This document shows positions 1 through 59,927 of a stretch of 59,927 nucleotides of DNA, piece after piece; the first letter of the stretch is position 1, and every line of letters begins with the position of its first letter. Both the position numbers and the translations under genes were made by a program. The DNA comes from a virus (Duplodnaviria; Caudoviricetes). The stretch covers positions 1-59,927 of IMG/VR virus record IMGVR_UViG_3300032330_000885. One strand, 5' to 3'. The notes beneath the pieces were generated by a model. The model saw only the letters and a list, made by a program, of their open reading frames with translations. It had not been told where the DNA came from and did no database searches.

Positions 1-123
1 AAGATTGCTTAGTGCGGTTGCTGCTGATGTTGCGCCCGTTCCACCCGCCAAAACAGGCAATGTGCCAGCGGTTAAAACTGATGCAGATGTAGAATAGACG
101 GCATTATTTGCAGCGGTGAATGT
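1..123 (+). repeat. Terminal direct repeat copy 1 (assembly circularisation overlap)
   Basis: Bases 1-123 are identical to 59805-59927. Confidence 0.95.
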
Positions 124-1416
124 GGTCAAGTTGGTTCCACCATTGGCAGTTGGAAGCGTTCCCGTCACGCCAGTAGTAAGCGGCAAACCTGTAGCATTAG
201 TTAACGTGCCAGACGCTGGAGTTCCAAGGATTGGTGTAACAAGTGTCGGGCTGGTGGCAAGAACAACATTGCCTGAACCGCTTGTCGCCAGCTCCCCAAG
301 AACACCGGAATTGTCGTACAAGATACGGCCCGTTGTGCCGCCCGTGATTGTGGTGGTTCCGACAGTCAATCCACTGGCGGTTGCTGGGGATGACCAAGTG
401 CCATCACCGCGCAAGAATGTAGTGACAGATGGTGTCCCCGTTGCGCTGATACCGCCGACAGGAAGGCCAGTTGCGTTGGTTAGGGTGACAGAAGTTGGCG
501 TCCCTAGCACTGGAGTGACAAGCGTTGGGCTGGTTGCAAGAACCACATTGCCCGAACCAGTCGTTGCCTTTTCACCAATCACGCCTGAGTTGTCATACAG
601 GATTTGACCGCTTGAACCGCCAGTAATAGTGCTGGTTCCAACAACCAAAGCCGCAGACGATGCCTGCCATGTCGGAACACCGCCTGCCAATTTCAGCACA
701 TAGCCGTTTGTCCCAGCCGCCAGCTTGGCGAGCGTATTAGTAGCAGAGGCATAAACAATGTCGCCCGTAGCATAGGTAGTAAGCCCTGTACCGCCATTTG
801 TCGTAGGGAGCGTTCCAGTTACCCCTGTTGTAAGAGGTAGACCTGTAGCATTGGTCAACGTGCCAGAAGTGGGCGTCCCAAGGATCGGCGTGACCAGTGT
901 CGGGCTTGTCGAAAGGACATTGTTACCTGACCCAGTGCTGGTGGTCACACCCGTGCCGCCATTTGCTACAGCAAGTGTCCCAGCCAGCGTAATTGTCCCC
1001 GTGGTCGTAATAGGCCCGCCACTGGTCGTTAGGCCAGTAGTGCCACCGCTTACTGCAACGCTAGTCACCGTGCCAGTGGAGCCGCCTGACAGGGCAATAC
1101 TGATGCCGCCAGATGAGTTGGTAACCGAAATACCGGAGCCAGCAGTGAGTGTAGCAAGCGTATAACCCGTGCCATTACCGATCAAAAGCTGGCCGTTAGT
1201 GGGGGTAGAAGTAAGCCCCGTGCCACCGTATGACACACTAATTGCAGAGCCAGCCCAAGTGCCGCCCGTGACTGATACGTTTGTCAGTGGGTTTGTGCCA
1301 GCATTAATGCCATTAATAGCTGCGGCCAGCACATTGTAGTTAGCATCAAGGTCACTTGCAGGAACAAGGCCGCTCATTGTCCCAATAGTGTATGGCAACG
1401 TAACTGGAAGCGACAT
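1..1416 (-). CDS. Gly/Thr-rich tail fibre-like protein, 5' part; wraps through the origin to a stop at 59751
   Basis: ATG at 1416 (MSLPVTLPYTIGTMSG...). The frame continues into 59804-59751, ending GKAIAMAIVFGG*. About 489 aa with LPxxNGGTG and SPTLVTPxLGTP fibre repeats. Absent from the ORF track. Confidence 0.8.
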   Translation of the reverse strand, partial: MSLPVTLPYTIGTMSGLVPASDLDANYNVLAAAINGINAGTNPLTNVSVTGGTWAGSAISVSYGGTGLTSTPTNGQLLIGNGTGYTLATLTAGSGISVTNSSGGISIALSGGSTGTVTSVAVSGGTTGLTTSGGPITTTGTITLAGTLAVANGGTGVTTSTGSGNNVLSTSPTLVTPILGTPTSGTLTNATGLPLTTGVTGTLPTTNGGTGLTTYATGDIVYASATNTLAKLAAGTNGYVLKLAGGVPTWQASSAALVVGTSTITGGSSGQILYDNSGVIGEKATTGSGNVVLATSPTLVTPVLGTPTSVTLTNATGLPVGGISATGTPSVTTFLRGDGTWSSPATASGLTVGTTTITGGTTGRILYDNSGVLGELATSGSGNVVLATSPTLVTPILGTPASGTLTNATGLPLTTGVTGTLPTANGGTNLTTFTAANNAVYSTSASVLTAGTLPVLAGGTGATSAATALSNL

Positions 1417-1450
1417 TAGAAATCTCCTGCAACGTCATCAACATACATGA

Positions 1451-2293
1451 TCATGGCGTAAAACTCCAGAGGAGAACATCGCCACCATTGTTTGTGAAAT
1501 AGATAGGTTGATTGCTGTTGTTGATAAAGAAATACGGCGTTGACGCGCCCTCTGCTTTGATAATGTCCACAATCGGGATTTTGATGTAGCCGAATGGCAA
1601 GCCAACAGAGCATGTCGCTACCCGCGTAGTGCCCGTTAGATATGACCCTGCGCTGATGAATGGGATAATTTCATAGCTAAATGCCGTTGCACTTATAACA
1701 GTGACGCTGAAAAAGCCCATGATTTGATTACTTGATGTACCATAAATAGACACTTGATCATTGTCAGACAGGCCATGCGCCGCCGAGCATGTTACCGTAA
1801 CAACATTTGTTCCGGTTGAAGTGATCGACATTACAGGCAGCAAAATGTCAAAATGAACCGAGCCATTCAACGGCATAACGGCCCCAGGCGCGAGGCCCAA
1901 TGGAGGCCCAACTGGCTGTGCAGTGATGTTAATGCCATCTTCTGTTGTCAGTGTGTCCCCATGAGGAATAGGAATCCCTGTGGTGACATCATATGTGGTT
2001 GGCGTTTGCGCTGTAATGTAATCCGTTTCAGCCGTCACAAAATCTTGAGTACGCGCATTCATAATTGGCGTTGGATCGGCAGGTAGAACGATTGCACGAA
2101 GCTGGGTTTGCGGCTTGTCATTGCAAGGGGCGCAGACAAGAATGCGCTTATTGATCAGCGACGCGCCAGCCCAATCAAACTGCCAAGACAAATCAACATG
2201 GTTATAGCGAAACCCGCAACGGTCACATATCGCGTGTGCTTGCGGGTTCGTTGCGCTAGTTCTTGCCCTACCAGAGCGTGAGGCGTAGCCCAT
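1451..2293 (-). CDS. Conserved virion-module protein with N-terminal CxxC...CxxC motif and beta-rich C-terminal domain
   Basis: AICDRCGFRY...ILVCAPC; lies directly after the head-tail adaptor gene. Confidence 0.75.
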   Translation of the reverse strand: MGYASRSGRARTSATNPQAHAICDRCGFRYNHVDLSWQFDWAGASLINKRILVCAPCNDKPQTQLRAIVLPADPTPIMNARTQDFVTAETDYITAQTPTTYDVTTGIPIPHGDTLTTEDGINITAQPVGPPLGLAPGAVMPLNGSVHFDILLPVMSITSTGTNVVTVTCSAAHGLSDNDQVSIYGTSSNQIMGFFSVTVISATAFSYEIIPFISAGSYLTGTTRVATCSVGLPFGYIKIPIVDIIKAEGASTPYFFINNSNQPIYFTNNGGDVLLWSFTP

Positions 2294-2302
2294 TCAACGC
2301 TC

Positions 2303-2995
2303 CTAACGGAAATACCCAGAAATCATGGGAGTAATGTATTGCTGCGCCTGTTCAATATTTTGTTCAGATGCGACCGTATAGGCTTCATCAGCCAATGGTT
2401 TCAGCATCTGAACCTTGTCCGGCGACCAAATCATAGCAAGTCGTTGCGCCAGCCCTAGAGCAAACGCCTCCAGCCACAAATACGGAATTTCTACGGTTTG
2501 CCCGCTGGTTAATGCAGAATCCTGAATGCGCCGCACGCGGTAGTATTTCAGATATTGTGCGCTAGAGCCATCAGGGACGGGCCACAGCGTTACAGTTGGG
2601 GAGATCAAACGATCAAACCAGTAAGTGGTTGTAAAGCCCTGCTGCTCTTTATTGGCGTAAGAAGCGTACTCTGTGCGGGATATGGGCAAGATAATACGGT
2701 CAATTGGTGCGCCATTACCGTTGTCAATTTCCATATACGCATCAAGAATCATGACCGTATCGGCATCAACCGAATATGTAGCTTGACCCTGCACCAATGG
2801 CACCGAGATCAAATCAACGCACCACAAGTTGACCCCTTGGTTTGCCCACCGCGCCAACATGAGGTTGGTGGCCATACGCGCACTTTCCATATGCTCTTGC
2901 AGCAGGCTAGTATTCCGCAACCCGCACAGGTTGTACGAGTAGAGGGTCAGCTCACCGAGCGACGGATTGAACGTGTATGTGCCGGATGTGGTCAT
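2303..2995 (-). CDS. Head-tail adaptor / tail tubular protein (P22 gp4-like)
   Basis: MTTSGTYTF start, WANQGVNLW and LWPVPD motifs; position downstream of capsid genes. Confidence 0.7.
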   Translation of the reverse strand: MTTSGTYTFNPSLGELTLYSYNLCGLRNTSLLQEHMESARMATNLMLARWANQGVNLWCVDLISVPLVQGQATYSVDADTVMILDAYMEIDNGNGAPIDRIILPISRTEYASYANKEQQGFTTTYWFDRLISPTVTLWPVPDGSSAQYLKYYRVRRIQDSALTSGQTVEIPYLWLEAFALGLAQRLAMIWSPDKVQMLKPLADEAYTVASEQNIEQAQQYITPMISGYFR

Positions 2996-3004
2996 TTCGG
3001 CACC

Positions 3005-3352
3005 TTACAGCGGTACGTTGCTGAACTGGGCAATCGTCATTTTGGTTGAGCCGCTGCCAGAAGTCTGCTTGATGCGGACGAAAATCGGCGTGACAGCAAA
3101 AACACCCGTGGCATTTGCCGTTTTGGCTACCAAATTGGTATCAATGGCATTAATCCACACCATGCTGGCCTGCGCCACAGGATATGTTGGATCGTTTGGG
3201 TCATCCATCGACGTTTCGACGGTAAAGTTTACTGTGCCCGTGACAGTCACCTGAACGGCAGACTGCGCGTTTGCCCAACTATCCATGCGAACGGGGCGGC
3301 TGTAGGTGGTGCCAGCGGTGGCATCCGTGGTGGTTACAGTAATTGGCTGCAT
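3005..3352 (-). CDS. Putative virion structural protein (beta-rich)
   Basis: ATG at 3352 (MQPITVTTT), directly after the upstream stop; co-oriented with the late operon. Confidence 0.7.
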   Translation of the reverse strand: MQPITVTTTDATAGTTYSRPVRMDSWANAQSAVQVTVTGTVNFTVETSMDDPNDPTYPVAQASMVWINAIDTNLVAKTANATGVFAVTPIFVRIKQTSGSGSTKMTIAQFSNVPL

Positions 3353-3353
3353 G

Positions 3354-3515
3354 TTAAGACCCTTTCTTTGCGGCGCGGACGTTATCGACCAGATTTGGAT
3401 ATGGTCTACCCGCAGCCCGTGCCATTGCTTTTGCTTTGGCAATTTTCTGACGGTTCAGATGCTTATGTGTAGCATCTTTCGGAGCGTCTTTATCCCAGAA
3501 AGGTTTATCACCCAT
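3354..3515 (-). CDS. Small basic phage protein (53 aa)
   Basis: MGDKPFWDKDAPKD...AKAKAMARAAGRPYPNLVDNVRAAKKGS*; fills the gap between neighbours; below the ORF-track cutoff. Confidence 0.7.
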   Translation of the reverse strand: MGDKPFWDKDAPKDATHKHLNRQKIAKAKAMARAAGRPYPNLVDNVRAAKKGS

Positions 3516-3516
3516 A

Positions 3517-3756
3517 TCAGCAATCCCACTTCCGTAAAGACTTATTAATGCGGCTGTCTGGATCAGCGGCCTTGGCCGAACCCGTCAACTTCCGCTTCAT
3601 GCCAGTCATTCTAGCACAGAAACTGTCTTTGCGCGAACCACCTTCTGGCTGTGGCCGCTTTATATTATGTCCCTCAGCCTTCAACGATGCTCGGCCCTTG
3701 TCATTCAGGCCACCGCTCGGAGACTTACCTTCTTTGCGCGTCCATGCACCAGACAT
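3517..3756 (-). CDS. Small basic conserved phage protein
   Basis: AWTRKEGK..GGLN.KGRAS...SFCARM...SRINKSLRKWDC, a motif set I recognise from aquatic phages. Confidence 0.75.
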   Translation of the reverse strand: MSGAWTRKEGKSPSGGLNDKGRASLKAEGHNIKRPQPEGGSRKDSFCARMTGMKRKLTGSAKAADPDSRINKSLRKWDC

Positions 3757-3768
3757 AATACCCCCCAT

Positions 3769-3796
3769 AAAAGAACGGGGGCTTTTGGCCCCCGCC
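3769..3796 (-). terminator. Rho-independent terminator
   Basis: CGGGGGC-CAAAA-GCCCCCG followed by TTCTTT on the minus strand. Confidence 0.65.
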
Positions 3797-3800
3797 TTTG

Positions 3801-4061
3801 TTACTTACCGCTAAAGCCAGGGCGCATGGTTCCGCTTGCAGCAGAAGACATAACGCTACCACCCGACTTGCGTGGCATACGGCCTGCATGGGCAGAAGAC
3901 ATTACGCCTTTTGCTTTGCCGACCGACTTTTTGGCTTTACCGCCGCTTTTGAAGCCGTCCTTCATATCATGAAGTTCCTTCGCAGCATTGGAATTACCAC
4001 CAGCATAGGCAGTGCCCACTGGCTTATCCTTGGCTTTCACGCCGACTTGTTTACCCTTCAT
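3801..4061 (-). CDS. Small Lys/Gly-rich protein with xKSGG motifs
   Basis: 86 aa; FKSGGKA and RKSGGSV; GGAGG RBS upstream. Confidence 0.75.
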   Translation of the reverse strand: MKGKQVGVKAKDKPVGTAYAGGNSNAAKELHDMKDGFKSGGKAKKSVGKAKGVMSSAHAGRMPRKSGGSVMSSAASGTMRPGFSGK

Positions 4062-4080
4062 AAGAGCCTCCTATGGCCAG

Positions 4081-4533
4081 TTAAGCGTTTTCGGCTTGGA
4101 TGTAACGGACGACAAGATCGCCCACACCAGAGCCAGTGTTGGTGGAAAGAGCATAAACGATCACATCGGTTGCGCCGACATTTGACCAAGTTGCTGTGCG
4201 GGTTGCATCGGTGCCAGGGGTCAAAGCAGTCAATCCAATAGCGGAAAGGCTTTGGGCCGAAACCAATTCAGTGGAAGTCGCGGAGGTGCCGAGACTAATG
4301 TTGGAGGATGCGCCGCTCCAGCCAACAGTTGCCAAAACCTGAATATTCACGATGTGGCTGTATGCTGGAATGCAAATGGCGGTTGCCGTAGCTGTTGCCG
4401 TTCCGGCCTGAGTGATCGGAACAGTCTGCACCATCATGGTAAAGCCAACATTCTTAACGCTTCCGGCGGTGGTGCCAGTGGTGTTTAGAACATTGCCTGC
4501 CTTGATGGGGCCAGTAAATGTAGATATTCCCAT
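4081..4533 (-). CDS. Putative capsid decoration/cement protein
   Basis: MGISTFTGPIKAG start after CAGGAG; beta-rich; near the major capsid gene. Confidence 0.65.
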   Translation of the reverse strand: MGISTFTGPIKAGNVLNTTGTTAGSVKNVGFTMMVQTVPITQAGTATATATAICIPAYSHIVNIQVLATVGWSGASSNISLGTSATSTELVSAQSLSAIGLTALTPGTDATRTATWSNVGATDVIVYALSTNTGSGVGDLVVRYIQAENA

Positions 4534-4539
4534 GGGAAT

Positions 4540-4598
4540 CTCCTGCATGATAAGATTGCGCTGTCTATGCAGAGTCCCCTCGGCGGGTCAACGCAATC
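4540..4598 (-). ncRNA. Candidate cis-regulatory pseudoknotted leader RNA
   Basis: 10-bp stem GATTGCGTTG/CAGCGCAATC. Loop CTGCAT is complementary to downstream ATGCAG, which overlaps the RBS. Confidence 0.5.
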
Positions 4599-4600
4599 AA

Positions 4601-5062
4601 TTATCCGAGATGGTAAGTCAGATATTGTATAGCGGCAAGAAGAACCTTAGGATCATCTTTCAGCTTTCCAATTCCTGTATTGCAATCAGAACACAACAAC
4701 CCTCTGATTCCGCCAGATTTATGGCAATGATCAACGGCAAGAGCTTTAACCTTACCCAATCTGGTAGCTGTCTCAGGTTGGTTACAGATTGCACAAAGGC
4801 CGTTTTGAGATTGAAGCAATTCAGAATACCTTTCTGGGGTAATTCCAAATTTTCTTTTTCTCTCGCCATCGCTTAGTGCTTTTCTGTTTTCTTCCCGATA
4901 CTGCTTTTGCCAACCACGCAGCTTTCCAAGTCTATCAGGATTATTTTTTATGCGCTCTGTCGAGCGTTTTTGAATAACCTTGATTTTTTCTGGGTTTTCC
5001 CTGCGGTATTTTGCAGTTCTTTCCCTGTCTTTTCGTCTGCGCTCATCAAGAGTATGTGTCAC
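4601..5062 (-). CDS. Endonuclease VII-family (His-Me) free-standing homing endonuclease
   Basis: Q.G.CAIC...LAVDHCH.SG.IRGLLCSDCNTGIG motif; basic helical N-terminus; inserted after the capsid gene. Confidence 0.88.
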   Translation of the reverse strand: MTHTLDERRRKDRERTAKYRRENPEKIKVIQKRSTERIKNNPDRLGKLRGWQKQYREENRKALSDGERKRKFGITPERYSELLQSQNGLCAICNQPETATRLGKVKALAVDHCHKSGGIRGLLCSDCNTGIGKLKDDPKVLLAAIQYLTYHLG

Positions 5063-5068
5063 TTGCTA

Positions 5069-5119
5069 TCTCCCCCAATACTGTATTGTTATACTATATC
5101 GGGGGAGAATTTTATTCAA
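5069..5119 (-). promoter_or_regulatory. Sigma70-like promoter embedded in an RBS-sequestering hairpin
   Basis: TTGAAT-N17-TAGTAT; 12-bp stem TCTCCCCCGATA/TATTGGGGGAGA covers the RBS. Confidence 0.6.
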
Positions 5120-5124
5120 GGATA

Positions 5125-6036
5125 TTAGCTTGGGAGCGATCCCCAAATGGACCGCCAATTATAATATCCAAAAGAGTAACGCTCGTAGCCCTTAACCAGC
5201 AAGTTATCTGTCGTAAAATCGACTGACATATCAGTTTCAAATTTGACACGCTCCATATAGGAGAGACCGTCAATATTCGTAAGCAAGAACCAAGCAGTTG
5301 CAGAGGTCAGATAGTCGTTGACCATGTAACCTTCAGGTAAACCACCTGCGGTTGTCATAATGGCGTTGACATCGTTGTCTGAGGTACCTGGGCGCAATTC
5401 AGTCTTAAGAAGACGGATTGCAATAGGTTCCAACTGCGGAGGCACAACCAACTTACGGCCACGAGCGAAGACCTTCAGGCCCGCCTGATCGCGGAAGTTG
5501 GTACGGATTGCAATCATACCAGCCAGCAGGGACGACTCGTTCAAGTCGATCTGAGTAGCAGGAGTGTTTGGAATCACACCGCCGTCGATAGGGTGGGATG
5601 CCGAAATCAGAGCCACACCGTCACCGCCGACCGAGGCGTTGTAGGTGGTGGATGTGTTCAGCACGTTCGCGCCGTAGATTTCCTTGGTCTGGGAGAAGCT
5701 CTCCATCAGGCCGAGGTTCGATGGCTTGAACTGGGTTTTGTACAGGTTGTCGTCAACAGCTTTACGAGTGATCGCATAGCCGAGGCCGATTTCTGTATGC
5801 TCTTGGTTGTAGACGTAACGCTCGCCAGCCGAGTTATCGAAAGCGGTCTGACCACCTTCGGTTTTCAACTGAGCATAACCAAGGAAGCGCATTTCAGCGG
5901 TGCGTTCCAGAGCCATTTTCGAGTCGTGCTTGGTGAAGATTTTGTCGTACTGGGCAGGAATCTGCTCGTACTTGCCTTCAATTCCACGGAGGCCGGGGAG
6001 CAGAAGGTCTTTAATGGCACTAAGATTAACAGCCAT
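5125..6036 (-). CDS. Major capsid protein
   Basis: 303 aa; LLPGL N-terminus, DGVALISASHP, ERYSFGYYNWR C-terminus; follows the scaffold region. Confidence 0.92.
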   Translation of the reverse strand: MAVNLSAIKDLLLPGLRGIEGKYEQIPAQYDKIFTKHDSKMALERTAEMRFLGYAQLKTEGGQTAFDNSAGERYVYNQEHTEIGLGYAITRKAVDDNLYKTQFKPSNLGLMESFSQTKEIYGANVLNTSTTYNASVGGDGVALISASHPIDGGVIPNTPATQIDLNESSLLAGMIAIRTNFRDQAGLKVFARGRKLVVPPQLEPIAIRLLKTELRPGTSDNDVNAIMTTAGGLPEGYMVNDYLTSATAWFLLTNIDGLSYMERVKFETDMSVDFTTDNLLVKGYERYSFGYYNWRSIWGSLPS

Positions 6037-6049
6037 GGTACCTTACTCC

Positions 6050-6631
6050 TTAAATACCAACAAGCGTCTTGGAAGTAACGCTGTTGAAGGCCACGATTGC
6101 AAGATTGTAAGCACCAGCCTGCGTGCCAGGGGCACCAGGAGGGTTAGTTACAAGCCCAATGACACGGAATGGCAGGGTTGTGGTGGAAGCACTGAGGGTC
6201 GATACATCAATGTATGCGCCCGAAATGCCCGAAAGGGTATTAGGGGTACCAATGGCATAACCAATGTTCGCGCCAACGCCAGCCTGAGTCAGGCCAGTAG
6301 CGTCAGTCTGAGCAACGAATCGTGCATTGGGATCATTGACGTAATAGCTGGTCACGACATTGCCGGAAGCAACATCAGAACCGGGCCAATAGTTCGACCA
6401 CACGGTACGCTTCTGCGAAACCGAGAGATACTGACAACCGACGAACACGCCAGCAATAGTTGCCGAACCCGTACCAACAATGATCTGACCATTGGTATCA
6501 AGCTGACAAGGATCGCCGAAATAAATTGCGGTTGCGTTATAAGCCGTCTGTCCAGCAAGCTGTTCATAAGTCGGAGCCGACCCGTTGCCGCTGTACTGAC
6601 GGAAGCCGAAGGGCGCGTTTGTATTCGCCAT
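6050..6631 (-). CDS. Capsid-associated (decoration-like) protein
   Basis: MANTNAPFGFR start; GVFVGCQY and YVNDPNARF motifs; immediately upstream of the capsid gene. Confidence 0.75.
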   Translation of the reverse strand: MANTNAPFGFRQYSGNGSAPTYEQLAGQTAYNATAIYFGDPCQLDTNGQIIVGTGSATIAGVFVGCQYLSVSQKRTVWSNYWPGSDVASGNVVTSYYVNDPNARFVAQTDATGLTQAGVGANIGYAIGTPNTLSGISGAYIDVSTLSASTTTLPFRVIGLVTNPPGAPGTQAGAYNLAIVAFNSVTSKTLVGI

Positions 6632-6655
6632 TTGGAAACTCCTGTCGGAGCGAAT

Positions 6656-6719
6656 TTCCTATCCACGCAACTGGGTGGGGGAACATTCAAGATTAAATGG
6701 ACTTCCACAACGGGGGAAG
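6656..6719 (-). promoter_or_regulatory. Twin leader hairpins with near-identical 8-nt loops
   Basis: CTTCC-CCCGTTGT-GGAAG and CCAC-CCAGTTGC-GTGG. Confidence 0.45.
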
Positions 6720-6748
6720 CTGTCGATTACATTACTATGATTTCGCAC

Positions 6749-6782
6749 AAAAGAAAAGGGGGCCAAAATGGCCCCCTCTTTT
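6749..6782 (-). terminator. Rho-independent terminator
   Basis: AGGGGGCC-ATTTT-GGCCCCCT followed by TTTCTTTT. Confidence 0.8.
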
Positions 6783-6783
6783 A

Positions 6784-7326
6784 TCACTTATCTGGGATCG
6801 GCATTGGCTCAAAGCCCTTGCTGATCTTCGGTTTTACTTGTGCGTGGTCTCGATGCCCAAGGCCACCATCTGGAACCCCTGCAAGCTGCGCTTCTTTTGC
6901 ACGAACCTGACCCAGAGCATTGCGACGGTCAATTTCACGCGAGCGTTCCACCAGAAGGGTTGGGCGTTCCATCAAAATGTTGCCCTTACGCATAATGATT
7001 GCTTCAGATGAACCGACAGGCATTGTTTCAGGGTGACGCGATGCAGGCACTGGCTCCCAACCCATCTGACGCAGGTAGACCTGATAGGCGGGGTCTTCCA
7101 TGTTGTGGGTGGTGTGACGCTTCCATTCGTAGGTCCACCCGTCAGGCGCGGGAGGCGCACGAAACTCGTCCGTACCCTCGTCGATGCCATCATTGTTTGC
7201 TAAGACTTCTGCGGCACGACGAGCGGCGCGAGCGCGTGAATCTTCTTCTTTCACTGGCTCAGGCCGAACTGGTGCGCGGGCTGGTGTCGAGCGGCGAATA
7301 CCGCCCATATCGTTTTCGATGTCCAT
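6784..7326 (-). CDS. Conserved head-module protein
   Basis: PDGWTYEWKR...GWEPVPASRHPE...LMERP motifs; between scaffold and capsid genes. Confidence 0.75.
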   Translation of the reverse strand: MDIENDMGGIRRSTPARAPVRPEPVKEEDSRARAARRAAEVLANNDGIDEGTDEFRAPPAPDGWTYEWKRHTTHNMEDPAYQVYLRQMGWEPVPASRHPETMPVGSSEAIIMRKGNILMERPTLLVERSREIDRRNALGQVRAKEAQLAGVPDGGLGHRDHAQVKPKISKGFEPMPIPDK

Positions 7327-7328
7327 GA

Positions 7329-8216
7329 TTAATGCCTCGTTTCTTGTCCACGACGAACTTGTTCCATGTATTCGGCTTCGGTCATACCCGAAATCTCAGC
7401 GGCTTCTTTCTGTGCTGCCGTGAGCCGAATGGCGTTCCTGCTGGTAGAGCTTGACCCTGCCGTGCGGGATGTCGGTGCAGCCGAAGGGGCTGATCGACGT
7501 TGTGTTGGCGCAGATGCCTCTGACATTGCGTCTCCGTCATCGCCGCGAAGGCCAAGACGGTTTTCGACATAATCGAAGTATTCTGGAGTGTCAGCTTTGT
7601 AGCCTTCATCCATCGCTTCTTCGTGCGCTCTGGTCATCTTTCTGAACAGCCGTTGATCTGTGACATATTCAGGGTGTGCACGAACCCAATCGGCAGATTG
7701 ACGCGACAATTGTGACGCGATTTGTTCAACAGGGTCCATAGGAGGGCCGTCAACACGCGGCTTCGGCGTTGTTTCCAGCTTGTTCTTGTAGCTTTCAAGC
7801 TCACGCAAGTTGGTTTTTGACTCAAAAACCACCTCATCAATCTCGGCAACCTTGTCATAGTCGCCGACAGCCATTGCCTCGACCTTCTGCTGCCGCAGAA
7901 TGTTCTGCTGCCGCTTTAGTTCGTCGATTGCACTTGCCACAAGGTGAATATTGGTATCGTGCGCGTCTGTGTTTGCCCGATTTGCATGCTCTGCAATCTC
8001 GCGGGCATGGTTTTCAGCGGCAATACGAGCCGCCTTTTCGCGGTCAAGCTGTTCACGAAGCTCGCTGATACCAACTTCAATGGGAAGTTCTTTTGGTGAT
8101 GCTTGGGCAACAGGCAATTCTTCCTGCGGCTGTTGCAAAAGGTCTACTTCTGGAGCGTCTGGCTCAAGAAACAGATCAAGTTCTTTCTGTTCACTCATGA
8201 TTATGGTCCTCACCAC
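7329..8216 (-). CDS. Capsid scaffolding protein
   Basis: Acidic N-terminus, coiled coil, Ser/Ala/Pro linker and C-terminal IRLT..Q..AA...GMT..EY helix pair; upstream of the capsid gene. The true start may be a few codons downstream. Confidence 0.75.
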   Translation of the reverse strand: MVRTIIMSEQKELDLFLEPDAPEVDLLQQPQEELPVAQASPKELPIEVGISELREQLDREKAARIAAENHAREIAEHANRANTDAHDTNIHLVASAIDELKRQQNILRQQKVEAMAVGDYDKVAEIDEVVFESKTNLRELESYKNKLETTPKPRVDGPPMDPVEQIASQLSRQSADWVRAHPEYVTDQRLFRKMTRAHEEAMDEGYKADTPEYFDYVENRLGLRGDDGDAMSEASAPTQRRSAPSAAPTSRTAGSSSTSRNAIRLTAAQKEAAEISGMTEAEYMEQVRRGQETRH

Positions 8217-8602
8217 ACTTGATCAGGGTCAGGAATGCGGACCCGAACGCTTATATCGTCGATAATCCGGCAAAGAACGCCGTTAATTGTAATGTTCCAG
8301 CCGTCAGACGGGCGAAACACTACCCACTCGTGGTTATCGACGGACATACCGTCAAACCACTTGCCTTCAGGGTCCACAAAAGCTGACGGACCTTGTTTGA
8401 CGACCAACCCAACCTTGGATTGATAGCGATCTTCCTTCAAATGCTGATCAGGCATGATGAGGCCGCTTTTTGTCTTCTCAGGGCGAAGATAAACGGCAAC
8501 CAAAAGCTGATTGTTAAAGATGTCGATGCTAGAAAGGTCGCCAATTTCATCCAAAATAACTTTTTTTGGATCGACATTGTGTTCCATTTTCATAAAACTC
8601 AT
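8210..8602 (-). CDS. groES: Co-chaperonin GroES-like protein
   Basis: EKTKSGLIMPD mobile loop and GLVVKQGP motif. Confidence 0.8.
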   Translation of the reverse strand: MSFMKMEHNVDPKKVILDEIGDLSSIDIFNNQLLVAVYLRPEKTKSGLIMPDQHLKEDRYQSKVGLVVKQGPSAFVDPEGKWFDGMSVDNHEWVVFRPSDGWNITINGVLCRIIDDISVRVRIPDPDQVW

Positions 8603-8611
8603 GATTACCCC

Positions 8612-8815
8612 TTACCTGTTGCTCTGATCTGATTGCTGTTTAGCGTCATCAACCATTTCTTCAATAGAACGTAGGGCTGCTATTTTACCCATGATGTATT
8701 TGAACTCCCCTACTGTTTCGTAGGTGTTTACTGAGAGCTGTGTTTTCAACCGCTCTATTTCTGTATCAACAATTTTCATTAGGTTTTTCTCCATTAAACT
8801 GTCAAAAGTTTGCAT
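8612..8815 (-). CDS. Small helical head-module protein
   Basis: 67 aa; YIMGKIAAL motif; GAGGA RBS. Confidence 0.7.
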   Translation of the reverse strand: MQTFDSLMEKNLMKIVDTEIERLKTQLSVNTYETVGEFKYIMGKIAALRSIEEMVDDAKQQSDQSNR

Positions 8816-8832
8816 TTTGTCCTCTTTTTTCT

Positions 8833-8862
8833 AAAAAAAAGGGCGGGTTGTTACACCCGCCC
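8833..8862 (-). terminator. Rho-independent terminator
   Basis: GGGCGGGT-GTAACA-ACCCGCCC followed by T8. Confidence 0.85.
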
Positions 8863-8884
8863 CAAGTTAACCGCTGAGGGAGGG

Positions 8885-10798
8885 TCAGCGACCTCGTGCG
8901 GCAATCTCGGTCTTTTCGAGACGGCCCATACCGGAAGCGGCACCAGCATCCATGTCCTTATAGGACTTGTATGCCTTACCGCCGTGTTTGTGTGCAGTGC
9001 GCTTGGCAATCTCGGTCTTTTCCAAGCGGCCTAAGCCAGAGCCGGAACCTGCATCCATGTCTTTGTATGACTTGTACACACGGCCACCAGCCTTGCGCTG
9101 CATCATCTTTTCCAATCCCGCGGGCATCTGGGGAGGGCCACCAGCGGGGCCGCGCATTGGCATAGGAGGAGGACCCCCCGCGCCCGCTGGAGGCATAGGA
9201 GGAGGGCCACCTGCACCTGCTGGGGGCATAGGAGGAGGGCCAGCAGGAGGAGCTGCTTGCATTGGCATAGCAGGCGATGGCTGTTTGGGAGGCATACCGC
9301 CATTGTTTGGCATCAGACCATCCTGAGGCTGGCGCTTGCCAGTGTCAATAACGATCTCAATGTTAGTTTTGCCCTTAGCGCGACCACCTGAAGCACGTTT
9401 AGCACGACCGCCTTTTTTCAATCCAGCAGTTGATTCCTGCTCGTCATGCTTTTTGTCCTGCTTAGACTTTTCCCAAGCCATCATCGACATGCCGTACTTT
9501 TTGGCCAGCTTGGTATCTTGCATGGTGTCCTTTGCAGAACCTTCAAACGCGACCTTGCCGCCCTTCTTATAGGGCGAACCAGATGGGCCAGTGCCAAAGT
9601 TCAAACGGTTTTTATCAACCATGTCTGCGGGATTGTCTTTGTTAGGCTCAGGCTTCATCGCGCCTCCCGCGCCCTGCATTGTTCCGCCTGGCTGCATCAT
9701 AGGACCGCCCATGAACTTCTTGGCACGACCGCCCTTCTTCATGCGGTTGCCCATATCTTGTTGGCCCATCTCCGGAGCTTTGTAACCCATATCTTGGCCC
9801 GTTGCTATAGAAGGAGCTTGGTAACCCATATCTTGGCCCGTTGCACCGCGAGAAGATGTTCCCATAGATTGCATAATACGTTTCATTTCGTCGGCGTTCA
9901 TTTCATTCTGTGCAGAACCGCCGGGAGCTTTTTTTGACCGACCGCCCCAACACTTGGCTTCGGCTTTACCGCCTTTTTTCAAATTGGACGGACGCTCAGG
10001 TGGCATAGGAGCGGGACGAACGGGAGGCATTGGAGGATAATCAGAACCAGCACCTTTGCGGATTTCGTCGTCAGTCACATATTTGCCGCCAGGCCCAGTA
10101 ACACTGCGCGTGGTAATTTCACCTTCATATGGGTCACGGGCAGGAGCCTTCTTGCCCTTTACCGTGCCATCAGTTGCATGCTTTGCACGACCGCCAGATT
10201 TCATTGCATCGTCTTTTGACGCAGGAACATTAACGCCGAAACCTTTTGTCCCATACAATTTGGCCGCAGCCATTGCCAACCCTTTGGTGCGTTTGCCTGC
10301 TTCGTTTTTGAATTTGGCGTGGGTGCCCATGCCGCCTTCACCCGTGGCATTGTTGCGTTCCAAATATTCCGCACCACGTTCTGCGCCAGCGCGGGATTTT
10401 GCAGCTTTATTGGCATAATCAGCAAGTTTGCCGCCAGACAGTTTATGGGCACGACCGCCTTTTTTAAACGCGCCGATGTGCTTCTTGCCTTCGCGTTCTT
10501 CGTTGGCTTCCACCACGTTGCGGTTGATGAAGCTATCGGCTGACAAATCAGAGTTGCCACGCTTCTTCTTGTCAGCGCGTGGGGCATTAGCCGCTCCGAC
10601 AACCTTACCGCCGCTCTTGAACCGACGACGAGTCAGCGGACGTGCGCCAGTCTGTACATCGGCATTCAATGCTTCGGCAGGGGTAAAGTCTGATGCGCCA
10701 ATCTTCGTAGCATCAGAGCCGGAAGCAAGGCGAGCTGCCTTGGCTTTCATTGCGGCCCGCAATGTCTTGGAGGAATATTCAGTCATGGTAGTCTCCAT
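8885..10798 (-). CDS. Low-complexity Lys/Gly/Pro/Met-rich protein with many xKxGG repeats (putative internal virion polyprotein)
   Basis: About 14 xxGG motifs; duplicated YKSYKDMDAG...GRLEKTEIA at the C-terminus. Confidence 0.8.
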   Translation of the reverse strand: METTMTEYSSKTLRAAMKAKAARLASGSDATKIGASDFTPAEALNADVQTGARPLTRRRFKSGGKVVGAANAPRADKKKRGNSDLSADSFINRNVVEANEEREGKKHIGAFKKGGRAHKLSGGKLADYANKAAKSRAGAERGAEYLERNNATGEGGMGTHAKFKNEAGKRTKGLAMAAAKLYGTKGFGVNVPASKDDAMKSGGRAKHATDGTVKGKKAPARDPYEGEITTRSVTGPGGKYVTDDEIRKGAGSDYPPMPPVRPAPMPPERPSNLKKGGKAEAKCWGGRSKKAPGGSAQNEMNADEMKRIMQSMGTSSRGATGQDMGYQAPSIATGQDMGYKAPEMGQQDMGNRMKKGGRAKKFMGGPMMQPGGTMQGAGGAMKPEPNKDNPADMVDKNRLNFGTGPSGSPYKKGGKVAFEGSAKDTMQDTKLAKKYGMSMMAWEKSKQDKKHDEQESTAGLKKGGRAKRASGGRAKGKTNIEIVIDTGKRQPQDGLMPNNGGMPPKQPSPAMPMQAAPPAGPPPMPPAGAGGPPPMPPAGAGGPPPMPMRGPAGGPPQMPAGLEKMMQRKAGGRVYKSYKDMDAGSGSGLGRLEKTEIAKRTAHKHGGKAYKSYKDMDAGAASGMGRLEKTEIAARGR

Positions 10799-10819
10799 GG
10801 AGGTAAACGAGCGTCCTCG

Positions 10820-12952
10820 TTATCGGCCAGTCCGATCTTTGGATAATAACTCAAGTGCGCGTTTTACGATAGGCCCACCATCAGCTTTTACGATTACATG
10901 ATTGTAGACTGGATGTTCCTTACCGCGAACTGAAATAGTGCCGACCTGATTGCCAAAAGTAATTTTTCCTTTAGTGGTTGGGCGCAACCGAGGCTCCTCA
11001 TTCCGATCTGGATATTTAGCCAAATCGACGCCTTTTGGGTAATGAGCATTTAAAGCGTAATGGTGATCATCTCCATGATGCACGGAAATAACTGTATTTG
11101 TGTCTTCGTGGCCTTCTGGAGCCTCCAACCATTTCCAACCTGCTTTTTGTTTAAACAGGTTGGTTTTGCTCATGCGGGTGCCTTTGCCCCGTGATCCCGT
11201 TTGTTCAACGGTATCCGGCGACACGTTAAATGTTGGCCGACCGCCTGGCGCAATGCCAATAGAAGCCTGTGCGGCCTTGTGGCCTGTCATGTCTTCCTTG
11301 GTCTTGGCGTTCAGATACTGCCCGCCAGCGGGCCTGTTTTCTTCAGGAAACATTCGTTGCGGCTTTGGGAACACCGAGATCGGGTTCTTGATGTCTGGGA
11401 TGTCATCAACCGCGCCACCCTGCTCATATTTGCGCTTGATATGAACATCGTTGTGGTCAAACACGACATAGTTGTAAGTTGGCTCTGCTTTGTTACCACG
11501 AGAGCCAGCATCACGGTACTTGATGCCTTTGATGCCGTGGCCCGACAGGTGCTTGGTGACATTTTCTGGCGATCCAAGACCGCCCTCATGTTTGCCAGTT
11601 AACCATTGGTAAAGGTCGGCACCACGCAAATCACTCGGTTTGCCGTCAAACATATCCTGCGCTGCTTGATGCAAGTTGTGACCACTTTTTGCAAGAGTGC
11701 GCTGCACATGCTCCGACTGTTCATTTAGTGGCTTATCCCAATCCAACATGTGGTGTGGATGTGCATTGATATGCACCTCGTACATGTGGCCGCCGGGGCT
11801 AAACTCCCCGCTTTCAAAATGTTTTTTAACAGCCGCAACAGCATCTGCGGTCATAGCTGGAGCCGTATGCCCAGCTCCATTTTTATATTTATCCAACCAT
11901 GCAATAGCCCCTTCTGGAGTGTTGTCACTGAAGGTAAGAGCCATTTGCCCAATACGTTTATGTAATGAATCTATGGAATCGGGTGCTTTAAGTGTGGGAG
12001 ATAAATCATTTTTATACCTTTTCGCCACAGGTTCATGCTCGGCAAAATATAGTCCATGCCCATATGCCTGTGCGCCTTCACCCGTGCCGATTTTGCTGGT
12101 GTCGAACTCGTCAAAGTCGTGCGGCGACCCGTGATACGCTGTGATGCCGTCTTGTTCTACAGGGCCGCCACCTTCCTTGCCAATAGCGGGCTTGGCCTGA
12201 TGCTGATGCAATGCCACAAAAATAGGGATTTCCTCGTTCCCTAATTGGTCATGCGCCATCAACCCATCATAACCCTCTTTGTGCATCTGCTTCCGCACTC
12301 GAGGGGAATACACAAGATCGTTTAGGTTCGTTCCATCGTAGTTGGAATGCTTGCTAATCTCGTCTGTGTCAAAATCCCATGAACCATTGGGAAAATTCTG
12401 CACATCAATCTTCGCCCCTGCACGGCGGGCAAGATCAATAAATTTCATTGCTCCCTCTCGGCCACGAACATCCAGAGGGTTCTTCATGCTCAATTTGGTG
12501 GGGTATACACGCGCACCTTCTTCACCGCGCCAATTCGCGTAATAATCGGCATGCTGAGGATTGGCAGCAAAGAACGCAGGAATATGAAACCCGCCAGAAA
12601 CGTCTTTGTTTGTGCCGTGATAAACAACATCAGGCACTTCTGGGTGGTTTGAAACTTCTCCGCCGTCTGCTTTGGTGATAGGTTCAATTTGTGAACTGAT
12701 TGCATCAACAATGTGTTTGGGTGCCTCTGCATCACGCCATGCAGTATTAACCTTACCGCCTGGGTCAACCCAAAAGAATCCAGCGTCACCATGATTCATG
12801 GCATCTTGTGATTGCGGAGAGACATAAAAAGAGTGGTGGAAATCCGCAGCTTGTGCCCGCTTGTATGGATGCACTTCACGGATATACCCATCATGGGAAT
12901 CAAAAATGCCTGACCAAAATTTGCGGCCTTTATGAATGGCGGTATCCATCAC
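10820..12952 (-). CDS. Polyvalent protein with two ADP-ribosyltransferase-like domains
   Basis: VVYHGT...FFA...A..YA...VYP..L.MKNPL...GYDG, and AYHGSPHDFDEFD.SKIGTGEGAQAYG.GLYFAE...GIKY.D..SR...NYVVFD. Confidence 0.75.
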   Translation of the reverse strand: MMDTAIHKGRKFWSGIFDSHDGYIREVHPYKRAQAADFHHSFYVSPQSQDAMNHGDAGFFWVDPGGKVNTAWRDAEAPKHIVDAISSQIEPITKADGGEVSNHPEVPDVVYHGTNKDVSGGFHIPAFFAANPQHADYYANWRGEEGARVYPTKLSMKNPLDVRGREGAMKFIDLARRAGAKIDVQNFPNGSWDFDTDEISKHSNYDGTNLNDLVYSPRVRKQMHKEGYDGLMAHDQLGNEEIPIFVALHQHQAKPAIGKEGGGPVEQDGITAYHGSPHDFDEFDTSKIGTGEGAQAYGHGLYFAEHEPVAKRYKNDLSPTLKAPDSIDSLHKRIGQMALTFSDNTPEGAIAWLDKYKNGAGHTAPAMTADAVAAVKKHFESGEFSPGGHMYEVHINAHPHHMLDWDKPLNEQSEHVQRTLAKSGHNLHQAAQDMFDGKPSDLRGADLYQWLTGKHEGGLGSPENVTKHLSGHGIKGIKYRDAGSRGNKAEPTYNYVVFDHNDVHIKRKYEQGGAVDDIPDIKNPISVFPKPQRMFPEENRPAGGQYLNAKTKEDMTGHKAAQASIGIAPGGRPTFNVSPDTVEQTGSRGKGTRMSKTNLFKQKAGWKWLEAPEGHEDTNTVISVHHGDDHHYALNAHYPKGVDLAKYPDRNEEPRLRPTTKGKITFGNQVGTISVRGKEHPVYNHVIVKADGGPIVKRALELLSKDRTGR

Positions 12953-15900
12953 TCATCCCCATGAAAAATCGGGTTGTGGCCAACGATATGAACGCCAGGG
13001 ATGATTGAAGCAGGGTGGGCCTTGGCCGTGCCGCCTTTGGCAAAGCTAGACCCGTGCTTTTCCTCAATGCTTTCCAGCATGCGTTCATTAATCGGCTGGA
13101 TGCCTTGGCGAAGCTCAGTATTCCCACGAAAGCCAGACCGCCCGCCAGCATTTGGCGAATAAGGGTGAAGAATTGAAGTGGACTTATCCCGCAATTGTGA
13201 TTCCACAAAATCAGGTTGCGCCACATGCCGTTCAATCAGCGGAACCTTGCCGATAAACTTACCTGGCGTGGCTACTGGATACGTTGAATGCTCAAACGCA
13301 AGGTTTTTTGGGTCAAATTCGCCTTCGTGTAGTTCCACAAGATGGTGCCCCATCATGTTTCCCGAAACCGAAAGCATTTCTGGGTCGGTTATGGCAGCGC
13401 GTGTAAGACCGACAGATGGGAACCCTGCGTTTTGGAACGGGGCAGATTCCAAATGCTTCACAATGGCGGCTCTGTGTGCGCCGGAAATGTTCTTGGCAAA
13501 GTCACGAGCCTTTTCGGCGTTCATAATGCCCGGCCAGCTTTCCATTTCCTGTATGGCTTTGCTTCGTGCGGCTTCATCCTTAGTAGTTTTGCCTTTTATG
13601 TGAAGGCCGGATCGCAGGCTCTTGTCAATTTTTTCGGCGGTGTCTGCACTCATGCCCGACTTTGGCACCTGAGCCATCAGGGCATCAAACATATTGTTCG
13701 ACGAATCAACTGCCGTTGGCCCCATTGGCGCAAACACGCCGTACACTGGGCCTTTTTTGGCGGCTTCACGAATATTGTTCTGCAATGCGGTCGCAGGGCT
13801 TTGAGCGTTGGCCCACACCGCACCTTCGTTTGGCTCGGTCATGTATTTGGTGCCAGCATGCAAATCAACAGGCCACGCCAACTTTTCGCCATTGATATGG
13901 GTCAAACGGCCAAGGTTCGACCGATCACCGCCAAGGGTAAACAGTGTGCCGCCCTTACCAATCCTGTGAAACTGATGCCATGACATGCTCGGCCCCTGCT
14001 GCGGGACGGCATTGCCCAGACGGTTGACCTTAGACGTGACATCATGCGCGGGCATCGACAGCACACGGTTGGAATATGCGCCGCGCTCATGCGTAGGCAT
14101 TTCATAGCTTTGCTTTACACGCAGATACCGCTGAACCATTGCGGGGTCTTCGTGATCTGGCCGCAGAAGCTCGGTCAAACGGCGTTGGTATTCTGCGTCT
14201 TCCGGCGAAACACTGCCGCCCTTGCGATACTCTTCAACTTCCCCACCATCAGCAAACGCCTTCTGGCCTTTTAACACGCTCTCTCGCATCTTATCGGTGA
14301 TGGGCAGGTGGAGCATTGGCATTTTGTTTTTTACAGAATTGATCGCAGCCCATTTTTCATCTTTGGGCATCGCATTGATTTGATCAACTGTCATGCCAAG
14401 AGCAGATGCGATTTCGTTTGTTGATTTGTTTTTTCCTTCAACTGGTGTCCATTTTGTTTCCAGTTTCACATCCTTATCGTAGCCTTTGACCAGCTTTTGC
14501 AGTTGGGTCGGCACGATCTTGTCGTAATACCCCTTCATGCCTTCGCCGCCGATTTTTAATCCGTCACCCTCTAAAACATGATGACCATGGACATTACGAG
14601 GTTGAGTCAAAAGTTTTTCTGCTGCTTCTTTTCCAATATAATCAGCAATATTTTCAGGTTTAATGCCTGATTTATCTAAAACTGTATGGCCATTGATTCC
14701 TTCAGCAGCAAGAGTGCCCCCCTGCAAATCAGGGTCATAATAAACATTATTGACTTGCTTACTCAAATCATACCGCTTGGCATGTTCTGCGCCAGGCGTA
14801 AACACTACGCCGTGATAGCCGCCTTCTGCGGCTTCTTTCAAAGCACGTTTGAGCGCAAGGTCAGTCCAGCCCTGTGTGCTGGTAACGTATGGCCCGTGAG
14901 GCGTATCCCCGCTTTTAGGCAGGTTATCCAATTCCTTTTTTAGCTTATCAATTGGCTCGTTGTAACGGGTTCCATATTGGTTAAAGGCAGCATTTTTCTT
15001 TGCATCAGCATCTACGCGCAGATGTGCAAGTTCTTCTTCTATTTTTTCACCAACTTGGTTGTATTCATTTATTTCTGAAAAACCCTGTTTAGAACTGAAG
15101 AATTTTTTGTCAGCTTCTGCCATAGCTTTTTTACGCGCCTCCAAGTATGGCGTCAGGTCTGTGGCATGTTGATCGTGGATTCTTTTAAATTCGTCTAATC
15201 GTTTTTGCGTAGCATCGGCTAGGGATTTGGTTAATTCTTTTCTGCGAGATTCAACTTCTGGGTTCTTAAACCCATGCTCGCGCCCTTCCTGTCCCCAATC
15301 GGATTGCAGTTCTTCAACGTGCAGCAGCTTTTCACCGTTTGGGCCAGTGCGGTCAGACATGCGGATGTGGGCTAGCACATTGGGTTCATTCCAATGGGAT
15401 GATGTAAAATCACCAGAGTCTCTGAAAAAAGAACGAGCGGCTTGTTGTGCGTCACTTTCTGACCAATAATCTCTATATTTGCCGTCTGGGCCTTCAAAAC
15501 CAAACCTCCCATATTTTTCTTGAATTACTGGTTTCCAAGATGGAGGAGTCTTCAACAACACCTCGCGGTAGTTTTCACCGCCTGGCAATGACCATTTTTT
15601 GAATTTCGGCGGTTCTTTATCTGAATAAGAATCAAGATATTGTCCGCTCAAATCACGGAGTTTGTTTCTTTCTTCATTTGTAAACAAATCCATGTGGTCA
15701 AAAACGGTAAACGGTTCAAGGTTGTACTTTTTTTCCAATTCTGATTCGTATCTTTTTGATTTTAACTTCGGCAAAACATTTTCGCCCAACACCTTTTCTT
15801 CCACTTTTGGCATGGAATCAACAAGGTGCTTGTGCAGTTCGTCGCGGGTAACGGTGCGGCCAGCAAAGTCAGGGTGGACATCGCCCGTATCAGTGATCAT

Positions 15901-16245
15901 GCCAGCGTGTTCAAGCTCGGCGGGCTTCACGCCTGCGTTCTTCATCATGCCGATCATCTGTTCGGCTGGGCCTTTGCTCTGCTGCAACTGGCCCGCGACC
16001 TCTGCGGCGTGGCTGTACAAGCCAGAAGGAGCCACCACACGCGGCTTTGGAGCGAACACCGAACCCTGCGTGGTGTTCTTGGGTGTTGCTTCTGCCACAG
16101 GAGGAGCCGCTGGAGCAGGGTTGTCCATGCGCTGCTGCACAACTTGCTTGGCAAGATCAAGAGGGGCATCTGCGCCCCCGCCTGACTTGTGTGTACGAAG
16201 GTGATCGCCAATAAGATCAAGAGCGCGGAGGACAACCTTTGACAT
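12949..16245 (-). CDS. Large polyvalent-type protein (EExQSDW domain plus a second unknown module)
   Basis: LPGGENYREVLL, SHWNEPNVLAHIR, HVEELQSDWGQ and GMKGYYD motifs; directly after the portal gene. Confidence 0.75.
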   Translation of the reverse strand: MSKVVLRALDLIGDHLRTHKSGGGADAPLDLAKQVVQQRMDNPAPAAPPVAEATPKNTTQGSVFAPKPRVVAPSGLYSHAAEVAGQLQQSKGPAEQMIGMMKNAGVKPAELEHAGMITDTGDVHPDFAGRTVTRDELHKHLVDSMPKVEEKVLGENVLPKLKSKRYESELEKKYNLEPFTVFDHMDLFTNEERNKLRDLSGQYLDSYSDKEPPKFKKWSLPGGENYREVLLKTPPSWKPVIQEKYGRFGFEGPDGKYRDYWSESDAQQAARSFFRDSGDFTSSHWNEPNVLAHIRMSDRTGPNGEKLLHVEELQSDWGQEGREHGFKNPEVESRRKELTKSLADATQKRLDEFKRIHDQHATDLTPYLEARKKAMAEADKKFFSSKQGFSEINEYNQVGEKIEEELAHLRVDADAKKNAAFNQYGTRYNEPIDKLKKELDNLPKSGDTPHGPYVTSTQGWTDLALKRALKEAAEGGYHGVVFTPGAEHAKRYDLSKQVNNVYYDPDLQGGTLAAEGINGHTVLDKSGIKPENIADYIGKEAAEKLLTQPRNVHGHHVLEGDGLKIGGEGMKGYYDKIVPTQLQKLVKGYDKDVKLETKWTPVEGKNKSTNEIASALGMTVDQINAMPKDEKWAAINSVKNKMPMLHLPITDKMRESVLKGQKAFADGGEVEEYRKGGSVSPEDAEYQRRLTELLRPDHEDPAMVQRYLRVKQSYEMPTHERGAYSNRVLSMPAHDVTSKVNRLGNAVPQQGPSMSWHQFHRIGKGGTLFTLGGDRSNLGRLTHINGEKLAWPVDLHAGTKYMTEPNEGAVWANAQSPATALQNNIREAAKKGPVYGVFAPMGPTAVDSSNNMFDALMAQVPKSGMSADTAEKIDKSLRSGLHIKGKTTKDEAARSKAIQEMESWPGIMNAEKARDFAKNISGAHRAAIVKHLESAPFQNAGFPSVGLTRAAITDPEMLSVSGNMMGHHLVELHEGEFDPKNLAFEHSTYPVATPGKFIGKVPLIERHVAQPDFVESQLRDKSTSILHPYSPNAGGRSGFRGNTELRQGIQPINERMLESIEEKHGSSFAKGGTAKAHPASIIPGVHIVGHNPIFHGDE

Positions 16246-18551
16246 CAGCCTTCTTCCTTCAGTTCACTCACGAATTTCGGGTCCAGCATCTGCTCGGCAA
16301 GCGGTGTCGACTGCGGGTCTTTGATCAAATCGCGCACAATACCCGCATATGCCACCCGTTCGCGGGCCTCACGGTCTGCCGCACGGTTCTGAGCATCCAT
16401 GCTAACGTCCCTAGACTGCAATTCCAGCTTATTGCGCTCGTTCTCCAGTGCCGCCAGCTTCAATTGGTTGTCCACAGGGTCTTTTTGTGCCGCTGGCTGC
16501 TGCATTTTGGCCATTTGTGCTTGTGCCAGCATCATTTTGGTCTGCGAATCAGCCTGATCCACCTGCACCTTGGCTTGTACGGCCATTGTTTTGGCATCAG
16601 CTTCCTGCTTTTTGATCTGCATCTGGGCCATAGCCTGTTGCATTTCAGGTGGCATGCGGCCCTGCGCCTCTGGAGGTGCCATAAACTGGTCTGGGTTGTT
16701 CCAGCCGATGGCCTTCAGTGCCGCCTTATCAATGGCAATCGGGTCATACATGGTTGGATTGGACGCCTGAAGCTGTTTCAGGGCCATAATTTTCATGATT
16801 CGCTGTGCATGCGAGGCCGTATTGGGGTCTGCCTGCGGGATCAGCTCGTAATCGTTGCAAGCCTGCAAGAATGTCTGCTCGTCCCACGGGTGCGCTGGCT
16901 TGCGAATGCGCTGCCAGAAGCTCTCAGGGTTTTCCTTGAAGCATTCCAACAGCAACTGGAACTCATCGGCCTGCGATGCATGCATGCGCTTGTGAACCGA
17001 GTTCAACACCTTGGTGGCCTGCTCAATCATTGCCAGTGTGGTGCCGACAGGAGCGTCTGCGCGGCCTTCACCGACAGCCTGCTCGGACGTTCCACCAAGC
17101 CGCATGCCTGTTTCGGCCATGTTGGTAACCAGATTCATCAGGCCAGCACCAGCTTCCTTGTACGGGAGCGGCATGATCGCCTGATTGATCGGCATCCCGC
17201 CCGTCTTGACAAGCGCAGCCCCGCCTGGCGGTACACGGAAAATGTTGGTGTTCTGCCGCCCGCCCGTGTCAGCCATAAGGAAGCCAGGGAAGTTGGCAAA
17301 CATGCCCGCATCCAGCATCTCGCGCCACGCTGCCGTCACGGCATTGGTGGTGTTGCCGAGGATGTGCAGCAGGCCGATGTCATAGAACCCCATGCCTGGC
17401 ACGAAGGTGTATTTGACAAACGTGGACTTGGCGACAGGCAGTTCCTGATCGTCCTCGGCATAGTTGCGGACCACGGACAGAATCTTCTTGGTCGAAACGT
17501 CAATGGTCACGCGGTACGGGATTTCCAAACCGGACACCTTGCGCTTGTGCTTATGCTCGTAGCCATGGATATCCAGTTCGCAATAGCACTCGTAAATCTC
17601 GCGGTCGCGGTCATCTTGATTGAACGAATCGGTCGAAATGCCCTGCTGTGCGCTCTTGGCCATTTGGACGGCATCAAGGTTTGGCATGTTTGGGGTGGAC
17701 AGGTCGGTATCACGATACGCGCCAATGATCTGCATGCGCTTGACCACGGACGGGCGCATCATAATGCGGTGCGTAATGCGCTTGGCATTACTCAGATCGG
17801 TGGCCGAGTTATTCACAATCAAATCGTCGGCATCCACCGTCTCGGACACGGGGCGGTTGCGGAGCGGGCAGTAGTAGACCTTCTTGAACGCCGTACCGCC
17901 GAACCCCAGCATAAACAGCATGCGGTCGGTGTCGGGGTAGTATTCCTTCGCCACCGCCGTCAGGTAGTGGTTCATGTCGTTTTCAAGCGCGTCACCGAGC
18001 TGGTCTTCTTGCAGGTTTGCGCTGTTGTTGTCGTTGCGAATTTTCACTGGCCCATCAACAGGCAGCATTTCCGAACGGGCATTGGCCTGAAACCGCAACA
18101 CGGCTTCCAGCAGCAGCGGGTGCCTGATTTTCGACATGCCCTCGACGGGTGCGCCGTCTGCCGCGCCTTGCAGGCCTGGCAATTCGATCTTCAATCCCAA
18201 CAGTTTAATGCCCTGAGCGCGATCCTCGACCCACTCTTGGCGGCTCTGGATGTCGTCATCAATGCCACGCATCAGGTCTTCGGCGATCATTGACAGTTCG
18301 CCCTCGTCGATGTCGTCTACGAGGTTATCAAACCAGCCTGTCGGTTCTTTCTTTGCATCTGGGTCAATCGACTTGCCGTCCATCGAAATGGTGACCGACC
18401 CGTCATCGTGCTCGATGCGGATCAATTCGCCCTTGTCGTTGTACTGCTTGTTGCCTGCGGCCTGCTTTGGCTGTGGCAGATCGGAAAAATCCAGATCAGG
18501 CTCTTGGCCTTCCTCAACCTTACGGATATTGCCAAACGACAGACCAGCCAT
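16245..18551 (-). CDS. Portal protein (P22-like)
   Basis: HPLLLEAVLRFQA, GTAFKKVYY, GFYDIGLLH and APVGTTLA motifs; Gln-rich C-terminal coiled coil. Confidence 0.9.
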   Translation of the reverse strand: MAGLSFGNIRKVEEGQEPDLDFSDLPQPKQAAGNKQYNDKGELIRIEHDDGSVTISMDGKSIDPDAKKEPTGWFDNLVDDIDEGELSMIAEDLMRGIDDDIQSRQEWVEDRAQGIKLLGLKIELPGLQGAADGAPVEGMSKIRHPLLLEAVLRFQANARSEMLPVDGPVKIRNDNNSANLQEDQLGDALENDMNHYLTAVAKEYYPDTDRMLFMLGFGGTAFKKVYYCPLRNRPVSETVDADDLIVNNSATDLSNAKRITHRIMMRPSVVKRMQIIGAYRDTDLSTPNMPNLDAVQMAKSAQQGISTDSFNQDDRDREIYECYCELDIHGYEHKHKRKVSGLEIPYRVTIDVSTKKILSVVRNYAEDDQELPVAKSTFVKYTFVPGMGFYDIGLLHILGNTTNAVTAAWREMLDAGMFANFPGFLMADTGGRQNTNIFRVPPGGAALVKTGGMPINQAIMPLPYKEAGAGLMNLVTNMAETGMRLGGTSEQAVGEGRADAPVGTTLAMIEQATKVLNSVHKRMHASQADEFQLLLECFKENPESFWQRIRKPAHPWDEQTFLQACNDYELIPQADPNTASHAQRIMKIMALKQLQASNPTMYDPIAIDKAALKAIGWNNPDQFMAPPEAQGRMPPEMQQAMAQMQIKKQEADAKTMAVQAKVQVDQADSQTKMMLAQAQMAKMQQPAAQKDPVDNQLKLAALENERNKLELQSRDVSMDAQNRAADREARERVAYAGIVRDLIKDPQSTPLAEQMLDPKFVSELKEEG

Positions 18552-18552
18552 G

Positions 18553-18762
18553 TTATTTCCCTTCAGCGGCGAGAAGAGCTTCAACCTCGGCTACAAACCG
18601 TTGAATACCCTGCTGTGCGGCCATTGTATCTGATTTTGCCTGAATTTCATAGATGCGAACGTAATCATTAGGAGCCACGCCCCAAACTTCAACTTTAAAC
18701 AACCCAAGACCCTTTGGGGTCGCGGCGTTAATAACGTCCACTACAGCATTTGCTAATATCAT
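18553..18762 (-). CDS. Hypothetical protein
   Basis: 69 aa; AAGGAG RBS; abuts the portal gene. Confidence 0.7.
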   Translation of the reverse strand: MILANAVVDVINAATPKGLGLFKVEVWGVAPNDYVRIYEIQAKSDTMAAQQGIQRFVAEVEALLAAEGK

Positions 18763-18812
18763 TTGGTATACTCCTTTACGGGCAGATTATACCAAACAAA
18801 TGTTTTGGGCAA
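18762..18812 (-). promoter_or_regulatory. Extended -10 promoter overlapping an RBS/start-masking inverted repeat
   Basis: TGG-TATAAT at 18794-18786; TTTGGTATA/TATACCAAA inverted repeat. Confidence 0.5.
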
Positions 18813-18824
18813 TGTGATCGGCCT

Positions 18825-18857
18825 GAAACGCAAACGGGCCACCACTTGGGTGACCCG
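18825..18857 (-). terminator. Putative terminator hairpin
   Basis: CGGGTCACC-CAAGT-GGTGGCCCG followed by TTTGCGTTT. Confidence 0.5.
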
Positions 18858-18902
18858 CAGTCTGCTTATTCACGTGACAATGAATTTTTAGCAGGTTGTT
18901 CT

Positions 18903-19373
18903 TTAGTGCGTCAACACCCAAATCACAGCAAACATAATGCCCATGAGGATAATCCCCATCAAAACAACACCAACCACCACGCTGATCAACTGAACGAACT
19001 CGTCATGCTTGCGCTTGCGCTCGGCTTCCATCAGTGCGGCATTGCGCTTCATTGACGCAACTGCCCGCTGCACCTGATCCCACGCCTCTAGCCCATAGGC
19101 TGCAATGAACTGCCCACGAACCTGCGCCGCCATGTCATGGGCCTTGGCCTTGGCTGCGTATAGCTCGATGGCTCTGGCCTCGTAGCTCTCGCGTGACGAT
19201 CCGATGTTGGTGTACTTGGCAGGCTCCGCAGCCATGCGTGTGAGCTTGGCAACGCTGTCCCACAGCCCCGCCAAGTCCTTTGCCATGTGTTGGATTTCTT
19301 TCCCTACCGCAATGCCAGCCTTGATCGCATTGTAGGATGCGGTACACGCCGCCATAACAGTAATTGGGTCCAT
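18903..19373 (-). CDS. Membrane protein with a C-terminal transmembrane helix
   Basis: MDPIT...AIKAGI..GKEI start; hydrophobic C-terminus; GAGG RBS. Confidence 0.75.
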   Translation of the reverse strand: MDPITVMAACTASYNAIKAGIAVGKEIQHMAKDLAGLWDSVAKLTRMAAEPAKYTNIGSSRESYEARAIELYAAKAKAHDMAAQVRGQFIAAYGLEAWDQVQRAVASMKRNAALMEAERKRKHDEFVQLISVVVGVVLMGIILMGIMFAVIWVLTH

Positions 19374-19431
19374 AGATCACCTCGCGGTGACTTTATATCA
19401 CGAATGCTTGGCGTGGGCGACACCAGCCTGA

Positions 19432-19605
19432 TCATTTGGGCGGCTCCGGCAATGGCATCCAGTGGGTTACATCACCCAACCAGCTATTGGCCGCATTGGT
19501 CCAGCCGTTCCCAACCCACGCAGCGGTCTGGAAAAAGTCTGGCGCATAAACAATGATGACCGTCCCATCCTTCGGCGCAGTCTCAATCGGTTGCCAATCG
19601 GTCAT
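19432..19605 (-). CDS. DUF551-like small phage protein
   Basis: WQPIETAPKDGT...VTHWMPLPEPP. Confidence 0.85.
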   Translation of the reverse strand: MTDWQPIETAPKDGTVIIVYAPDFFQTAAWVGNGWTNAANSWLGDVTHWMPLPEPPK

Positions 19606-19802
19606 TTCTTCCTCATCTGATCCATTGATATATTCTCTTGCAACCGCACCTTGGGGTTGGGCCATGTCCAGCACTCACCCGTGTCATCCTGAAAGCACAC
19701 CCAAAGCAAATGGTGTTCTTGCCCGTAGTCAATCAGGAAATGCGCCTTGGCTGGGCCTTTGGGTGTGTCCATCGGGATGGTTGGGGTTAGCTGGATGATC
19801 AC
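19602..19802 (-). CDS. Conserved small phage protein
   Basis: TPKG.A.AHFLIDYG.EH.L.WVCF.D.TGECWTW.N motif. Confidence 0.75.
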   Translation of the reverse strand: MIIQLTPTIPMDTPKGPAKAHFLIDYGQEHHLLWVCFQDDTGECWTWPNPKVRLQENISMDQMRKK

Positions 19803-20071
19803 TCTTTCTCCCCTAGTGCTTTACGGGCCAAATCAACACATGCGCCCAATGTTGACCACAGAACACCTTCCGCTTGCGTGACGGGTGTTGGTAATTTTTC
19901 ATCATCAACAGCGGCAATCTTTTGCAACGCTTCCCGCAACCGTTCAATTTCCTCCCACGCCTCCGTCATTACATCAGAGGCTATATTTTCTTTGTCTCCC
20001 CTTCCGCAGAATTTGAATGCCCAATATTTTAAATGTTCAACAAGGTCATCTTTTTCAGTTGGAACCATCAC
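19799..20071 (-). CDS. Hypothetical protein (EIERLR coiled coil)
   Basis: Overlapping start/stop coupling with neighbours. Confidence 0.65.
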   Translation of the reverse strand: MMVPTEKDDLVEHLKYWAFKFCGRGDKENIASDVMTEAWEEIERLREALQKIAAVDDEKLPTPVTQAEGVLWSTLGACVDLARKALGEKE

Positions 20072-20253
20072 TCATCTCCTGTTGTTTTGGCTAAAAGTTG
20101 ATTATGCTCTTTAAGCAAATCATTATATTCATTGACCACCCATTTTAATTTGGAAACCATATCTTTGTGCTTTTGTCGCAACCGTTCGATCTCATCGTTT
20201 AGCCTAGCAATATGAGCTTGTTCGCTCTCACCTGTTCTCCTGCCATCCATCAC
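20068..20253 (-). CDS. Hypothetical coiled-coil protein
   Basis: EIERLR motif; coupled overlaps. Confidence 0.6.
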   Translation of the reverse strand: MMDGRRTGESEQAHIARLNDEIERLRQKHKDMVSKLKWVVNEYNDLLKEHNQLLAKTTGDE

Positions 20254-20594
20254 TCTTCTCCCTTTGCTGCTTCTCGTATTGCTTCATGCCACTCTTCCAT
20301 TTTGGTAGCAATCACTCCAAATTCTGGATGCTTTTCAACAAGATCAGGCACCAATAACTTGACCAAGTCAAAGTAAAACGAATAAACATGCCATTCTCCT
20401 CGATGGAAATCTTGTATATGTTCCATCTTAGCCCTGCCTATACCATTGTTGCACATGGTGTATATTATCTGAACAAACTTGGAGTTTGCGCTGTGCTGTC
20501 GATCAACTTGTTCTTCCAGTGCTTTGATCTGATCTCGCTGATCGAGGACCGTACGAAGCAGGGTGTTCTCCCTTTGTAATGCCTCACTATCCAT
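20250..20594 (-). CDS. Hypothetical protein
   Basis: Start MDSEALQREN overlaps the upstream stop region. Confidence 0.6.
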   Translation of the reverse strand: MDSEALQRENTLLRTVLDQRDQIKALEEQVDRQHSANSKFVQIIYTMCNNGIGRAKMEHIQDFHRGEWHVYSFYFDLVKLLVPDLVEKHPEFGVIATKMEEWHEAIREAAKGEE

Positions 20595-20886
20595 CACTCG
20601 CCCCCCGTATAAATTGCACCAGCCGCTTGACTTGGCACTGCTTGCCGTCAACGCGGATGTAATGCTTGCCGTCCTTCTTGTTGATCCAGCCCTGCGATGG
20701 CTTGCGGCGAACGGGCGTGATCCACTCCAGCTTGCCGTCACGCAAGTAGAACAGTTCGTGCAGGCGTTGCATGGTCGGGTATGGGATAATCACGCCCACT
20801 TTTATCAGCAGTTCAATGATGTCATCTGACGGCACCACACGCGGCGCACTGCGGTGGATGTCATGGTTAATCCAAGGTATTTTCAT
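20587..20886 (-). CDS. Degenerate/truncated HNH-endonuclease N-terminal-like protein
   Basis: RLHELF...DG.L.W...G.....IRVDGK....KRLV; ends before any HNH core. Confidence 0.5.
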   Translation of the reverse strand: MKIPWINHDIHRSAPRVVPSDDIIELLIKVGVIIPYPTMQRLHELFYLRDGKLEWITPVRRKPSQGWINKKDGKHYIRVDGKQCQVKRLVQFIRGASDG

Positions 20887-21039
20887 CTGTCATCTTTCCT
20901 GTTAGTGGTGCGACCCTCACGGATTGGGCAACAAGTCTGGCATTGCGACCAACCCCCAACGGTTAGTAGCCAGATCAATTGCCAATGTTGGTTGTGATGG
21001 GCCTCTTGCGGGAAAAGGAACCCCAACATCAGCAAATGG

Positions 21040-21312
21040 TTATGCAAAGTCCCGTGCAATAGCGGCCTGACCGAGCGGCGTGTCTGCCAGCATGCCAAGG
21101 GCCGACATGTACAAATCAATCATGGTTTGCTCGCTGTCACGTTCATAAGTGTTTTTCTTGCGGAGGGCGATCACCTTGCGAAGAATCTTGACATCGAACC
21201 CGTTACCCTTGGCCTCGGTGTAAATGCTCTTGATGTCCTCGGCGATGGCGGCCTTCTCTTCTTCGAGCCGCTCAATGCGCTCGACAATGGCCTGAAGTTG
21301 ATTGTTGTTCAT
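21040..21312 (-). CDS. gapR: GapR/DUF2312 DNA-binding protein
   Basis: [48 protein letters not shown]...LYMSALG. Confidence 0.9.
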
Positions 21313-21322
21313 CTGTCATTTC

Positions 21323-22924
21323 CTATATTGGGTAGAGCGGCGCAGGCTCGGCACCGAAGTGCGTCATCGACCGCTCAAGGTCTGCGTTGATCTCGTCAGC
21401 GCGTTGTAGCATGCCAGTTGTGCGCAGGAACTTCAATGCCTGAGTGCTTGTATCCACAAGATCGTCGTGCTTCGCCTTCGGGAACGCGGCGCATTGGTTA
21501 ATCACCATGTCGGCCCATGATTTGTCCGGCGCGTAGACCAGCCCCTCGCTGAACAGATGCTGGACGGCATAGGCGCGGGCCACCTTGTCCTGTGCGCCAG
21601 GGTTGACCAGTTGCACCCCGAAGTCCGCACTGTTGTTGAGCCGCCTGATTTCTTGCGCCACCGAGATGCCCGATGCCTTGGACTCGATCAGGAGCGTATC
21701 CAGTTTGAACTGTTTGGCCGTCTCGGTGATCTTGGCCACCAGCTCGTGCAGCTCCAGCCTCTCGGCCCACGCGTAGAGCAGGATGGCCTTCGGGTGCGGC
21801 TGCTTGTACGACCGCTCGACCACATACGACTTGCCGTCCTTGGCCAATTGGTTTGCGGCCTGTGCGATGGGGTCTTGCGAGAAGATGCCCCAGACCGTCA
21901 TGGCCGAGGGGTCGTTCTCCTCTTTGGTCGTGTACGCCGTGTCGAGCGAGCCGACGATGTAATCCAGTGGCGGGAACAGATCGCTGTCCCATAGCTGCCA
22001 CCACGCGCTTTGGATGATGCCGCCACCACGCGGAGCGGGCGACTGCTGGAACTGGCCGGACGAGGCGTATGGCCCCATCACGCGCTCGTCGCGCTCGACC
22101 ACATCGAGGGGAAACCGTTTCGGGAACAGCAGTTCGCCTTCGTCCTCGCGTGGGTCTTCGTAGCCCAGTTTGGTCGGCATGGCGCGGGATGGATCGTACC
22201 GCATCGGCAGCATGATGTGATCGTAGCCAAGCTCTTTGTCGAGGATCACGCCGGAGATGTCCTCCTCATGCAGCCTTTGCATGATCACCACGATTGCGGA
22301 TTTCTTGGGGTTGTTAAGGCGGCTAGGGACGGCTTCGAGAAAAGTTTCGACCTCGGCACCACGTTGCGTCTCGGAGGCCGCAGAATCGACGCTATGTGGG
22401 TCGTCGATGATCACGCGGTCTCCACGGATACCAGTGAGGGACGTAATGGCGGTGGCGATTCGGAAGCCCTGCGCCTCGTTCACGAAGTTCAGCTTCTCGT
22501 TCTGATCCTTGGCCAGTTTTACTCGGTCGCCCCATCGCTCCTGATACCACGGGCTGGTGATCAACTGACGCATGCGGCGGCTGTCGCGGGCTGACAGGTT
22601 CTCGATCTTGTGGGCGGCGCAGACATAGCGCAGATGCGGCATGTTACGCGGCCCCCACTCCCACGAGGGCCAGAAGACGTTCAGGAGCAGGCTCTTCATC
22701 AAGCCGGGCGGGATGTTCACCAACAGACGATTGTAGGGCTTGCCGTCGATCTCTTCGCCATTGGTGATGGCTTCCAGATGGTCGCAGATGAAGTCGATGT
22801 GCCAGCCGTGATCGTATGGCTGACCCGGTTCAATCACATGCCACGCCTTACGCACAAAAGCGGCCAGTGATCTCTCACAAGCCGCTTTGTCTGCTGATAG
22901 TGCAAGGATGCTAATCTTGTCCAT
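21323..22924 (-). CDS. terL: Terminase large subunit
   Basis: NIPPGLMKS Walker A, IIDDPH Walker B, IMQRLHEED, DTAY and HDDLVD nuclease motifs. Confidence 0.95.
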   Translation of the reverse strand: MDKISILALSADKAACERSLAAFVRKAWHVIEPGQPYDHGWHIDFICDHLEAITNGEEIDGKPYNRLLVNIPPGLMKSLLLNVFWPSWEWGPRNMPHLRYVCAAHKIENLSARDSRRMRQLITSPWYQERWGDRVKLAKDQNEKLNFVNEAQGFRIATAITSLTGIRGDRVIIDDPHSVDSAASETQRGAEVETFLEAVPSRLNNPKKSAIVVIMQRLHEEDISGVILDKELGYDHIMLPMRYDPSRAMPTKLGYEDPREDEGELLFPKRFPLDVVERDERVMGPYASSGQFQQSPAPRGGGIIQSAWWQLWDSDLFPPLDYIVGSLDTAYTTKEENDPSAMTVWGIFSQDPIAQAANQLAKDGKSYVVERSYKQPHPKAILLYAWAERLELHELVAKITETAKQFKLDTLLIESKASGISVAQEIRRLNNSADFGVQLVNPGAQDKVARAYAVQHLFSEGLVYAPDKSWADMVINQCAAFPKAKHDDLVDTSTQALKFLRTTGMLQRADEINADLERSMTHFGAEPAPLYPI

Positions 22925-23348
22925 TTAGCGCACGATCCAGAACGTCAAGCTCTTCGTCGGACAGGTGCGATAGATCGACATGCTTGACCTCGGTCTGGAT
23001 CGCGCCACCGTTCGGGCCGGAGATTTCGGTTCGCGTGACCTTCGGCCTCATGCGCTCGGCGATCCACTGCTCATGGCTGACCTGAATGCGAAGAAGGGCC
23101 GGATCAGCCTTGCCTCCTTTGATTTTTTTGTCGATTTCATGCAGCCTGACTTCGATCAGAGCATCTCGCGCACGCGCACATTTGACCGCAAACTCAGGGT
23201 GCTGTTCCATCCAATGCCAAACCGTTGATCGTTTCAGGCCCAATTCATCGCATGCTTTGATGAGGCTATTGCCATCGTACATCAACTCGCAGATTTGGTC
23301 TGCGAGCTGTTCCGTGTACAAAGATGGCCGTCCCATTTTTTTGGTCAT
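22911..23348 (-). CDS. terS: Terminase small subunit
   Basis: GRPSLYT..LAD.IC.....G.SL...C HTH; EISGPNGGAI tail; overlaps terL. Confidence 0.88.
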   Translation of the reverse strand: MTKKMGRPSLYTEQLADQICELMYDGNSLIKACDELGLKRSTVWHWMEQHPEFAVKCARARDALIEVRLHEIDKKIKGGKADPALLRIQVSHEQWIAERMRPKVTRTEISGPNGGAIQTEVKHVDLSHLSDEELDVLDRALNGQD

Positions 23349-23536
23349 GCGTCCAATGTAGCGTCTTCAGGTGCTTCATGCAAGGGTATCACGGCAAATC
23401 CCATTGCTTCGGCGAGCTTGTGGAACGCGAGGACCATTTCCTTTTTGTGGAAATCTTGGCTCTTTGTGTCCCAATAAGCCGCAACAGAATCTTCGACGAC
23501 TGCCTGTGCGTGGTACCGTGCTTTGAGGATGTCCAT
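23345..23536 (-). CDS. Hypothetical protein (63 aa)
   Basis: GGGAG RBS then ATG at 23536. Confidence 0.65.
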   Translation of the reverse strand: MDILKARYHAQAVVEDSVAAYWDTKSQDFHKKEMVLAFHKLAEAMGFAVIPLHEAPEDATLDA

Positions 23537-23611
23537 GTCGTATCTCCCATTTACCAGCACCATCAGTGATGCCGTGATTCGTTTATGCACCAAAAGAAAA
23601 CATATTGCAAC
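23537..23611 (-). promoter_or_regulatory. Promoter/leader cassette copy A
   Basis: TTGCAA-N17-CATAAA; shares TGTTTTCTTTT and GGTGCTGGTAAAT with 35483-35558. Confidence 0.6.
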
Positions 23612-23619
23612 ACCCAAAA

Positions 23620-23930
23620 CACCAAAAAAGATAAATATTTTAAATATCCAACCTTACTATCCATCTTCTATCCTCTATGTCCCTGAAATCATTATATAAT
23701 TTATATATATAATATTAAATATTAAATATTAGTAGATACTCTTTCTCTCTCTCTCTTAAAAGGGCTTTAAGGGTATTTAATATTATTATATCTATGGATA
23801 TGAATGATTTTATGTATATATCAGGGAAACGGTGTATTTAATCAGTTATTGGTAAAAAGCTGAACAATTTCAAACACTTAAAGAATATTTTATAAATATT
23901 AGCTAAAATATTTTAATATCTATAAAAAAA
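23620..23930. other. AT-rich non-coding region, candidate replication origin
   Basis: Very AT-rich; repeated AATATT/TAAATATT units and a (CT)n tract; directly downstream of the primase-helicase gene. Confidence 0.55.
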
Positions 23931-23949
23931 TAGGGGCGTTTTGCCCCTA
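23924..23949 (-). terminator. Rho-independent terminator of the primase gene
   Basis: TAGGGGC-AAAAC-GCCCCTA followed by T7. Confidence 0.75.
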
Positions 23950-23973
23950 CTTTCAATTGGTTACGGCGTTTTT

Positions 23974-26247
23974 TTAAACCGTTTTGTACCGCTTCGACAC
24001 TATCTTTTTACGCGGATGTACGGTCTCCTCCACTGTTACCAGCCCATCTTTGACCAGAAGGTCGAGGCACTTCTCGATGTCATCCTTCTTGATGTTCTTG
24101 ATCCGGTTGACCATGAAAGCCAGAGTTTCGCCCTTGTCGCCTGACACAAGGTTCATGATCCGAGCCGCCAAAGCCTGCACAGGGTTGTCCTTGCGCTTAT
24201 CGTTGCCAACCACCAGACGGGTCTTCTCCTCCACATCACGCCTGACCAAAGCGTAGGCCCACCTGACGTGCTCGACGGTGCGGATGCCCTCTGGCACCGC
24301 CAAGATGAAACTGACCTTTGCCACGGCTTCCTTGGCCCGCAGAGCAAGTGCTTCGAGGCCAGTACGATCTTTGTGCTCCTCGGCCATCTCATGGAACAGC
24401 CGCATCACCTGCTTCAACATGACGCGGGCTTCGGTGTTTGTCGGGATCGTCAGCTTGTCGCCGTAGTGTTCAATGCGTTGCCCTTCCATTGTGTCGAACG
24501 ATCCAGCCGAATAGAGCGTGGCCAGAGCCAATGCCAGCCGCTCATCCATCGGTGGACGCACGAAGTCCTCCACTTCGTCAGGCACGGTCTCACGCTCGTT
24601 GAACAGCAGTGCGCGACCGATAAACCCGTTGGTTGCACTCTCGAAGTCCACCAGATCGTCGAACGTCACAGGCGTTGTGAACCCCATCAGCGACAGAAAC
24701 GGCTTTTCAATCCCGTTGTCGAGGCTCTTGATCGCGTATTCAATGGCAGGAATACGGGCTTCGAGCATGGGGCTTGGTTTTTCTTCAAGCCTGCGCTCGA
24801 CCTGTTGCAGTTCTTGCAGGAGTGATTTGCGAACTTCCTTACGCATGTCGCCCGTCACAGGCAACCATCCATTGGCTTTAGAGTACACCGACATCAGCAT
24901 GCCGATCACGCCATCGAGATATGCCGCACCACCTTTTTGTTGAGCATTCTTGATCTTTCGCAACATGATGCCGATTTCGTCGATAATGTAATACGCTGAT
25001 TGGTGATCTGTGAGGTTCCGCAGGATTTCCTGCTCTGACTTGATATTGCCATGCACGGCGGCGTTGATGCGGGCAGCGCGGTGGATTGCAAGTGCCGCCT
25101 GCTGGATGGCCTCCTTGCCAGTGCCGGACCCTGCCACGCAGAACGCGAACACGTTTGTGGTGACATCCTGCACGGCATCGGCGTAGCGCAGACCGACAAT
25201 GTTACCGACCGATGTCAGAGCAGCGGCAACCGCGAGATTTTCTCTGGGGTATCGGCATTGGCTGTTAATGAAGGCAGTGACGGTGCCCACAAAGCCAGGT
25301 GGTCTTTTAAGGTCAATCCCTGTGATGTCGATTTCAGTGTCGTTGGCATCTGTGACTTCAATCTCCTCGTTCGGCGTGAACGTGACAGGCTCCAGCCAGC
25401 CACCCTGTTCTGCGTGATGCTTGAGCGTACCCAACGTGACAGGGTTCGAGGCTTTACCGAACGAGTGCCAGCGTTTGTGGAGCGTGTCGGTCCCAGGGTA
25501 TTTTGCCCCTTTGGCTGACCACTTGTCCCAGACATCAAAGGCGGTTCCGTTCGAGGCGTGATGGAGGGCCATACCGCATTTGACCCATGTGTCGTGGTCG
25601 GTGTCAGGATCGACGTAGGCCAGCATGTCGGCCAGTTCTTGGTGTGATACATCGACGGTGAGTCCGTTGAGGACGGCGCGATGACGGTCGGGCTTTCGAA
25701 GTAGCGCGATAATATCGTCAGGAGCATCTTCAATTTCTTCGACGGACCCATGTGACACCTCGTATCTGTTGCCTGATGCGTGAAGGGAACCTGGCCCAAC
25801 CACGAAGCCAGATGATTTAAAATCAATGCCAGGGTATTGGTCCAAATGTTGAACCAGAGCCATCTCTTCGGGCAGTTTGAAATAGAAGTGCCGAGAGCCG
25901 CCGCCCGATCCAGTCTTGACCACGAGACCAGCCTGCCTGAGCGAATAAAAATCATTCGCCAGCTTCTGCATTGATTCGACACCGCCATTGCGAGCATCGA
26001 TGTCGATCACGAGCATGCCGCGAATCAGTACGCCATAGCCTGTGGCAAACTGGCCAGTTTCTTCCATGACTTCCAATTGATCCTCGGACCAGTGTGGCGT
26101 GTGTTGCCAGTTGCTGGTCAGCGGGTGTTTGTATGCGGCTTGGCAGTCAGGGTTTCCACATGTGCATTGACCTTTCTTGTTGGCACCATGCAAACCGAAA
26201 ACGTGATAGCCGTTCTCCCAAAATTCACGATACTTCATGTTTGTCAC
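23974..26247 (-). CDS. Bifunctional primase-polymerase + PriCT-2 + P-loop helicase-like domain
   Basis: CxC...C...KHP, VIDIDARNGG, TGSGGG.RHFYF, WVKCGMALH...WDKWS, AGSGTGKE and IIDEIG motifs. Confidence 0.9.
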   Translation of the reverse strand: MTNMKYREFWENGYHVFGLHGANKKGQCTCGNPDCQAAYKHPLTSNWQHTPHWSEDQLEVMEETGQFATGYGVLIRGMLVIDIDARNGGVESMQKLANDFYSLRQAGLVVKTGSGGGSRHFYFKLPEEMALVQHLDQYPGIDFKSSGFVVGPGSLHASGNRYEVSHGSVEEIEDAPDDIIALLRKPDRHRAVLNGLTVDVSHQELADMLAYVDPDTDHDTWVKCGMALHHASNGTAFDVWDKWSAKGAKYPGTDTLHKRWHSFGKASNPVTLGTLKHHAEQGGWLEPVTFTPNEEIEVTDANDTEIDITGIDLKRPPGFVGTVTAFINSQCRYPRENLAVAAALTSVGNIVGLRYADAVQDVTTNVFAFCVAGSGTGKEAIQQAALAIHRAARINAAVHGNIKSEQEILRNLTDHQSAYYIIDEIGIMLRKIKNAQQKGGAAYLDGVIGMLMSVYSKANGWLPVTGDMRKEVRKSLLQELQQVERRLEEKPSPMLEARIPAIEYAIKSLDNGIEKPFLSLMGFTTPVTFDDLVDFESATNGFIGRALLFNERETVPDEVEDFVRPPMDERLALALATLYSAGSFDTMEGQRIEHYGDKLTIPTNTEARVMLKQVMRLFHEMAEEHKDRTGLEALALRAKEAVAKVSFILAVPEGIRTVEHVRWAYALVRRDVEEKTRLVVGNDKRKDNPVQALAARIMNLVSGDKGETLAFMVNRIKNIKKDDIEKCLDLLVKDGLVTVEETVHPRKKIVSKRYKTV

Positions 26248-26410
26248 CGAACAGATAAGCAGCCAGTTTCTCCACTGTCGCTAAGGTTGGGTTGGTGTTT
26301 TTGCCAGATGCAATGGCCCTCACAGTATTCTCATGTAGGCCCGTTTGCGCGGCCACCTTGTCAAGTTTTCGGTCGGCCAAGGCCAATCTGATTTTTTCAA
26401 GTAATTCCAT
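26225..26410 (-). CDS. Cro/XRE-like HTH protein
   Basis: VAAQTGLHENTVRAIASGKNTNPTLATVEKL; GGAG RBS. Confidence 0.85.
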   Translation of the reverse strand: MELLEKIRLALADRKLDKVAAQTGLHENTVRAIASGKNTNPTLATVEKLAAYLFGDKHEVS

Positions 26411-26419
26411 TTTTTTGTT

Positions 26420-26492
26420 CTCCATCCACATTTCGGTGTTGACACTGGCACATTTGCTGGAGTAGCGTCAAGGGGTAGCAGAGAGAAAGGAG
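26420..26492. promoter_or_regulatory. Divergent promoter region
   Basis: TTGACA on + (26439) and TTGACG on - (26471), between divergent operons. Confidence 0.55.
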
Positions 26493-27281
26493 ATGCCAAT
26501 GGGCATTCTAGATAGTGTAGCGAAGCCGATTGATCGGCCAGTACTGGTCACCATTTGTGGTGATTCGGGCATGGGTAAAACCACCCTTGCCGCAACTTTC
26601 CCAAAACCGATTGTCATTCGTGCCGAGGATGGTTTGCAGGCTGTGCCTGTTGATCTGCGGCCCGATGCGTTCCCTGTGTTGCAGGGTGCGGACGATCTGT
26701 GGGAGCAGCTCAAGGGGCTTATTCACGAGCCGCATGAGTACAAGACATTGATCATCGACAGCGTAACGGCTTTGGAGCGGATGTTTATCCAGAATGTTGT
26801 GGATACTGATCCGAAGAAGCCCCGTGGCATTCAGCAGGCTCTGGGTGGTTACGGCGCAGGACGTGATGCGGTGTCGGCCATGCATGCACGTCTGCGTAAA
26901 GCAGCGGGACTGTTGGCAGATCGTCGTGGGATGAACACGGTGTTTATCGCCCACGCGGAGACGGAGCGGATAGAGCCGCCAGATGATGACGCCTATATGC
27001 GTTATGCGCTGCGGCTTCATGCCAAGAGCATGCCAGCCTATGTGGACGATGTGGATATTGTCGGCTTTCTGAAGCTGGAGACATTCACAACTGGTGACGG
27101 CGAACGCAAAAAGGCTATTTCTGATGGCACCCGCGTTTTGATCACCTATGCCACAGCGGCCAATGTGTCGAAGAACCGCTACGGGATCACAGAGCCACTG
27201 ACGGTTCTGCCCAACGTCAATCCGTTTGCTGACATCGTGCCTGCCTTGGTTGCGGCACCTAAAAAGGAGAAAGTGAAATGA
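26493..27281 (+). CDS. Sak4-like/AAA_24 ATPase (single-strand annealing)
   Basis: GDSGMGKTT, LIIDSVT, GGYGAG, FIAH and KNRYG motifs. Confidence 0.88.
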   Translation: MPMGILDSVAKPIDRPVLVTICGDSGMGKTTLAATFPKPIVIRAEDGLQAVPVDLRPDAFPVLQGADDLWEQLKGLIHEPHEYKTLIIDSVTALERMFIQNVVDTDPKKPRGIQQALGGYGAGRDAVSAMHARLRKAAGLLADRRGMNTVFIAHAETERIEPPDDDAYMRYALRLHAKSMPAYVDDVDIVGFLKLETFTTGDGERKKAISDGTRVLITYATAANVSKNRYGITEPLTVLPNVNPFADIVPALVAAPKKEKVK

Positions 27282-27814
27282 GTTTTTGGGATTTTCAAGA
27301 CGGCGACGAAGCCGTTACTGGTACATTTGAGGTCGGCGGCGGCAACATGGAGCCGATCCCCAACGACACCACCTGCGTGGCCATCGTTGATGAGGCAAAG
27401 TGGGACAAAGATCAGGCGGGCAACCGCTACATCTCTCTCCGTTGGGCAGTGCTAGCACCTGACGATTACAAAAACCGCAAGGTGTTCCACAAGTTGTGGG
27501 TGCATGATGACAAGCCGGAGAACAAAGACCCTGCAAAGAAGCGCGACAAGGACAAGCGGCTGTTGGCGGCTATCGACTTTAATGCTGGCGGCAAGCTGAT
27601 GGCTTCTGGCAAGGCACCGACCGATGACGCTTTGGGCATGGCTCTCATGAACAAGCCCATGTCGATTAAGGTCATGCTGTGGGAGCAGAATGGAAAATCC
27701 GGCAACTGGATTTCGGCGGTTGGTCCTCGTGGCGGCAAGTCTGCCGCGCCTGCTCCGGCACCGAAGCCCGCACCAACACGGACGGTCGTTGAAGACGACG
27801 ATGCGCCGTTCTAA
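27278..27814 (+). CDS. DUF669-like single-stranded DNA-binding protein
   Basis: YKNRKVFHKLW motif; acidic DDDAPF tail; follows Sak4. Confidence 0.8.
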   Translation: MSFWDFQDGDEAVTGTFEVGGGNMEPIPNDTTCVAIVDEAKWDKDQAGNRYISLRWAVLAPDDYKNRKVFHKLWVHDDKPENKDPAKKRDKDKRLLAAIDFNAGGKLMASGKAPTDDALGMALMNKPMSIKVMLWEQNGKSGNWISAVGPRGGKSAAPAPAPKPAPTRTVVEDDDAPF

Positions 27815-27820
27815 GTAACA

Positions 27821-27848
27821 GGTGGGGGTTACGGCCCCCACCACCTTT
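27821..27848 (+). terminator. Hairpin / putative terminator
   Basis: GGTGGGGG-TTACGG-CCCCCACC; weak U tract. Confidence 0.5.
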
Positions 27849-27864
27849 AAATGGGAGATGTAAA

Positions 27865-28065
27865 ATGAACGATGACGCAAAAGCACTACGGATCGAACTG
27901 GCATATGCCAAAGCCAAAATTATCAGTAACGAAATACTCTACGATCAGATTGCCGAACTTGAAAAAGAAAATGCTAATCTGAAAAAAGAATTAACCAAAT
28001 TGAGGAGTAAAGCCAATGTCGAAAAACCTGCAACAGAGAACGCCGGAATGGTTCAAGGCGCGTGA
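27865..28065 (+). CDS. Small coiled-coil protein
   Basis: GGGAG RBS; heptad pattern. Confidence 0.6.
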   Translation: MNDDAKALRIELAYAKAKIISNEILYDQIAELEKENANLKKELTKLRSKANVEKPATENAGMVQGA

Positions 28066-28882
28066 AGGCCGTGTCACTGGATCGGCTGTTGGCGCGATCC
28101 TTGGCGTAAACCCGTACACCACCCGCAATGATGTCATGCGCCGCATGGTGCGTGATTACCATGACATGCCGAGTGAGTTCACTGGCAACGCGGCAACAAC
28201 GTATGGGAGCTACCACGAAGCTGGCGCGTTGATTGAGTACGAGATGGAGACAGGCAATCAAGTTGTGGATGTTGGTTTTGTTACGTTTGAAGATTGGCTT
28301 GGTGCCAGTCCTGATGGTGTGATCAGTGATGATGGCCTTGTGGAGATCAAGTGCCCGTATGGCTTGCGTAATGGCGGCGAGTTCAAGACCGCTGCGGAGC
28401 AACCGCACTATGTCGCGCAGATGCAAATTCAAATGTTTGTCACTGGATCGGAGTGGTGTGACTTCTTCCAATGGGCACCGCACGGCACCAAGCTGGAGCG
28501 GGTGGAGTTTGATGGCCCGCTGGTTACACAGTGGTTGTTGCGTCTAAAAGAGTTTCACGATGACTACCTGTTTATCCGCGAACATGACTACCAACGGCAC
28601 CTTGACAGTCTGCGGCCTGAATTGAATGCAAGCCAGTTGCTGGCCGAGTACGATGACATGACAAAACAGATTGAAGAGGCCGAGACCCGCAAGAAGGAAA
28701 TTTTAACAAAAATTGTTAATATTGCAGGGCATAAGGACAGTATCATCAATGGGCGGAAGCTGACCTTGGTGAAGAAGGACGGCGCAGTCAGCTATTCCAA
28801 GGCGATTAAAGCCCTCCTGCCTGATGCCGATCTGGAACCCTACCGTGGCAAGCCAACCGAGTACTGGATGTTGGGGAAATGA
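28016..28882 (+). CDS. YqaJ/lambda-exonuclease family protein
   Basis: QRTPEWF.AR...TGS, LGASPDG, LVEIKCP and Y.AQMQ.QM motifs. Confidence 0.92.
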   Translation: MSKNLQQRTPEWFKAREGRVTGSAVGAILGVNPYTTRNDVMRRMVRDYHDMPSEFTGNAATTYGSYHEAGALIEYEMETGNQVVDVGFVTFEDWLGASPDGVISDDGLVEIKCPYGLRNGGEFKTAAEQPHYVAQMQIQMFVTGSEWCDFFQWAPHGTKLERVEFDGPLVTQWLLRLKEFHDDYLFIREHDYQRHLDSLRPELNASQLLAEYDDMTKQIEEAETRKKEILTKIVNIAGHKDSIINGRKLTLVKKDGAVSYSKAIKALLPDADLEPYRGKPTEYWMLGK

Positions 28883-30534
28883 AATATCTGTCTGTATGCA
28901 GTGGCATTGAGGCGGCATCGGTGGCTTGGCATCCTTTGGGGTGGCAGCCACTTGCCTTCAGTGAAATCGAACCGTTCCCGCGCAAGGTGTTGAAGCATCA
29001 TTATCCAGATGTGCCGTGCCATGGCGACTTCACCAAGTTGCGTGAAATGGATTTTATCAAGGATGCCGATCTGTTGGTTGGTGGAACACCATGCCAAGCA
29101 TTTTCTGTTGCTGGATTGCGGCAGTCACTGGATGATGATCGAGGCAATTTAACACTGGAATTTGTGAGGCTGGCCGATGCAATTGACAATCTTCGACCTA
29201 ATAGACCCTGCACCATCGTCTGGGAAAACGTCCCCGGTGTCCTCTCAGTTCAGGACAACGCTTTCGGATGCTTTCTTGCCGCGCTTGTCGGAAACGATTC
29301 CCCCCTCATCCCGACAGGGGGAAAATGGACAAACGCTGGTATGGTTGTTGGACCCCAAAGATCAGCAGCGTGGCGGGTCTTTGATGCCCAATATTTCGGA
29401 GTGGCCCAACGCCGCAGGCGTGTGTTCGTTGTCGCAAGTGCTAGAGACGGATTTGATCCCGCCGAGGTTCTTTTTGAGCGCGAAGGCATGCGCCGGGATA
29501 CTCCGCCGAGCAGAGAAAAGGGGAAAGAACCTCCCCAGCTTGCTGGAACAATCACTGCGAATGGTGGCGGACTCAACCGACCAGCAGGAAATGCCAACGA
29601 GTTAGACTTTTGTATTCCTACAGAACGCAGGACGGGAAGCGGGAAAGACATTTTTCCATCTTTGATGGCGAATGTCGGCACGAAGTTGTGGCTTGGCAAT
29701 CAAGAGGCATTGAGCGGCGACTACCATATTCTGGAGCCGGTTTGTGTTAGCGATGGTCAGCCGAATGCGTCATTCAATGTCGGTCTTGCGCCAACGCTAA
29801 ATTCAAGCTGTGAGCAACCATATATTGTTCATGGCACCCAAGACCCTTGCGTGTCAGACATTGCCTTTGCCCAGGGGCGCAATAACGGTGGCGAAAACGT
29901 GCTGGTGCAACCGATAGGCTTTGAAGCAAATATGAGTTTTTCAAATCCTTCAGACGATGACGTATATCATACACTGACCAGAAGGCACCATGCCGCCGTA
30001 GTGCAACCCATGCACGACCCCAGCCCGACCCTTGATGCGTCCTACAGCAAAGGGACTGGTGAAAGAAATGGGGTTGAACGGAATGTCGTGGCGCAACCGA
30101 TTGCCATTCACCCCCATTGCATTGGACGATCTGCAACCTCAGGGCCTCAGGGCAAAGAATACCTTGAAGATGGTAGCGCATATACCATGGATGGGAGAGG
30201 AGCAGCGCAGGCGGTAATGCAACCAATAGCATACGCATCATCAGACGGAATTGTTCGGCCTCTTGGCGATGTAATGTCCACATTGGACTCGGCCCGTGAA
30301 AGTCGCGGTTCTGCCCAACAACGGTTTATACACCAACAAATGGCAGTCCGCCGTCTGACACCAAAAGAGTGTGAGCGTTTGCAGGGGTTCCCTGACGATT
30401 ACACAGACATACCAAAGGCGGCTGATGGCCCTCGATACAAAGCCCTTGGCAACAGCATGGCCGTGCCAGTGATGGCATGGATCGGCAAAAGGATAGATGA
30501 GCATGTTAAGACCATACCAACAAAAGGCCCATGA
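28879..30534 (+). CDS. dcm: DNA (cytosine-5) methyltransferase with a long variable region
   Basis: SVCSGI, GGTPCQ, WENVPG, AQRRRRVF, RRLTPKECERLQGFP and ALGNS motifs. Confidence 0.95.
   Translation: MKYLSVCSGIEAASVAWHPLGWQPLAFSEIEPFPRKVLKHHYPDVPCHGDFTKLREMDFIKDADLLVGGTPCQAFSVAGLRQSLDDDRGNLTLEFVRLADAIDNLRPNRPCTIVWENVPGVLSVQDNAFGCFLAALVGNDSPLIPTGGKWTNAGMVVGPQRSAAWRVFDAQYFGVAQRRRRVFVVASARDGFDPAEVLFEREGMRRDTPPSREKGKEPPQLAGTITANGGGLNRPAGNANELDFCIPTERRTGSGKDIFPSLMANVGTKLWLGNQEALSGDYHILEPVCVSDGQPNASFNVGLAPTLNSSCEQPYIVHGTQDPCVSDIAFAQGRNNGGENVLVQPIGFEANMSFSNPSDDDVYHTLTRRHHAAVVQPMHDPSPTLDASYSKGTGERNGVERNVVAQPIAIHPHCIGRSATSGPQGKEYLEDGSAYTMDGRGAAQAVMQPIAYASSDGIVRPLGDVMSTLDSARESRGSAQQRFIHQQMAVRRLTPKECERLQGFPDDYTDIPKAADGPRYKALGNSMAVPVMAWIGKRIDEHVKTIPTKGP
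29177..29605 (+). CDS. Nested +1-frame protein resembling the M.EcoHK31I beta polypeptide
   Basis: GTGAGG RBS then ATG; EWPN....CSLSQVLET....FFLS..AC.GILRRAEKRGK.LP.LL. Confidence 0.7.
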   Translation: MQLTIFDLIDPAPSSGKTSPVSSQFRTTLSDAFLPRLSETIPPSSRQGENGQTLVWLLDPKDQQRGGSLMPNISEWPNAAGVCSLSQVLETDLIPPRFFLSAKACAGILRRAEKRGKNLPSLLEQSLRMVADSTDQQEMPTS

Positions 30535-32284
30535 CGCGATCATTGGTTGGGTGCGTAAGACAAACGCACCCTGCCTGATCGAAGCCGCCACAGGGGCTGG
30601 CAAGAGCCACATCATCGCGTCGTTGGCGCAGACCATCCACGAGATGTCGCAGGGCAAGCATGTGCTGTGCCTCGCGCCGAGCGCGGAACTGGTGGTGCAG
30701 AACAGCGAAAAGTACGGGGCCACTGGTAACGAGTACTCACTATTTTCGGCATCGGTCGGGGAAAAATCGTTGCGGCACCCTGTGGTGTTCGGCACACCTT
30801 TAACGGTCAAGAACAAGATCACCCGCTTTGGCGAGCAATTTGCGATGGTCATCATCGACGAGTGCCACGGGACTACGCCAACCATTAAAAGCATTATCGA
30901 GGCGATGCGCGACAAGAACCCACGTCTGCGGGTGGTCGGCATGACGGCCACACCCTATCGGATGAACGAAGGCTTTATTTTCAGCCAGTGGGCAGATGGC
31001 AAGCCCGTTGCCCAGCACGAGCGGCTGGAAGAAACTTTCTTTGAGGCTTGCGTGGATCGGATCACTGCGCGGGAGCTGATCGAGCAGGGCTACCTGACCA
31101 AGCCGATTGTCGGTGGCATCCACGCCGAGGCGTATCATACGATTGGCATGGAACTGAACAGCCGAGGCCAGTTCGATCAGGCCGACATTGATCAGGCATT
31201 TCACGGGCAGGGCCGCAAGACCGCAGCCATCATCGCAGATGTGGTCGCACAGGCGCAGGACCGTCATGGGGTGATGATATTCGCCGCGACCGTGCGCCAC
31301 GCCCATGAGTGCCTCGACAGCCTTCCTGCGGGCCTATCTGCGATTGTAACGGGTGAAACACCAAAGCAAGAGCGCAAGGACATCATCGAGCGGTTCAAGG
31401 CAAGGGAAATCAAGTATCTGGTCAATGTGTCGGTGCTGACCACGGGCTTCGACGCGCCCCATGTGGATGTGGTCGCCATGTTGCGGGCGACTGAGAGTGT
31501 GGGGCTTCTCCAACAGATCATCGGTCGCGGTCTGCGCTTGTCTGACGGCAAGGATGATTGCTTGGTGCTGGACTATGCCGAGAACCTCGAACGGCACTGC
31601 CCAGACGGCGACATATTTACGCCGACCATTCGGGCGAAGAGTAAGGCAGATGACGTTAAGTTCGTGACCTGTCATTGCCCTCTGTGCAACGCGGAAAACA
31701 CGTTTAAGGCTCGTCCAAACGATGGTTACCAGATCGACGCGATTGGTTATTTTTGCGATTTGGATGGGGTAGAAATTGGAACAACTGACGGGCCTTTGCC
31801 TGCTCATTACGGGCGTAGATGCCAAAACAGGTTTGTTTCAGGTGGTGAAATTATTGGGTGCGAATATCGCTGGACGTTTAAAGAGTGCCCGCACTGCGAA
31901 GCCGAAAACGACATAGCCGCTCGATACTGCCACGAATGCAAGGGCGAATTGGTTGATCCGAACGAGAAGCTGCGTATTGAGTTTAAGGCGATGAAGAAAG
32001 ACCCGACACGCAGGCAGACGGATCGGGTGGTGGCGTTTGATTGGCGTCCAACCGTTTCCAAAAACGGCAACGAAATGTGGAAAGTTAATGTAGTAACGGA
32101 ATACAGAAAGTTTTCTTATTGGGTTCCTGTAAATCCAAATTGGCAAAAAGGTCGAAATATGAATATTGAATTTCAAATGGTAAAAGACATTGGGCCAAAG
32201 ACAATCACCTATCAGAAGAATGAAACTAACGCCTTCTATGAGGTGTTTGCGTATAACAGGAAGCACGATGAAATTCCCGACTGA
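30497..32284 (+). CDS. Superfamily II helicase (RadD/YejH-like) with Zn ribbons
   Basis: LRPYQ, ATGAGKS, DECH, TATP, LTTGFD and QIIGRGLR motifs; CxxC pairs. Confidence 0.92.
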   Translation: MSMLRPYQQKAHDAIIGWVRKTNAPCLIEAATGAGKSHIIASLAQTIHEMSQGKHVLCLAPSAELVVQNSEKYGATGNEYSLFSASVGEKSLRHPVVFGTPLTVKNKITRFGEQFAMVIIDECHGTTPTIKSIIEAMRDKNPRLRVVGMTATPYRMNEGFIFSQWADGKPVAQHERLEETFFEACVDRITARELIEQGYLTKPIVGGIHAEAYHTIGMELNSRGQFDQADIDQAFHGQGRKTAAIIADVVAQAQDRHGVMIFAATVRHAHECLDSLPAGLSAIVTGETPKQERKDIIERFKAREIKYLVNVSVLTTGFDAPHVDVVAMLRATESVGLLQQIIGRGLRLSDGKDDCLVLDYAENLERHCPDGDIFTPTIRAKSKADDVKFVTCHCPLCNAENTFKARPNDGYQIDAIGYFCDLDGVEIGTTDGPLPAHYGRRCQNRFVSGGEIIGCEYRWTFKECPHCEAENDIAARYCHECKGELVDPNEKLRIEFKAMKKDPTRRQTDRVVAFDWRPTVSKNGNEMWKVNVVTEYRKFSYWVPVNPNWQKGRNMNIEFQMVKDIGPKTITYQKNETNAFYEVFAYNRKHDEIPD

Positions 32285-32717
32285 CATTGAAGTGTATGGC
32301 GATCAGGCATTCCGTGGCGACTGCCCGTCCGAGAGCATGGAGCAGGTGACGTTTTTCAACCGCCTGCGCCGCCAATATCCAGACACATGGGGGCTGATCG
32401 CCCTGCACCCACGGAATGAAGGCATAAGGACGCACTATCAGGCGATGAAGGAGAAATCCGAGGGAATGACCAAAGGTGCAGCCGATGTGGTCATTGTCGG
32501 TGCCCCTGCGTTCGTCTGCGAGATCAAGCGGCGGAACCATACCAAATCTCAATGGCAAGATGGACAGCAGGAGTTTTTACATGCGGCCAAAAAAGCGGGG
32601 GCGTTCACCTGCATTGCGCTCGGTGCAGACGCAGCCTGGCGGGCTTTTCACATATACTTGGAACAGGCCGAGCGACCTGATAGCCGATGTGATGGAAGGC
32701 AGGAAGCTGATCAGTGA
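32268..32717 (+). CDS. VRR-NUC domain nuclease
   Basis: E..EQ...H..NEG.R...GM.KGA.D...EIK...Q.EF. Confidence 0.85.
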   Translation: MKFPTDIEVYGDQAFRGDCPSESMEQVTFFNRLRRQYPDTWGLIALHPRNEGIRTHYQAMKEKSEGMTKGAADVVIVGAPAFVCEIKRRNHTKSQWQDGQQEFLHAAKKAGAFTCIALGADAAWRAFHIYLEQAERPDSRCDGRQEADQ

Positions 32718-32898
32718 AGTTCCAGAGGCGATACAGTCGGCTGTTCGTTTACCAATTTATCAAAAGGCTTGCGAACTTTTGGCGATTAAGAAAGATTTAA
32801 GAAAGGCTGCGTTATACAAATTGCCAGAGGCTATCCAGCCTCTTGTAGAAGCAGAAGTAAGGAGACTGTTTGATGTATACGCTGCCCAAAGAAGGTGA
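32692..32898 (+). CDS. Hypothetical protein
   Basis: ATG start; internal PEAIQ repeat; co-oriented overlap. Confidence 0.55.
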   Translation: MEGRKLISEVPEAIQSAVRLPIYQKACELLAIKKDLRKAALYKLPEAIQPLVEAEVRRLFDVYAAQRR

Positions 32899-33142
32899 AC
32901 TGGCACAGCATATTGAAATCCGCAAAGAGCCAATTGGCAACGGTTTTTCAATTAGTGGCGCAATCATTATCAGCCCAGAAGGCGATTTAAAATTTCGGTT
33001 CGATGATGTGCAGCCAGCCATCGGCGACTACGATCCATTCAAGGACGCCATGACTAACTTCTTGGTAAAGCTCGGAATTTTGGATCGAATTACTGCACAA
33101 AAAATAAAAGAAGAAAATGAAAAAAAAGTGTTTTCTTTCTAA
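32873..33142 (+). CDS. Hypothetical protein
   Basis: GGAG RBS; co-oriented. Confidence 0.6.
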   Translation: MYTLPKEGELAQHIEIRKEPIGNGFSISGAIIISPEGDLKFRFDDVQPAIGDYDPFKDAMTNFLVKLGILDRITAQKIKEENEKKVFSF

Positions 33143-33192
33143 ATTAGATGTGCATAATGATCTCAAGGTTAGATTTTAAATGGAGATGACAA

Positions 33193-33516
33193 ATGACAAT
33201 TGAACTCACCCGCACTGACGAACTGGAATTTGACAACTACGATTTCTCATTCAAATTTGCTGGCGTGGAATGCTTATTTGACGGCACGGTCGTTGCTGAA
33301 TTTGAAAGCGACGATTCATGGTGGATTAAAAAAATCACTGGCACCGTTTTTGTCGGCAACTCTGGCGATCCCAGAGATGAGTGCAGTGGCACTTGGGTCG
33401 CGGGCGGTCAATTGTTCGACGCTATGGCCAAAGCTCTTTCCAAGAGCGGCTATATTGAAGAAGAAGTCGGCGAATACGTTCGCGGATATTACGGCAATAA
33501 CTACAACCCCAACTGA
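33193..33516 (+). CDS. Acidic hypothetical protein
   Basis: GGAG RBS; 107 aa. Confidence 0.7.
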   Translation: MTIELTRTDELEFDNYDFSFKFAGVECLFDGTVVAEFESDDSWWIKKITGTVFVGNSGDPRDECSGTWVAGGQLFDAMAKALSKSGYIEEEVGEYVRGYYGNNYNPN

Positions 33517-33525
33517 AAAAGGAAG

Positions 33526-33762
33526 ATGACAATGACATATGCAATCGAAAAAGGCATTCCTACTCCAGAGCTGCGTTTCCCTCGTAAAAAATCAGCAAAA
33601 TACCCATTTGCTAAAATGAAAGTGGGTGATAGCTTTTTTGTCCCTGAAGGGAAACTAACTAGGATTTCTACATCAATGGCATATTTCCACAATCATAATA
33701 AACCTAAGCGCGTCACTGGTCGGACAGTCGAAGGTGGCGTTCGTATTTGGAGGATTAAGTGA
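33526..33762 (+). CDS. Small basic putative DNA-binding protein
   Basis: IEKGIP.P...KYPF..M.VGDSFFVP...GVRIWR, a common phage family. Confidence 0.8.
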   Translation: MTMTYAIEKGIPTPELRFPRKKSAKYPFAKMKVGDSFFVPEGKLTRISTSMAYFHNHNKPKRVTGRTVEGGVRIWRIK

Positions 33763-34160
33763 TGGGGTTCGATGCAGCAAACCCACAGGCGCATTATGCG
33801 GCCATTCGCGCAAAATTCAATAAGGCACCAATCCCGTTAAGGGTGGTGCCACCATTACCAGAGCCAGAGCATATACCTGCGCCAAATCACGTTCTGGAGG
33901 CCGAGATCAGCCGTTTGCAGGTTCTGATGGAGGGTTGCCGCATCCCGCCACGATTGCGCCTTCTGGTGCTCCCTATGGTCGAGGATTGTGACATCCCGTG
34001 GCTTGATCTGGTGTCGTCATCTCGCAAAGAATACTTGAAGGGGCCGCGCCGAAAAATATGGGCGATGCTCCAGCGCGAAGGGCTGTCATTGCCGCAGATT
34101 GGTAAAATGTTCAATCGTGACCACACGACCATTTTGCACGGCATCAATGCGACTCGTTGA
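33759..34160 (+). CDS. Protein with DnaA C-terminal (domain IV)-like HTH
   Basis: LSLPQIGKMFNRDHTTILHG. Confidence 0.85.
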   Translation: MMGFDAANPQAHYAAIRAKFNKAPIPLRVVPPLPEPEHIPAPNHVLEAEISRLQVLMEGCRIPPRLRLLVLPMVEDCDIPWLDLVSSSRKEYLKGPRRKIWAMLQREGLSLPQIGKMFNRDHTTILHGINATR

Positions 34161-34347
34161 CAGACTTTCATCAAGTTACGAATTTCTCGGTGATCCTTTG
34201 GACAAGGAGGCTGAGATTGTCCTGCGGAGACTTTTAGGCGACATGCAGAAAATCATGGATGCCTATTATGAACATTATGATACCAAAACGATGGTGGACA
34301 TCGCAAAGCAAGCAGTGAAGGAGTTTGGGAATGGAAAAGATGATTGA
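34147..34347 (+). CDS. Hypothetical protein
   Basis: ATG overlaps the upstream gene. Confidence 0.55.
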   Translation: MRLVDRLSSSYEFLGDPLDKEAEIVLRRLLGDMQKIMDAYYEHYDTKTMVDIAKQAVKEFGNGKDD

Positions 34348-34495
34348 TTACCAGTGGTTGTATCTGGAAGCCTTGATTAAAAAAGATGCCATTGAGCAGG
34401 CGTTTTTGGAGAACATGCGGGAATACAACCCAGACCATAACGACGATGATTTTTATGAGGCCCTTGATTTGATCGAAGCGAAGGCGATGGAATAA
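34331..34495 (+). CDS. Acidic hypothetical protein (54 aa)
   Basis: AAGGAG RBS; TAATG coupling to the next gene; not in the ORF track. Confidence 0.55.
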   Translation: MEKMIDYQWLYLEALIKKDAIEQAFLENMREYNPDHNDDDFYEALDLIEAKAME

Positions 34496-34794
34496 TGACT
34501 GGATTTGAATCGAAAAGGAAAATGAAAATGCATCAGGTAACAGAAGACGATGTGTTGTACGCGGCAGATCAGTGGATACGGTTCATGCAGGCTGTTGATT
34601 CAGTGGACACCGACGATCAGCAAGACTTGGATTTGCTAAACACAGCGATTGTTATGGCATGTTCCAAATACAAGCGAGTGCTGACTGATTACTTCAACCA
34701 CACAACCATTGACGACGAGGAAGTCCGGTATTCTATCGCCAATGCAATGATCGTTGACGAAATTGCAGAACTTTTACACGGAGAACGGAAATGA
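34495..34794 (+). CDS. Hypothetical protein
   Basis: MTGFESKR start; coupled overlaps. Confidence 0.65.
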   Translation: MTGFESKRKMKMHQVTEDDVLYAADQWIRFMQAVDSVDTDDQQDLDLLNTAIVMACSKYKRVLTDYFNHTTIDDEEVRYSIANAMIVDEIAELLHGERK

Positions 34795-34994
34795 CCAAAG
34801 ATGATGAAATCGCCCAACTGAGAACATCACTGGCTTATGCCCAACTTAACAAGACCCTGCGCGATGAGTTTGCAATGGCGGCGATGCACGTTGTCGGGGC
34901 CAACACAGCGTATCAAAGGCCAATTGATAGCGTTGAGGCGGCACGAACAGCGTATCAAATTGCCGATGCAATGATGAAGGAGCGGCATAAATGA
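34791..34994 (+). CDS. Conserved small phage protein
   Basis: TLRDEFAMAAM...AYQIADAMMKER motif. Confidence 0.8.
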   Translation: MTKDDEIAQLRTSLAYAQLNKTLRDEFAMAAMHVVGANTAYQRPIDSVEAARTAYQIADAMMKERHK

Positions 34995-35191
34995 TCGCAC
35001 CTATCCTCGCTATCATCCTTGCGGCGGCACCTATGAAGCCATGCAAGGACATTGTTGCTCTCAAGAAAAATTGGGACACCAACCAGTGGTACGTCCAGAA
35101 AACCGTTGATGGCCCTTGGTTTCAAGTTAACGAAGGCTATGTGATCGGCTTAAAGTGTTTTGTGGAGAATGTGAGCTATGAAACAGCGTGA
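34991..35191 (+). CDS. Small protein with a hydrophobic, signal-like N-terminus
   Basis: MIAPILAIILAAAP; AAGGAG RBS. Confidence 0.6.
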   Translation: MIAPILAIILAAAPMKPCKDIVALKKNWDTNQWYVQKTVDGPWFQVNEGYVIGLKCFVENVSYETA

Positions 35192-35291
35192 ATTGACGCA
35201 GGAACAGGAAGATCGGGTGTGCTACATCCTGATGGCCCTGTTCTATTCAGTGGTGATTGCTACATTTGTGGTAATTGGCAATGGACAGTGA
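35178..35291 (+). CDS. Small membrane peptide (37 aa)
   Basis: MKQRELTQEQEDRVCYILMALFYSVVIATFVVIGNGQ*; fills the gap between genes. Confidence 0.45.
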   Translation: MKQRELTQEQEDRVCYILMALFYSVVIATFVVIGNGQ

Positions 35292-35487
35292 TCCATTCTA
35301 CGTCCTGACCAACTATGGCCAGTGCCGTCTTGATAAGTGCATGTGCATTGATCAGGAAAACCCGCGCTTCGGTGGAGCGTGGGGCGGCTTGGCCTGCCCT
35401 GACTGGGTAGCACTGGGTGCTACCGACATGAAAGCCCTGATCGACGAGGCAAAAAAAAATTATAAAAAAAGTGAAAAAAGCAGTTGA
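35281..35487 (+). CDS. Small Cys-containing hypothetical protein
   Basis: C....C.C...CPDW. Confidence 0.6.
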   Translation: MDSDPFYVLTNYGQCRLDKCMCIDQENPRFGGAWGGLACPDWVALGATDMKALIDEAKKNYKKSEKSS

Positions 35488-35558
35488 CGGTTGTTTTCTT
35501 TTCGTCGTATAAAGGAGTCACAGCAACGGTGCTGGTAAATTTTAGATGGAGACGACCA
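35483..35558 (+). promoter_or_regulatory. Promoter/leader cassette copy B
   Basis: TTGACG-N18-TATAAA; shares blocks with 23537-23611. Confidence 0.65.
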
Positions 35559-35876
35559 ATGACCAACCTCGCAATTCTCACCGACGACTTCGCCGCTATT
35601 GACGCTCAGATCAAGGAAATGACCAAGGCTCGTGACGCGATCAAAAAGCAGCTCCTCGAAGCCGCTGTTTACACTGTCAATGCCAAGGGCGTCGAAGAAG
35701 CTGTCTTCGTAGGCACCAAAGCTGATGTGGTGATCGCCAAGACCTACCCCACCACTTTCAGCAAAGATTTGGCCCAGACCCTTCTGTCGGACGAAGATTT
35801 TGTCCGGTGCCACGCTACGGCTATCAAGCCGACCTGCACACCTCGCGTGGTCGCCAAATCCCCTGCATTCGCATAA
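35559..35876 (+). CDS. Hypothetical protein with its own promoter and terminator
   Basis: GGAG RBS; N-terminal coiled coil. Confidence 0.75.
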   Translation: MTNLAILTDDFAAIDAQIKEMTKARDAIKKQLLEAAVYTVNAKGVEEAVFVGTKADVVIAKTYPTTFSKDLAQTLLSDEDFVRCHATAIKPTCTPRVVAKSPAFA

Positions 35877-35880
35877 CAAC

Positions 35881-35908
35881 AAGGGGGCTTCGGCCCCCTT
35901 CACTTTTT
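35881..35908 (+). terminator. Rho-independent terminator
   Basis: AAGGGGGC-TTCG-GCCCCCTT followed by CACTTTTT. Confidence 0.8.
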
Positions 35909-35919
35909 GGAGAGTAACA

Positions 35920-36291
35920 ATGCAAGACCCTAACACCATATTTATAGAAGCCGCTGGTTTTTCCACACGAGCCAAAAATGCTTTACTAAATTTAAATTTC
36001 AAAACTTTGGGAGATGTTGTTGATATGACAGATATTGAAATGCTCAGAACTCCAAATTTCGGGAAAAAGAGCCTGAAAGATATGAAGGATGTTCTGGCTA
36101 AACATGGGTTTGTTTACGAGCCTGTTAGTATACGACTGACAAAAGCAATGCAGTCTGCTGCGGAAATTGCTGGCATGACTGAGGAAGAATACGGAAGGAT
36201 GGCTCTTATGCTGCATCGAGACAAAATATGCTATTTTAGCAATGTAAAATATCGGTATGTTTGGCAACCACCACAGGAATCCAAAGCATGA
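35920..36291 (+). CDS. RNA polymerase alpha-CTD-like protein fused to a scaffold-like C-terminal motif
   Basis: FSTRAKNALL..NF.TLGDVV......MLRTPNFGKKSL..MK.VL matches RpoA CTD; followed by IRLTKAMQSAAEIAGMTEEEY. Confidence 0.85.
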   Translation: MQDPNTIFIEAAGFSTRAKNALLNLNFKTLGDVVDMTDIEMLRTPNFGKKSLKDMKDVLAKHGFVYEPVSIRLTKAMQSAAEIAGMTEEEYGRMALMLHRDKICYFSNVKYRYVWQPPQESKA

Positions 36292-36527
36292 AACTGACTT
36301 TACGCGAACAGATGATGTTGACCGCCATGAAGACGTATGCTGGCAGAAACATGCCAGCGGATGTTATCCATAATTTGCTCGGCCTGTCGCGGCAGGCAAC
36401 CATTGTGTGCATCCGTAGGCTTTGCCACAAGTTGCTTCACCGCAAAATAGTTGTTGAGCGTGTGTCTAAGTTGGGGAGGGGTCACACTGGTGAATATGCC
36501 ATACCCTTGACGATTACGGACGCCTGA
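36288..36527 (+). CDS. Putative winged-helix small protein
   Basis: ATGA coupling; MKLTLREQ...GRGHTGEY. Confidence 0.55.
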   Translation: MKLTLREQMMLTAMKTYAGRNMPADVIHNLLGLSRQATIVCIRRLCHKLLHRKIVVERVSKLGRGHTGEYAIPLTITDA

Positions 36528-36564
36528 CCGATAACAGGCGTTCGGTAAATATTAAGGATAAAAA

Positions 36565-36930
36565 ATGAAATATCGCAAAGCGTTTTTACCAAACCCGAAC
36601 AGGCGGTTCAGCGCGGAGCCAGTCAATCGCATCGCGGACGAGATCATCTATATCTGCCTGTCCCCGATGTTCGACGATATGTGTACGCTGGAACATGCCC
36701 ACCACTACGAGGGCGCGATTGTTCGGGCAATGGAGAACTTCGATCCAGATCAGGACATCATGGTGTTCTTTGGCGATGCCGTCATTTTTGGAATGATGAC
36801 GTTCTACGCCGCGCAGCACTATGACGAGATCAAGATCGCTCGGTATTCCGCGAAGCGGGATGAATACATCGTTCGGGAAATCTCGTTCGATAATTTTGAA
36901 AAATATGAGGAAATGGAAAATGGAACTTGA
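36565..36930 (+). CDS. Hypothetical protein
   Basis: AAGGA RBS; FDP..D....FGD motif. Confidence 0.7.
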   Translation: MKYRKAFLPNPNRRFSAEPVNRIADEIIYICLSPMFDDMCTLEHAHHYEGAIVRAMENFDPDQDIMVFFGDAVIFGMMTFYAAQHYDEIKIARYSAKRDEYIVREISFDNFEKYEEMENGT

Positions 36931-37264
36931 AGAAGTATTGGCAGGCGCAGCAAACACAATCACTCGCACCCGTGACGCATATGGCAACATCGACACCCTG
37001 TACAATCGTGCAGCCGTAGGAGCCTCACAGAAGCTCAACTTTGCCCTGAACGAGTATCAGGTGTCTCAGATACAATTGGCCTTTGAGGAGGCTAAAATAT
37101 CGCTTAAAATGGTGGACGACGACACCTACATCAAAATGGCATCACTGGCCGCGATCTCTGGGCGGTTTTCCCGTAAAAACTCTGATAAGAAAATGTTGGA
37201 TTCCGTTGAAGACACATTAATCAAAGAAATGGCGGCGAAACTTGTGCCAGACCAGCAAGCGTAA
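36920..37264 (+). CDS. DUF6378-like helical protein (divergent)
   Basis: L..AA.TI...R..YG...D.Y..MA..AA pattern. Confidence 0.5.
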   Translation: MELEEVLAGAANTITRTRDAYGNIDTLYNRAAVGASQKLNFALNEYQVSQIQLAFEEAKISLKMVDDDTYIKMASLAAISGRFSRKNSDKKMLDSVEDTLIKEMAAKLVPDQQA

Positions 37265-37454
37265 AAAGAAGGGCCGCGAAAGCGGCCTTTCCCATATCCT
37301 CACCTTGTCACTGAGGCATTGCCGCTGGATCGGCGATGACGGTCTGTATTGCAAGGAGACCACAACGGCACCAAAATCGTGGTGGTGCGAACACCACCGC
37401 AAGATCGTGTATCAGCCTAAACCACCGTCCACGTTGCCCCAGATGGAATCGTAA
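37242..37454 (+). CDS. GcrA C-terminal domain-like protein
   Basis: L.L....CRW.....G.YC.......WCEHH...VYQP; start codon uncertain (TTG). Confidence 0.65.
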   Translation: MCQTSKRKKKGRESGLSHILTLSLRHCRWIGDDGLYCKETTTAPKSWWCEHHRKIVYQPKPPSTLPQMES

Positions 37455-38022
37455 CAGTCGCGCCTGTATTAACTGAAATAGGCCCAAACGTGCCGTAGTT
37501 CTGTGACGACGACATGGTGTAGCTGTCTGTTACGGTCTGATCATTGGGGTAGAAAACTTTGTTGGTGCCCCCACCAGTTGGCACCAGCGCACCGCCGCTT
37601 GCTCCAGATGATACGAAATAGACGTTTGTGCCGTCAGAGATAATGCTGGATACCGTAAGGCGCGGGACAACGACTGCTGCGCCGCCGCCCCCTGATGCGA
37701 ACGTAATGGTGTTAGGCCCACCTGTGGCGTCCGTGGTTGTGTTGTAGACGATCCACTGCCCGCCGACCGTCGATGGGATGGTGTACGTCACGGAGGCCGT
37801 AATGGCTCCTGTGACTTTGATGAACAATGGAATGTAGCTGTAGGTGTCAGATATGCCTGACGTTAAGGTCTGCGATCCAGCAGTGGCATTGTAGCTAATG
37901 TTCGCTCCGAACGCGGAGTCAATGATGCTCAAGTCCGCATTGACTGGGACGTTCCAAGTATCAACGTAGGCACCGTTTGATGGCTGCTCGATGTTCTTAT
38001 TGGGGGTATACGAGGAGACCAT
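37417..38022 (-). CDS. Short tail fibre/spike-associated protein
   Basis: SDGTN motif; C-terminal 50 aa paralogous to the end of 54674-57310. Confidence 0.75.
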   Translation of the reverse strand: MVSSYTPNKNIEQPSNGAYVDTWNVPVNADLSIIDSAFGANISYNATAGSQTLTSGISDTYSYIPLFIKVTGAITASVTYTIPSTVGGQWIVYNTTTDATGGPNTITFASGGGGAAVVVPRLTVSSIISDGTNVYFVSSGASGGALVPTGGGTNKVFYPNDQTVTDSYTMSSSQNYGTFGPISVNTGATVTIPSGATWTVV

Positions 38023-38024
38023 GA

Positions 38025-40337
38025 TTAAATGTCCTTGTTAGCTTTGGCGAGGGCTTTGGCGATCACTGTATCATCTTTTTGCAAAAGCCGCTCGGTGTTG
38101 TGTTCTTCCATCTTCTTAGCGGCACTCACACGGCTCAGGAGTTTGTTGGCCTCTACATCATAGTTAACATGAATCTTGCCGCCTGTGGAGCGTCCTATGC
38201 GGCCCCCAGCAGCGCGTTGTGGTTCTTCTTCGCTTGTGGCACCTTCGATGGACTGCGTTCTGGCATTCAGTGACTTCAGCATTTCCTTGGCAATCGGGCT
38301 TTGATCGGCCAAGCGGGACAACCGAATGGCATCCGTTGGCTTTTCGGAGAACGCCAGAGGAACCATTCTTTCTGCAACAGAACGAGCGCGGGCTTCCAGT
38401 GCTGCTTTACCAGCTACGCTTGCCCCTGCGCCTACTAAAGCGGTAGTAAAATCCGGAGCAACAAACTGAGCCTGCATAAAAGAATTTATAAGTGATTCAA
38501 CCGCAGCCGTTCCACCAAAACCAATAGTTCCTGCTTGTGTAAGCATATTAGTTTGGTCTGCTATTGGGGAAGCCGCACCTGACTTCAAACGGATGTTTTC
38601 AGCAAGAATTTTGCCTCGAATAGCGTCAAATTGGTTGACCCCAAGAATGGCCCTCCCTGTCTCCACAGCATTTTGGTTTCTCAAAAACTGGTCGGCTATT
38701 GACGAGATGTTTCCGGTTTGAATTTTATTGTTCAAAGCCGACAAATACCCATGAGTGAAAAGTTCTTTTTGACCTTTGGACATCAAATCAAATTGTTTTT
38801 CCAAATCAGCTCTTTCCAAAATTTTGCCGCTGGCAGGGCTTAAAGAAGTATCAAATGCTTTGATGCCCATTTCGGGAGCCGTTTGTGCGCCATAACCTTC
38901 AATAGCCGCGCCTCTTGCACGAGCATAATCTGGAATGCGGGTATCTAACACATCAACAAGTTGTTTGCGATTTTCAGCAATATTTCCTGCTGCCCATTGA
39001 TCATCCCTAGCAAGGCCATCCTCAGTGCTTTTCATGCGCCTTTTGACTTGATCCCAAAAAGACAAGTCGCCGCCAGTCATTGCAGTCCCGCCCTGATATT
39101 GAATGCGTTGGGGGTATTTTATGGGGAGATTATTCTGCTGGATGTAGGAAGTGACATCATTGACGGCTTCTTGAAAAACATTGCTGTTTCTCACACTGGT
39201 AGGGAATGCATGGATAGGGATGTTTTGAGCCGCGGGCATACTACGGGCCAAAGCATATACATCATCTGTAAACAATTTGTTGGACAGATTGGCGGCATCA
39301 GCATGCGGCGCAACGCCAACTGGAAACCCGCCATTAGATGTATCCGCTAAAAAATCACCGACACGTTTTTGAGTTTCCGGCAATGCGGAACCACGTTCAC
39401 GGGTAAATCCTGCTACCACATCGGAAGCATCACCAGATTTTCCGGCGTAACCCATGAGCATTTTTTTAGTATTATCGTCAGCATAGTCCCAAACAGAAAT
39501 TGGAGTCCCGTTGGCGGCGGCTTCTTCAATCTGTTGCGGTGTCATCCTCCAATTGGCTTTGTTAGCGGCCAACGAATCAACAATTTTCTGCTGTGCGGAG
39601 GTAGAAGGCAAAATTGTGCGAAATCCCTCCCCCAACGAATTGATGCCGTGTGACCCAAGCAATTCAATCAACACTTGCCCAGCGGGGCCAGTCCATGCAT
39701 CGCCTTGCGTTTCAGCAAATGCTTTTGCAGGCACAGATGCAGCCGCGCCAGATGCGGAACGACCAAGCCATTTTAATGGACCGCCTGGGCCTGCTGCAAA
39801 CCCAGTCCCTTTTTTAGTTAATTCTCCAAAATCTTCGCCTTCTGGGGTTTTTGCTTCGTACTGTGTATAAGGCAAAGCCTTTTCAACAACTTTTTCAACG
39901 CCCTGAGTAGTTGGGAATGGAATGCCAAAACTTTTGTTTACATCACCGCTTTGCTCGGCAGAAGTAGTAGGGGAAACTTTTTCGCCAAGTTCTTTAGTAC
40001 TTTTGATCAAATCCTTTGCGGTTTTTCCTTCTGGAAGCAACCCAAAATATTCAGCGGGTTTTGCAACGCCGTACTCTAGCGCCTTCTCTCTAGCTAGATC
40101 GACAAGTTGACCAGCGGAGCCAGGCAACCCAAGTACAGACCCCGTGACCCCAAGAGTTCCCTGCCCCGCCATTGACCGAGCAACGTCCTCATAATCAATT
40201 GGGGTCTGTGGCACGTTTCCAGCGTTGGGGTCAGTTCCAACGGGGCCGCTTGGCAAGCCCAACCGAACCCTTTCTTTGGGCGTATCAGGCCTAGAGATGT
40301 CTTCGTCGGTCAAAAGTTTTCTGTTCGGTTCAGCCAT
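38025..40337 (-). CDS. Putative DNA ejection (internal virion) protein
   Basis: Large, helical, Ala/Gly-rich; WDQVKR..PDYARAR motif; last of the ejection-gene block. Confidence 0.65.
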   Translation of the reverse strand: MAEPNRKLLTDEDISRPDTPKERVRLGLPSGPVGTDPNAGNVPQTPIDYEDVARSMAGQGTLGVTGSVLGLPGSAGQLVDLAREKALEYGVAKPAEYFGLLPEGKTAKDLIKSTKELGEKVSPTTSAEQSGDVNKSFGIPFPTTQGVEKVVEKALPYTQYEAKTPEGEDFGELTKKGTGFAAGPGGPLKWLGRSASGAAASVPAKAFAETQGDAWTGPAGQVLIELLGSHGINSLGEGFRTILPSTSAQQKIVDSLAANKANWRMTPQQIEEAAANGTPISVWDYADDNTKKMLMGYAGKSGDASDVVAGFTRERGSALPETQKRVGDFLADTSNGGFPVGVAPHADAANLSNKLFTDDVYALARSMPAAQNIPIHAFPTSVRNSNVFQEAVNDVTSYIQQNNLPIKYPQRIQYQGGTAMTGGDLSFWDQVKRRMKSTEDGLARDDQWAAGNIAENRKQLVDVLDTRIPDYARARGAAIEGYGAQTAPEMGIKAFDTSLSPASGKILERADLEKQFDLMSKGQKELFTHGYLSALNNKIQTGNISSIADQFLRNQNAVETGRAILGVNQFDAIRGKILAENIRLKSGAASPIADQTNMLTQAGTIGFGGTAAVESLINSFMQAQFVAPDFTTALVGAGASVAGKAALEARARSVAERMVPLAFSEKPTDAIRLSRLADQSPIAKEMLKSLNARTQSIEGATSEEEPQRAAGGRIGRSTGGKIHVNYDVEANKLLSRVSAAKKMEEHNTERLLQKDDTVIAKALAKANKDI

Positions 40338-40349
40338 TGGGTGCCCCTA

Positions 40350-43300
40350 TTATTGACCGGATGATGGGAAGTAACGAAGGATGTGCGGTGCGCCAAACTT
40401 TTTGGCTACAACTTGTTGCTCTTCGGGGCTTAGTTCAGCGGCGTGTTTCACCAGAAACTGGTAATATGTCATTGGACGGCCCGAATCGCTTTTGGTGCCT
40501 GGCACATATTCGGTGTACATTTTTTGAAGAGCCGCCATTTCCTTTTCATATTGAGCGGCGGTCTTTTTGTTGAATCGCTCATCAAGACCAGTTCCCGTGC
40601 GATTGGCAACTTCAACATATTCTTTGCCAGTTGGTCCAGCGGCTGCATTACGCCACTGATTGAAATAATTGTCTTTATCAATTTCACGGCGAGTGTTGAC
40701 TGCTGCCTGAGAAAAGTTCTTTGCCGCACCGCCAAAAGTTTGCGTTGACGAAGGAAGCGATTCTTCAAGAGCTTGGTAAATGCCAAGGGCTTTCAAATTG
40801 CCGCTGTCCTGAGCGTTCTTTTTTAACTGCTCAAGAGTTTTTCGCACGTTTTCGGCAGTTGTCACATCAGCAGGATTAACAACCGCTTGGCCACCAACCA
40901 TAGGAACAACAGTGTTCAATGCTTTAGCTATTTTAATTGCACCTTCACTTGTTGAACCAGTAACCAACAAACTTTTCTCTCTTGGTAACGCCGAAAGACC
41001 AGCACCAAATTCATGCAGCAGACGTTCCTGCTGACGCGCACCCTCGGCTATTTTCTGTTGAGGAGCAAATACGTCTGTAACGTTAGCCTTCGCGCTATTG
41101 GGGTTCGTAGCATACTTCTGTGCTTCTTTGATTGCCGCAGACCGATCCTCGTCTGAAACATCAAATGGTGTTGCAGAAGGTTTTGCAGTGCCTGATGGCA
41201 CAAGACCAGTGCCTGTTCCAGCAGTTGTAGTTGTGCCCGTAGGAGGAGGAACTAGGCCAGTGCTTGCAGGAGTTTTTGCGCCTTTGGAAGCAATATGTTC
41301 TTCCATCTGCTTACGGGCATCAGGATCAATTTTAACCGCATCACGCTGTTCTGGAGGCAAAGCGCGGTATTCCGATTCGTACATATAACCATATGTGCCA
41401 TCGGGTTTAATATAACGGACACGCGCAACACCAGTGGTGGGATCAACCAAGAATGCTTTGTTGGCCGTTTCAGCCCGCGTCGCTTCTGTCGTTTGTTCAG
41501 TACTCTTAACATCAGCAGCCCGCTTCATCATATCACCAGCGGAGGCAGCGTAACCTACAAGACCTTCACCGATGGCCTGACCATGGGTAGGCTTGCTAGA
41601 AGCCAGCAATGTGCCCAACCCAGAGAGGATCGGAATGATATGTTCGCGGTTTGAAGTGTAATAATCGCCCGCATCACTGAGAGTTTGCTTGGCAGAACCA
41701 AGGCCGCTTTTGACCGTATCGGGGAGGTCTTTGACGCCTTTGAAGGCATCCCTGACTACAGAAGGCAGACCTTCTTGTGGCATATAAGCTGTGGCTTGAT
41801 CCCCGCTCAGGAACCCTTCTGGTAACTTAAACTCACGATTAAACTTGCCGTTTTCGTCATAAGCAAGGTTCTTCAACTGCCCGTGGTTGCGCCCAAGTTG
41901 CACATGGATTGGGTCGTTAAAATCACCGCCGTAAACCATGCCGGGAATGCCTTTGGCAATTTCACCTAGTTTCCCACGGTATTCAGGCTTGTACCCAGCA
42001 AAGTCACCTGCCATCGCGTAATTGTGTGGGCTTTCGTACGGGTTTGCAACAGGCAACCCTTGGTATTGGCCACGGCGGTTGGCGGCTTTATCCGCAACTA
42101 GACCAGCCTGTTCCTGCGGGGTGCGATACAATGACCCAGGTTTAATAGGAATGCCTTGGCGGTTTGCTTCCTCAATAAACTGACGGAACTTTGGTCCAAA
42201 CTCAGGATGAAGCTGGGCATAGACATCATCGCCAGCCGCAACTTCAGATGCCTTCTTATACGCGCCCAACGTGCGTTTTTCTGGGGCAGGGGCTTCGGCA
42301 GCAGCGGCAGCTTCGGCCTCAAGACGTTCGCGCTTCAACCTATCAAATTCAGGTGTTGCGCTTTCACCAACCACGTTGCCTTCGGAGCCATCATGGTGTT
42401 CGCGCCCTGCCATGCCCCCGTTTTTAAGGAACAAGAGCGGCAAGAACTCAAGCGCACTTGCGCCAGCTTCGGCAACAGGTGCGGCGGCAGCAAGACCCTC
42501 TGCAACAGGTGCGGCAGCGGCCAAGCCTTCGGCCACGGGAGCAGCAGCGGCAGCGGTTTCTGCTACTGGTGCAGCAGCGGCACCAAGACCCTCAGTAACG
42601 GGAGCGGCTTCAGCGGCTGGAGTTGCTCCCATTGGAATATGGAAACCTTCAGCAGTGTTTGCCGCCGCAGTATGCGAAACAGGCGTTGCGTTTGCGGATG
42701 GCATGTCAGCAAGAGGATTGGGCGAAGTCCCACCAAGACCTTCAGGGCGGACAGGAGGCGTAGGTGTGCCCGTGGGGGCGATAGGGTATTTAGTGGCAAG
42801 TTCACCAGCGGGTGTTGCGCCACTGAGCATGCTAGCGGCTTTGTCATAAGCAGCACTGGCCATTTTTCCAGTGGAGTACAATTTGGACGCGGCACCTGCG
42901 GCTTCGCCAAGACCACTTTGCGGGCTATCAGCTAACTTGCCGGAACGCATGGCATCTTGTTGATTTTTTAACTGGATCGGAGTTGGCGTGTCATACGAGA
43001 TTTGACCCATATAACCTTTTTTAACAGCATCTTCTTCACCGTATGGCAAGCCACCAGCGGCGTAACCTATGCGTGGCCCAGTAATCAACCCGCCACGAGC
43101 CTCGCCTTTAAGGGTAGCCTCAAGAATTTTCTTTTTCGCGGCATCTTGAGCATCGCGCAATGCATTGGCTTCGTCACTGCGGTCAAGCCAACCAGCAACT
43201 GGTTTGCCTTTAGCATCAGTCCCACCAAACAGTTTTGTTTTGGCCCCTTCAGCCATGCCAAGACCTTCAGAAATAGTCCGGCCAGTCTGCGCCGCTTCGG

Positions 43301-45005
43301 CAAATCCGCTTGGCTGTTTTGGCGGAGGAGCAGCAGGGCGAGCAATAGAAAGGTTTGCGGGTAACTGTTGGGGGGCAGGCATATAACCAGCCGCGCCTGG
43401 CGATTTACCGCCGCCTGGCGTCCCCTGCTGCTGGTACATTTCTACCTGACGGCGCAACAAATCCTTGACCATGATGGGGTCAAAAGCGTCACTGCCGCCA
43501 AGAGCAAACCCTTGACGCGCATTAGATGGGTGAACGCCGCCACCTTCGCTGCTTTCAGTGGCCTTGTCATAGTCAACAGTTTTGTAGCCCTCTGGGGCCT
43601 TGCCAACAGCATCAGGATGCTTTTTCTCTACGTTCTGAGCAAGCAAACCAATTTGAGTGGTTGGGCTACCCTTGAAGTTGTATTTGTAAATCGGCTGACC
43701 ATCGTTGGTTTCACCGATCTTCTTTATGTTTTCTTTCAGGCGTTCATCAGATGCCTGCGATGTCGATGTGGTTGAGCCAGACAATGCACCAGTGCCCTCG
43801 GCAATGTTTGCCAAGAACTGAGCAACTTGGAACGGATAACCTTGCTCCTGCAAAAACTGGTTGTATTTCGCAGCTTTGCCAGCCTGCTCGGTCTGCTGTT
43901 GGATTTGACCCGCCGCAAGTTGAGCCTGTGCGCCCTGTAATCCTGCCGCCTGCGCCCCCGTGCCGAGAGCCGCAAGTTGTTGAGCGGAAGTGGCACCCAT
44001 GCCAAATGCTTGGTTACCAAGGGCTGCTCTCTGTTGAGCGGCAGTCATACCCTGACCAAATTGTTGTTGGCCTAAATTACCGTAACCCTGACCAAGCTGC
44101 ATTTGCTGGCCAAATTTTTGTTGGGCAATAGCTGCCTGTTGTTGAGCGGCGGTCATTCCTTGCCCATACTGTTGCTGGCCCAATGCTGCAAGTTGCTGGC
44201 CCGCGCCAGCCAATGCTGCACGGTTGGCTTGAGCGGCACCTAGCCCGACACCCTGCTGCTGTTGAGCCGTCTGTTGAGCGTTCTGGTAAGCCTGCGACAT
44301 AATTGGCGTAATAGCTTGAGCCGTACCCAATGTCTGCTGACGGGCCAAATTAGCGCGTTCTAAACCAGTGCGATCATTGCCAAATGCGCCTGACGCAGCC
44401 TGTTGACCAGCCAGCCGAGCGCGATCTTGCCCTTGCTGCTGCTGCAACGCGGCATATGTTGTTCCTGCTACTGTCCGCGCAAATGGGTCAAAATAACGGT
44501 CAGTTTGCAAATCGCCTGCATTGACGGCTTGACCGCCTGCAACTGTATAATTTGTGGCTGCATTGCCATAGGCATTACCTATGTTCTGCGAATTTGCTAT
44601 GTTTTGTGTAGCACCTTGATAGTAAGGTTGGGACGCGCCTGTTGCTTGATTGTAAGAATTTGTGGCCGCATTACCGTAAGCATTGCCTACATTTTGAGCC
44701 GCGCCAACATCGCCGTAAGCCTGATTAATGGCACCTGCGGCTTGATTCTGCGCTCCCAATAATCCTTGAGTAGCGGTTTGATAATAAGGTTGTGCAGTGC
44801 CTGCGGCAGCGTTTGTATTGGCAATACCAGCTTGCTGCGTTGGGGTAAGTCCGGCGACAAAGGCGTTTGGATCGTCAGAATATTTTTTAAATGGCGTTTG
44901 AGCCACGCCTTCTGCACGAGCGTTAACAGCATTATACCGCGCCAAAACCTCTGGTGGGATGGTCACAGTTTGAGTTGAACTACCGCCTTTGCCGCCGCCG
45001 CCCAT
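40350..45005 (-). CDS. DNA ejection protein with internal S74 chaperone domain and M15-like peptidase domain
   Basis: MGGGGKGG start; Gln/Ala-rich N-half; SDERLKENI...GLLAQ.VE...P.AV...VDY; YRT..EQ..L...SPHN...A.D...D..H.QL. Confidence 0.8.
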   Translation of the reverse strand: MGGGGKGGSSTQTVTIPPEVLARYNAVNARAEGVAQTPFKKYSDDPNAFVAGLTPTQQAGIANTNAAAGTAQPYYQTATQGLLGAQNQAAGAINQAYGDVGAAQNVGNAYGNAATNSYNQATGASQPYYQGATQNIANSQNIGNAYGNAATNYTVAGGQAVNAGDLQTDRYFDPFARTVAGTTYAALQQQQGQDRARLAGQQAASGAFGNDRTGLERANLARQQTLGTAQAITPIMSQAYQNAQQTAQQQQGVGLGAAQANRAALAGAGQQLAALGQQQYGQGMTAAQQQAAIAQQKFGQQMQLGQGYGNLGQQQFGQGMTAAQQRAALGNQAFGMGATSAQQLAALGTGAQAAGLQGAQAQLAAGQIQQQTEQAGKAAKYNQFLQEQGYPFQVAQFLANIAEGTGALSGSTTSTSQASDERLKENIKKIGETNDGQPIYKYNFKGSPTTQIGLLAQNVEKKHPDAVGKAPEGYKTVDYDKATESSEGGGVHPSNARQGFALGGSDAFDPIMVKDLLRRQVEMYQQQGTPGGGKSPGAAGYMPAPQQLPANLSIARPAAPPPKQPSGFAEAAQTGRTISEGLGMAEGAKTKLFGGTDAKGKPVAGWLDRSDEANALRDAQDAAKKKILEATLKGEARGGLITGPRIGYAAGGLPYGEEDAVKKGYMGQISYDTPTPIQLKNQQDAMRSGKLADSPQSGLGEAAGAASKLYSTGKMASAAYDKAASMLSGATPAGELATKYPIAPTGTPTPPVRPEGLGGTSPNPLADMPSANATPVSHTAAANTAEGFHIPMGATPAAEAAPVTEGLGAAAAPVAETAAAAAPVAEGLAAAAPVAEGLAAAAPVAEAGASALEFLPLLFLKNGGMAGREHHDGSEGNVVGESATPEFDRLKRERLEAEAAAAAEAPAPEKRTLGAYKKASEVAAGDDVYAQLHPEFGPKFRQFIEEANRQGIPIKPGSLYRTPQEQAGLVADKAANRRGQYQGLPVANPYESPHNYAMAGDFAGYKPEYRGKLGEIAKGIPGMVYGGDFNDPIHVQLGRNHGQLKNLAYDENGKFNREFKLPEGFLSGDQATAYMPQEGLPSVVRDAFKGVKDLPDTVKSGLGSAKQTLSDAGDYYTSNREHIIPILSGLGTLLASSKPTHGQAIGEGLVGYAASAGDMMKRAADVKSTEQTTEATRAETANKAFLVDPTTGVARVRYIKPDGTYGYMYESEYRALPPEQRDAVKIDPDARKQMEEHIASKGAKTPASTGLVPPPTGTTTTAGTGTGLVPSGTAKPSATPFDVSDEDRSAAIKEAQKYATNPNSAKANVTDVFAPQQKIAEGARQQERLLHEFGAGLSALPREKSLLVTGSTSEGAIKIAKALNTVVPMVGGQAVVNPADVTTAENVRKTLEQLKKNAQDSGNLKALGIYQALEESLPSSTQTFGGAAKNFSQAAVNTRREIDKDNYFNQWRNAAAGPTGKEYVEVANRTGTGLDERFNKKTAAQYEKEMAALQKMYTEYVPGTKSDSGRPMTYYQFLVKHAAELSPEEQQVVAKKFGAPHILRYFPSSGQ

Positions 45006-45006
45006 A

Positions 45007-45510
45007 TTATTGCTCCGTCATATTTTCATGACCTGTCTTTGCCCCATAGAGAAAGAAGGCTCCGGCAGGTGCGCCGAGTTGGCGTTCGTAAAGTCGTACT
45101 TTAGCACTTGTGCGGTGGTTTGACAAAACCCCGATCAACAGCGGTATCTCAAGACTATCAGCAACGGATTTAGAAAAATCGACAAGAAGTCTGGCATGAC
45201 TGCGCGTTTGTCCATCTGATCTTGCGGATGTTGAACGGTAGTCAGGGTCCACGAAAACTGCCTTTTCTTCTAGAAGCCAAGAGTCACTATACCATACCTG
45301 TGTCATTCGGAGTAGTATCGCACCTTCTATTTTTTCATTGGGGTGGCCAATGACACCAATGAGACCTTGCCACAAATAAAGAGCGGGCCGAATCATCGCT
45401 CTCATTTTTTCTGGGTTCACATCCATGAACCCATTTTCATTCCAAGCCCTCATTGAGAGTTCAATAAGAGCATCTTCATCTTCTGGTACGCCAAGGCGAA
45501 CTGTCATCAT
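45007..45510 (-). CDS. GNAT-fold acetyltransferase-like protein
   Basis: WYS....LEE..VFV.PDYR...LV.F.K...KVRLYER; precedes the ejection gene. Confidence 0.7.
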   Translation of the reverse strand: MMTVRLGVPEDEDALIELSMRAWNENGFMDVNPEKMRAMIRPALYLWQGLIGVIGHPNEKIEGAILLRMTQVWYSDSWLLEEKAVFVDPDYRSTSARSDGQTRSHARLLVDFSKSVADSLEIPLLIGVLSNHRTSAKVRLYERQLGAPAGAFFLYGAKTGHENMTEQ

Positions 45511-47352
45511 TTAATCCTTTTTTGGGCCAGGTAGTTTTTTCAATGTATCAATTGTCTTAGCGCGAGTTTTCTTGACGAAGGCATCAAGAATTTTATGCCC
45601 CACATCAAGATCGCCTTTGCCAATAGCAGCGACCTGCTTTGGAGTGATAACATATTCGCCGCCTGCGGCAACAATTGGGACCAAATCATATGTGATTCCA
45701 CCGCCCCCGGCCTTGGATGGCTCTTCTGCACCATAAGGGTCTGGACCCTGCTCATAAGGCTCAGGTGATGCTTGATTGTAGGGAGATGGGCCTTGTGCGT
45801 ATGGCTCAGGAGAAGCCTGCTCGTAAGGTTCACTGCCGAATACACGCTTGGCCTGACGGAATCCGGCCATCGTGTTGCCTTCGCCCATAGCCGAAATGAT
45901 GTCCGCAGGGATGACATAGCTTCCTGATTTTACATGCATTGGCAAATGATCTGTACGACCCGCCACTTGGCTATGGATCGGGCCAGCATGAGGCATAATT
46001 GCGCCTTCAACCGTTGTGGTTGTTGTGGTGCCACCTCTAGCCATTGGTGCGGCTGGTGCTGCGGGAGATTGAGGCGTACCAAAATCAGGCATTGTTGGTG
46101 TAAATTGTGGAACGCTCATTTGAGGTTGAGGCGTACCAAAATCAGGCATGGCAGATTGAGGCGAGCTATATTGAGAAAAATCAACGCCTCCAAATCCTGA
46201 TTGCGGCCCTTGTGCCATTTGGAACTGCCCAGCACCAAACGCGCTTTGCCCTGCGCCAAAATCTTGATAATTTGACGGGTCGAATTCAATGTATGGGGTT
46301 GGGTCCGTACCTACAGGTGTGTATTGATATACGGGTTCTTGCGGGGCATTTGCAATGTCCTCAACCGCAGGTGTAGCACCGCTCCCACTAGCAATACTAT
46401 CACTGCCACCACCGCCATCACTGCCCCCACCGCCATCTTCGTAGTGTTTACGGTGAAGAATTTTGCCGCCATCTTCGTAGTGTTTACGCGAACGGCGCAG
46501 GGCTTCAATGATTGCGCCGCCATCGGCGTAGTTTTCGGTGTCAGCTATGCGCTTTTTATAAATATCGGCATTACGGGCAAAATCCAACGCGGATTCCGTG
46601 CCACCTTCGCCTGTGCGCTGAATGACAGAATCGCTCCTGTAATTAGCAAGGCGATCTTTGTCGTAATTAGGGGAAAACAATTTGCTAAAAAACCCGCCGC
46701 TAGTATCGCTCTGCGCCGCTGGTGCTGCACTAGATGCCGCAGAACGCGCTACAGGGGTAGGAACACGGGCTTGGGTTTGCTGCCCCTGCGTTGGCATTGG
46801 AGATATAGCATCGGGAGAAAGGGTTAGATCGCCATAATTAGGAGCATAATCATGAGGTTTTTCGTAATCCAAAACATTTGCTGGCATACCTCTTAAAGAA
46901 GGAGTTCCAATAGGAGGTTCATTTTGAGTTGCTGTTCCTCTGTAGCTTTCGGCTACAGATTTATCCACAGGCATAGCACCAACTACACCTGCCGCAACAG
47001 GTGGTTGTTCAGTTTTCTGATTAGGCAACAAAATTTGTTTAATTTTGTCTTTAATGCTTGGTTCATTTGCGGCTGGAGAATTAAACTGAGCATGATAGCC
47101 TATGTATCGCTGATACTGGGCATCACCTGCTGGACCAGCTTCAAACCGCGAACGTGGAAACTTAAACTTCTGTTGCGCCATGCCATAGATCAAGTCATCC
47201 TCGGCAGGGACGACGCGTTCCCCGCCAGCATGCCCCTGACGCGCCTTATTAAGAGCCGCAGCAACTGCCTGTGACTGAGGGTGGCCAGCACGAACCATCT
47301 CGGAAATGTTACCGGAAATGGTTGCTTGAGATTTTCCTGATTTCAGCGGCAT
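45511..47352 (-). CDS. Modular virion protein with xxGG motifs and a duplicated C-terminal G(S/E)YVI module
   Basis: [18 protein letters not shown]...[12 protein letters not shown]-terminus; GRTDHLP...GSYVIPAD and [11 protein letters not shown]. Confidence 0.75.
46430..46488. repeat. Exact 23-bp direct repeat encoding RKHYEDGG twice
   Basis: ccgccatcttcgtagtgtttacg at 46430-46452 and 46466-46488. Confidence 0.85.
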
Positions 47353-47362
47353 AGCGTCCTCG

Positions 47363-47782
47363 TCAATTTGGTGTGTAGCCAACGCAGAAGTTCATTCCAG
47401 CATCAGTTTTTAGTACAATGCCTCTAGTATATGGCAACCGAACGTCTTGGTATGGCGTAAATGATGCGGCATTGGATGGCAGGGACGCATAGATCAGGTT
47501 TGTTGCCGCTATGCCACCAGTTGTCGCAGAGTCATAAATATATACCTGAGCAGACCCTGCATGGACAGGAATGGACACGCTAAACACTTTTCCTGTTCCA
47601 GCCACTACTAATGTGGTGGTGGACGCCGCAATGGTCGCACTTACAGTCGATGGATAGGTATTACCTGCGCTACCAGCAATGATAACGAGGTTATCTGAAA
47701 TGGTCTGCAACAGCCCACGCAGGCCGTTAATGGCAACAACGCCGTTTTTCTGCGTAGTGAGGATGTCGTCAAGCGATGCCAT
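47363..47782 (-). CDS. Tail-associated protein
   Basis: [19 protein letters not shown]; follows the nozzle gene. Confidence 0.7.
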
Positions 47783-47784
47783 CG

Positions 47785-50067
47785 TCAGTACTTCCCATCT
47801 TCCTGCACACGATACCGAGTATTACCAATGCGCCACCAAGAACCGATGTCGTTGCTCTCAACCCGAATGGACACCAACCTACCACGGAAACGCGGTGTGA
47901 TATAGGTGGTTGCTTGTGTCAGCGTATACGGGCCGTATGCAGTCGGTGTTTGTCCGGCATAGTCGGTTACATAAAATGTCAACAACACGTTGGCACTTTG
48001 CGTTCCGCCATAGTAACCCCACTTCATGTCGGGCCAAACTTGGTCAACAAACATTTTGACATTGGCTTCGGTCAAAGCAAAGTAGCCCGTCTGGAAGTAC
48101 GATGTCATAGGTTGGCCATCAGCATCTGGGCTTGTTTCATGCTGATAGATGTATGTCGTTACAGGGTCAGCCCCCATAGGCGGCCCAAGCACTGATTCGT
48201 TAATCCATGCCGTGCGGCCTAGTGTGCCGTAGTCCCACTGGTTCAATATGAAGTTGTATTTAACATAGTGGCTAACTTCACCATTGTTGCCAGCCGTTGG
48301 GTAATACCACGAGATTTCCCCAAACCGTGAGTTTGGCGCAACGCGGATTTTATCAACTTGTGTGGTGTCTAAGTCTTGAAAAGCTACATCCCACACGGGG
48401 CACTGAATAGGTTCAACGCCGCTACCTGCAAGGCGGTAGAACTGGCTCTGGCCCATCCAATAGACAACGCCGTTAACCGAGCTTGCTGCCCTGCGACCGA
48501 TCAAGCCACAGCCGTTACCAAGTTCGTTAAACTGATAAACATAGGGCGGTCCTGCATATTGCATCGCCCATAGACCAAGGTCAGTCCAAACAAGCCCCTG
48601 CTGTGGCCCTTGAATGCATTGGACAATCTTGGACCCTTTGGGAATGCGGTAACTGCCAGCTTGGTTGACTAATGTGGGAATCCAGTCGTTGTAATTATTA
48701 ACATCACACCAGCGGATTAAAAGAGGGTCGCCGATGCCTGTGTTTGTGCTGCCCCAAGTTACAATTTGCCGTTGTGGCATGGCAACAAAGCATCCGGCAT
48801 TAACAGGAGGCGCATTGGCAATGACATTTGCTAGAATGCTGCCCGAACTTGGGTTCCACTGATAAATTGGCCCGTTCAACGGATTGGCAATAAGAACTTG
48901 CCCCCAATTATCAAGGCACCAGTCTATTGCATTGATGGGTGTCCCTGTGATGGAAGCGTTTGTTGCAGTTGTCCCTGTGCCATATCCGCCGACACCGTAG
49001 CCCGCCGCACCATAACCGCCTGAGCCATAAGTGGACCCGATCCCACGGTAAAACACATAATGCAACAGACCGCTATTTTCAGAAACTGTCGCTGCTGATG
49101 TGGCAAGAATAGATGCCTGAATGGTAAACGTATTTGCGGTTGGCACTGTTAGAATTGTATAATTTCCGTAAATTGTCACACCGCCCACGGCAGTAGCAAC
49201 CAAAGCCGCAAACGTATCACCCACACCATATGTGTGGTTATTCAGGGTGACTGTTACCGAGCTATTATCGACTATTGTCGTGTAACTAGGAACTGCGCCG
49301 CCTGTTACAGACGATGTTGCAAGATTAGGGTCTCCGGCATAATCAAATGAGTAAATGTAAAAATCATTGGTTAAATTGGCATAGCATTGGTAAAGGCCAA
49401 ACAGCACAATACCGCCAACGCTAACTTGAGTTTGAATGTCAAAAGCATCAATGTTTTGTGCGTTGCTACCTGCCAAAGTGATCTTAACAGCATTAGAGCC
49501 AGTCACAGTTGTAAAGCTAACGGCCACATTTCCTGTTAATGCTTGCGGCGTGATGTCTGTAATGCCACCATTTGTGGCAATCGTTAAAGAGCCGCCGCCA
49601 CCTTCAATAGTGCCCCCAGAGACAAAGGCAGATGTCGTTGCGCTTAAAAAAGAAACAGAACTATTGGTGCTATTAGTAACTGCATAAGTTCCATTATAGG
49701 CACTTGGGTTCATCCCGCTGACAACGATGTGATAGCCAGGCACAAACGTAAATGGGCCTGTGTATGTCAAAGTAGCCTTGGTGCCGTTGCCGGATGCACC
49801 TGTAACGACAATGGGTGCCTTGCCTTCTGCGCCAATTGCTAGGTATGAATTTGCGTTGGTATCTTCCCACGCCCACAAATTTCGGACTACGGAACCAGCT
49901 TTTGCCTGTATGTATTTTGTCCAGCCGCCGAGCTTTTGTACCAAGCCGCCCAATGTGCGGTCTGGCATAAACCGGACCAATTGGCTTTCGGAAATGGCAG
50001 CTTCATTAAGCGCGGGTGTCTTGGTGGTATCGACCCCAGGAATAACTTTAAATGATGCATGAGGCAT
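47785..50067 (-). CDS. Tail nozzle / DNA stabilisation protein (P22 gp10-like)
   Basis: Beta-propeller-like; DPLLIRWCD, GCGLI, VYWM, EISWYYP and RFRGR motifs. Confidence 0.75.
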   Translation of the reverse strand: MPHASFKVIPGVDTTKTPALNEAAISESQLVRFMPDRTLGGLVQKLGGWTKYIQAKAGSVVRNLWAWEDTNANSYLAIGAEGKAPIVVTGASGNGTKATLTYTGPFTFVPGYHIVVSGMNPSAYNGTYAVTNSTNSSVSFLSATTSAFVSGGTIEGGGGSLTIATNGGITDITPQALTGNVAVSFTTVTGSNAVKITLAGSNAQNIDAFDIQTQVSVGGIVLFGLYQCYANLTNDFYIYSFDYAGDPNLATSSVTGGAVPSYTTIVDNSSVTVTLNNHTYGVGDTFAALVATAVGGVTIYGNYTILTVPTANTFTIQASILATSAATVSENSGLLHYVFYRGIGSTYGSGGYGAAGYGVGGYGTGTTATNASITGTPINAIDWCLDNWGQVLIANPLNGPIYQWNPSSGSILANVIANAPPVNAGCFVAMPQRQIVTWGSTNTGIGDPLLIRWCDVNNYNDWIPTLVNQAGSYRIPKGSKIVQCIQGPQQGLVWTDLGLWAMQYAGPPYVYQFNELGNGCGLIGRRAASSVNGVVYWMGQSQFYRLAGSGVEPIQCPVWDVAFQDLDTTQVDKIRVAPNSRFGEISWYYPTAGNNGEVSHYVKYNFILNQWDYGTLGRTAWINESVLGPPMGADPVTTYIYQHETSPDADGQPMTSYFQTGYFALTEANVKMFVDQVWPDMKWGYYGGTQSANVLLTFYVTDYAGQTPTAYGPYTLTQATTYITPRFRGRLVSIRVESNDIGSWWRIGNTRYRVQEDGKY

Positions 50068-50070
50068 GTT

Positions 50071-50823
50071 TTAGCCTCTCGATGGCGTTGCAGAAGCCGC
50101 AATTGACTGTGACGACCATGCTGCGGATTCAAACTTCTTACGGTTTTCTTCGGACATGGCCGACTTGATCAAAGCCTGATACTGGCCTTCATACGATTGT
50201 GCCATCTGCGGATCGTCGTTCATACGACCAAAGTTGCGTTGGTAGGCCGAAATGTAGACCATTGATGCCATAATCAGCGTTTCCGGCAAGTAGGTGCTGA
50301 TGAATGTCGTACCCGTCACGCCGTTCCATGTACTAGTGGCTGACAAACTGTTTGGACGATAGGTGCCGACAACTTCGACGTAATAAGCCGCATCAGGAAA
50401 CGGGCCTACCAGAAACAAGTTGTCATTAAACGGCACGAAATACTGCGGCACACCTGTATAGGTCGAGGCACCATAAACGGCATCCAGAAATTCTTTTGTA
50501 GTAGGCAGCAGGGGAGTGCGTGTTCCCAAGTCGGGGTCGCTCGTGCCGAGAGGCGTGATGACATTGATCTGCTCGCTTACGACAAAGTTGCCGGAACCAT
50601 CTGCCAGATTGTACGGGATCGTCAATTGCCGATTGCCAGCCGCAAACTGGTAACCTGTAACCGATGTTGAAGTGAACATGAAGTCCAGATCGCGGTAAAT
50701 GCGGTTTTCGGCGTAGGTCAACATCTGCGGAAGTATAATAACGAATGCAGGGTCTGTTTCCTCAACGACAGCCATAGTGGCAATCTGAGTTTTATATGTC
50801 GTGTAAGTCAGCCCAGTGGTCAT
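50071..50823 (-). CDS. Tail tubular/adaptor protein
   Basis: AENRIYRDL, GP.PD..Y.VE and TFIS.Y.P..L motifs. Confidence 0.7.
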   Translation of the reverse strand: MTTGLTYTTYKTQIATMAVVEETDPAFVIILPQMLTYAENRIYRDLDFMFTSTSVTGYQFAAGNRQLTIPYNLADGSGNFVVSEQINVITPLGTSDPDLGTRTPLLPTTKEFLDAVYGASTYTGVPQYFVPFNDNLFLVGPFPDAAYYVEVVGTYRPNSLSATSTWNGVTGTTFISTYLPETLIMASMVYISAYQRNFGRMNDDPQMAQSYEGQYQALIKSAMSEENRKKFESAAWSSQSIAASATPSRG

Positions 50824-50855
50824 TGGAAAACTCCATTATTGGCGCATTGTAACAC

Positions 50856-51053
50856 TTATCGCGCCCCATTGCACCACCCATCTCGGCGAGCGTTATTAAC
50901 CTTGATGTCCTTGATGGTCTGGTCGGTGTCTTTGGTTGACCAAGAAATATCGCCCCACACTTCACAGACGGCACCGTTAGTCGCGCTGGTGCTTGTCACG
51001 CTCGCGCAACTTGGCAGGATCGTCAGCAACACTATCGCCAGCATGTATTGCAT
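50856..51053 (-). CDS. o-spanin (Rz1-like) lipoprotein
   Basis: Hydrophobic leader with LPSC lipobox; overlaps the i-spanin in another frame. Confidence 0.65.
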   Translation of the reverse strand: MQYMLAIVLLTILPSCASVTSTSATNGAVCEVWGDISWSTKDTDQTIKDIKVNNARRDGWCNGAR

Positions 51054-51207
51054 TTTGCGTCCTCCTCAGAACGTCTGCCTGCGCTGCGGCCTCAACCTCG
51101 GCTATGGCATCTGCGCGTATTTTATAATAGACGCCGCTTAGTGTGATTACAACAACCACGGAAATAGCAACATACCGACCAATTGGTGTAAGCAGGAACG
51201 CGATCAT
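50977..51207 (-). CDS. i-spanin (Rz-like)
   Basis: N-terminal TM helix followed by an Ala-rich helix; follows the endolysin. Confidence 0.65.
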   Translation of the reverse strand: MIAFLLTPIGRYVAISVVVVITLSGVYYKIRADAIAEVEAAAQADVLRRTQNAIHAGDSVADDPAKLRERDKHQRD

Positions 51208-51935
51208 TGTCCTGTGGCATCCATGTGTTGTTTGCGCCAATACCAGATTGCACAGCCGAGACCAACAAGACCTACCATCAGCAGGAAGTTCTGGTTGTGC
51301 AGGAGGCCAGTAATTGTGCCCATCAGGTCGGACGCATCCTGCACTTGCGCCGTGACTTCTTTGGCAGCACTCAAGCCGCCAATAGCGGTCGTGGCAAGGG
51401 CTGCGTTGCCCTGCTTGCTGTCCAACATAGTCTTGGCAGGCGGCGCGTCTGGCTCGGCACGGTGGTCTGGTTCTTCAACTGAGTGGGTTTCAACCTTTGA
51501 CCATAATGCAATTTCAGCCTGACGACGACGAACGAGGCCAGGCAATTCTTTGCCGCCACCTTTGGTCCATTTCATCAATTCGGCGGGAACGGCATCAAAG
51601 TCGCTAGCATTGATCTTCTTCAGCAGGGTGGATTTCTGCAAGGCACCGAGGCCAGCGTTATAGGCAAAATCCACCAGAACGTCGAACTGGTGCTGGCTTA
51701 GGGATACCTTGACGCATGCCAACACGCCCCGTTCAAATGAATACAGGTCTTTGGCCAAAATGTTTTCGGCCTCATTCTGCGTGATTACCAAACCTTCCGT
51801 GACCTCTGGATTGCCAGCGGCAGATGTGTGCCCGTAGCCGATTGTCCAGATACCTGCTGGGCATTTGTATGCTTTCAGCTTGCATCCTTCAAACTTTTGG
51901 AGCAGATCGCGCCTGCTTTCGGTAGACATTTTCAT
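51204..51935 (-). CDS. GH24 lysozyme (endolysin) with hydrophobic C-terminal extension
   Basis: FEG.KL.AYKCPAGIWTIGYGHT, FAYN.G and GLVRRR..E motifs. Confidence 0.92.
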   Translation of the reverse strand: MKMSTESRRDLLQKFEGCKLKAYKCPAGIWTIGYGHTSAAGNPEVTEGLVITQNEAENILAKDLYSFERGVLACVKVSLSQHQFDVLVDFAYNAGLGALQKSTLLKKINASDFDAVPAELMKWTKGGGKELPGLVRRRQAEIALWSKVETHSVEEPDHRAEPDAPPAKTMLDSKQGNAALATTAIGGLSAAKEVTAQVQDASDLMGTITGLLHNQNFLLMVGLVGLGCAIWYWRKQHMDATGQ

Positions 51936-52222
51936 GGCTTGATCCTTTCAAGTTGGGCTTCAAGCAGCCGAACGCGCACACGCAGATCGTTCACATCTTT
52001 GTAAATTTCATCACGCAATTTGTATCGAGCATCTGCGCTAAGAGGACTATCGGTCGGCACACCCTGCGGCGTGATCAGCAGGGGCATTTTACCCTTAATG
52101 TCCTGTACATCCATGTGGAGACCGTTGATGCCAGAAATCAACCATGTGATTGCGGCAACAATGACAGGGAACGCCATACTGGCAATTTTGGTAATGTCAA
52201 AACCTTGAGGGTGGTCGCTCAT
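51932..52222 (-). CDS. Single-TM lysis-module protein (holin/antiholin-like)
   Basis: TM helix plus coiled coil; upstream of the endolysin. Confidence 0.55.
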   Translation of the reverse strand: MSDHPQGFDITKIASMAFPVIVAAITWLISGINGLHMDVQDIKGKMPLLITPQGVPTDSPLSADARYKLRDEIYKDVNDLRVRVRLLEAQLERIKP

Positions 52223-52440
52223 TTGTCGGCCTTGTTATCCAGTTTGTCAAAAATCTTGCTCAGGATCTCTTTAAGCTCTTTGATGTCTGTACGGTAATCA
52301 TCTTTTGCGACAAACGTGCGATGAGCCTCGTCAACCCTGTCCTCAAGCCGTTGGATTTTGCGCGTCATTTCATTCAACACCCATAATGCCAAGCCCCCAC
52401 CGCAAGAGACGGCAATGTTGAATATGACTTGCGTATCCAC
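52219..52440 (-). CDS. Single-TM holin-like protein
   Basis: TM helix then FVAKDDY...IFDKLDNKADK; GAGG RBS with GTG start. Confidence 0.6.
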   Translation of the reverse strand: MDTQVIFNIAVSCGGGLALWVLNEMTRKIQRLEDRVDEAHRTFVAKDDYRTDIKELKEILSKIFDKLDNKADK

Positions 52441-52441
52441 C

Positions 52442-52600
52442 TCAGTCCTCGTCGGGTACGGTTGGCTTTGGAGAAAGTTGCGATTCAGCCTGCGCTTTGA
52501 CCTTAGTAATCAAGTCAGCCACTTCAACAAAGGGCCGTGCGCCCAGAGCAGCAAGGACGTAGTTAGCTTCTTCAACAGTCAAAGTGATAGAAACGTTCAT
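52442..52600 (-). CDS. Small conserved tail-module protein (52 aa)
   Basis: MNVSITLTVEEANYVLAALGARPFVEVADLITKVKAQAESQL; TAATG coupling; not in the ORF track. Confidence 0.75.
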   Translation of the reverse strand: MNVSITLTVEEANYVLAALGARPFVEVADLITKVKAQAESQLSPKPTVPDED

Positions 52601-53523
52601 TATTTAGCCTCCAGTTGTGATAGACGAGCTTCAAGTGCATCATTCTTTGCGGATAGTTCTTGGATGGCGGCAACGAGGTGTACGACAATTTTGCTGTAGT
52701 CTACACCTTGTGGTTTAATGGAGCCATCTTCGTTGATGGCATCTTTTTCGCCTACGACAGCATGGGGGACAACCTCTGCAAGTTCATGAGCAATAAAACC
52801 CTCGCCTTTTTCATCAACACCAATCCAATCATATGTGACGGGCTTTAACGCGCTGACCGTCGCCAAGCCAGTTGTGATTGGTGCAACATTTTCTTTAAGA
52901 CGGTAATCAGATGTTGCTACATACGAAATTGTTGATGACCCAGTTTGCGAAATATACCCTGCCGTACCACCAGCGGAATTTGAAAATACGACAAAATTGC
53001 CAGAATTACTTGCGTAGGTATTAGTTAAGCACAGGCCAACTTGTGATGCCCCTGTAAAATTTGCTGCAATTATGCCGTTATAATTAGCTGTTGTTGCATT
53101 TACACACAGATAACCTCCGGATGTGATACGCATACGTTCGGTACTGCTAGTATATAGAATGGTCGGGGCAGTTGAACTGTCGTTCCAAATAACGCGGGAA
53201 TACGCAGTTCCTGAACCAAAGTTTGTCCCTGCGGAGTTATCAATACCGAACTGGTAAGAGCCGCCAGAATTGTTGCACTGAAGTTTTGCGTAATTTGTCC
53301 CAGTGTTGGAAGTTGCCGAAATGGACCCTGTTGTTGCCCGAACATCCAATGTATAGCCGGGCGTAGTCGTCCCAATCCCTACGTTGCCGCCAAATGACGT
53401 GTTTCCCGTTCCAGAAACAGTCAGGTTGTTCCCAACCGTCACGTTGCCGCTAGCATCCAATGTAAGGTTGCTGGTGGCTGACGCGGAATCTTTTACAATT
53501 GAAGCCTGAAGTGTACCTGACAT
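52600..53523 (-). CDS. Tail fibre with C-terminal intramolecular chaperone (S74)
   Basis: GNVGIGTTTP, ERMRITSGG and SDYRLKEN...GFIAHEL...P.AV...VDYSK motifs. Confidence 0.88.
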   Translation of the reverse strand: MSGTLQASIVKDSASATSNLTLDASGNVTVGNNLTVSGTGNTSFGGNVGIGTTTPGYTLDVRATTGSISATSNTGTNYAKLQCNNSGGSYQFGIDNSAGTNFGSGTAYSRVIWNDSSTAPTILYTSSTERMRITSGGYLCVNATTANYNGIIAANFTGASQVGLCLTNTYASNSGNFVVFSNSAGGTAGYISQTGSSTISYVATSDYRLKENVAPITTGLATVSALKPVTYDWIGVDEKGEGFIAHELAEVVPHAVVGEKDAINEDGSIKPQGVDYSKIVVHLVAAIQELSAKNDALEARLSQLEAK

Positions 53524-53525
53524 GA

Positions 53526-54440
53526 TTATGCTCCGACCTTGGCTTTAAGGGCTTCAACTTCTGCGGATAGTTCTTTAATGGCGGCAACGAGAAGTGGAAT
53601 GACATCCGTATATTGAACGCCAAGTTTGTCTGGGTCGCTTGCATCAACCGCTTCTGGCAGTACTGCTTGAACATCCTGTGCAATCAAGAACGAACGGCTT
53701 TTGCCTTCTTCGTCTGTTTTAAACCGCCCAGTGACAGCGCGGAGTGTTGACACTTTTGATGTAGCATTTTCAATAGGAACAAGGTCGGTTTTTACCCGTT
53801 CATCCGATGAAGCAGTCCACGCATTATTTCCATATCCTAAGTACATGCCCACAAGGGCATCATTGTATACGATAAAGTTTCCGTTTGCATCTGGCCCGTT
53901 TGACCACTTTTTTGTTGATGCACTTGTGTTTACAAATGATACAACGCCAACACTAACGCCAGAAGACCCGCTGATGCCAACCCTTGTTGCAGCTATCGGC
54001 AAAGTTGTCGTCCCAACCAGCAGATTGCCGCCGTTGGGTTGAATGGCTAGATCATAATTGGTCGCAAGGTTTGCACTATCCGTTGCCTGTATCCAATTAT
54101 AGGTTCCTCCGTTGGTCCCAAAATCCAAAACCGATGTAAAAGTGGTTCCTTTTAGACGAAGCAACCCATATGTCTGCGTTGTGCCGGATGTTTGTGGTAC
54201 ACCGCCAGTTTGTGCGCCTTGTATAACAGTCTTGACCCCGTTAAAAGTGCTTGTTCCAATCCCCACATTCTGCGAGGCGTCAATATACATTGCATTTGTA
54301 CCATTGGTGGAAAGACCAAGAGTTGTGCTGGTTGGGTAATAGATGCCCGTGGTGCTGCTGGTGGTGTTAGTTTCGGCAGGAGCAGACGCCGAGCCAAGGG
54401 GGACCGCTATCCCGTTTGTGCCTGAAATTGTTACGGCCAT
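53526..54440 (-). CDS. Tail fibre with C-terminal intramolecular chaperone (S74)
   Basis: NVGIGT and SDERVK...IAQDVQ.VLPEAV...Y..VIPLLV motifs. Confidence 0.88.
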   Translation of the reverse strand: MAVTISGTNGIAVPLGSASAPAETNTTSSTTGIYYPTSTTLGLSTNGTNAMYIDASQNVGIGTSTFNGVKTVIQGAQTGGVPQTSGTTQTYGLLRLKGTTFTSVLDFGTNGGTYNWIQATDSANLATNYDLAIQPNGGNLLVGTTTLPIAATRVGISGSSGVSVGVVSFVNTSASTKKWSNGPDANGNFIVYNDALVGMYLGYGNNAWTASSDERVKTDLVPIENATSKVSTLRAVTGRFKTDEEGKSRSFLIAQDVQAVLPEAVDASDPDKLGVQYTDVIPLLVAAIKELSAEVEALKAKVGA

Positions 54441-54442
54441 GA

Positions 54443-54661
54443 TTAAGTCCCCGAGGTGGAAGCGAGAAGGTAATAAGTCGTCCCATTAATATTAATGGCT
54501 AACTTGTTTGTTACCGTATTGGTTGTTGATGCGCTTACTGCGGTCGTCGCAATGATTGTTGCAGCGTCAACCGTTGGGAGCGTTAAAGTGTTATTACCAG
54601 CCGCAGCATTTGACTGGATTGTGGTGTAGCCGGATGTCGATCCGTTTAATTTGATTGGAAT
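54443..54661 (-). CDS. Short fibre adaptor-like protein with an apparent ATT start
   Basis: AGGAGG-N5-ATT; (M)PIKLNGSTSGYTTIQSNAAAGNNTLTLP...; 72 aa filling the gap between two genes. Confidence 0.6.
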   Translation of the reverse strand: MPIKLNGSTSGYTTIQSNAAAGNNTLTLPTVDAATIIATTAVSASTTNTVTNKLAININGTTYYLLASTSGT

Positions 54662-54673
54662 GGTAGCCTCCTA

Positions 54674-59927: not shown

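Follow-up and report, generated by a model that had tools for sequence, protein, structure and literature searches.

Genes and proteins of the locus

The window, by which we mean the whole stretch of DNA analyzed, is a virus record of 59,927 bp, complete and bounded by direct terminal repeats; its closest isolate match is a pelagiphage (34% portal identity), and a megablast of positions 8885-16245 against phage records gave no match. The gene order is portal, cargo, GroES-like, scaffold, capsid, and three putative ejection proteins are encoded in the tail gene cluster. The genes concerned and the sites within them are collected in Table 1; the 3' end of the P0003 gene has a TGATG stop/start overlap with P0002.

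Table 1. Genes and sites discussed in the text (window positions; strict motif given as observed/expected from shuffles)
Feature	Position	Strand	Length (aa)	Strict motif	Remarks
P0006, basic protein	3801..4061	-	86	2/0.08	motifs at 3933-3953 and 3852-3872
P0001, basic, Gly/Pro-rich protein	8885..10798	-	637	11/0.33	K+R 114, D+E 62
P0002, polyvalent protein	10820..12952	-	710	4/0.12	four modules and a C-terminal helix
P0002 motifs	12653-12673, 12158-12178, 11408-11428, 10868-10888	-
P0002 C-terminus	10823..10888	-			KADGGPI, then helix ..VKRALELL..
P0003, polyvalent protein	12949..16245	-	1098	4/0.21
P0003 N-terminus	16171..16236	-			amphipathic helix (aa 4-16), then HKSGGGA (aa 19-25)
P0003 tandem joint	14209..14256	-			FADGGEV..YRKGGSV (aa 664-679), between its two modules
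P0003 C-terminus	12952..13044	-			FAKGGTA and conserved tail HP..IPGVHI..F.G..
SU10-type portal	16245..18584	-			no motif; stop overlaps P0003 start (TGATG)
P0005	38025..40337	-	770	2/0.14	tandem RAAGGRI/RSTGGKI at 38172-38216
Putative ejection protein	40350..45005	-	1551	1/0.49	PHROG 'DNA ejection protein', Peptidase_S74, VanY; unenriched in window
P0004, putative internal/ejection protein	45511..47382	-	623	3/0.10

P0003 runs from its N-terminal helix through a first motif, a conserved N-module (aa 67-665), a tandem motif, a C-module and a further motif to a C-terminal tail, the four motifs occupying aa 19-25, 664-670, 673-679 and 1068-1074. An AlphaFold model of residues 1-700 shows a fold between about 67 and 665, and the motif-containing segments 19-63 and 666-700 have pLDDT below 50. 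All of 34 homologues have G660, G667 and G668, and nearly all have A663; one module has more than 1,100 database homologues. The N-module gave no match to Pfam, none by Foldseek at E <= 0.001, and none to PDB sequences by phmmer or with a 34-sequence profile. VIA-align returned coiled-coil and GNAT-like rows at Z 8.5-9.9, a lead only, which points to a GNAT fold with a coiled coil and not to a peptidase.

The modules of P0002 span about aa 1-93, 101-258, 266-508 and 516-688, each followed by a motif (aa 94-100, 259-265, 509-515 and 689-695). Pfam ART-PolyVal was detected in two stretches between aa 107 and 261 (E 1.7e-16), bracketed by the first two motifs. The AlphaFold model, from a 35-row alignment, is poor (mean pLDDT 48.9) with a confident domain at 270-440, and supports only the joint that precedes this domain; the P0002 joints therefore rest on homology breakpoints and not on structure. 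ART-PolyVal also occurs in polyvalent ORFs of relatives, together with LPD23 and PBECR5; these are true polyvalent proteins. The placing of the motif between domains in the first-pass annotation is borne out, given the bracketed ART-PolyVal of P0002 and the low-confidence flanks of P0003.

P0001 is mostly non-globular. Its family, with 470 database homologues, carries 4-10 motif copies per molecule; in relatives the gene is always the last ahead of the GroES-like gene, and 32 of the 34 loci whose cargo region is complete have it.

Of the putative ejection proteins, P0004 had been placed at 45511-47352; the gene stands and its start differs, 47352 being the first ATG of the ORF 45511-47382. It carries YADGGAI, YEDGG twice and MARGG, with a GG-helix-GG unit at aa 285-318 (46429-46530), and its homologues are mostly 200-340 aa long. 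The 1551-aa protein has motif-like sites at aa 500-504, 635-641, 648-654 and 860-866, between recognized domains, and P0005 has a C-terminal helix (..AKALAKA..) at 38028-38066. Judging only by gene position and by PHROG and Pfam names, the motif-bearing proteins presumably sit inside the virion.

A Gly-Gly motif selected at the protein level

The motif opens with an aromatic or basic residue and then Ala or Lys; Gly-Gly follows after one arbitrary residue, and after another comes an aliphatic residue. Its strict form was searched for as [FYKRHML][AKERS]xGGx[VIA]. All 26 instances named in the first-pass annotation were found at their places, and so were the six heptads quoted for 8885-10798, where its "about 14" copies is a fair figure (11 strict matches, 22 GG in total). 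Its "genome-wide" is an overstatement, seven genes only being involved. Measured against composition-preserving shuffles of each protein, these seven pooled have 27 strict matches where 1.54 are expected, and the other 54 genes of the window have one where 1.58 are expected, the single match lying in 32476-32898. An excess over composition is seen for six of the seven genes. Tandem pairs are spaced 8-9 residues apart.

Since the regular expression was composed after the instances had been viewed, the fair test lies in other sequences. The 87 dereplicated polyvalent ORFs of relatives contain 205 strict motifs (14.9 expected) and 120 database homologues contain 310 (23.8 expected); in the same 120 the narrower [FY]A.GG.[VI] occurs 116 times against 0.6, and 119 P0001-like proteins (median 7 motifs each) have 814 against 36.4, though counts within a homologue set are not independent of one another. 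Shuffles that preserve each protein's composition hold 10- to 30-fold fewer copies. Homologues of the three putative ejection proteins are enriched as well, with observed and expected numbers of 50/5.0, 96/14.6 and 9/1.8. In nozzle-protein homologues 24 of 27 matches are one conserved site inside a fold.

At 64 [FY]A.GG.[VI] sites the usage of Gly, Ala, Tyr/Phe and Val codons is that of the background, and the heptapeptide FADGGEV is encoded in four different ways; synonymous codons being free to vary, selection acts on the protein. It is a genuine short linear motif under selection as peptide, and its occurrence is lineage-specific: the strict form is absent from a jumbo cyanophage protein in which the P0003-type N-module occurs twice, and Caulobacter and Roseobacter phages whose portals are related lack the motif. 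It appears not to have been described before. Searches of the open-access literature with motif strings gave only primer-like matches, and those on internal-protein processing and capsid targeting turned up no paper that describes it.

Joints, module exchange and terminal helices

Effector modules are swapped exactly at the motif joints. A homology breakpoint lies within 12 residues of 111 of the 151 internal motif sites, compared with 302 of 920 other GG positions and 302 of 1468 random ones (21%); gain, loss and reordering of modules break at the motif. Seen from the breakpoints, 71 of 202 clusters (35%) have a strict motif, where 18.2 would be expected. In relatives, modules of P0002 and P0003 recur in other orders and in other ORFs, and in one relative (L001) the two modules of P0003 are in separate ORFs.

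Each separately translated cargo protein has a short amphipathic helix at its N- or C-terminus, and the motif stands between this helix and the modules. This combination of terminal helix and motif separator is a new observation of the present analysis: of 120 proteins, 38 have helix-plus-GG at the N-terminus and 16 at the C-terminus, as against 2.7% and 1.7% of internal windows. The N-to-C polarity of the motif is kept both after N-terminal helices and before C-terminal ones.

What the motif may do

Proteins with 8.7-15.2% Gly might be thought to produce such a motif as a by-product of Gly- and Lys-rich composition, and the one unenriched gene (40350-45005) would fit, but this has virtually no chance of being the explanation: the shuffles refute it for six of the seven genes, and the fiber-like protein at 57680-59395, with 22.8% Gly and 50 GG, is without the strict motif. 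It is also highly improbable that the conserved 21-nt stretch is a DNA-level recombination linker offering microhomology for cassette exchange; the coincidence of breakpoints with the motif agrees with this, yet the codon usage described above leads us to reject it, identical heptapeptides being written in different codons, and the motif itself ranges from FKSGGKV to YADGGEV. Passive structural punctuation, kept by descent and read by no common partner, seems to us improbable as well. Here the aromatic-Ala pair would cap the preceding module, Gly-Gly would give a flexible break and the aliphatic residue would open the next module, the motif spreading as cassettes travel with their flanks. In the P0003 model residues up to aa 665 do belong to the confident fold and GG opens the disordered stretch, the conserved glycines and A663 of P0003 would suit such a role, and recombinants would be likeliest to stay functional at the joints. 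On the other hand, the same flanks occur beside unrelated folds, beside bare terminal helices and repeatedly in the non-globular P0001-type protein, the distant jumbo phage has the N-module without the motif, and the peptide is kept while synonymous sites are scrambled.

A shared cleavage or packaging signal had originally been proposed; the shared signal, in proteins that are likely capsid-internal and ejected, is upheld, and cleavage is not supported. That the joints are cut by an unrecognized phage or host protease we consider rather unlikely. Such cuts would free the effector modules, remove the address helices and chop P0001 into basic peptides, and T4 internal proteins and adenovirus core proteins are processed by cleavage in a comparable way. 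A sequence-specific motif at every P0002 and P0003 joint and between helices and modules would suit processing, as would the small central residues with conserved flanks and the scarcity of large hydrophobic residues just after GG (12/202 against a background of 13.9%). Cleavage of polyvalent proteins is moreover proposed by Iyer et al., 2017 (PMC5512222), and lambda gpH has two such motifs in a Gly-rich C-terminal region that loses about 14 kDa (PMC12617516), although the size of the fragment fits a start at residue 715-721 slightly better than one at 737. Against processing, no protease for it was detected by Pfam in 39 window ORFs (22 small ORFs lying outside the scan) or by PHROGs in 30 ORF scans, so that the earlier remark that no prohead protease is recognizable holds; Pfam likewise gave no processing peptidase in P0002 or P0003 at E <= 0.01, and no MPTase or assemblin at E <= 0.001 in 34 of the 82 polyvalent ORFs that come from IMG/VR loci of relatives, out of the 87 in all. 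Peptidase_S74, VanY and M23 are the only peptidases found, all of them fiber-chaperone or cell-wall enzymes, and the N-module of P0003 looks GNAT-like with a coiled coil and not peptidase-like. Several conserved window ORFs belong to no family; conserved proteins of 180 and 193 aa fall in unnamed viral clusters of the ESM Atlas, with a weak "cement protein" lead (0.83). Pro stands right after GG in 21 of 202 motif contexts (10%), including two of the four P0002 sites, and the portal-cargo-GroES-like-scaffold-capsid order is without the usual protease slot. Recognition without cutting needs no protease, and none was found in the ORFs scanned.

We favor, tentatively and a little short of even confidence, the explanation that internal virion proteins share the motif as a multivalent recognition joint peculiar to their clade, one that is most probably bound and not cut. 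It marks the flexible joints of proteins that the podophage presumably stores in its head: the two polyvalent effector proteins and the basic disordered protein, whose genes come right after that of the portal, together with the small basic protein and the three putative ejection proteins of the tail gene cluster. The Gly-Gly break would expose two flanking "sticker" residues, which a putative lineage-specific component could use to collect the internal proteins, retain them and let them go later; the likely hub is the P0001-family protein, and the terminal helices would act as address tags for each polypeptide. A module flanked by joints would stay compatible with this machinery, so that recombinants joined there would survive and cassettes would be shuffled. 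Several things tell against recognition: a motif at essentially every joint and in tandem pairs would suit cleavage too, and the strict motif is present in only about a third of the breakpoint clusters. Furthermore, the motif copies in cargo are mostly acidic and those in P0001 basic, so a single receptor for both is not obvious; the two kinds may instead pair with each other.

It is possible, though on the doubtful side, that joints and terminal helices together form an addressing code for the phage-head interior. The disordered, basic P0001 would then co-condense with DNA and with the mostly acidic motifs of cassettes and ejection proteins; any motif-bracketed module would automatically be packaged and ejected, and effector cassettes could be freely traded. 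As a variant, the joints may be cut by an unrecognizable Gly-Gly-specific activity of the same kind as makes lambda gpH*.

To our knowledge, the selection, storage and ejection of non-structural cargo proteins are poorly understood in phages other than T4, P1 and N4. Here all the predicted internal proteins of a podophage lineage that is uncultured and very abundant are marked by a short, easily mutated motif and helices, which offers a concrete way to test how cargo is addressed and what rules allow anti-host effector cassettes to be swapped. The motif would also permit giant unannotated phage proteins to be segmented into modules automatically.

Comparison with known systems

Polymorphic toxins have demarcation motifs, VENN in CdiA and the core-end motif in Rhs, at one constant-to-variable boundary, where they are tied to DNA-level homology or autoproteolysis. 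The present motif resembles these in being a short conserved peptide where variable cassettes are exchanged, and differs in flanking every module, in not being conserved as DNA and in having no nucleophile at a fixed position. The capsid targeting sequence of T4 is a terminal peptide that sends internal proteins to the head and is removed by the prohead protease; the helices described here would likewise be short terminal peptides addressing non-structural proteins to the head interior, but they lie at either terminus and no protease was found, whereas T4 relies on a protease of its own that cleaves at another motif. Encapsulin cargo-loading peptides and microcompartment encapsulation peptides, terminal, amphipathic and on a flexible linker, direct proteins into a shell. 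The likeness, drawn from sequence alone, is in the short terminal amphipathic peptide on its flexible linker; unlike theirs, the linker here has a conserved motif of its own, which recurs internally.

Gly-Gly protease sites, those of adenovirus and of double-glycine leaders, share with the motif a hydrophobic residue a few positions before GG; the leader-like helix that precedes GG at N-termini recalls the latter, and the basic, DNA-associated substrates recall adenovirus cores. Pro is frequent after GG here, unlike at those sites, and no cysteine protease was found. The adenovirus protease consensus has its hydrophobic residue exactly two positions before Gly-Gly; in our motif -2 is Ala or Lys and the conserved aromatic or hydrophobic residue stands at -3 from the first Gly, so a site of that type was rejected. 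A double-glycine leader is N-terminal, ends in GG and goes with a C39 peptidase/ABC exporter; this too was rejected, the motif being also internal and before C-terminal helices, with no C39 or ABC protein found by Pfam in the 39 window ORFs. The GroEL-binding segment of the GroES mobile loop has three consecutive hydrophobic residues right after Gly-Gly, where motif sites have mostly E, S, A or P at +2 and mostly E or D at +4; neither this nor an RTX-like resemblance gave a position-by-position fit.

P0002, with ART-PolyVal in two stretches, and the proteins of relatives, with LPD23, PBECR5 and ART-PolyVal, combine effector-type domains in one polypeptide. The setting is one of late/virion genes, the cargo genes following the portal directly and preceding those for the GroES-like protein, scaffold and capsid, with no associated processing peptidase found; as in viral polyproteins, a conserved short motif stands at each domain junction. 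They resemble in this the polyvalent proteins described by Iyer et al., 2017 (PMC5512222), large late-gene strings of effector domains near head genes, with domains such as ART-PolyVal, LPD23, PBECR5 and cell-wall hydrolases, which are presumed to be packaged and injected. That paper proposes processing by a zincin-like MPTase, and the words "linker" and "glycine" do not occur in its text; here, with no MPTase found, a joint motif and terminal helices organize the proteins.

The sequence claim made for lambda gpH is right, with FATGG at 733 and YATGG at 778; gpH is the only one of 35 lambda CDS (J02459) to have [FY]A.GG. The link is weaker than was implied, since the site of gpH cleavage and its catalyst are both unknown according to PMC12617516, and the structure does not resolve residues from about 690 to 817. 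A fragment of about 14 kDa would begin near residue 715-721, while a cut after FATGG gives 12.2 kDa. Homology of P0004 to gpH was rejected (best BLASTP segment 18 aa, E 0.18), the short motif alone being shared, and gpH, unlike the window proteins, is a siphophage tail protein. The likeness is that two [FY]ATGG, one of them after a helix-like stretch, lie close to the processed part of an ejected protein, and the motif bears on the old question of where, and by what, gpH is cut.

Genome organization and relatives

Direct terminal repeats are present, and the window makes up the complete 59,927-bp virus record, which encodes tail fibres, a lysozyme and a plus-strand early block in addition to the features in the table. 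The nearest deposited genome is that of the metagenomic phage MW202675.1 (portal identity 69%) and the nearest isolates are pelagiphages (portal identity ~34%); megablast of the motif region (8885-16245) against phage records gave no match. Two adaptor paralogues of the SU10 type are widely separated on the linear map; in a circularly permuted genome they would be neighbours across the terminal repeat. The endonuclease VII gene is situated within the head gene block, directly downstream of the capsid gene. DUF6321, here encoded by a stand-alone ORF, is elsewhere a C-terminal module of large PHROGs proteins and is also found in some polyvalent homologues (P0099, P0116 and P0117).

Positions of features in the window
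Feature	Position	Strand	Remarks
SU10-type adaptor paralogue	2303-2995		Pfam E 3.8e-09
Stand-alone DUF6321 ORF	3517-3768		83 aa; Pfam E 9.3e-16
P0006	3801-4061	-	
Endonuclease VII	4601-5062		PHROG E 2.4e-32
Major capsid protein	5125-6036		
Coiled-coil scaffold-like protein	7329-8216		
GroES-like protein	8210-8602		
P0001	8885-10798	-	637 aa, basic
P0002	10820-12952	-	polyvalent
P0003	12949-16245	-	polyvalent
HP...IPG[VI]HI tail	12952-13017		
P0003 N-module	14251-16047		aa 67-665
SU10-type portal	16245-18584		
Large terminase	21323-22924		
DnaA C-terminal helix-turn-helix	33759-34160		E 8.8e-10; near the next entry
RNA polymerase alpha C-terminal domain, bacterial	35800-36291		early ORF; PF03118, E 3.7e-15
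P0005	38025-40337	-	putative ejection protein
1551-aa protein	40350-45005	-	putative ejection protein
Peptidase_S74 start	43725-43751		aa 419-427 of 1551-aa protein
P0004	45511-47382	-	putative ejection protein
SU10-type adaptor paralogue	50071-50823		Pfam E 2.9e-17
Gly-rich protein	57680-59395		571 aa

Enrichment of the Gly-Gly joint motif

Every copy of the Gly-Gly joint motif listed by the first-pass annotation in seven genes (P0001 to P0006 and that of the 1551-aa protein) was found in the window. In its strict form, [FYKRHML][AKERS].GG.[VIA], the motif occurs 27 times in these genes, with 1.54 expected from within-protein shuffles; the other 54 genes hold one copy (1.58 expected). Six of the seven are enriched singly, the exception being the 1551-aa protein (1, with 0.49 expected). 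Since the expression had been fitted to these genes, further sequences were used to test it. Searching IMG/VR with the portal yielded 80 loci of relatives, whose variable ORFs, 87 after dereplication (78,288 aa), contain 205 copies (14.9 ± 3.5 expected). Counts within homologous sets are not independent, as 24 of 27 matches among nozzle-protein homologues represent a single conserved site inside a fold, and this applies to the numbers for the best 120 database homologues of the P0003 N-module (310, 23.8 expected; 116 and 0.6 for the narrower [FY]A.GG.[VI]), 119 P0001-like proteins (814, 36.4 expected; 4-10 copies each), and homologues of P0004 (50, 5.0 expected), the 1551-aa protein (96, 14.6 expected) and P0005 (9, 1.8 expected, all nine in the final 10% of the protein). 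An acetyltransferase-like neighbour protein shows no enrichment (0, 1.9 expected). Junction copies give the logo Y/F, A, D/x, G, G, E/A/x, V, D/E, and those of the P0001-like proteins give K/R, K, x, G, G, R/K, A/T/V. The Gly-rich 571-aa protein (22.8% Gly, 50 GG dipeptides, fn3 and Gly_rich_2 domains) lacks the strict motif, which is thus not a by-product of Gly richness.

The variable region and its joints

Between the portal and GroES-like genes, all 80 loci carry one to four large ORFs of high variability and, after them, a single basic ORF of the P0001 type, which is present in 32 of the 34 loci with a complete region. The variable ORFs of the relatives encode polyvalent proteins sensu Iyer et al.; among 34 scanned, ART-PolyVal was identified in 20, a cell-wall hydrolase in 7, and LPD23, PBECR5, DUF7178 and GP88 in 3 each. 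The portal gene and P0003 (at 16245), like P0003 and P0002 (at 12949-12952), are coupled through TGATG overlaps of stop and start codons. The 'MM' N-termini of the relatives' downstream ORFs are an artefact, a GTG having been taken one codon ahead of the ATG.

In MW202675.1, the N-half of P0003 forms the N-half of one ORF and its C-half the middle of another, both bounded by the motif. The four modules of P0002 occur in other proteins at the N-terminus, middle or C-terminus, and its BLAST alignments end at ~98-102, 262-270, 515-517 and 695-699, its four motif sites. In a family-wide analysis with low-complexity masking off, a breakpoint lies within 12 residues of 111 of 151 internal motif sites; the same holds for 302 of 920 Gly-Gly pairs outside the motif and for 302 of 1468 positions drawn at random. 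Module gain and loss does break at the motif. Of 202 breakpoint clusters, 71 have the strict motif within 15 residues (18.2 expected); a strict copy is thus missing from many breakpoints. When residues 1-700 of P0003 were modelled with AlphaFold (34-row alignment, mean pLDDT 77.6), the folded part ran from ~67 to 665 and the motifs fell in flanks of pLDDT < 50; the model of P0002 was poor (48.9) and added little.

The P0003 N-module is unannotated and very abundant: of 8000 database proteins scored, 1117 matched at E <= 0.001, and its homologues are fused to many different effector domains. Its core has GNAT-like matches (6edw_A, Z 9.9; 8g8k_A, Z 9.8; toxin AtaT 6gtp_A, Z 8.8) and is interrupted in the AlphaFold model by a 110-residue coiled-coil hairpin, aa 329-441; invariant H293, R295, D298, H309, E311 and E312 suggest an enzyme. 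The motif is not tied to this fold, as copies of the module exist without it: the 2387-aa protein of the jumbo cyanophage Dolichospermum phage Dfl-JY45 (L168, 3409-10572) has two such modules but neither a strict motif (0.51 expected) nor the terminal helix signature. Nor does the motif occur in the Caulobacter and Roseobacter phages whose portals are related; its nearest cultured carrier is pelagiphage HTVC027P, in which the large proteins gp41 and gp42 contain a single copy apiece.

Terminal helices

Independently translated cargo ORFs (those for proteins likely inside the head) either start with an amphipathic helix of ..ALRLA.. type and then, no more than a few residues on, the motif, or end in the motif and one of two elements, a ..[VI]V.RAL.L.. 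helix or a conserved HP...IPG[VI]HI....G.P.F.G.. tail. With strict expressions, helix plus motif was found at 38 N-termini and 16 C-termini out of 120 each, against frequencies of 2.7% and 1.7%, respectively, in internal windows. P0005 has the same helix-type C-terminus, and a GG-helix-GG unit is sometimes kept in fused proteins, including P0004. The polarity of the motif is constant on either side of the helix, making it an element apart, a separator.

The HP...IPG[VI]HI tail is also present at L016, L035, L066, L070 and L073; it has a Shine-Dalgarno-like GGGGA within its last codons, and an ORF ending in it is always followed immediately by an overlapping ORF lacking the N-terminal helix. 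Homologues of P0004 (L088-L167) are mostly 200-340 aa; the window copy reaches 623 aa through a central insertion, which contains the GG-helix-GG unit along with Pro-rich repeats and runs of Gly/Ser/Asp.

Recognition or cleavage

At 64 [FY]A.GG.[VI] sites codon usage does not differ from background and the same peptide is encoded by different codons, indicating constraint on the protein rather than DNA microhomology; a DNA linker is accordingly placed last, together with chance. Cleavage at the motif would accord with its presence at every joint and beside the terminal helices, with the scarcity of bulky hydrophobic residues just after GG (12 of 202) and with the lambda gpH parallel. However, no processing protease was detected in 39 window ORFs (Pfam), 30 ORF scans (PHROGs) or 34 polyproteins of relatives, the conserved P0003 N-module looks less like a peptidase than like a GNAT fold with a coiled-coil hairpin, and Pro follows GG in 21 of 202 contexts. 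Weighing these points against those for cleavage, we tentatively rank first an uncleaved, multivalent recognition joint, somewhat short of an even chance; cleavage comes second, as a serious though less likely rival, and passive punctuation, third, is less likely still.

In the 1551-aa protein, the Peptidase_S74 intramolecular-chaperone domain lies mid-protein, not C-terminally, with a Ser-Asp-x-Arg-x-Lys-type start and a VanY-like domain beyond it (aa 931-1004); self-cleavage at that start would free a 1130-aa C-terminal piece.

Comparison with known systems

Polyvalent proteins and terminal capsid-targeting peptides are already known. In the open-access literature (main texts), no report was found of a conserved joint motif that cargo shares with ejection proteins and a basic hub-like protein and that is accompanied by terminal helices. 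Iyer et al. 2017 (PMC5512222) proposed MPTase-based processing and made no mention of linkers or glycine. The similarity to lambda gpH holds at the sequence level, with FATGG at 733 and YATGG at 778, and among 35 lambda CDS [FY]A.GG occurs in gpH only. According to a 2025 paper (PMC12617516), gpH loses ~14 kDa from its Gly-rich C-terminal region, the site and catalyst being given as unknown and residues ~690-817 as unresolved. By mass calculation, a 14-kDa loss would place the cut near residue 715-721, and one after FATGG would release 12.2 kDa.

What the first reader, a model, noticed from the sequence alone, without database searches (positions are those of the whole stretch)
35920..36291. 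RNAP alpha-CTD mimic carrying a copy of the scaffold protein's C-terminal motif
Seen: the N-terminal ~65 aa match RpoA alpha-CTD (STRAKNAL...LRTPNFGKKSL). Residues encoded at 36130-36192 (IRLTKAMQSAAEIAGMTEEEY) are 15/21 identical to the scaffold C-terminus at 7368-7430 (IRLTAAQKEAAEISGMTEAEY). The two DNA copies differ at most synonymous positions (ata cga ctg aca versus att cgg ctc acg), which points to protein-level conservation rather than a recent copy. Established: in P22 the scaffold's C-terminal helix-turn-helix binds coat protein. Inference: this is either a capsid-targeting tag that packages a transcription effector for injection, or a sensor linking free coat protein or procapsid levels to transcription.
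Basis: partly seen in the sequence, partly recalled or inferred. Interest (0 to 1): 0.88.

Follow-up and report, generated by a model that had tools for sequence, protein, structure and literature searches.

The report
Phage alpha-CTD protein carrying scaffold's capsid-docking helices
A complete 60-kb phage genome encodes a small free-standing copy of the DNA-binding end of the bacterial RNA polymerase alpha subunit, with an inserted copy of the helix-turn-helix that ends the phage's own scaffolding protein, so it is probably docked inside new capsids, though this is untested.

Summary
The gene at 35920-36291(+) encodes 123 aa. Residues 5-60 are a true RNAP alpha-CTD (PF03118, E 3e-15). Residues 70-91 are 15/22 identical to the C-terminus of the scaffold-like protein at 7329-8216(-). 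At family level the two regions are homologous (hhalign 98.5%, E 2e-15).

AlphaFold shows the alpha-CTD followed by a beta-hairpin. A helix-turn-helix (HTH) matching the scaffold's terminal HTH is inserted in the hairpin turn. The insert behaves as a cassette: 13 protein clusters carry it and 2 close relatives lack exactly it. In the one short-form genome I could inspect, a neighbouring orphan gene carries the HTH instead.

None of 41 related phage records has an alpha-CTD gene or a second HTH copy. Only two 50%-identity representatives among 1.84 billion proteins match full length.

A fold of the HTH region with the capsid protein gave weak support: 0.46 against 0.00 for the best control.

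Best reading (about 0.45): a scaffold-derived coat-docking tag loads a free alpha-CTD into procapsids. Packaging, injection and any effect on transcription remain unshown. I rate it a new variant of a known kind (SaPI1 CpmB, P22 scaffold-fusion cargo).

The parts
35881..35900 (+). Terminator-like G+C hairpin followed by a T run, directly upstream of the gene. It leaves no room for a promoter of the gene's own.
   Evidence: 8-pair stem with 6 GC pairs, 4-nt loop, tail CACTTTTTGG; sequence.
35909..35914 (+). GGAGAG ribosome-binding site, 5 nt before the ATG.
   Evidence: Read directly from the sequence.
35920..36291 (+). CDS of 123 aa: alpha-CTD, then a beta-hairpin with an inserted scaffold-type HTH. 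GC is 39.5% (GC3 33.9%) against 51% for the genome.
35932..36099 (+). Alpha-CTD domain (residues 5-60). R17, N20, G48, K50 and S51 align with E. coli RpoA 265, 268, 296, 298 and 299.
   Evidence: PF03118. (query 15-64 aligns with E. coli RpoA 263-312). (Foldseek against alpha-CTD structures: TM by target 0.63-0.80 over the top 9 rows, rmsd 1.1-2.6).
36109..36132 (+). First strand of the beta-hairpin (residues 64-71).
   Evidence: AF2 model, strand 64-71.
36127..36219 (+). Scaffold-type helix-turn-helix cassette (residues 70-100; helices 75-83 and 88-100).
36244..36273 (+). Second strand and conserved tail (VKYRYVWQPP, residues 109-118). Y111-W115 and P117 are invariant in 13 family sequences.
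36288..36527 (+). Downstream 79-aa ORF. Its ATG overlaps the alpha-CTD stop codon (ATGA), which suggests translational coupling. No family match.
   Evidence: Sequence; ORF; no Pfam or PHROG hit.
7329..8216 (-). Scaffold-like protein. The ORF is 295 aa; the likely start is M7 at 8198, giving 289 aa. The model shows a disordered N-terminus, long helices 46-149, a small helical domain, a disordered linker 226-259 and a terminal HTH.
   Evidence: (P0011, 289 aa, 100% identical). Gene order GroES-like, this gene, then the major capsid gene is also seen in MW202675.1.
7341..7433 (-). C-terminal HTH of the scaffold (residues 262-292; helices 267-276 and 280-292), homologous to the cassette in the alpha-CTD protein.
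   Evidence: In relatives this region matches the C-terminal end of phrog_328 head maturation protease.
5125..6036 (-). Major capsid protein (303 aa), the presumed docking partner of both HTH copies.
   Evidence: PF25209, E 1.4e-8; phrog_371; 81-91% identity across 23 related phages, N-terminal 18 residues almost invariant; complex fold, weak support.

Best explanation
The gene encodes a small accessory phage protein built from two modules.

Module 1 is a free-standing RNA polymerase alpha-subunit C-terminal domain. It keeps the residues that in bacterial alpha-CTD contact AT-rich (UP-element) DNA. It has no alpha N-terminal domain, so it cannot be part of the polymerase.

Module 2 is a beta-hairpin. 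Its turn holds a roughly 30-residue helix-turn-helix cassette that is homologous to the C-terminal helix-turn-helix of the phage's own scaffolding protein.

Shown here: the two homologies, the predicted fold, the conservation, and the cassette-like gain and loss of the HTH.

Inferred: in characterised phages the C-terminal element of the scaffold docks on the inner face of the coat protein, and cargo fused to it is encapsidated. By analogy, this HTH most likely docks the protein on the scaffold-binding site of the 303-aa capsid protein during procapsid assembly. The alpha-CTD module would then be loaded into heads.

Further inferred, and less sure: the loaded protein leaves with the DNA at the next infection. 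It then acts on AT-rich DNA or on partners of the host alpha-CTD to bias early transcription.
For: Alpha-CTD module:
- PF03118 at E 3e-15.
- Solved alpha-CTD chains, best Caulobacter 9zum at E 5.6e-11. Query residues 15-64 align with E. coli RpoA 263-312, which places R17, N20, G48, K50 and S51 opposite 265, 268, 296, 298 and 299. The roles of those residues are recalled, not tested.
- R17, G48, K50 and S51 are invariant in 13 family sequences.
- AF2 model with pLDDT 87.9. Foldseek TM by target is 0.63-0.80 over the top 9 rows, all alpha-CTD structures.

HTH homology:
- BLASTP 15/22 identities, E 6e-7.
- hhalign of the alpha-CTD-family mid region against the scaffold-family C-termini: 98.5%, E 2e-15, 36 columns.
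- The alpha-CTD-family profile finds the scaffold C-terminus in 40 of 41 related records.
- The scaffold-C-terminus HMM finds the alpha-CTD proteins of the window, L003 and L004.
- Both models show two helices of 9-10 and 13 residues.
- The residues invariant in the HTH of the alpha-CTD family (T74, A81, Y91) align by the BLASTP with scaffold T266, A273 and Y283. Of these, A273 is invariant and Y283 nearly invariant in the scaffold family; T266 is not on that list.

Selection: 10 of 14 degenerate codons encoding identical residues differ.

Cassette behaviour: P0201 (84 aa) and P0202 (131 aa) share near-identical alpha-CTD and tail and differ by the HTH block.

Coupling in trans: in G001 the alpha-CTD is the short form. 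Two ORFs downstream, an orphan 142-aa protein carries the HTH (at E 1.3e-7, 40).

Specificity: no second HTH copy in 41 of 41 related records. None in 5 of 5 complete relatives by unfiltered hmmsearch.

Context in relatives: in L001 and L003 the gene lies on the structural strand between terminase and portal.

Complex fold of the capsid protein with residues 62-123: weak support. The score was 0.46 (runs 0.42, 0.46, 0.47) and the best of 3 controls was 0.00. The mark was reached by 58 of 80 solved complexes and by 2 of 110 mismatched pairs. At 0.60 or under, however, it was reached by only 7 of those 80 solved complexes and by both mismatches that passed. The runs agree in at least 95% of contacts, and partner pLDDT is at least 76.

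Precedent (passages read):
- SaPI1 CpmB carries the 80alpha scaffold's C-terminal helix-and-hook and binds the same coat site (PMC5644958).
- Proteins fused to truncated P22 scaffold are encapsidated in vivo (PMC9962691).
- Scaffold C-termini contact the coat N-arm helix (PMC12749128).
Against: - No experimental evidence of coat binding or virion association exists, and the complex fold is only a weak pass.
- In this genome the gene sits at the far end of the plus-strand replication-gene block (26.5-37.4 kb), behind a terminator-like hairpin, and not in the head module.
- The HTH is internal, with both ends held in a hairpin. In scaffolds it is a free C-terminus after a disordered linker.
- After the shared EY, the window's second helix (GRMALMLHRD) does not resemble its own scaffold's (MEQVRRGQE).
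- Two short-form clusters lack the HTH altogether, so the alpha-CTD module works without it.
- The other likely head-internal proteins, including the 710-aa ART-PolyVal protein, carry no such HTH. It is therefore not this phage's general loading tag.
- A few injected copies of a non-catalytic, weakly binding DNA domain would be a poor decoy against thousands of polymerases. This is an argument from general knowledge.
Confidence: 0.45

Rival explanations
1. Cytoplasmic alpha-CTD decoy or anti-activator. The alpha-CTD module does the work in the infected cell, competing for UP-element DNA or for activators that touch alpha-CTD. The HTH cassette shares ancestry with the scaffold end but has been re-used for something else, such as dimerisation, stability or another partner, and no longer touches the coat.
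For: - The gene lies with early and replication genes in the window.
- Short forms without the HTH exist.
- The HTH is internal, and its second helix has diverged from the cognate scaffold in the window clade.
- Other small phage proteins annotated as alpha-CTD exist with different C-terminal parts (BFVD rows 1-3, 7, 9, 16).
- The complex fold is only weak.
Against: - Positions that are invariant or nearly invariant in the scaffold HTH (A273, Y283) stay invariant in the alpha-CTD family as A81 and Y91.
- In the larger clade the similarity runs past the core motif into the second helix (EYA.N.LEL..EG).
- The controls of the complex fold scored 0.00 against 0.46.
- A gene carrying the HTH sits next to the short form in G001.
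Confidence: 0.2
2. Assembly-coupled regulator. The free alpha-CTD acts on transcription in the producing cell. The HTH makes its availability depend on coat protein: as procapsids form they sequester it, or unassembled coat binds it. Gene expression would thereby be switched according to the state of head assembly.
For: The HTH homology and weak coat-binding support are the same as for the main reading. The gene is not in the head module in the window. The ATGA overlap with a downstream 79-aa ORF suggests an operon of small regulators.
Against: No phage promoters or target sites were identified. In L001 and L003 the gene lies within the late structural strand. Sequestration into procapsids is physically the same event as packaging, so this reading differs from the main one only in where the function is exerted. 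None of 41 related phages needs such a switch.
Confidence: 0.15
3. Head-internal structural or assembly role. The protein would bridge the coat inner surface (through the HTH) and packaged DNA (through the alpha-CTD helix-hairpin-helix). Alternatively it would compete with the scaffold for the coat site to modulate assembly, as CpmB does.
For: DNA-contact residues are retained. The scaffold-type HTH is present. CpmB is a precedent for competition at the scaffold site (PMC5644958, passages).
Against: The gene is absent from 41 of 41 related records, whose capsid proteins, where compared (23 related loci, not the same set), are 81-91% identical. It is therefore not needed for assembly or DNA organisation. 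Its net charge is near neutral (my count from the sequence), unlike typical DNA-condensing head proteins.
Confidence: 0.1
4. Adaptor or pseudo-substrate for the phage's own packaged ADP-ribosyltransferase. The alpha-CTD module, with its R265-equivalent arginine, would occupy the substrate site of the 710-aa ART-PolyVal protein. The HTH would then tether the pair to the procapsid.
For: - ART-PolyVal (PF18760, E 1.7e-16) is encoded between the portal gene and the scaffold gene, separated from the portal by the 1098-aa ORF.
- Both alpha-CTD-bearing records that could be searched whole (G000, G001) have it.
- T4 Alt is a packaged ART that modifies the RNAP alpha subunit (passage in PMC5512222).
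Against: ART-PolyVal also occurs in 2 of the 13 records searched that lack the alpha-CTD gene (G020, G033), so ART packaging does not need it. No ART was found in the part of L003 I hold. No interaction test was run.
Confidence: 0.05

Closest known systems
SaPI1 CpmB, which mimics the C-terminus of the phage 80alpha scaffolding protein (PMC5644958; abstract and passages read)
   Same: A protein that is not the scaffold carries a homologous copy of the scaffold's C-terminal coat-binding element. In CpmB that element binds the same site on the capsid protein.
   Different: CpmB is encoded by a satellite and redirects capsid size. Its element is a terminal helix-and-hook on a dimerisation domain. 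Here the copy is in the phage's own genome, is an internal helix-turn-helix in a beta-hairpin, and is joined to an alpha-CTD. Binding has not been shown.
Engineered P22 scaffold-fusion cargo loading (review PMC9962691; passages read)
   Same: Cargo joined to the C-terminal part of a scaffolding protein is encapsidated in vivo. The present protein looks like a natural version of that design.
   Different: The P22 constructs keep residues 141-303 or 238-303 as a free C-terminal tail. Here only about 30 residues are present and they are internal. No sequence match to any solved scaffold was found.
Capsid-targeted, injected head proteins such as T4 Alt (passage in PMC5512222; the T4 capsid targeting sequence is recalled) and the C-terminal targeting tail of the HK97 protease (Duda, Oh and Hendrix 2013; seen only in the reference list of PMC12749128, content recalled)
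   Same: A short peptide or domain directs a non-structural protein into the prohead. Alt then acts on the RNAP alpha subunit.
   Different: T4 uses an N-terminal cleaved signal and a catalytic effector. Here the cargo is a non-catalytic copy of the target domain itself, and no prohead protease gene was identified among the proteins I scanned.
Bacterial RpoA alpha-CTD (PDB 9zum, 1lb2, 3n4m and others)
   Same: Same Pfam family and fold. It is 43% identical to the Caulobacter domain over 63 columns, and the DNA-contact positions are retained.
   Different: It stands alone with no alpha-NTD or linker. The positions opposite E. coli 259 and 261 are A11 and G13. It carries an extra beta-hairpin and HTH.
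Other small phage proteins annotated 'RNA polymerase, alpha subunit, C-terminal' in BFVD (for example A0A6J5QDR9 at 133 aa, and Rhodococcus phage Finch A0A2P1JY10)
   Same: They are phage-encoded free alpha-CTD-like domains of about 100-240 aa.
   Different: They align only over the roughly 60-residue alpha-CTD (TM by target about 0.4). I saw nothing showing that they carry the hairpin or the HTH, and I could not fetch their sequences.

Membership tests
RNA polymerase alpha-subunit C-terminal domain (PF03118) | Matches the family HMM above the curated cut-off | tested here: met
   56.1 bits against a cut-off of 23.8, E 3e-15, residues 5-60. Confirmed on the genome.
RNA polymerase alpha-subunit C-terminal domain (PF03118) | Alpha-CTD fold | tested here: met
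   AF2 model with pLDDT 87.9. Foldseek top hits are all alpha-CTD structures, TM by target 0.63-0.80 and rmsd 1.1-2.6 over the top 9 rows.
RNA polymerase alpha-subunit C-terminal domain (PF03118) | DNA-contact residues (E. coli R265, N268, G296, K298, S299; roles recalled) | tested here: met
   The alignment of query 15-64 with E. coli RpoA 263-312 gives R17, N20, G48, K50 and S51. R17, G48, K50 and S51 are invariant in 13 sequences. N20 is T in the short-type sequences.
RpoA (RNA polymerase alpha subunit) | N-terminal assembly domain plus linker, so that the CTD is part of the enzyme | tested here: not met
   The protein is 123 aa and starts 4 residues before the CTD match. It is not an RpoA.
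Scaffolding-protein C-terminal coat-binding element | Homology to the C-terminus of the cognate scaffold family | tested here: met
   hhalign 98.5%, E 2e-15. Reciprocal profile hits.
Scaffolding-protein C-terminal coat-binding element | Helix-turn-helix or helical terminal structure | tested here: met
   Helices 75-83 and 88-100 in the alpha-CTD protein. Helices 267-276 and 280-292 in the scaffold.
Scaffolding-protein C-terminal coat-binding element | Free C-terminal position after a flexible linker | tested here: not met
   The cassette lies between strands 64-71 and 109-115.
Scaffolding-protein C-terminal coat-binding element | Binds the major capsid protein | tested here: inconclusive
   Complex fold: weak support, 0.46 against a best control of 0.00. 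No experiment.
Phage scaffolding protein (for 7329-8216) | Gene between portal and major capsid genes; long helical or disordered architecture | tested here: met
   Gene order. Model with long helices 46-149, disordered segments 1-42 and 226-259, and a terminal HTH.
Phage scaffolding protein (for 7329-8216) | Match to a described scaffold or protease-scaffold family | tested here: inconclusive
   The window protein itself matches nothing. Of 33 relatives, 14 match phrog_28737 (unknown function) and 3 match phrog_328 head maturation protease at E up to 0.01. In one search the C-terminal 45-55 residues of 7 of 8 scaffold relatives match positions about 284-337 of 339 of phrog_328, at E 7e-4 to 0.07. 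Of 33, 6 match PF10123 weakly, best E 0.027, below the cut-off. No PDB match.
Virion-packaged or injected head proteins | Encoded in the late structural module | tested here: inconclusive
   Yes in L001 and L003, where the gene lies between terminase and portal on the same strand. No in the window, where it lies at the end of the replication-gene strand.
Virion-packaged or injected head proteins | Present in purified virions | not testable with these tools
   Needs proteomics. The host is unknown.

The most novel reading that the evidence does not exclude
The scaffold-derived helix-turn-helix is a portable natural encapsidation tag. It can sit in cis, inserted in the alpha-CTD protein, or in trans, on a neighbouring protein as in G001. 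It loads a free copy of the RNA polymerase alpha-CTD into the capsid. The alpha-CTD is then delivered with the DNA and reprogrammes host transcription at the first moments of infection. It may work together with, or as a pseudo-substrate and adaptor of, the phage's own head-encoded ADP-ribosyltransferase.
Probability: 0.2. Interest if true: 0.85.

Novelty: new variant of a known kind. Interest (0 to 1): 0.62.

Why it matters
If the HTH really docks on the coat, this would be a natural counterpart of the engineered P22 scaffold-fusion cargo system. It would also be a second natural case, after SaPI1 CpmB, of a protein borrowing the scaffold's coat-binding end. Here the borrowed end would load a cargo rather than resize the capsid.

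The cargo is unusual. It is a copy of the domain of host RNA polymerase that reads UP elements and touches activators. Other phages attack that same domain enzymatically, as T4 Alt does.

The natural long and short forms, and the in-trans copy in one relative, provide ready-made controls for a simple test: co-express coat, scaffold and the 123-aa protein, then look inside the procapsids. The family is rare. I saw about 15 clusters at 90% identity, and only two 50%-identity representatives among 1.84 billion proteins matched full length. The biological reach is therefore narrow even if the mechanism is neat.

Tried and rejected
Co-variation with the cognate scaffold
- Only the window gives a true pair.
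- The L003 record (38 kb) should hold its scaffold. The genome search does not hold that record, and I already held 16.3 kb of it, so I left its scaffold unretrieved.
- As a substitute I ranked 82 distinct scaffold C-termini against each alpha-CTD cassette.
- The window's cassette is closest to its own scaffold clade, but only 15/24 against 14/24 for the next.
- The other clade matches other scaffolds (17-18 of 30-32) and matches the window's scaffold poorly (8-9 of about 30).
- This fits lineage tracking but is not significant. It could equally reflect separate captures.

Known-family searches for the cassette
- Pfam on the two C-terminal pieces gave nothing meaningful.
- The PDB profile search with the scaffold family gave only coiled-coil noise, E 0.096 or worse.
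- The ESM Atlas features search gave no usable hit, and its structure rows had TM below 0.5.

Prophage copies in bacterial genomes
- None: 138 pattern matches, 0 relatives.
- Host identity therefore remains unknown. The alpha-CTD is closest to the Caulobacter domain at only 43% identity, too far to name a host.

Synteny of the insertion site
- The window's neighbours of the gene have almost no homologues in the 5 complete relatives, so no clean insertion boundary could be drawn.

ART association
- ART-PolyVal is present in 4 of 15 records searched (G000, G001, G020, G033).
- It was not found in the part of L003 held. This is too few records for a claim.

Literature
- I found no paper describing a phage-encoded free alpha-CTD or this fusion. 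The searches were over the held PMC and bioRxiv library.

Tools
- The look-up of encoding contigs is marked closed and was not called.
Full report
WHAT THE WINDOW IS

The window is a complete virus record of 59,927 bp with direct terminal repeats. Genes on the minus strand from about 1.4 to 26.4 kb include:
- small and large terminase;
- an SU10-type portal at 16245-18584 (PF23899, E 2.2e-18);
- a 1098-aa protein;
- a 710-aa protein with an ART-PolyVal ADP-ribosyltransferase domain (PF18760, E 1.7e-16);
- a 637-aa low-complexity protein;
- a GroES-like protein;
- the 295-aa scaffold-like protein at 7329-8216;
- two small proteins;
- the 303-aa major capsid protein at 5125-6036.

A plus-strand block from 26.5 to 37.4 kb holds replication-type genes and small ORFs. 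Tail and lysis genes follow on the minus strand. The only related GenBank phage record, MW202675.1, has the same order of GroES-like gene, scaffold-like gene and major capsid gene.

THE OBSERVATION

The gene at 35920-36291(+) has a GGAGAG site 5 nt upstream and encodes 123 aa.
- Residues 5-60 match PF03118 at E 3e-15.
- They also match solved alpha-CTD chains. The best is the Caulobacter domain 9zum at E 5.6e-11.
- The 21 residues encoded at 36130-36192 are 15/21 identical to those at 7368-7430(-). The score is 72, against a maximum of 36 in 500 shuffles.
- The two DNA copies share 40/63 bases. Ten of the 14 degenerate codons encoding identical residues differ.
- BLASTP gives E 6e-7. A six-frame scan finds no third copy in the genome.

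ANATOMY

An AlphaFold2 model built on an 11-sequence alignment has mean pLDDT 87.9. It shows, in order:
- the alpha-CTD helices (16-61);
- a strand (64-71);
- two helices (75-83 and 88-100);
- a second strand (109-115).

The helix-turn-helix is therefore an insertion in the turn of a beta-hairpin that follows the alpha-CTD. Foldseek matches only the alpha-CTD part to solved structures, with TM by target 0.63-0.80 over the top 9 rows.

Query residues 15-64 align with E. coli RpoA 263-312. R17, N20, G48, K50 and S51 thus stand opposite 265, 268, 296, 298 and 299. I recall those as the UP-element DNA contacts. The positions opposite 259 and 261 are A11 and G13. There is no alpha N-terminal domain, so this is a free alpha-CTD and not a polymerase subunit.

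The scaffold-like protein models as follows (pLDDT 76):
- a disordered N-terminus (1-42);
- long helices (46-149);
- a small helical domain (162-221);
- a disordered linker (226-259);
- a terminal helix-turn-helix (267-276 and 280-292).

That is the classic scaffold layout. It has no Pfam, PHROG or PDB match of its own. In its relatives the last 45-55 residues match the C-terminal end of phrog_328, head maturation protease. This held for 7 of 8 scaffold relatives scanned individually, at E 7e-4 to 0.07, and for 3 of 33 at E up to 0.01. Six of 33 match PF10123 (Mu-like I protein) weakly, with best E 0.027, below the cut-off. I take 7329-8216 to be the scaffold on position and architecture. Family membership is inconclusive.

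HOMOLOGY AT FAMILY LEVEL

Ten homologues of the 123-aa protein were found among 16 candidates, at 54-97% identity. All ten keep the cassette and a conserved YRYVWQPP tail.

The scaffold family has 41 listed relatives and at least 586 in IMG/VR. Its consensus C-terminus extends the similarity beyond the core motif into the second helix.
- hhalign of the two sub-alignments gives 98.5% probability, E 2e-15, over 36 columns.
- The alpha-CTD-family profile finds the scaffold C-terminus in 40 of 41 related records, always with its positions about 66-117 and never with positions 1-65.
- A scaffold-C-terminus HMM finds the alpha-CTD proteins of the window, L003 and L004.
- T74, A81 and Y91 are invariant in the alpha-CTD family. 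By the alignment they stand opposite scaffold T266, A273 and Y283. A273 is invariant and Y283 nearly invariant in the scaffold family; T266 is not on that list.

THE CASSETTE COMES AND GOES

A search with the 82-aa relative from L001 returned 10 proteins among 10 candidates. Two of them are short forms (P0200 at 82 aa, P0201 at 84 aa). In these the alpha-CTD runs straight into the tail through a tight turn.

P0202 (131 aa) has the same alpha-CTD type and the same tail as P0201 but also carries the cassette, which closely matches that of P0004 and P0006. Counting the window, I saw 13 long-form and 2 short-form clusters.

In G001, the record behind L001, the short form lies directly after the large terminase gene. 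Two ORFs downstream, an orphan 142-aa protein carries the HTH. It matches the scaffold profile at positions 236-299 with E 1.3e-7. The true scaffold is elsewhere on the contig. That 142-aa protein also touches PF10123 positions 277-330 of 330 at E 0.007, which is sub-threshold.

HOW RARE IT IS

- None of 41 related IMG/VR records (5 of them complete) has an alpha-CTD gene or a second HTH copy.
- For the 5 complete genomes I repeated the search without filters on all ORFs of 30 aa or more, with the same result.
- IMG/VR pattern scans found 1 relative among 384 pattern matches.
- The metagenome scan found 6 among 174. Two of these are family members and 4 match only the alpha-CTD.
- The genome scan found none among 138.
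- In 1.84 billion 50%-identity representatives, 5395 proteins match at E up to 0.001. Among the 150 listed, only P0009 (positions 1-127) and P0010 (30-126) have a best stretch reaching past profile position 85. The rest match the alpha-CTD part, often as repeats in large proteins.
- BFVD holds other small phage proteins annotated as alpha-CTD, but they align only over about 60 residues.

GENE CONTEXT

- In the window the gene is AT-rich: 39.5% GC and GC3 33.9%, against 51% for the genome.
- It follows a terminator-like hairpin at 35881-35900.
- Its stop codon overlaps the ATG of a 79-aa ORF.
- Its neighbours are not conserved in relatives.
- In L001 and L003 it lies on the structural strand between terminase and portal.

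It behaves as a mobile accessory gene.

DOES THE HTH BIND THE COAT?

The capsid protein is 81-91% identical across 23 related phages whose scaffolds are only about 40-50% identical. Its first 18 residues are almost invariant.

I folded the capsid protein (24-row alignment) with residues 62-123 of the alpha-CTD protein (11-row alignment). The verdict was weak support:
- The score was 0.46 (runs 0.42, 0.46, 0.47) and the best of 3 controls was 0.00.
- The mark was reached by 58 of 80 solved complexes and by 2 of 110 mismatched pairs.
- At 0.60 or under it was reached by only 7 of those 80 solved complexes and by both mismatches that passed.
- The runs agree in at least 95% of contacts, and partner pLDDT is at least 76.

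The tool says that such a pass is more often wrong than right unless the guess was likely beforehand. Here the homology makes it reasonably likely beforehand.

PRECEDENT

- SaPI1 CpmB carries the 80alpha scaffold's C-terminal helix-and-hook, binds the same coat site and competes with the scaffold (PMC5644958; abstract and passages).
- Proteins fused to truncated P22 scaffold (141-303 or 238-303) are encapsidated in vivo (PMC9962691; passages).
- Scaffold C-termini of 80alpha and P22 contact a coat N-arm helix (PMC12749128; passages).
- Phages package effectors, including the ADP-ribosyltransferase Alt, which modifies the RNAP alpha subunit (PMC5512222; passages).

MECHANISM AND ODDS

I commit to the following reading at about 0.45. 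The cassette is a scaffold-derived coat-docking element that recruits a free alpha-CTD to the inside of assembling procapsids.

- Shown: the homologies, the fold, the conservation, the modular gain and loss, and the in-trans copy.
- Inferred: coat binding, on a weak computational pass plus analogy.
- Further inferred: retention in the head, delivery with the DNA, and action on AT-rich DNA or on alpha-CTD partners.

Against this reading:
- the gene's position in this genome;
- the internal placement of the HTH;
- divergence of the second helix in the window clade;
- the existence of short forms;
- the absence of the tag from other likely head-internal proteins;
- the poor stoichiometry of a few injected copies of a non-catalytic domain.

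Rivals:
- a purely cytoplasmic alpha-CTD decoy with a re-used cassette (0.2);
- an assembly-coupled regulator (0.15);
- a head-internal DNA tether or assembly modulator (0.1);
- an adaptor or pseudo-substrate for the phage's ART-PolyVal protein (0.05). ART-PolyVal occurs in 4 of 15 records searched, including both alpha-CTD-bearing records searched whole, but also in two records without the gene.

NOVELTY

Borrowing the scaffold's coat-binding end is known from CpmB and from engineered P22 cargo. Free alpha-CTD-like proteins exist in phage databases without study. The combination was not found in the papers I could search. That combination is an alpha-CTD with an internal scaffold-type cassette, with natural tag-less forms and an in-trans tag. 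I rate it a new variant of a known kind, with interest 0.62.

Noticed in passing
window 10820-12952 (-): A 710-aa protein with an ART-PolyVal ADP-ribosyltransferase domain (PF18760, E 1.7e-16). It is encoded between the portal and the scaffold, next to a 1098-aa protein. It is a candidate head-packaged, injected effector. The domain is present in 4 of 15 related records searched.
   Followed up: partly
window 8210-8602 (-): A GroES-like co-chaperonin (PF00166, E 8.7e-5; phrog_3188) immediately upstream of the scaffold gene. The same arrangement is seen in MW202675.1.
   Followed up: no
window 8885-10798 (-): A 637-aa low-complexity protein with internal repeats (KKGGRAK-type, Pro/Gly/Met-rich runs, and a duplicated C-terminal block). 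It has no family match and lies in the head module.
   Followed up: no
window 4601-5062 (-): A 153-aa ORF next to the capsid gene with Cys/His spacing that looks like an HNH or endonuclease VII-type nuclease. This is an impression from the sequence and was not tested.
   Followed up: no
L001 10770-11198 (+) (= G001:C1:15778-15987 region): An orphan 142-aa protein with a twin-arginine-like hydrophobic N-terminus, an Ala/Val/Thr-rich stretch and a scaffold-type HTH in the middle. It lies two ORFs downstream of a tag-less alpha-CTD gene. Outside the HTH it has no homologue in any locus held.
   Followed up: partly
window 5125-6036 (-) and loci L011-L090: The capsid protein is 81-91% identical across phages whose scaffolds are only about 40-50% identical to the window's. 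The two partners show very unequal rates of change.
   Followed up: partly
proteins P0052, P0054, P0068: Large proteins made of many tandem alpha-CTD-like repeats exist; P0052 is 1031 aa with 11 matched stretches. Their origin and role are unknown.
   Followed up: no
window 36288-36527 (+): A 79-aa ORF whose ATG overlaps the alpha-CTD stop codon (ATGA). It has no family match and is not conserved next to the gene in L001 or L003.
   Followed up: partly
window 33759-34160 (+): A 133-aa protein with a DnaA C-terminal-type helix-turn-helix (PF08299, E 8.8e-10), in the same plus-strand block.
   Followed up: no
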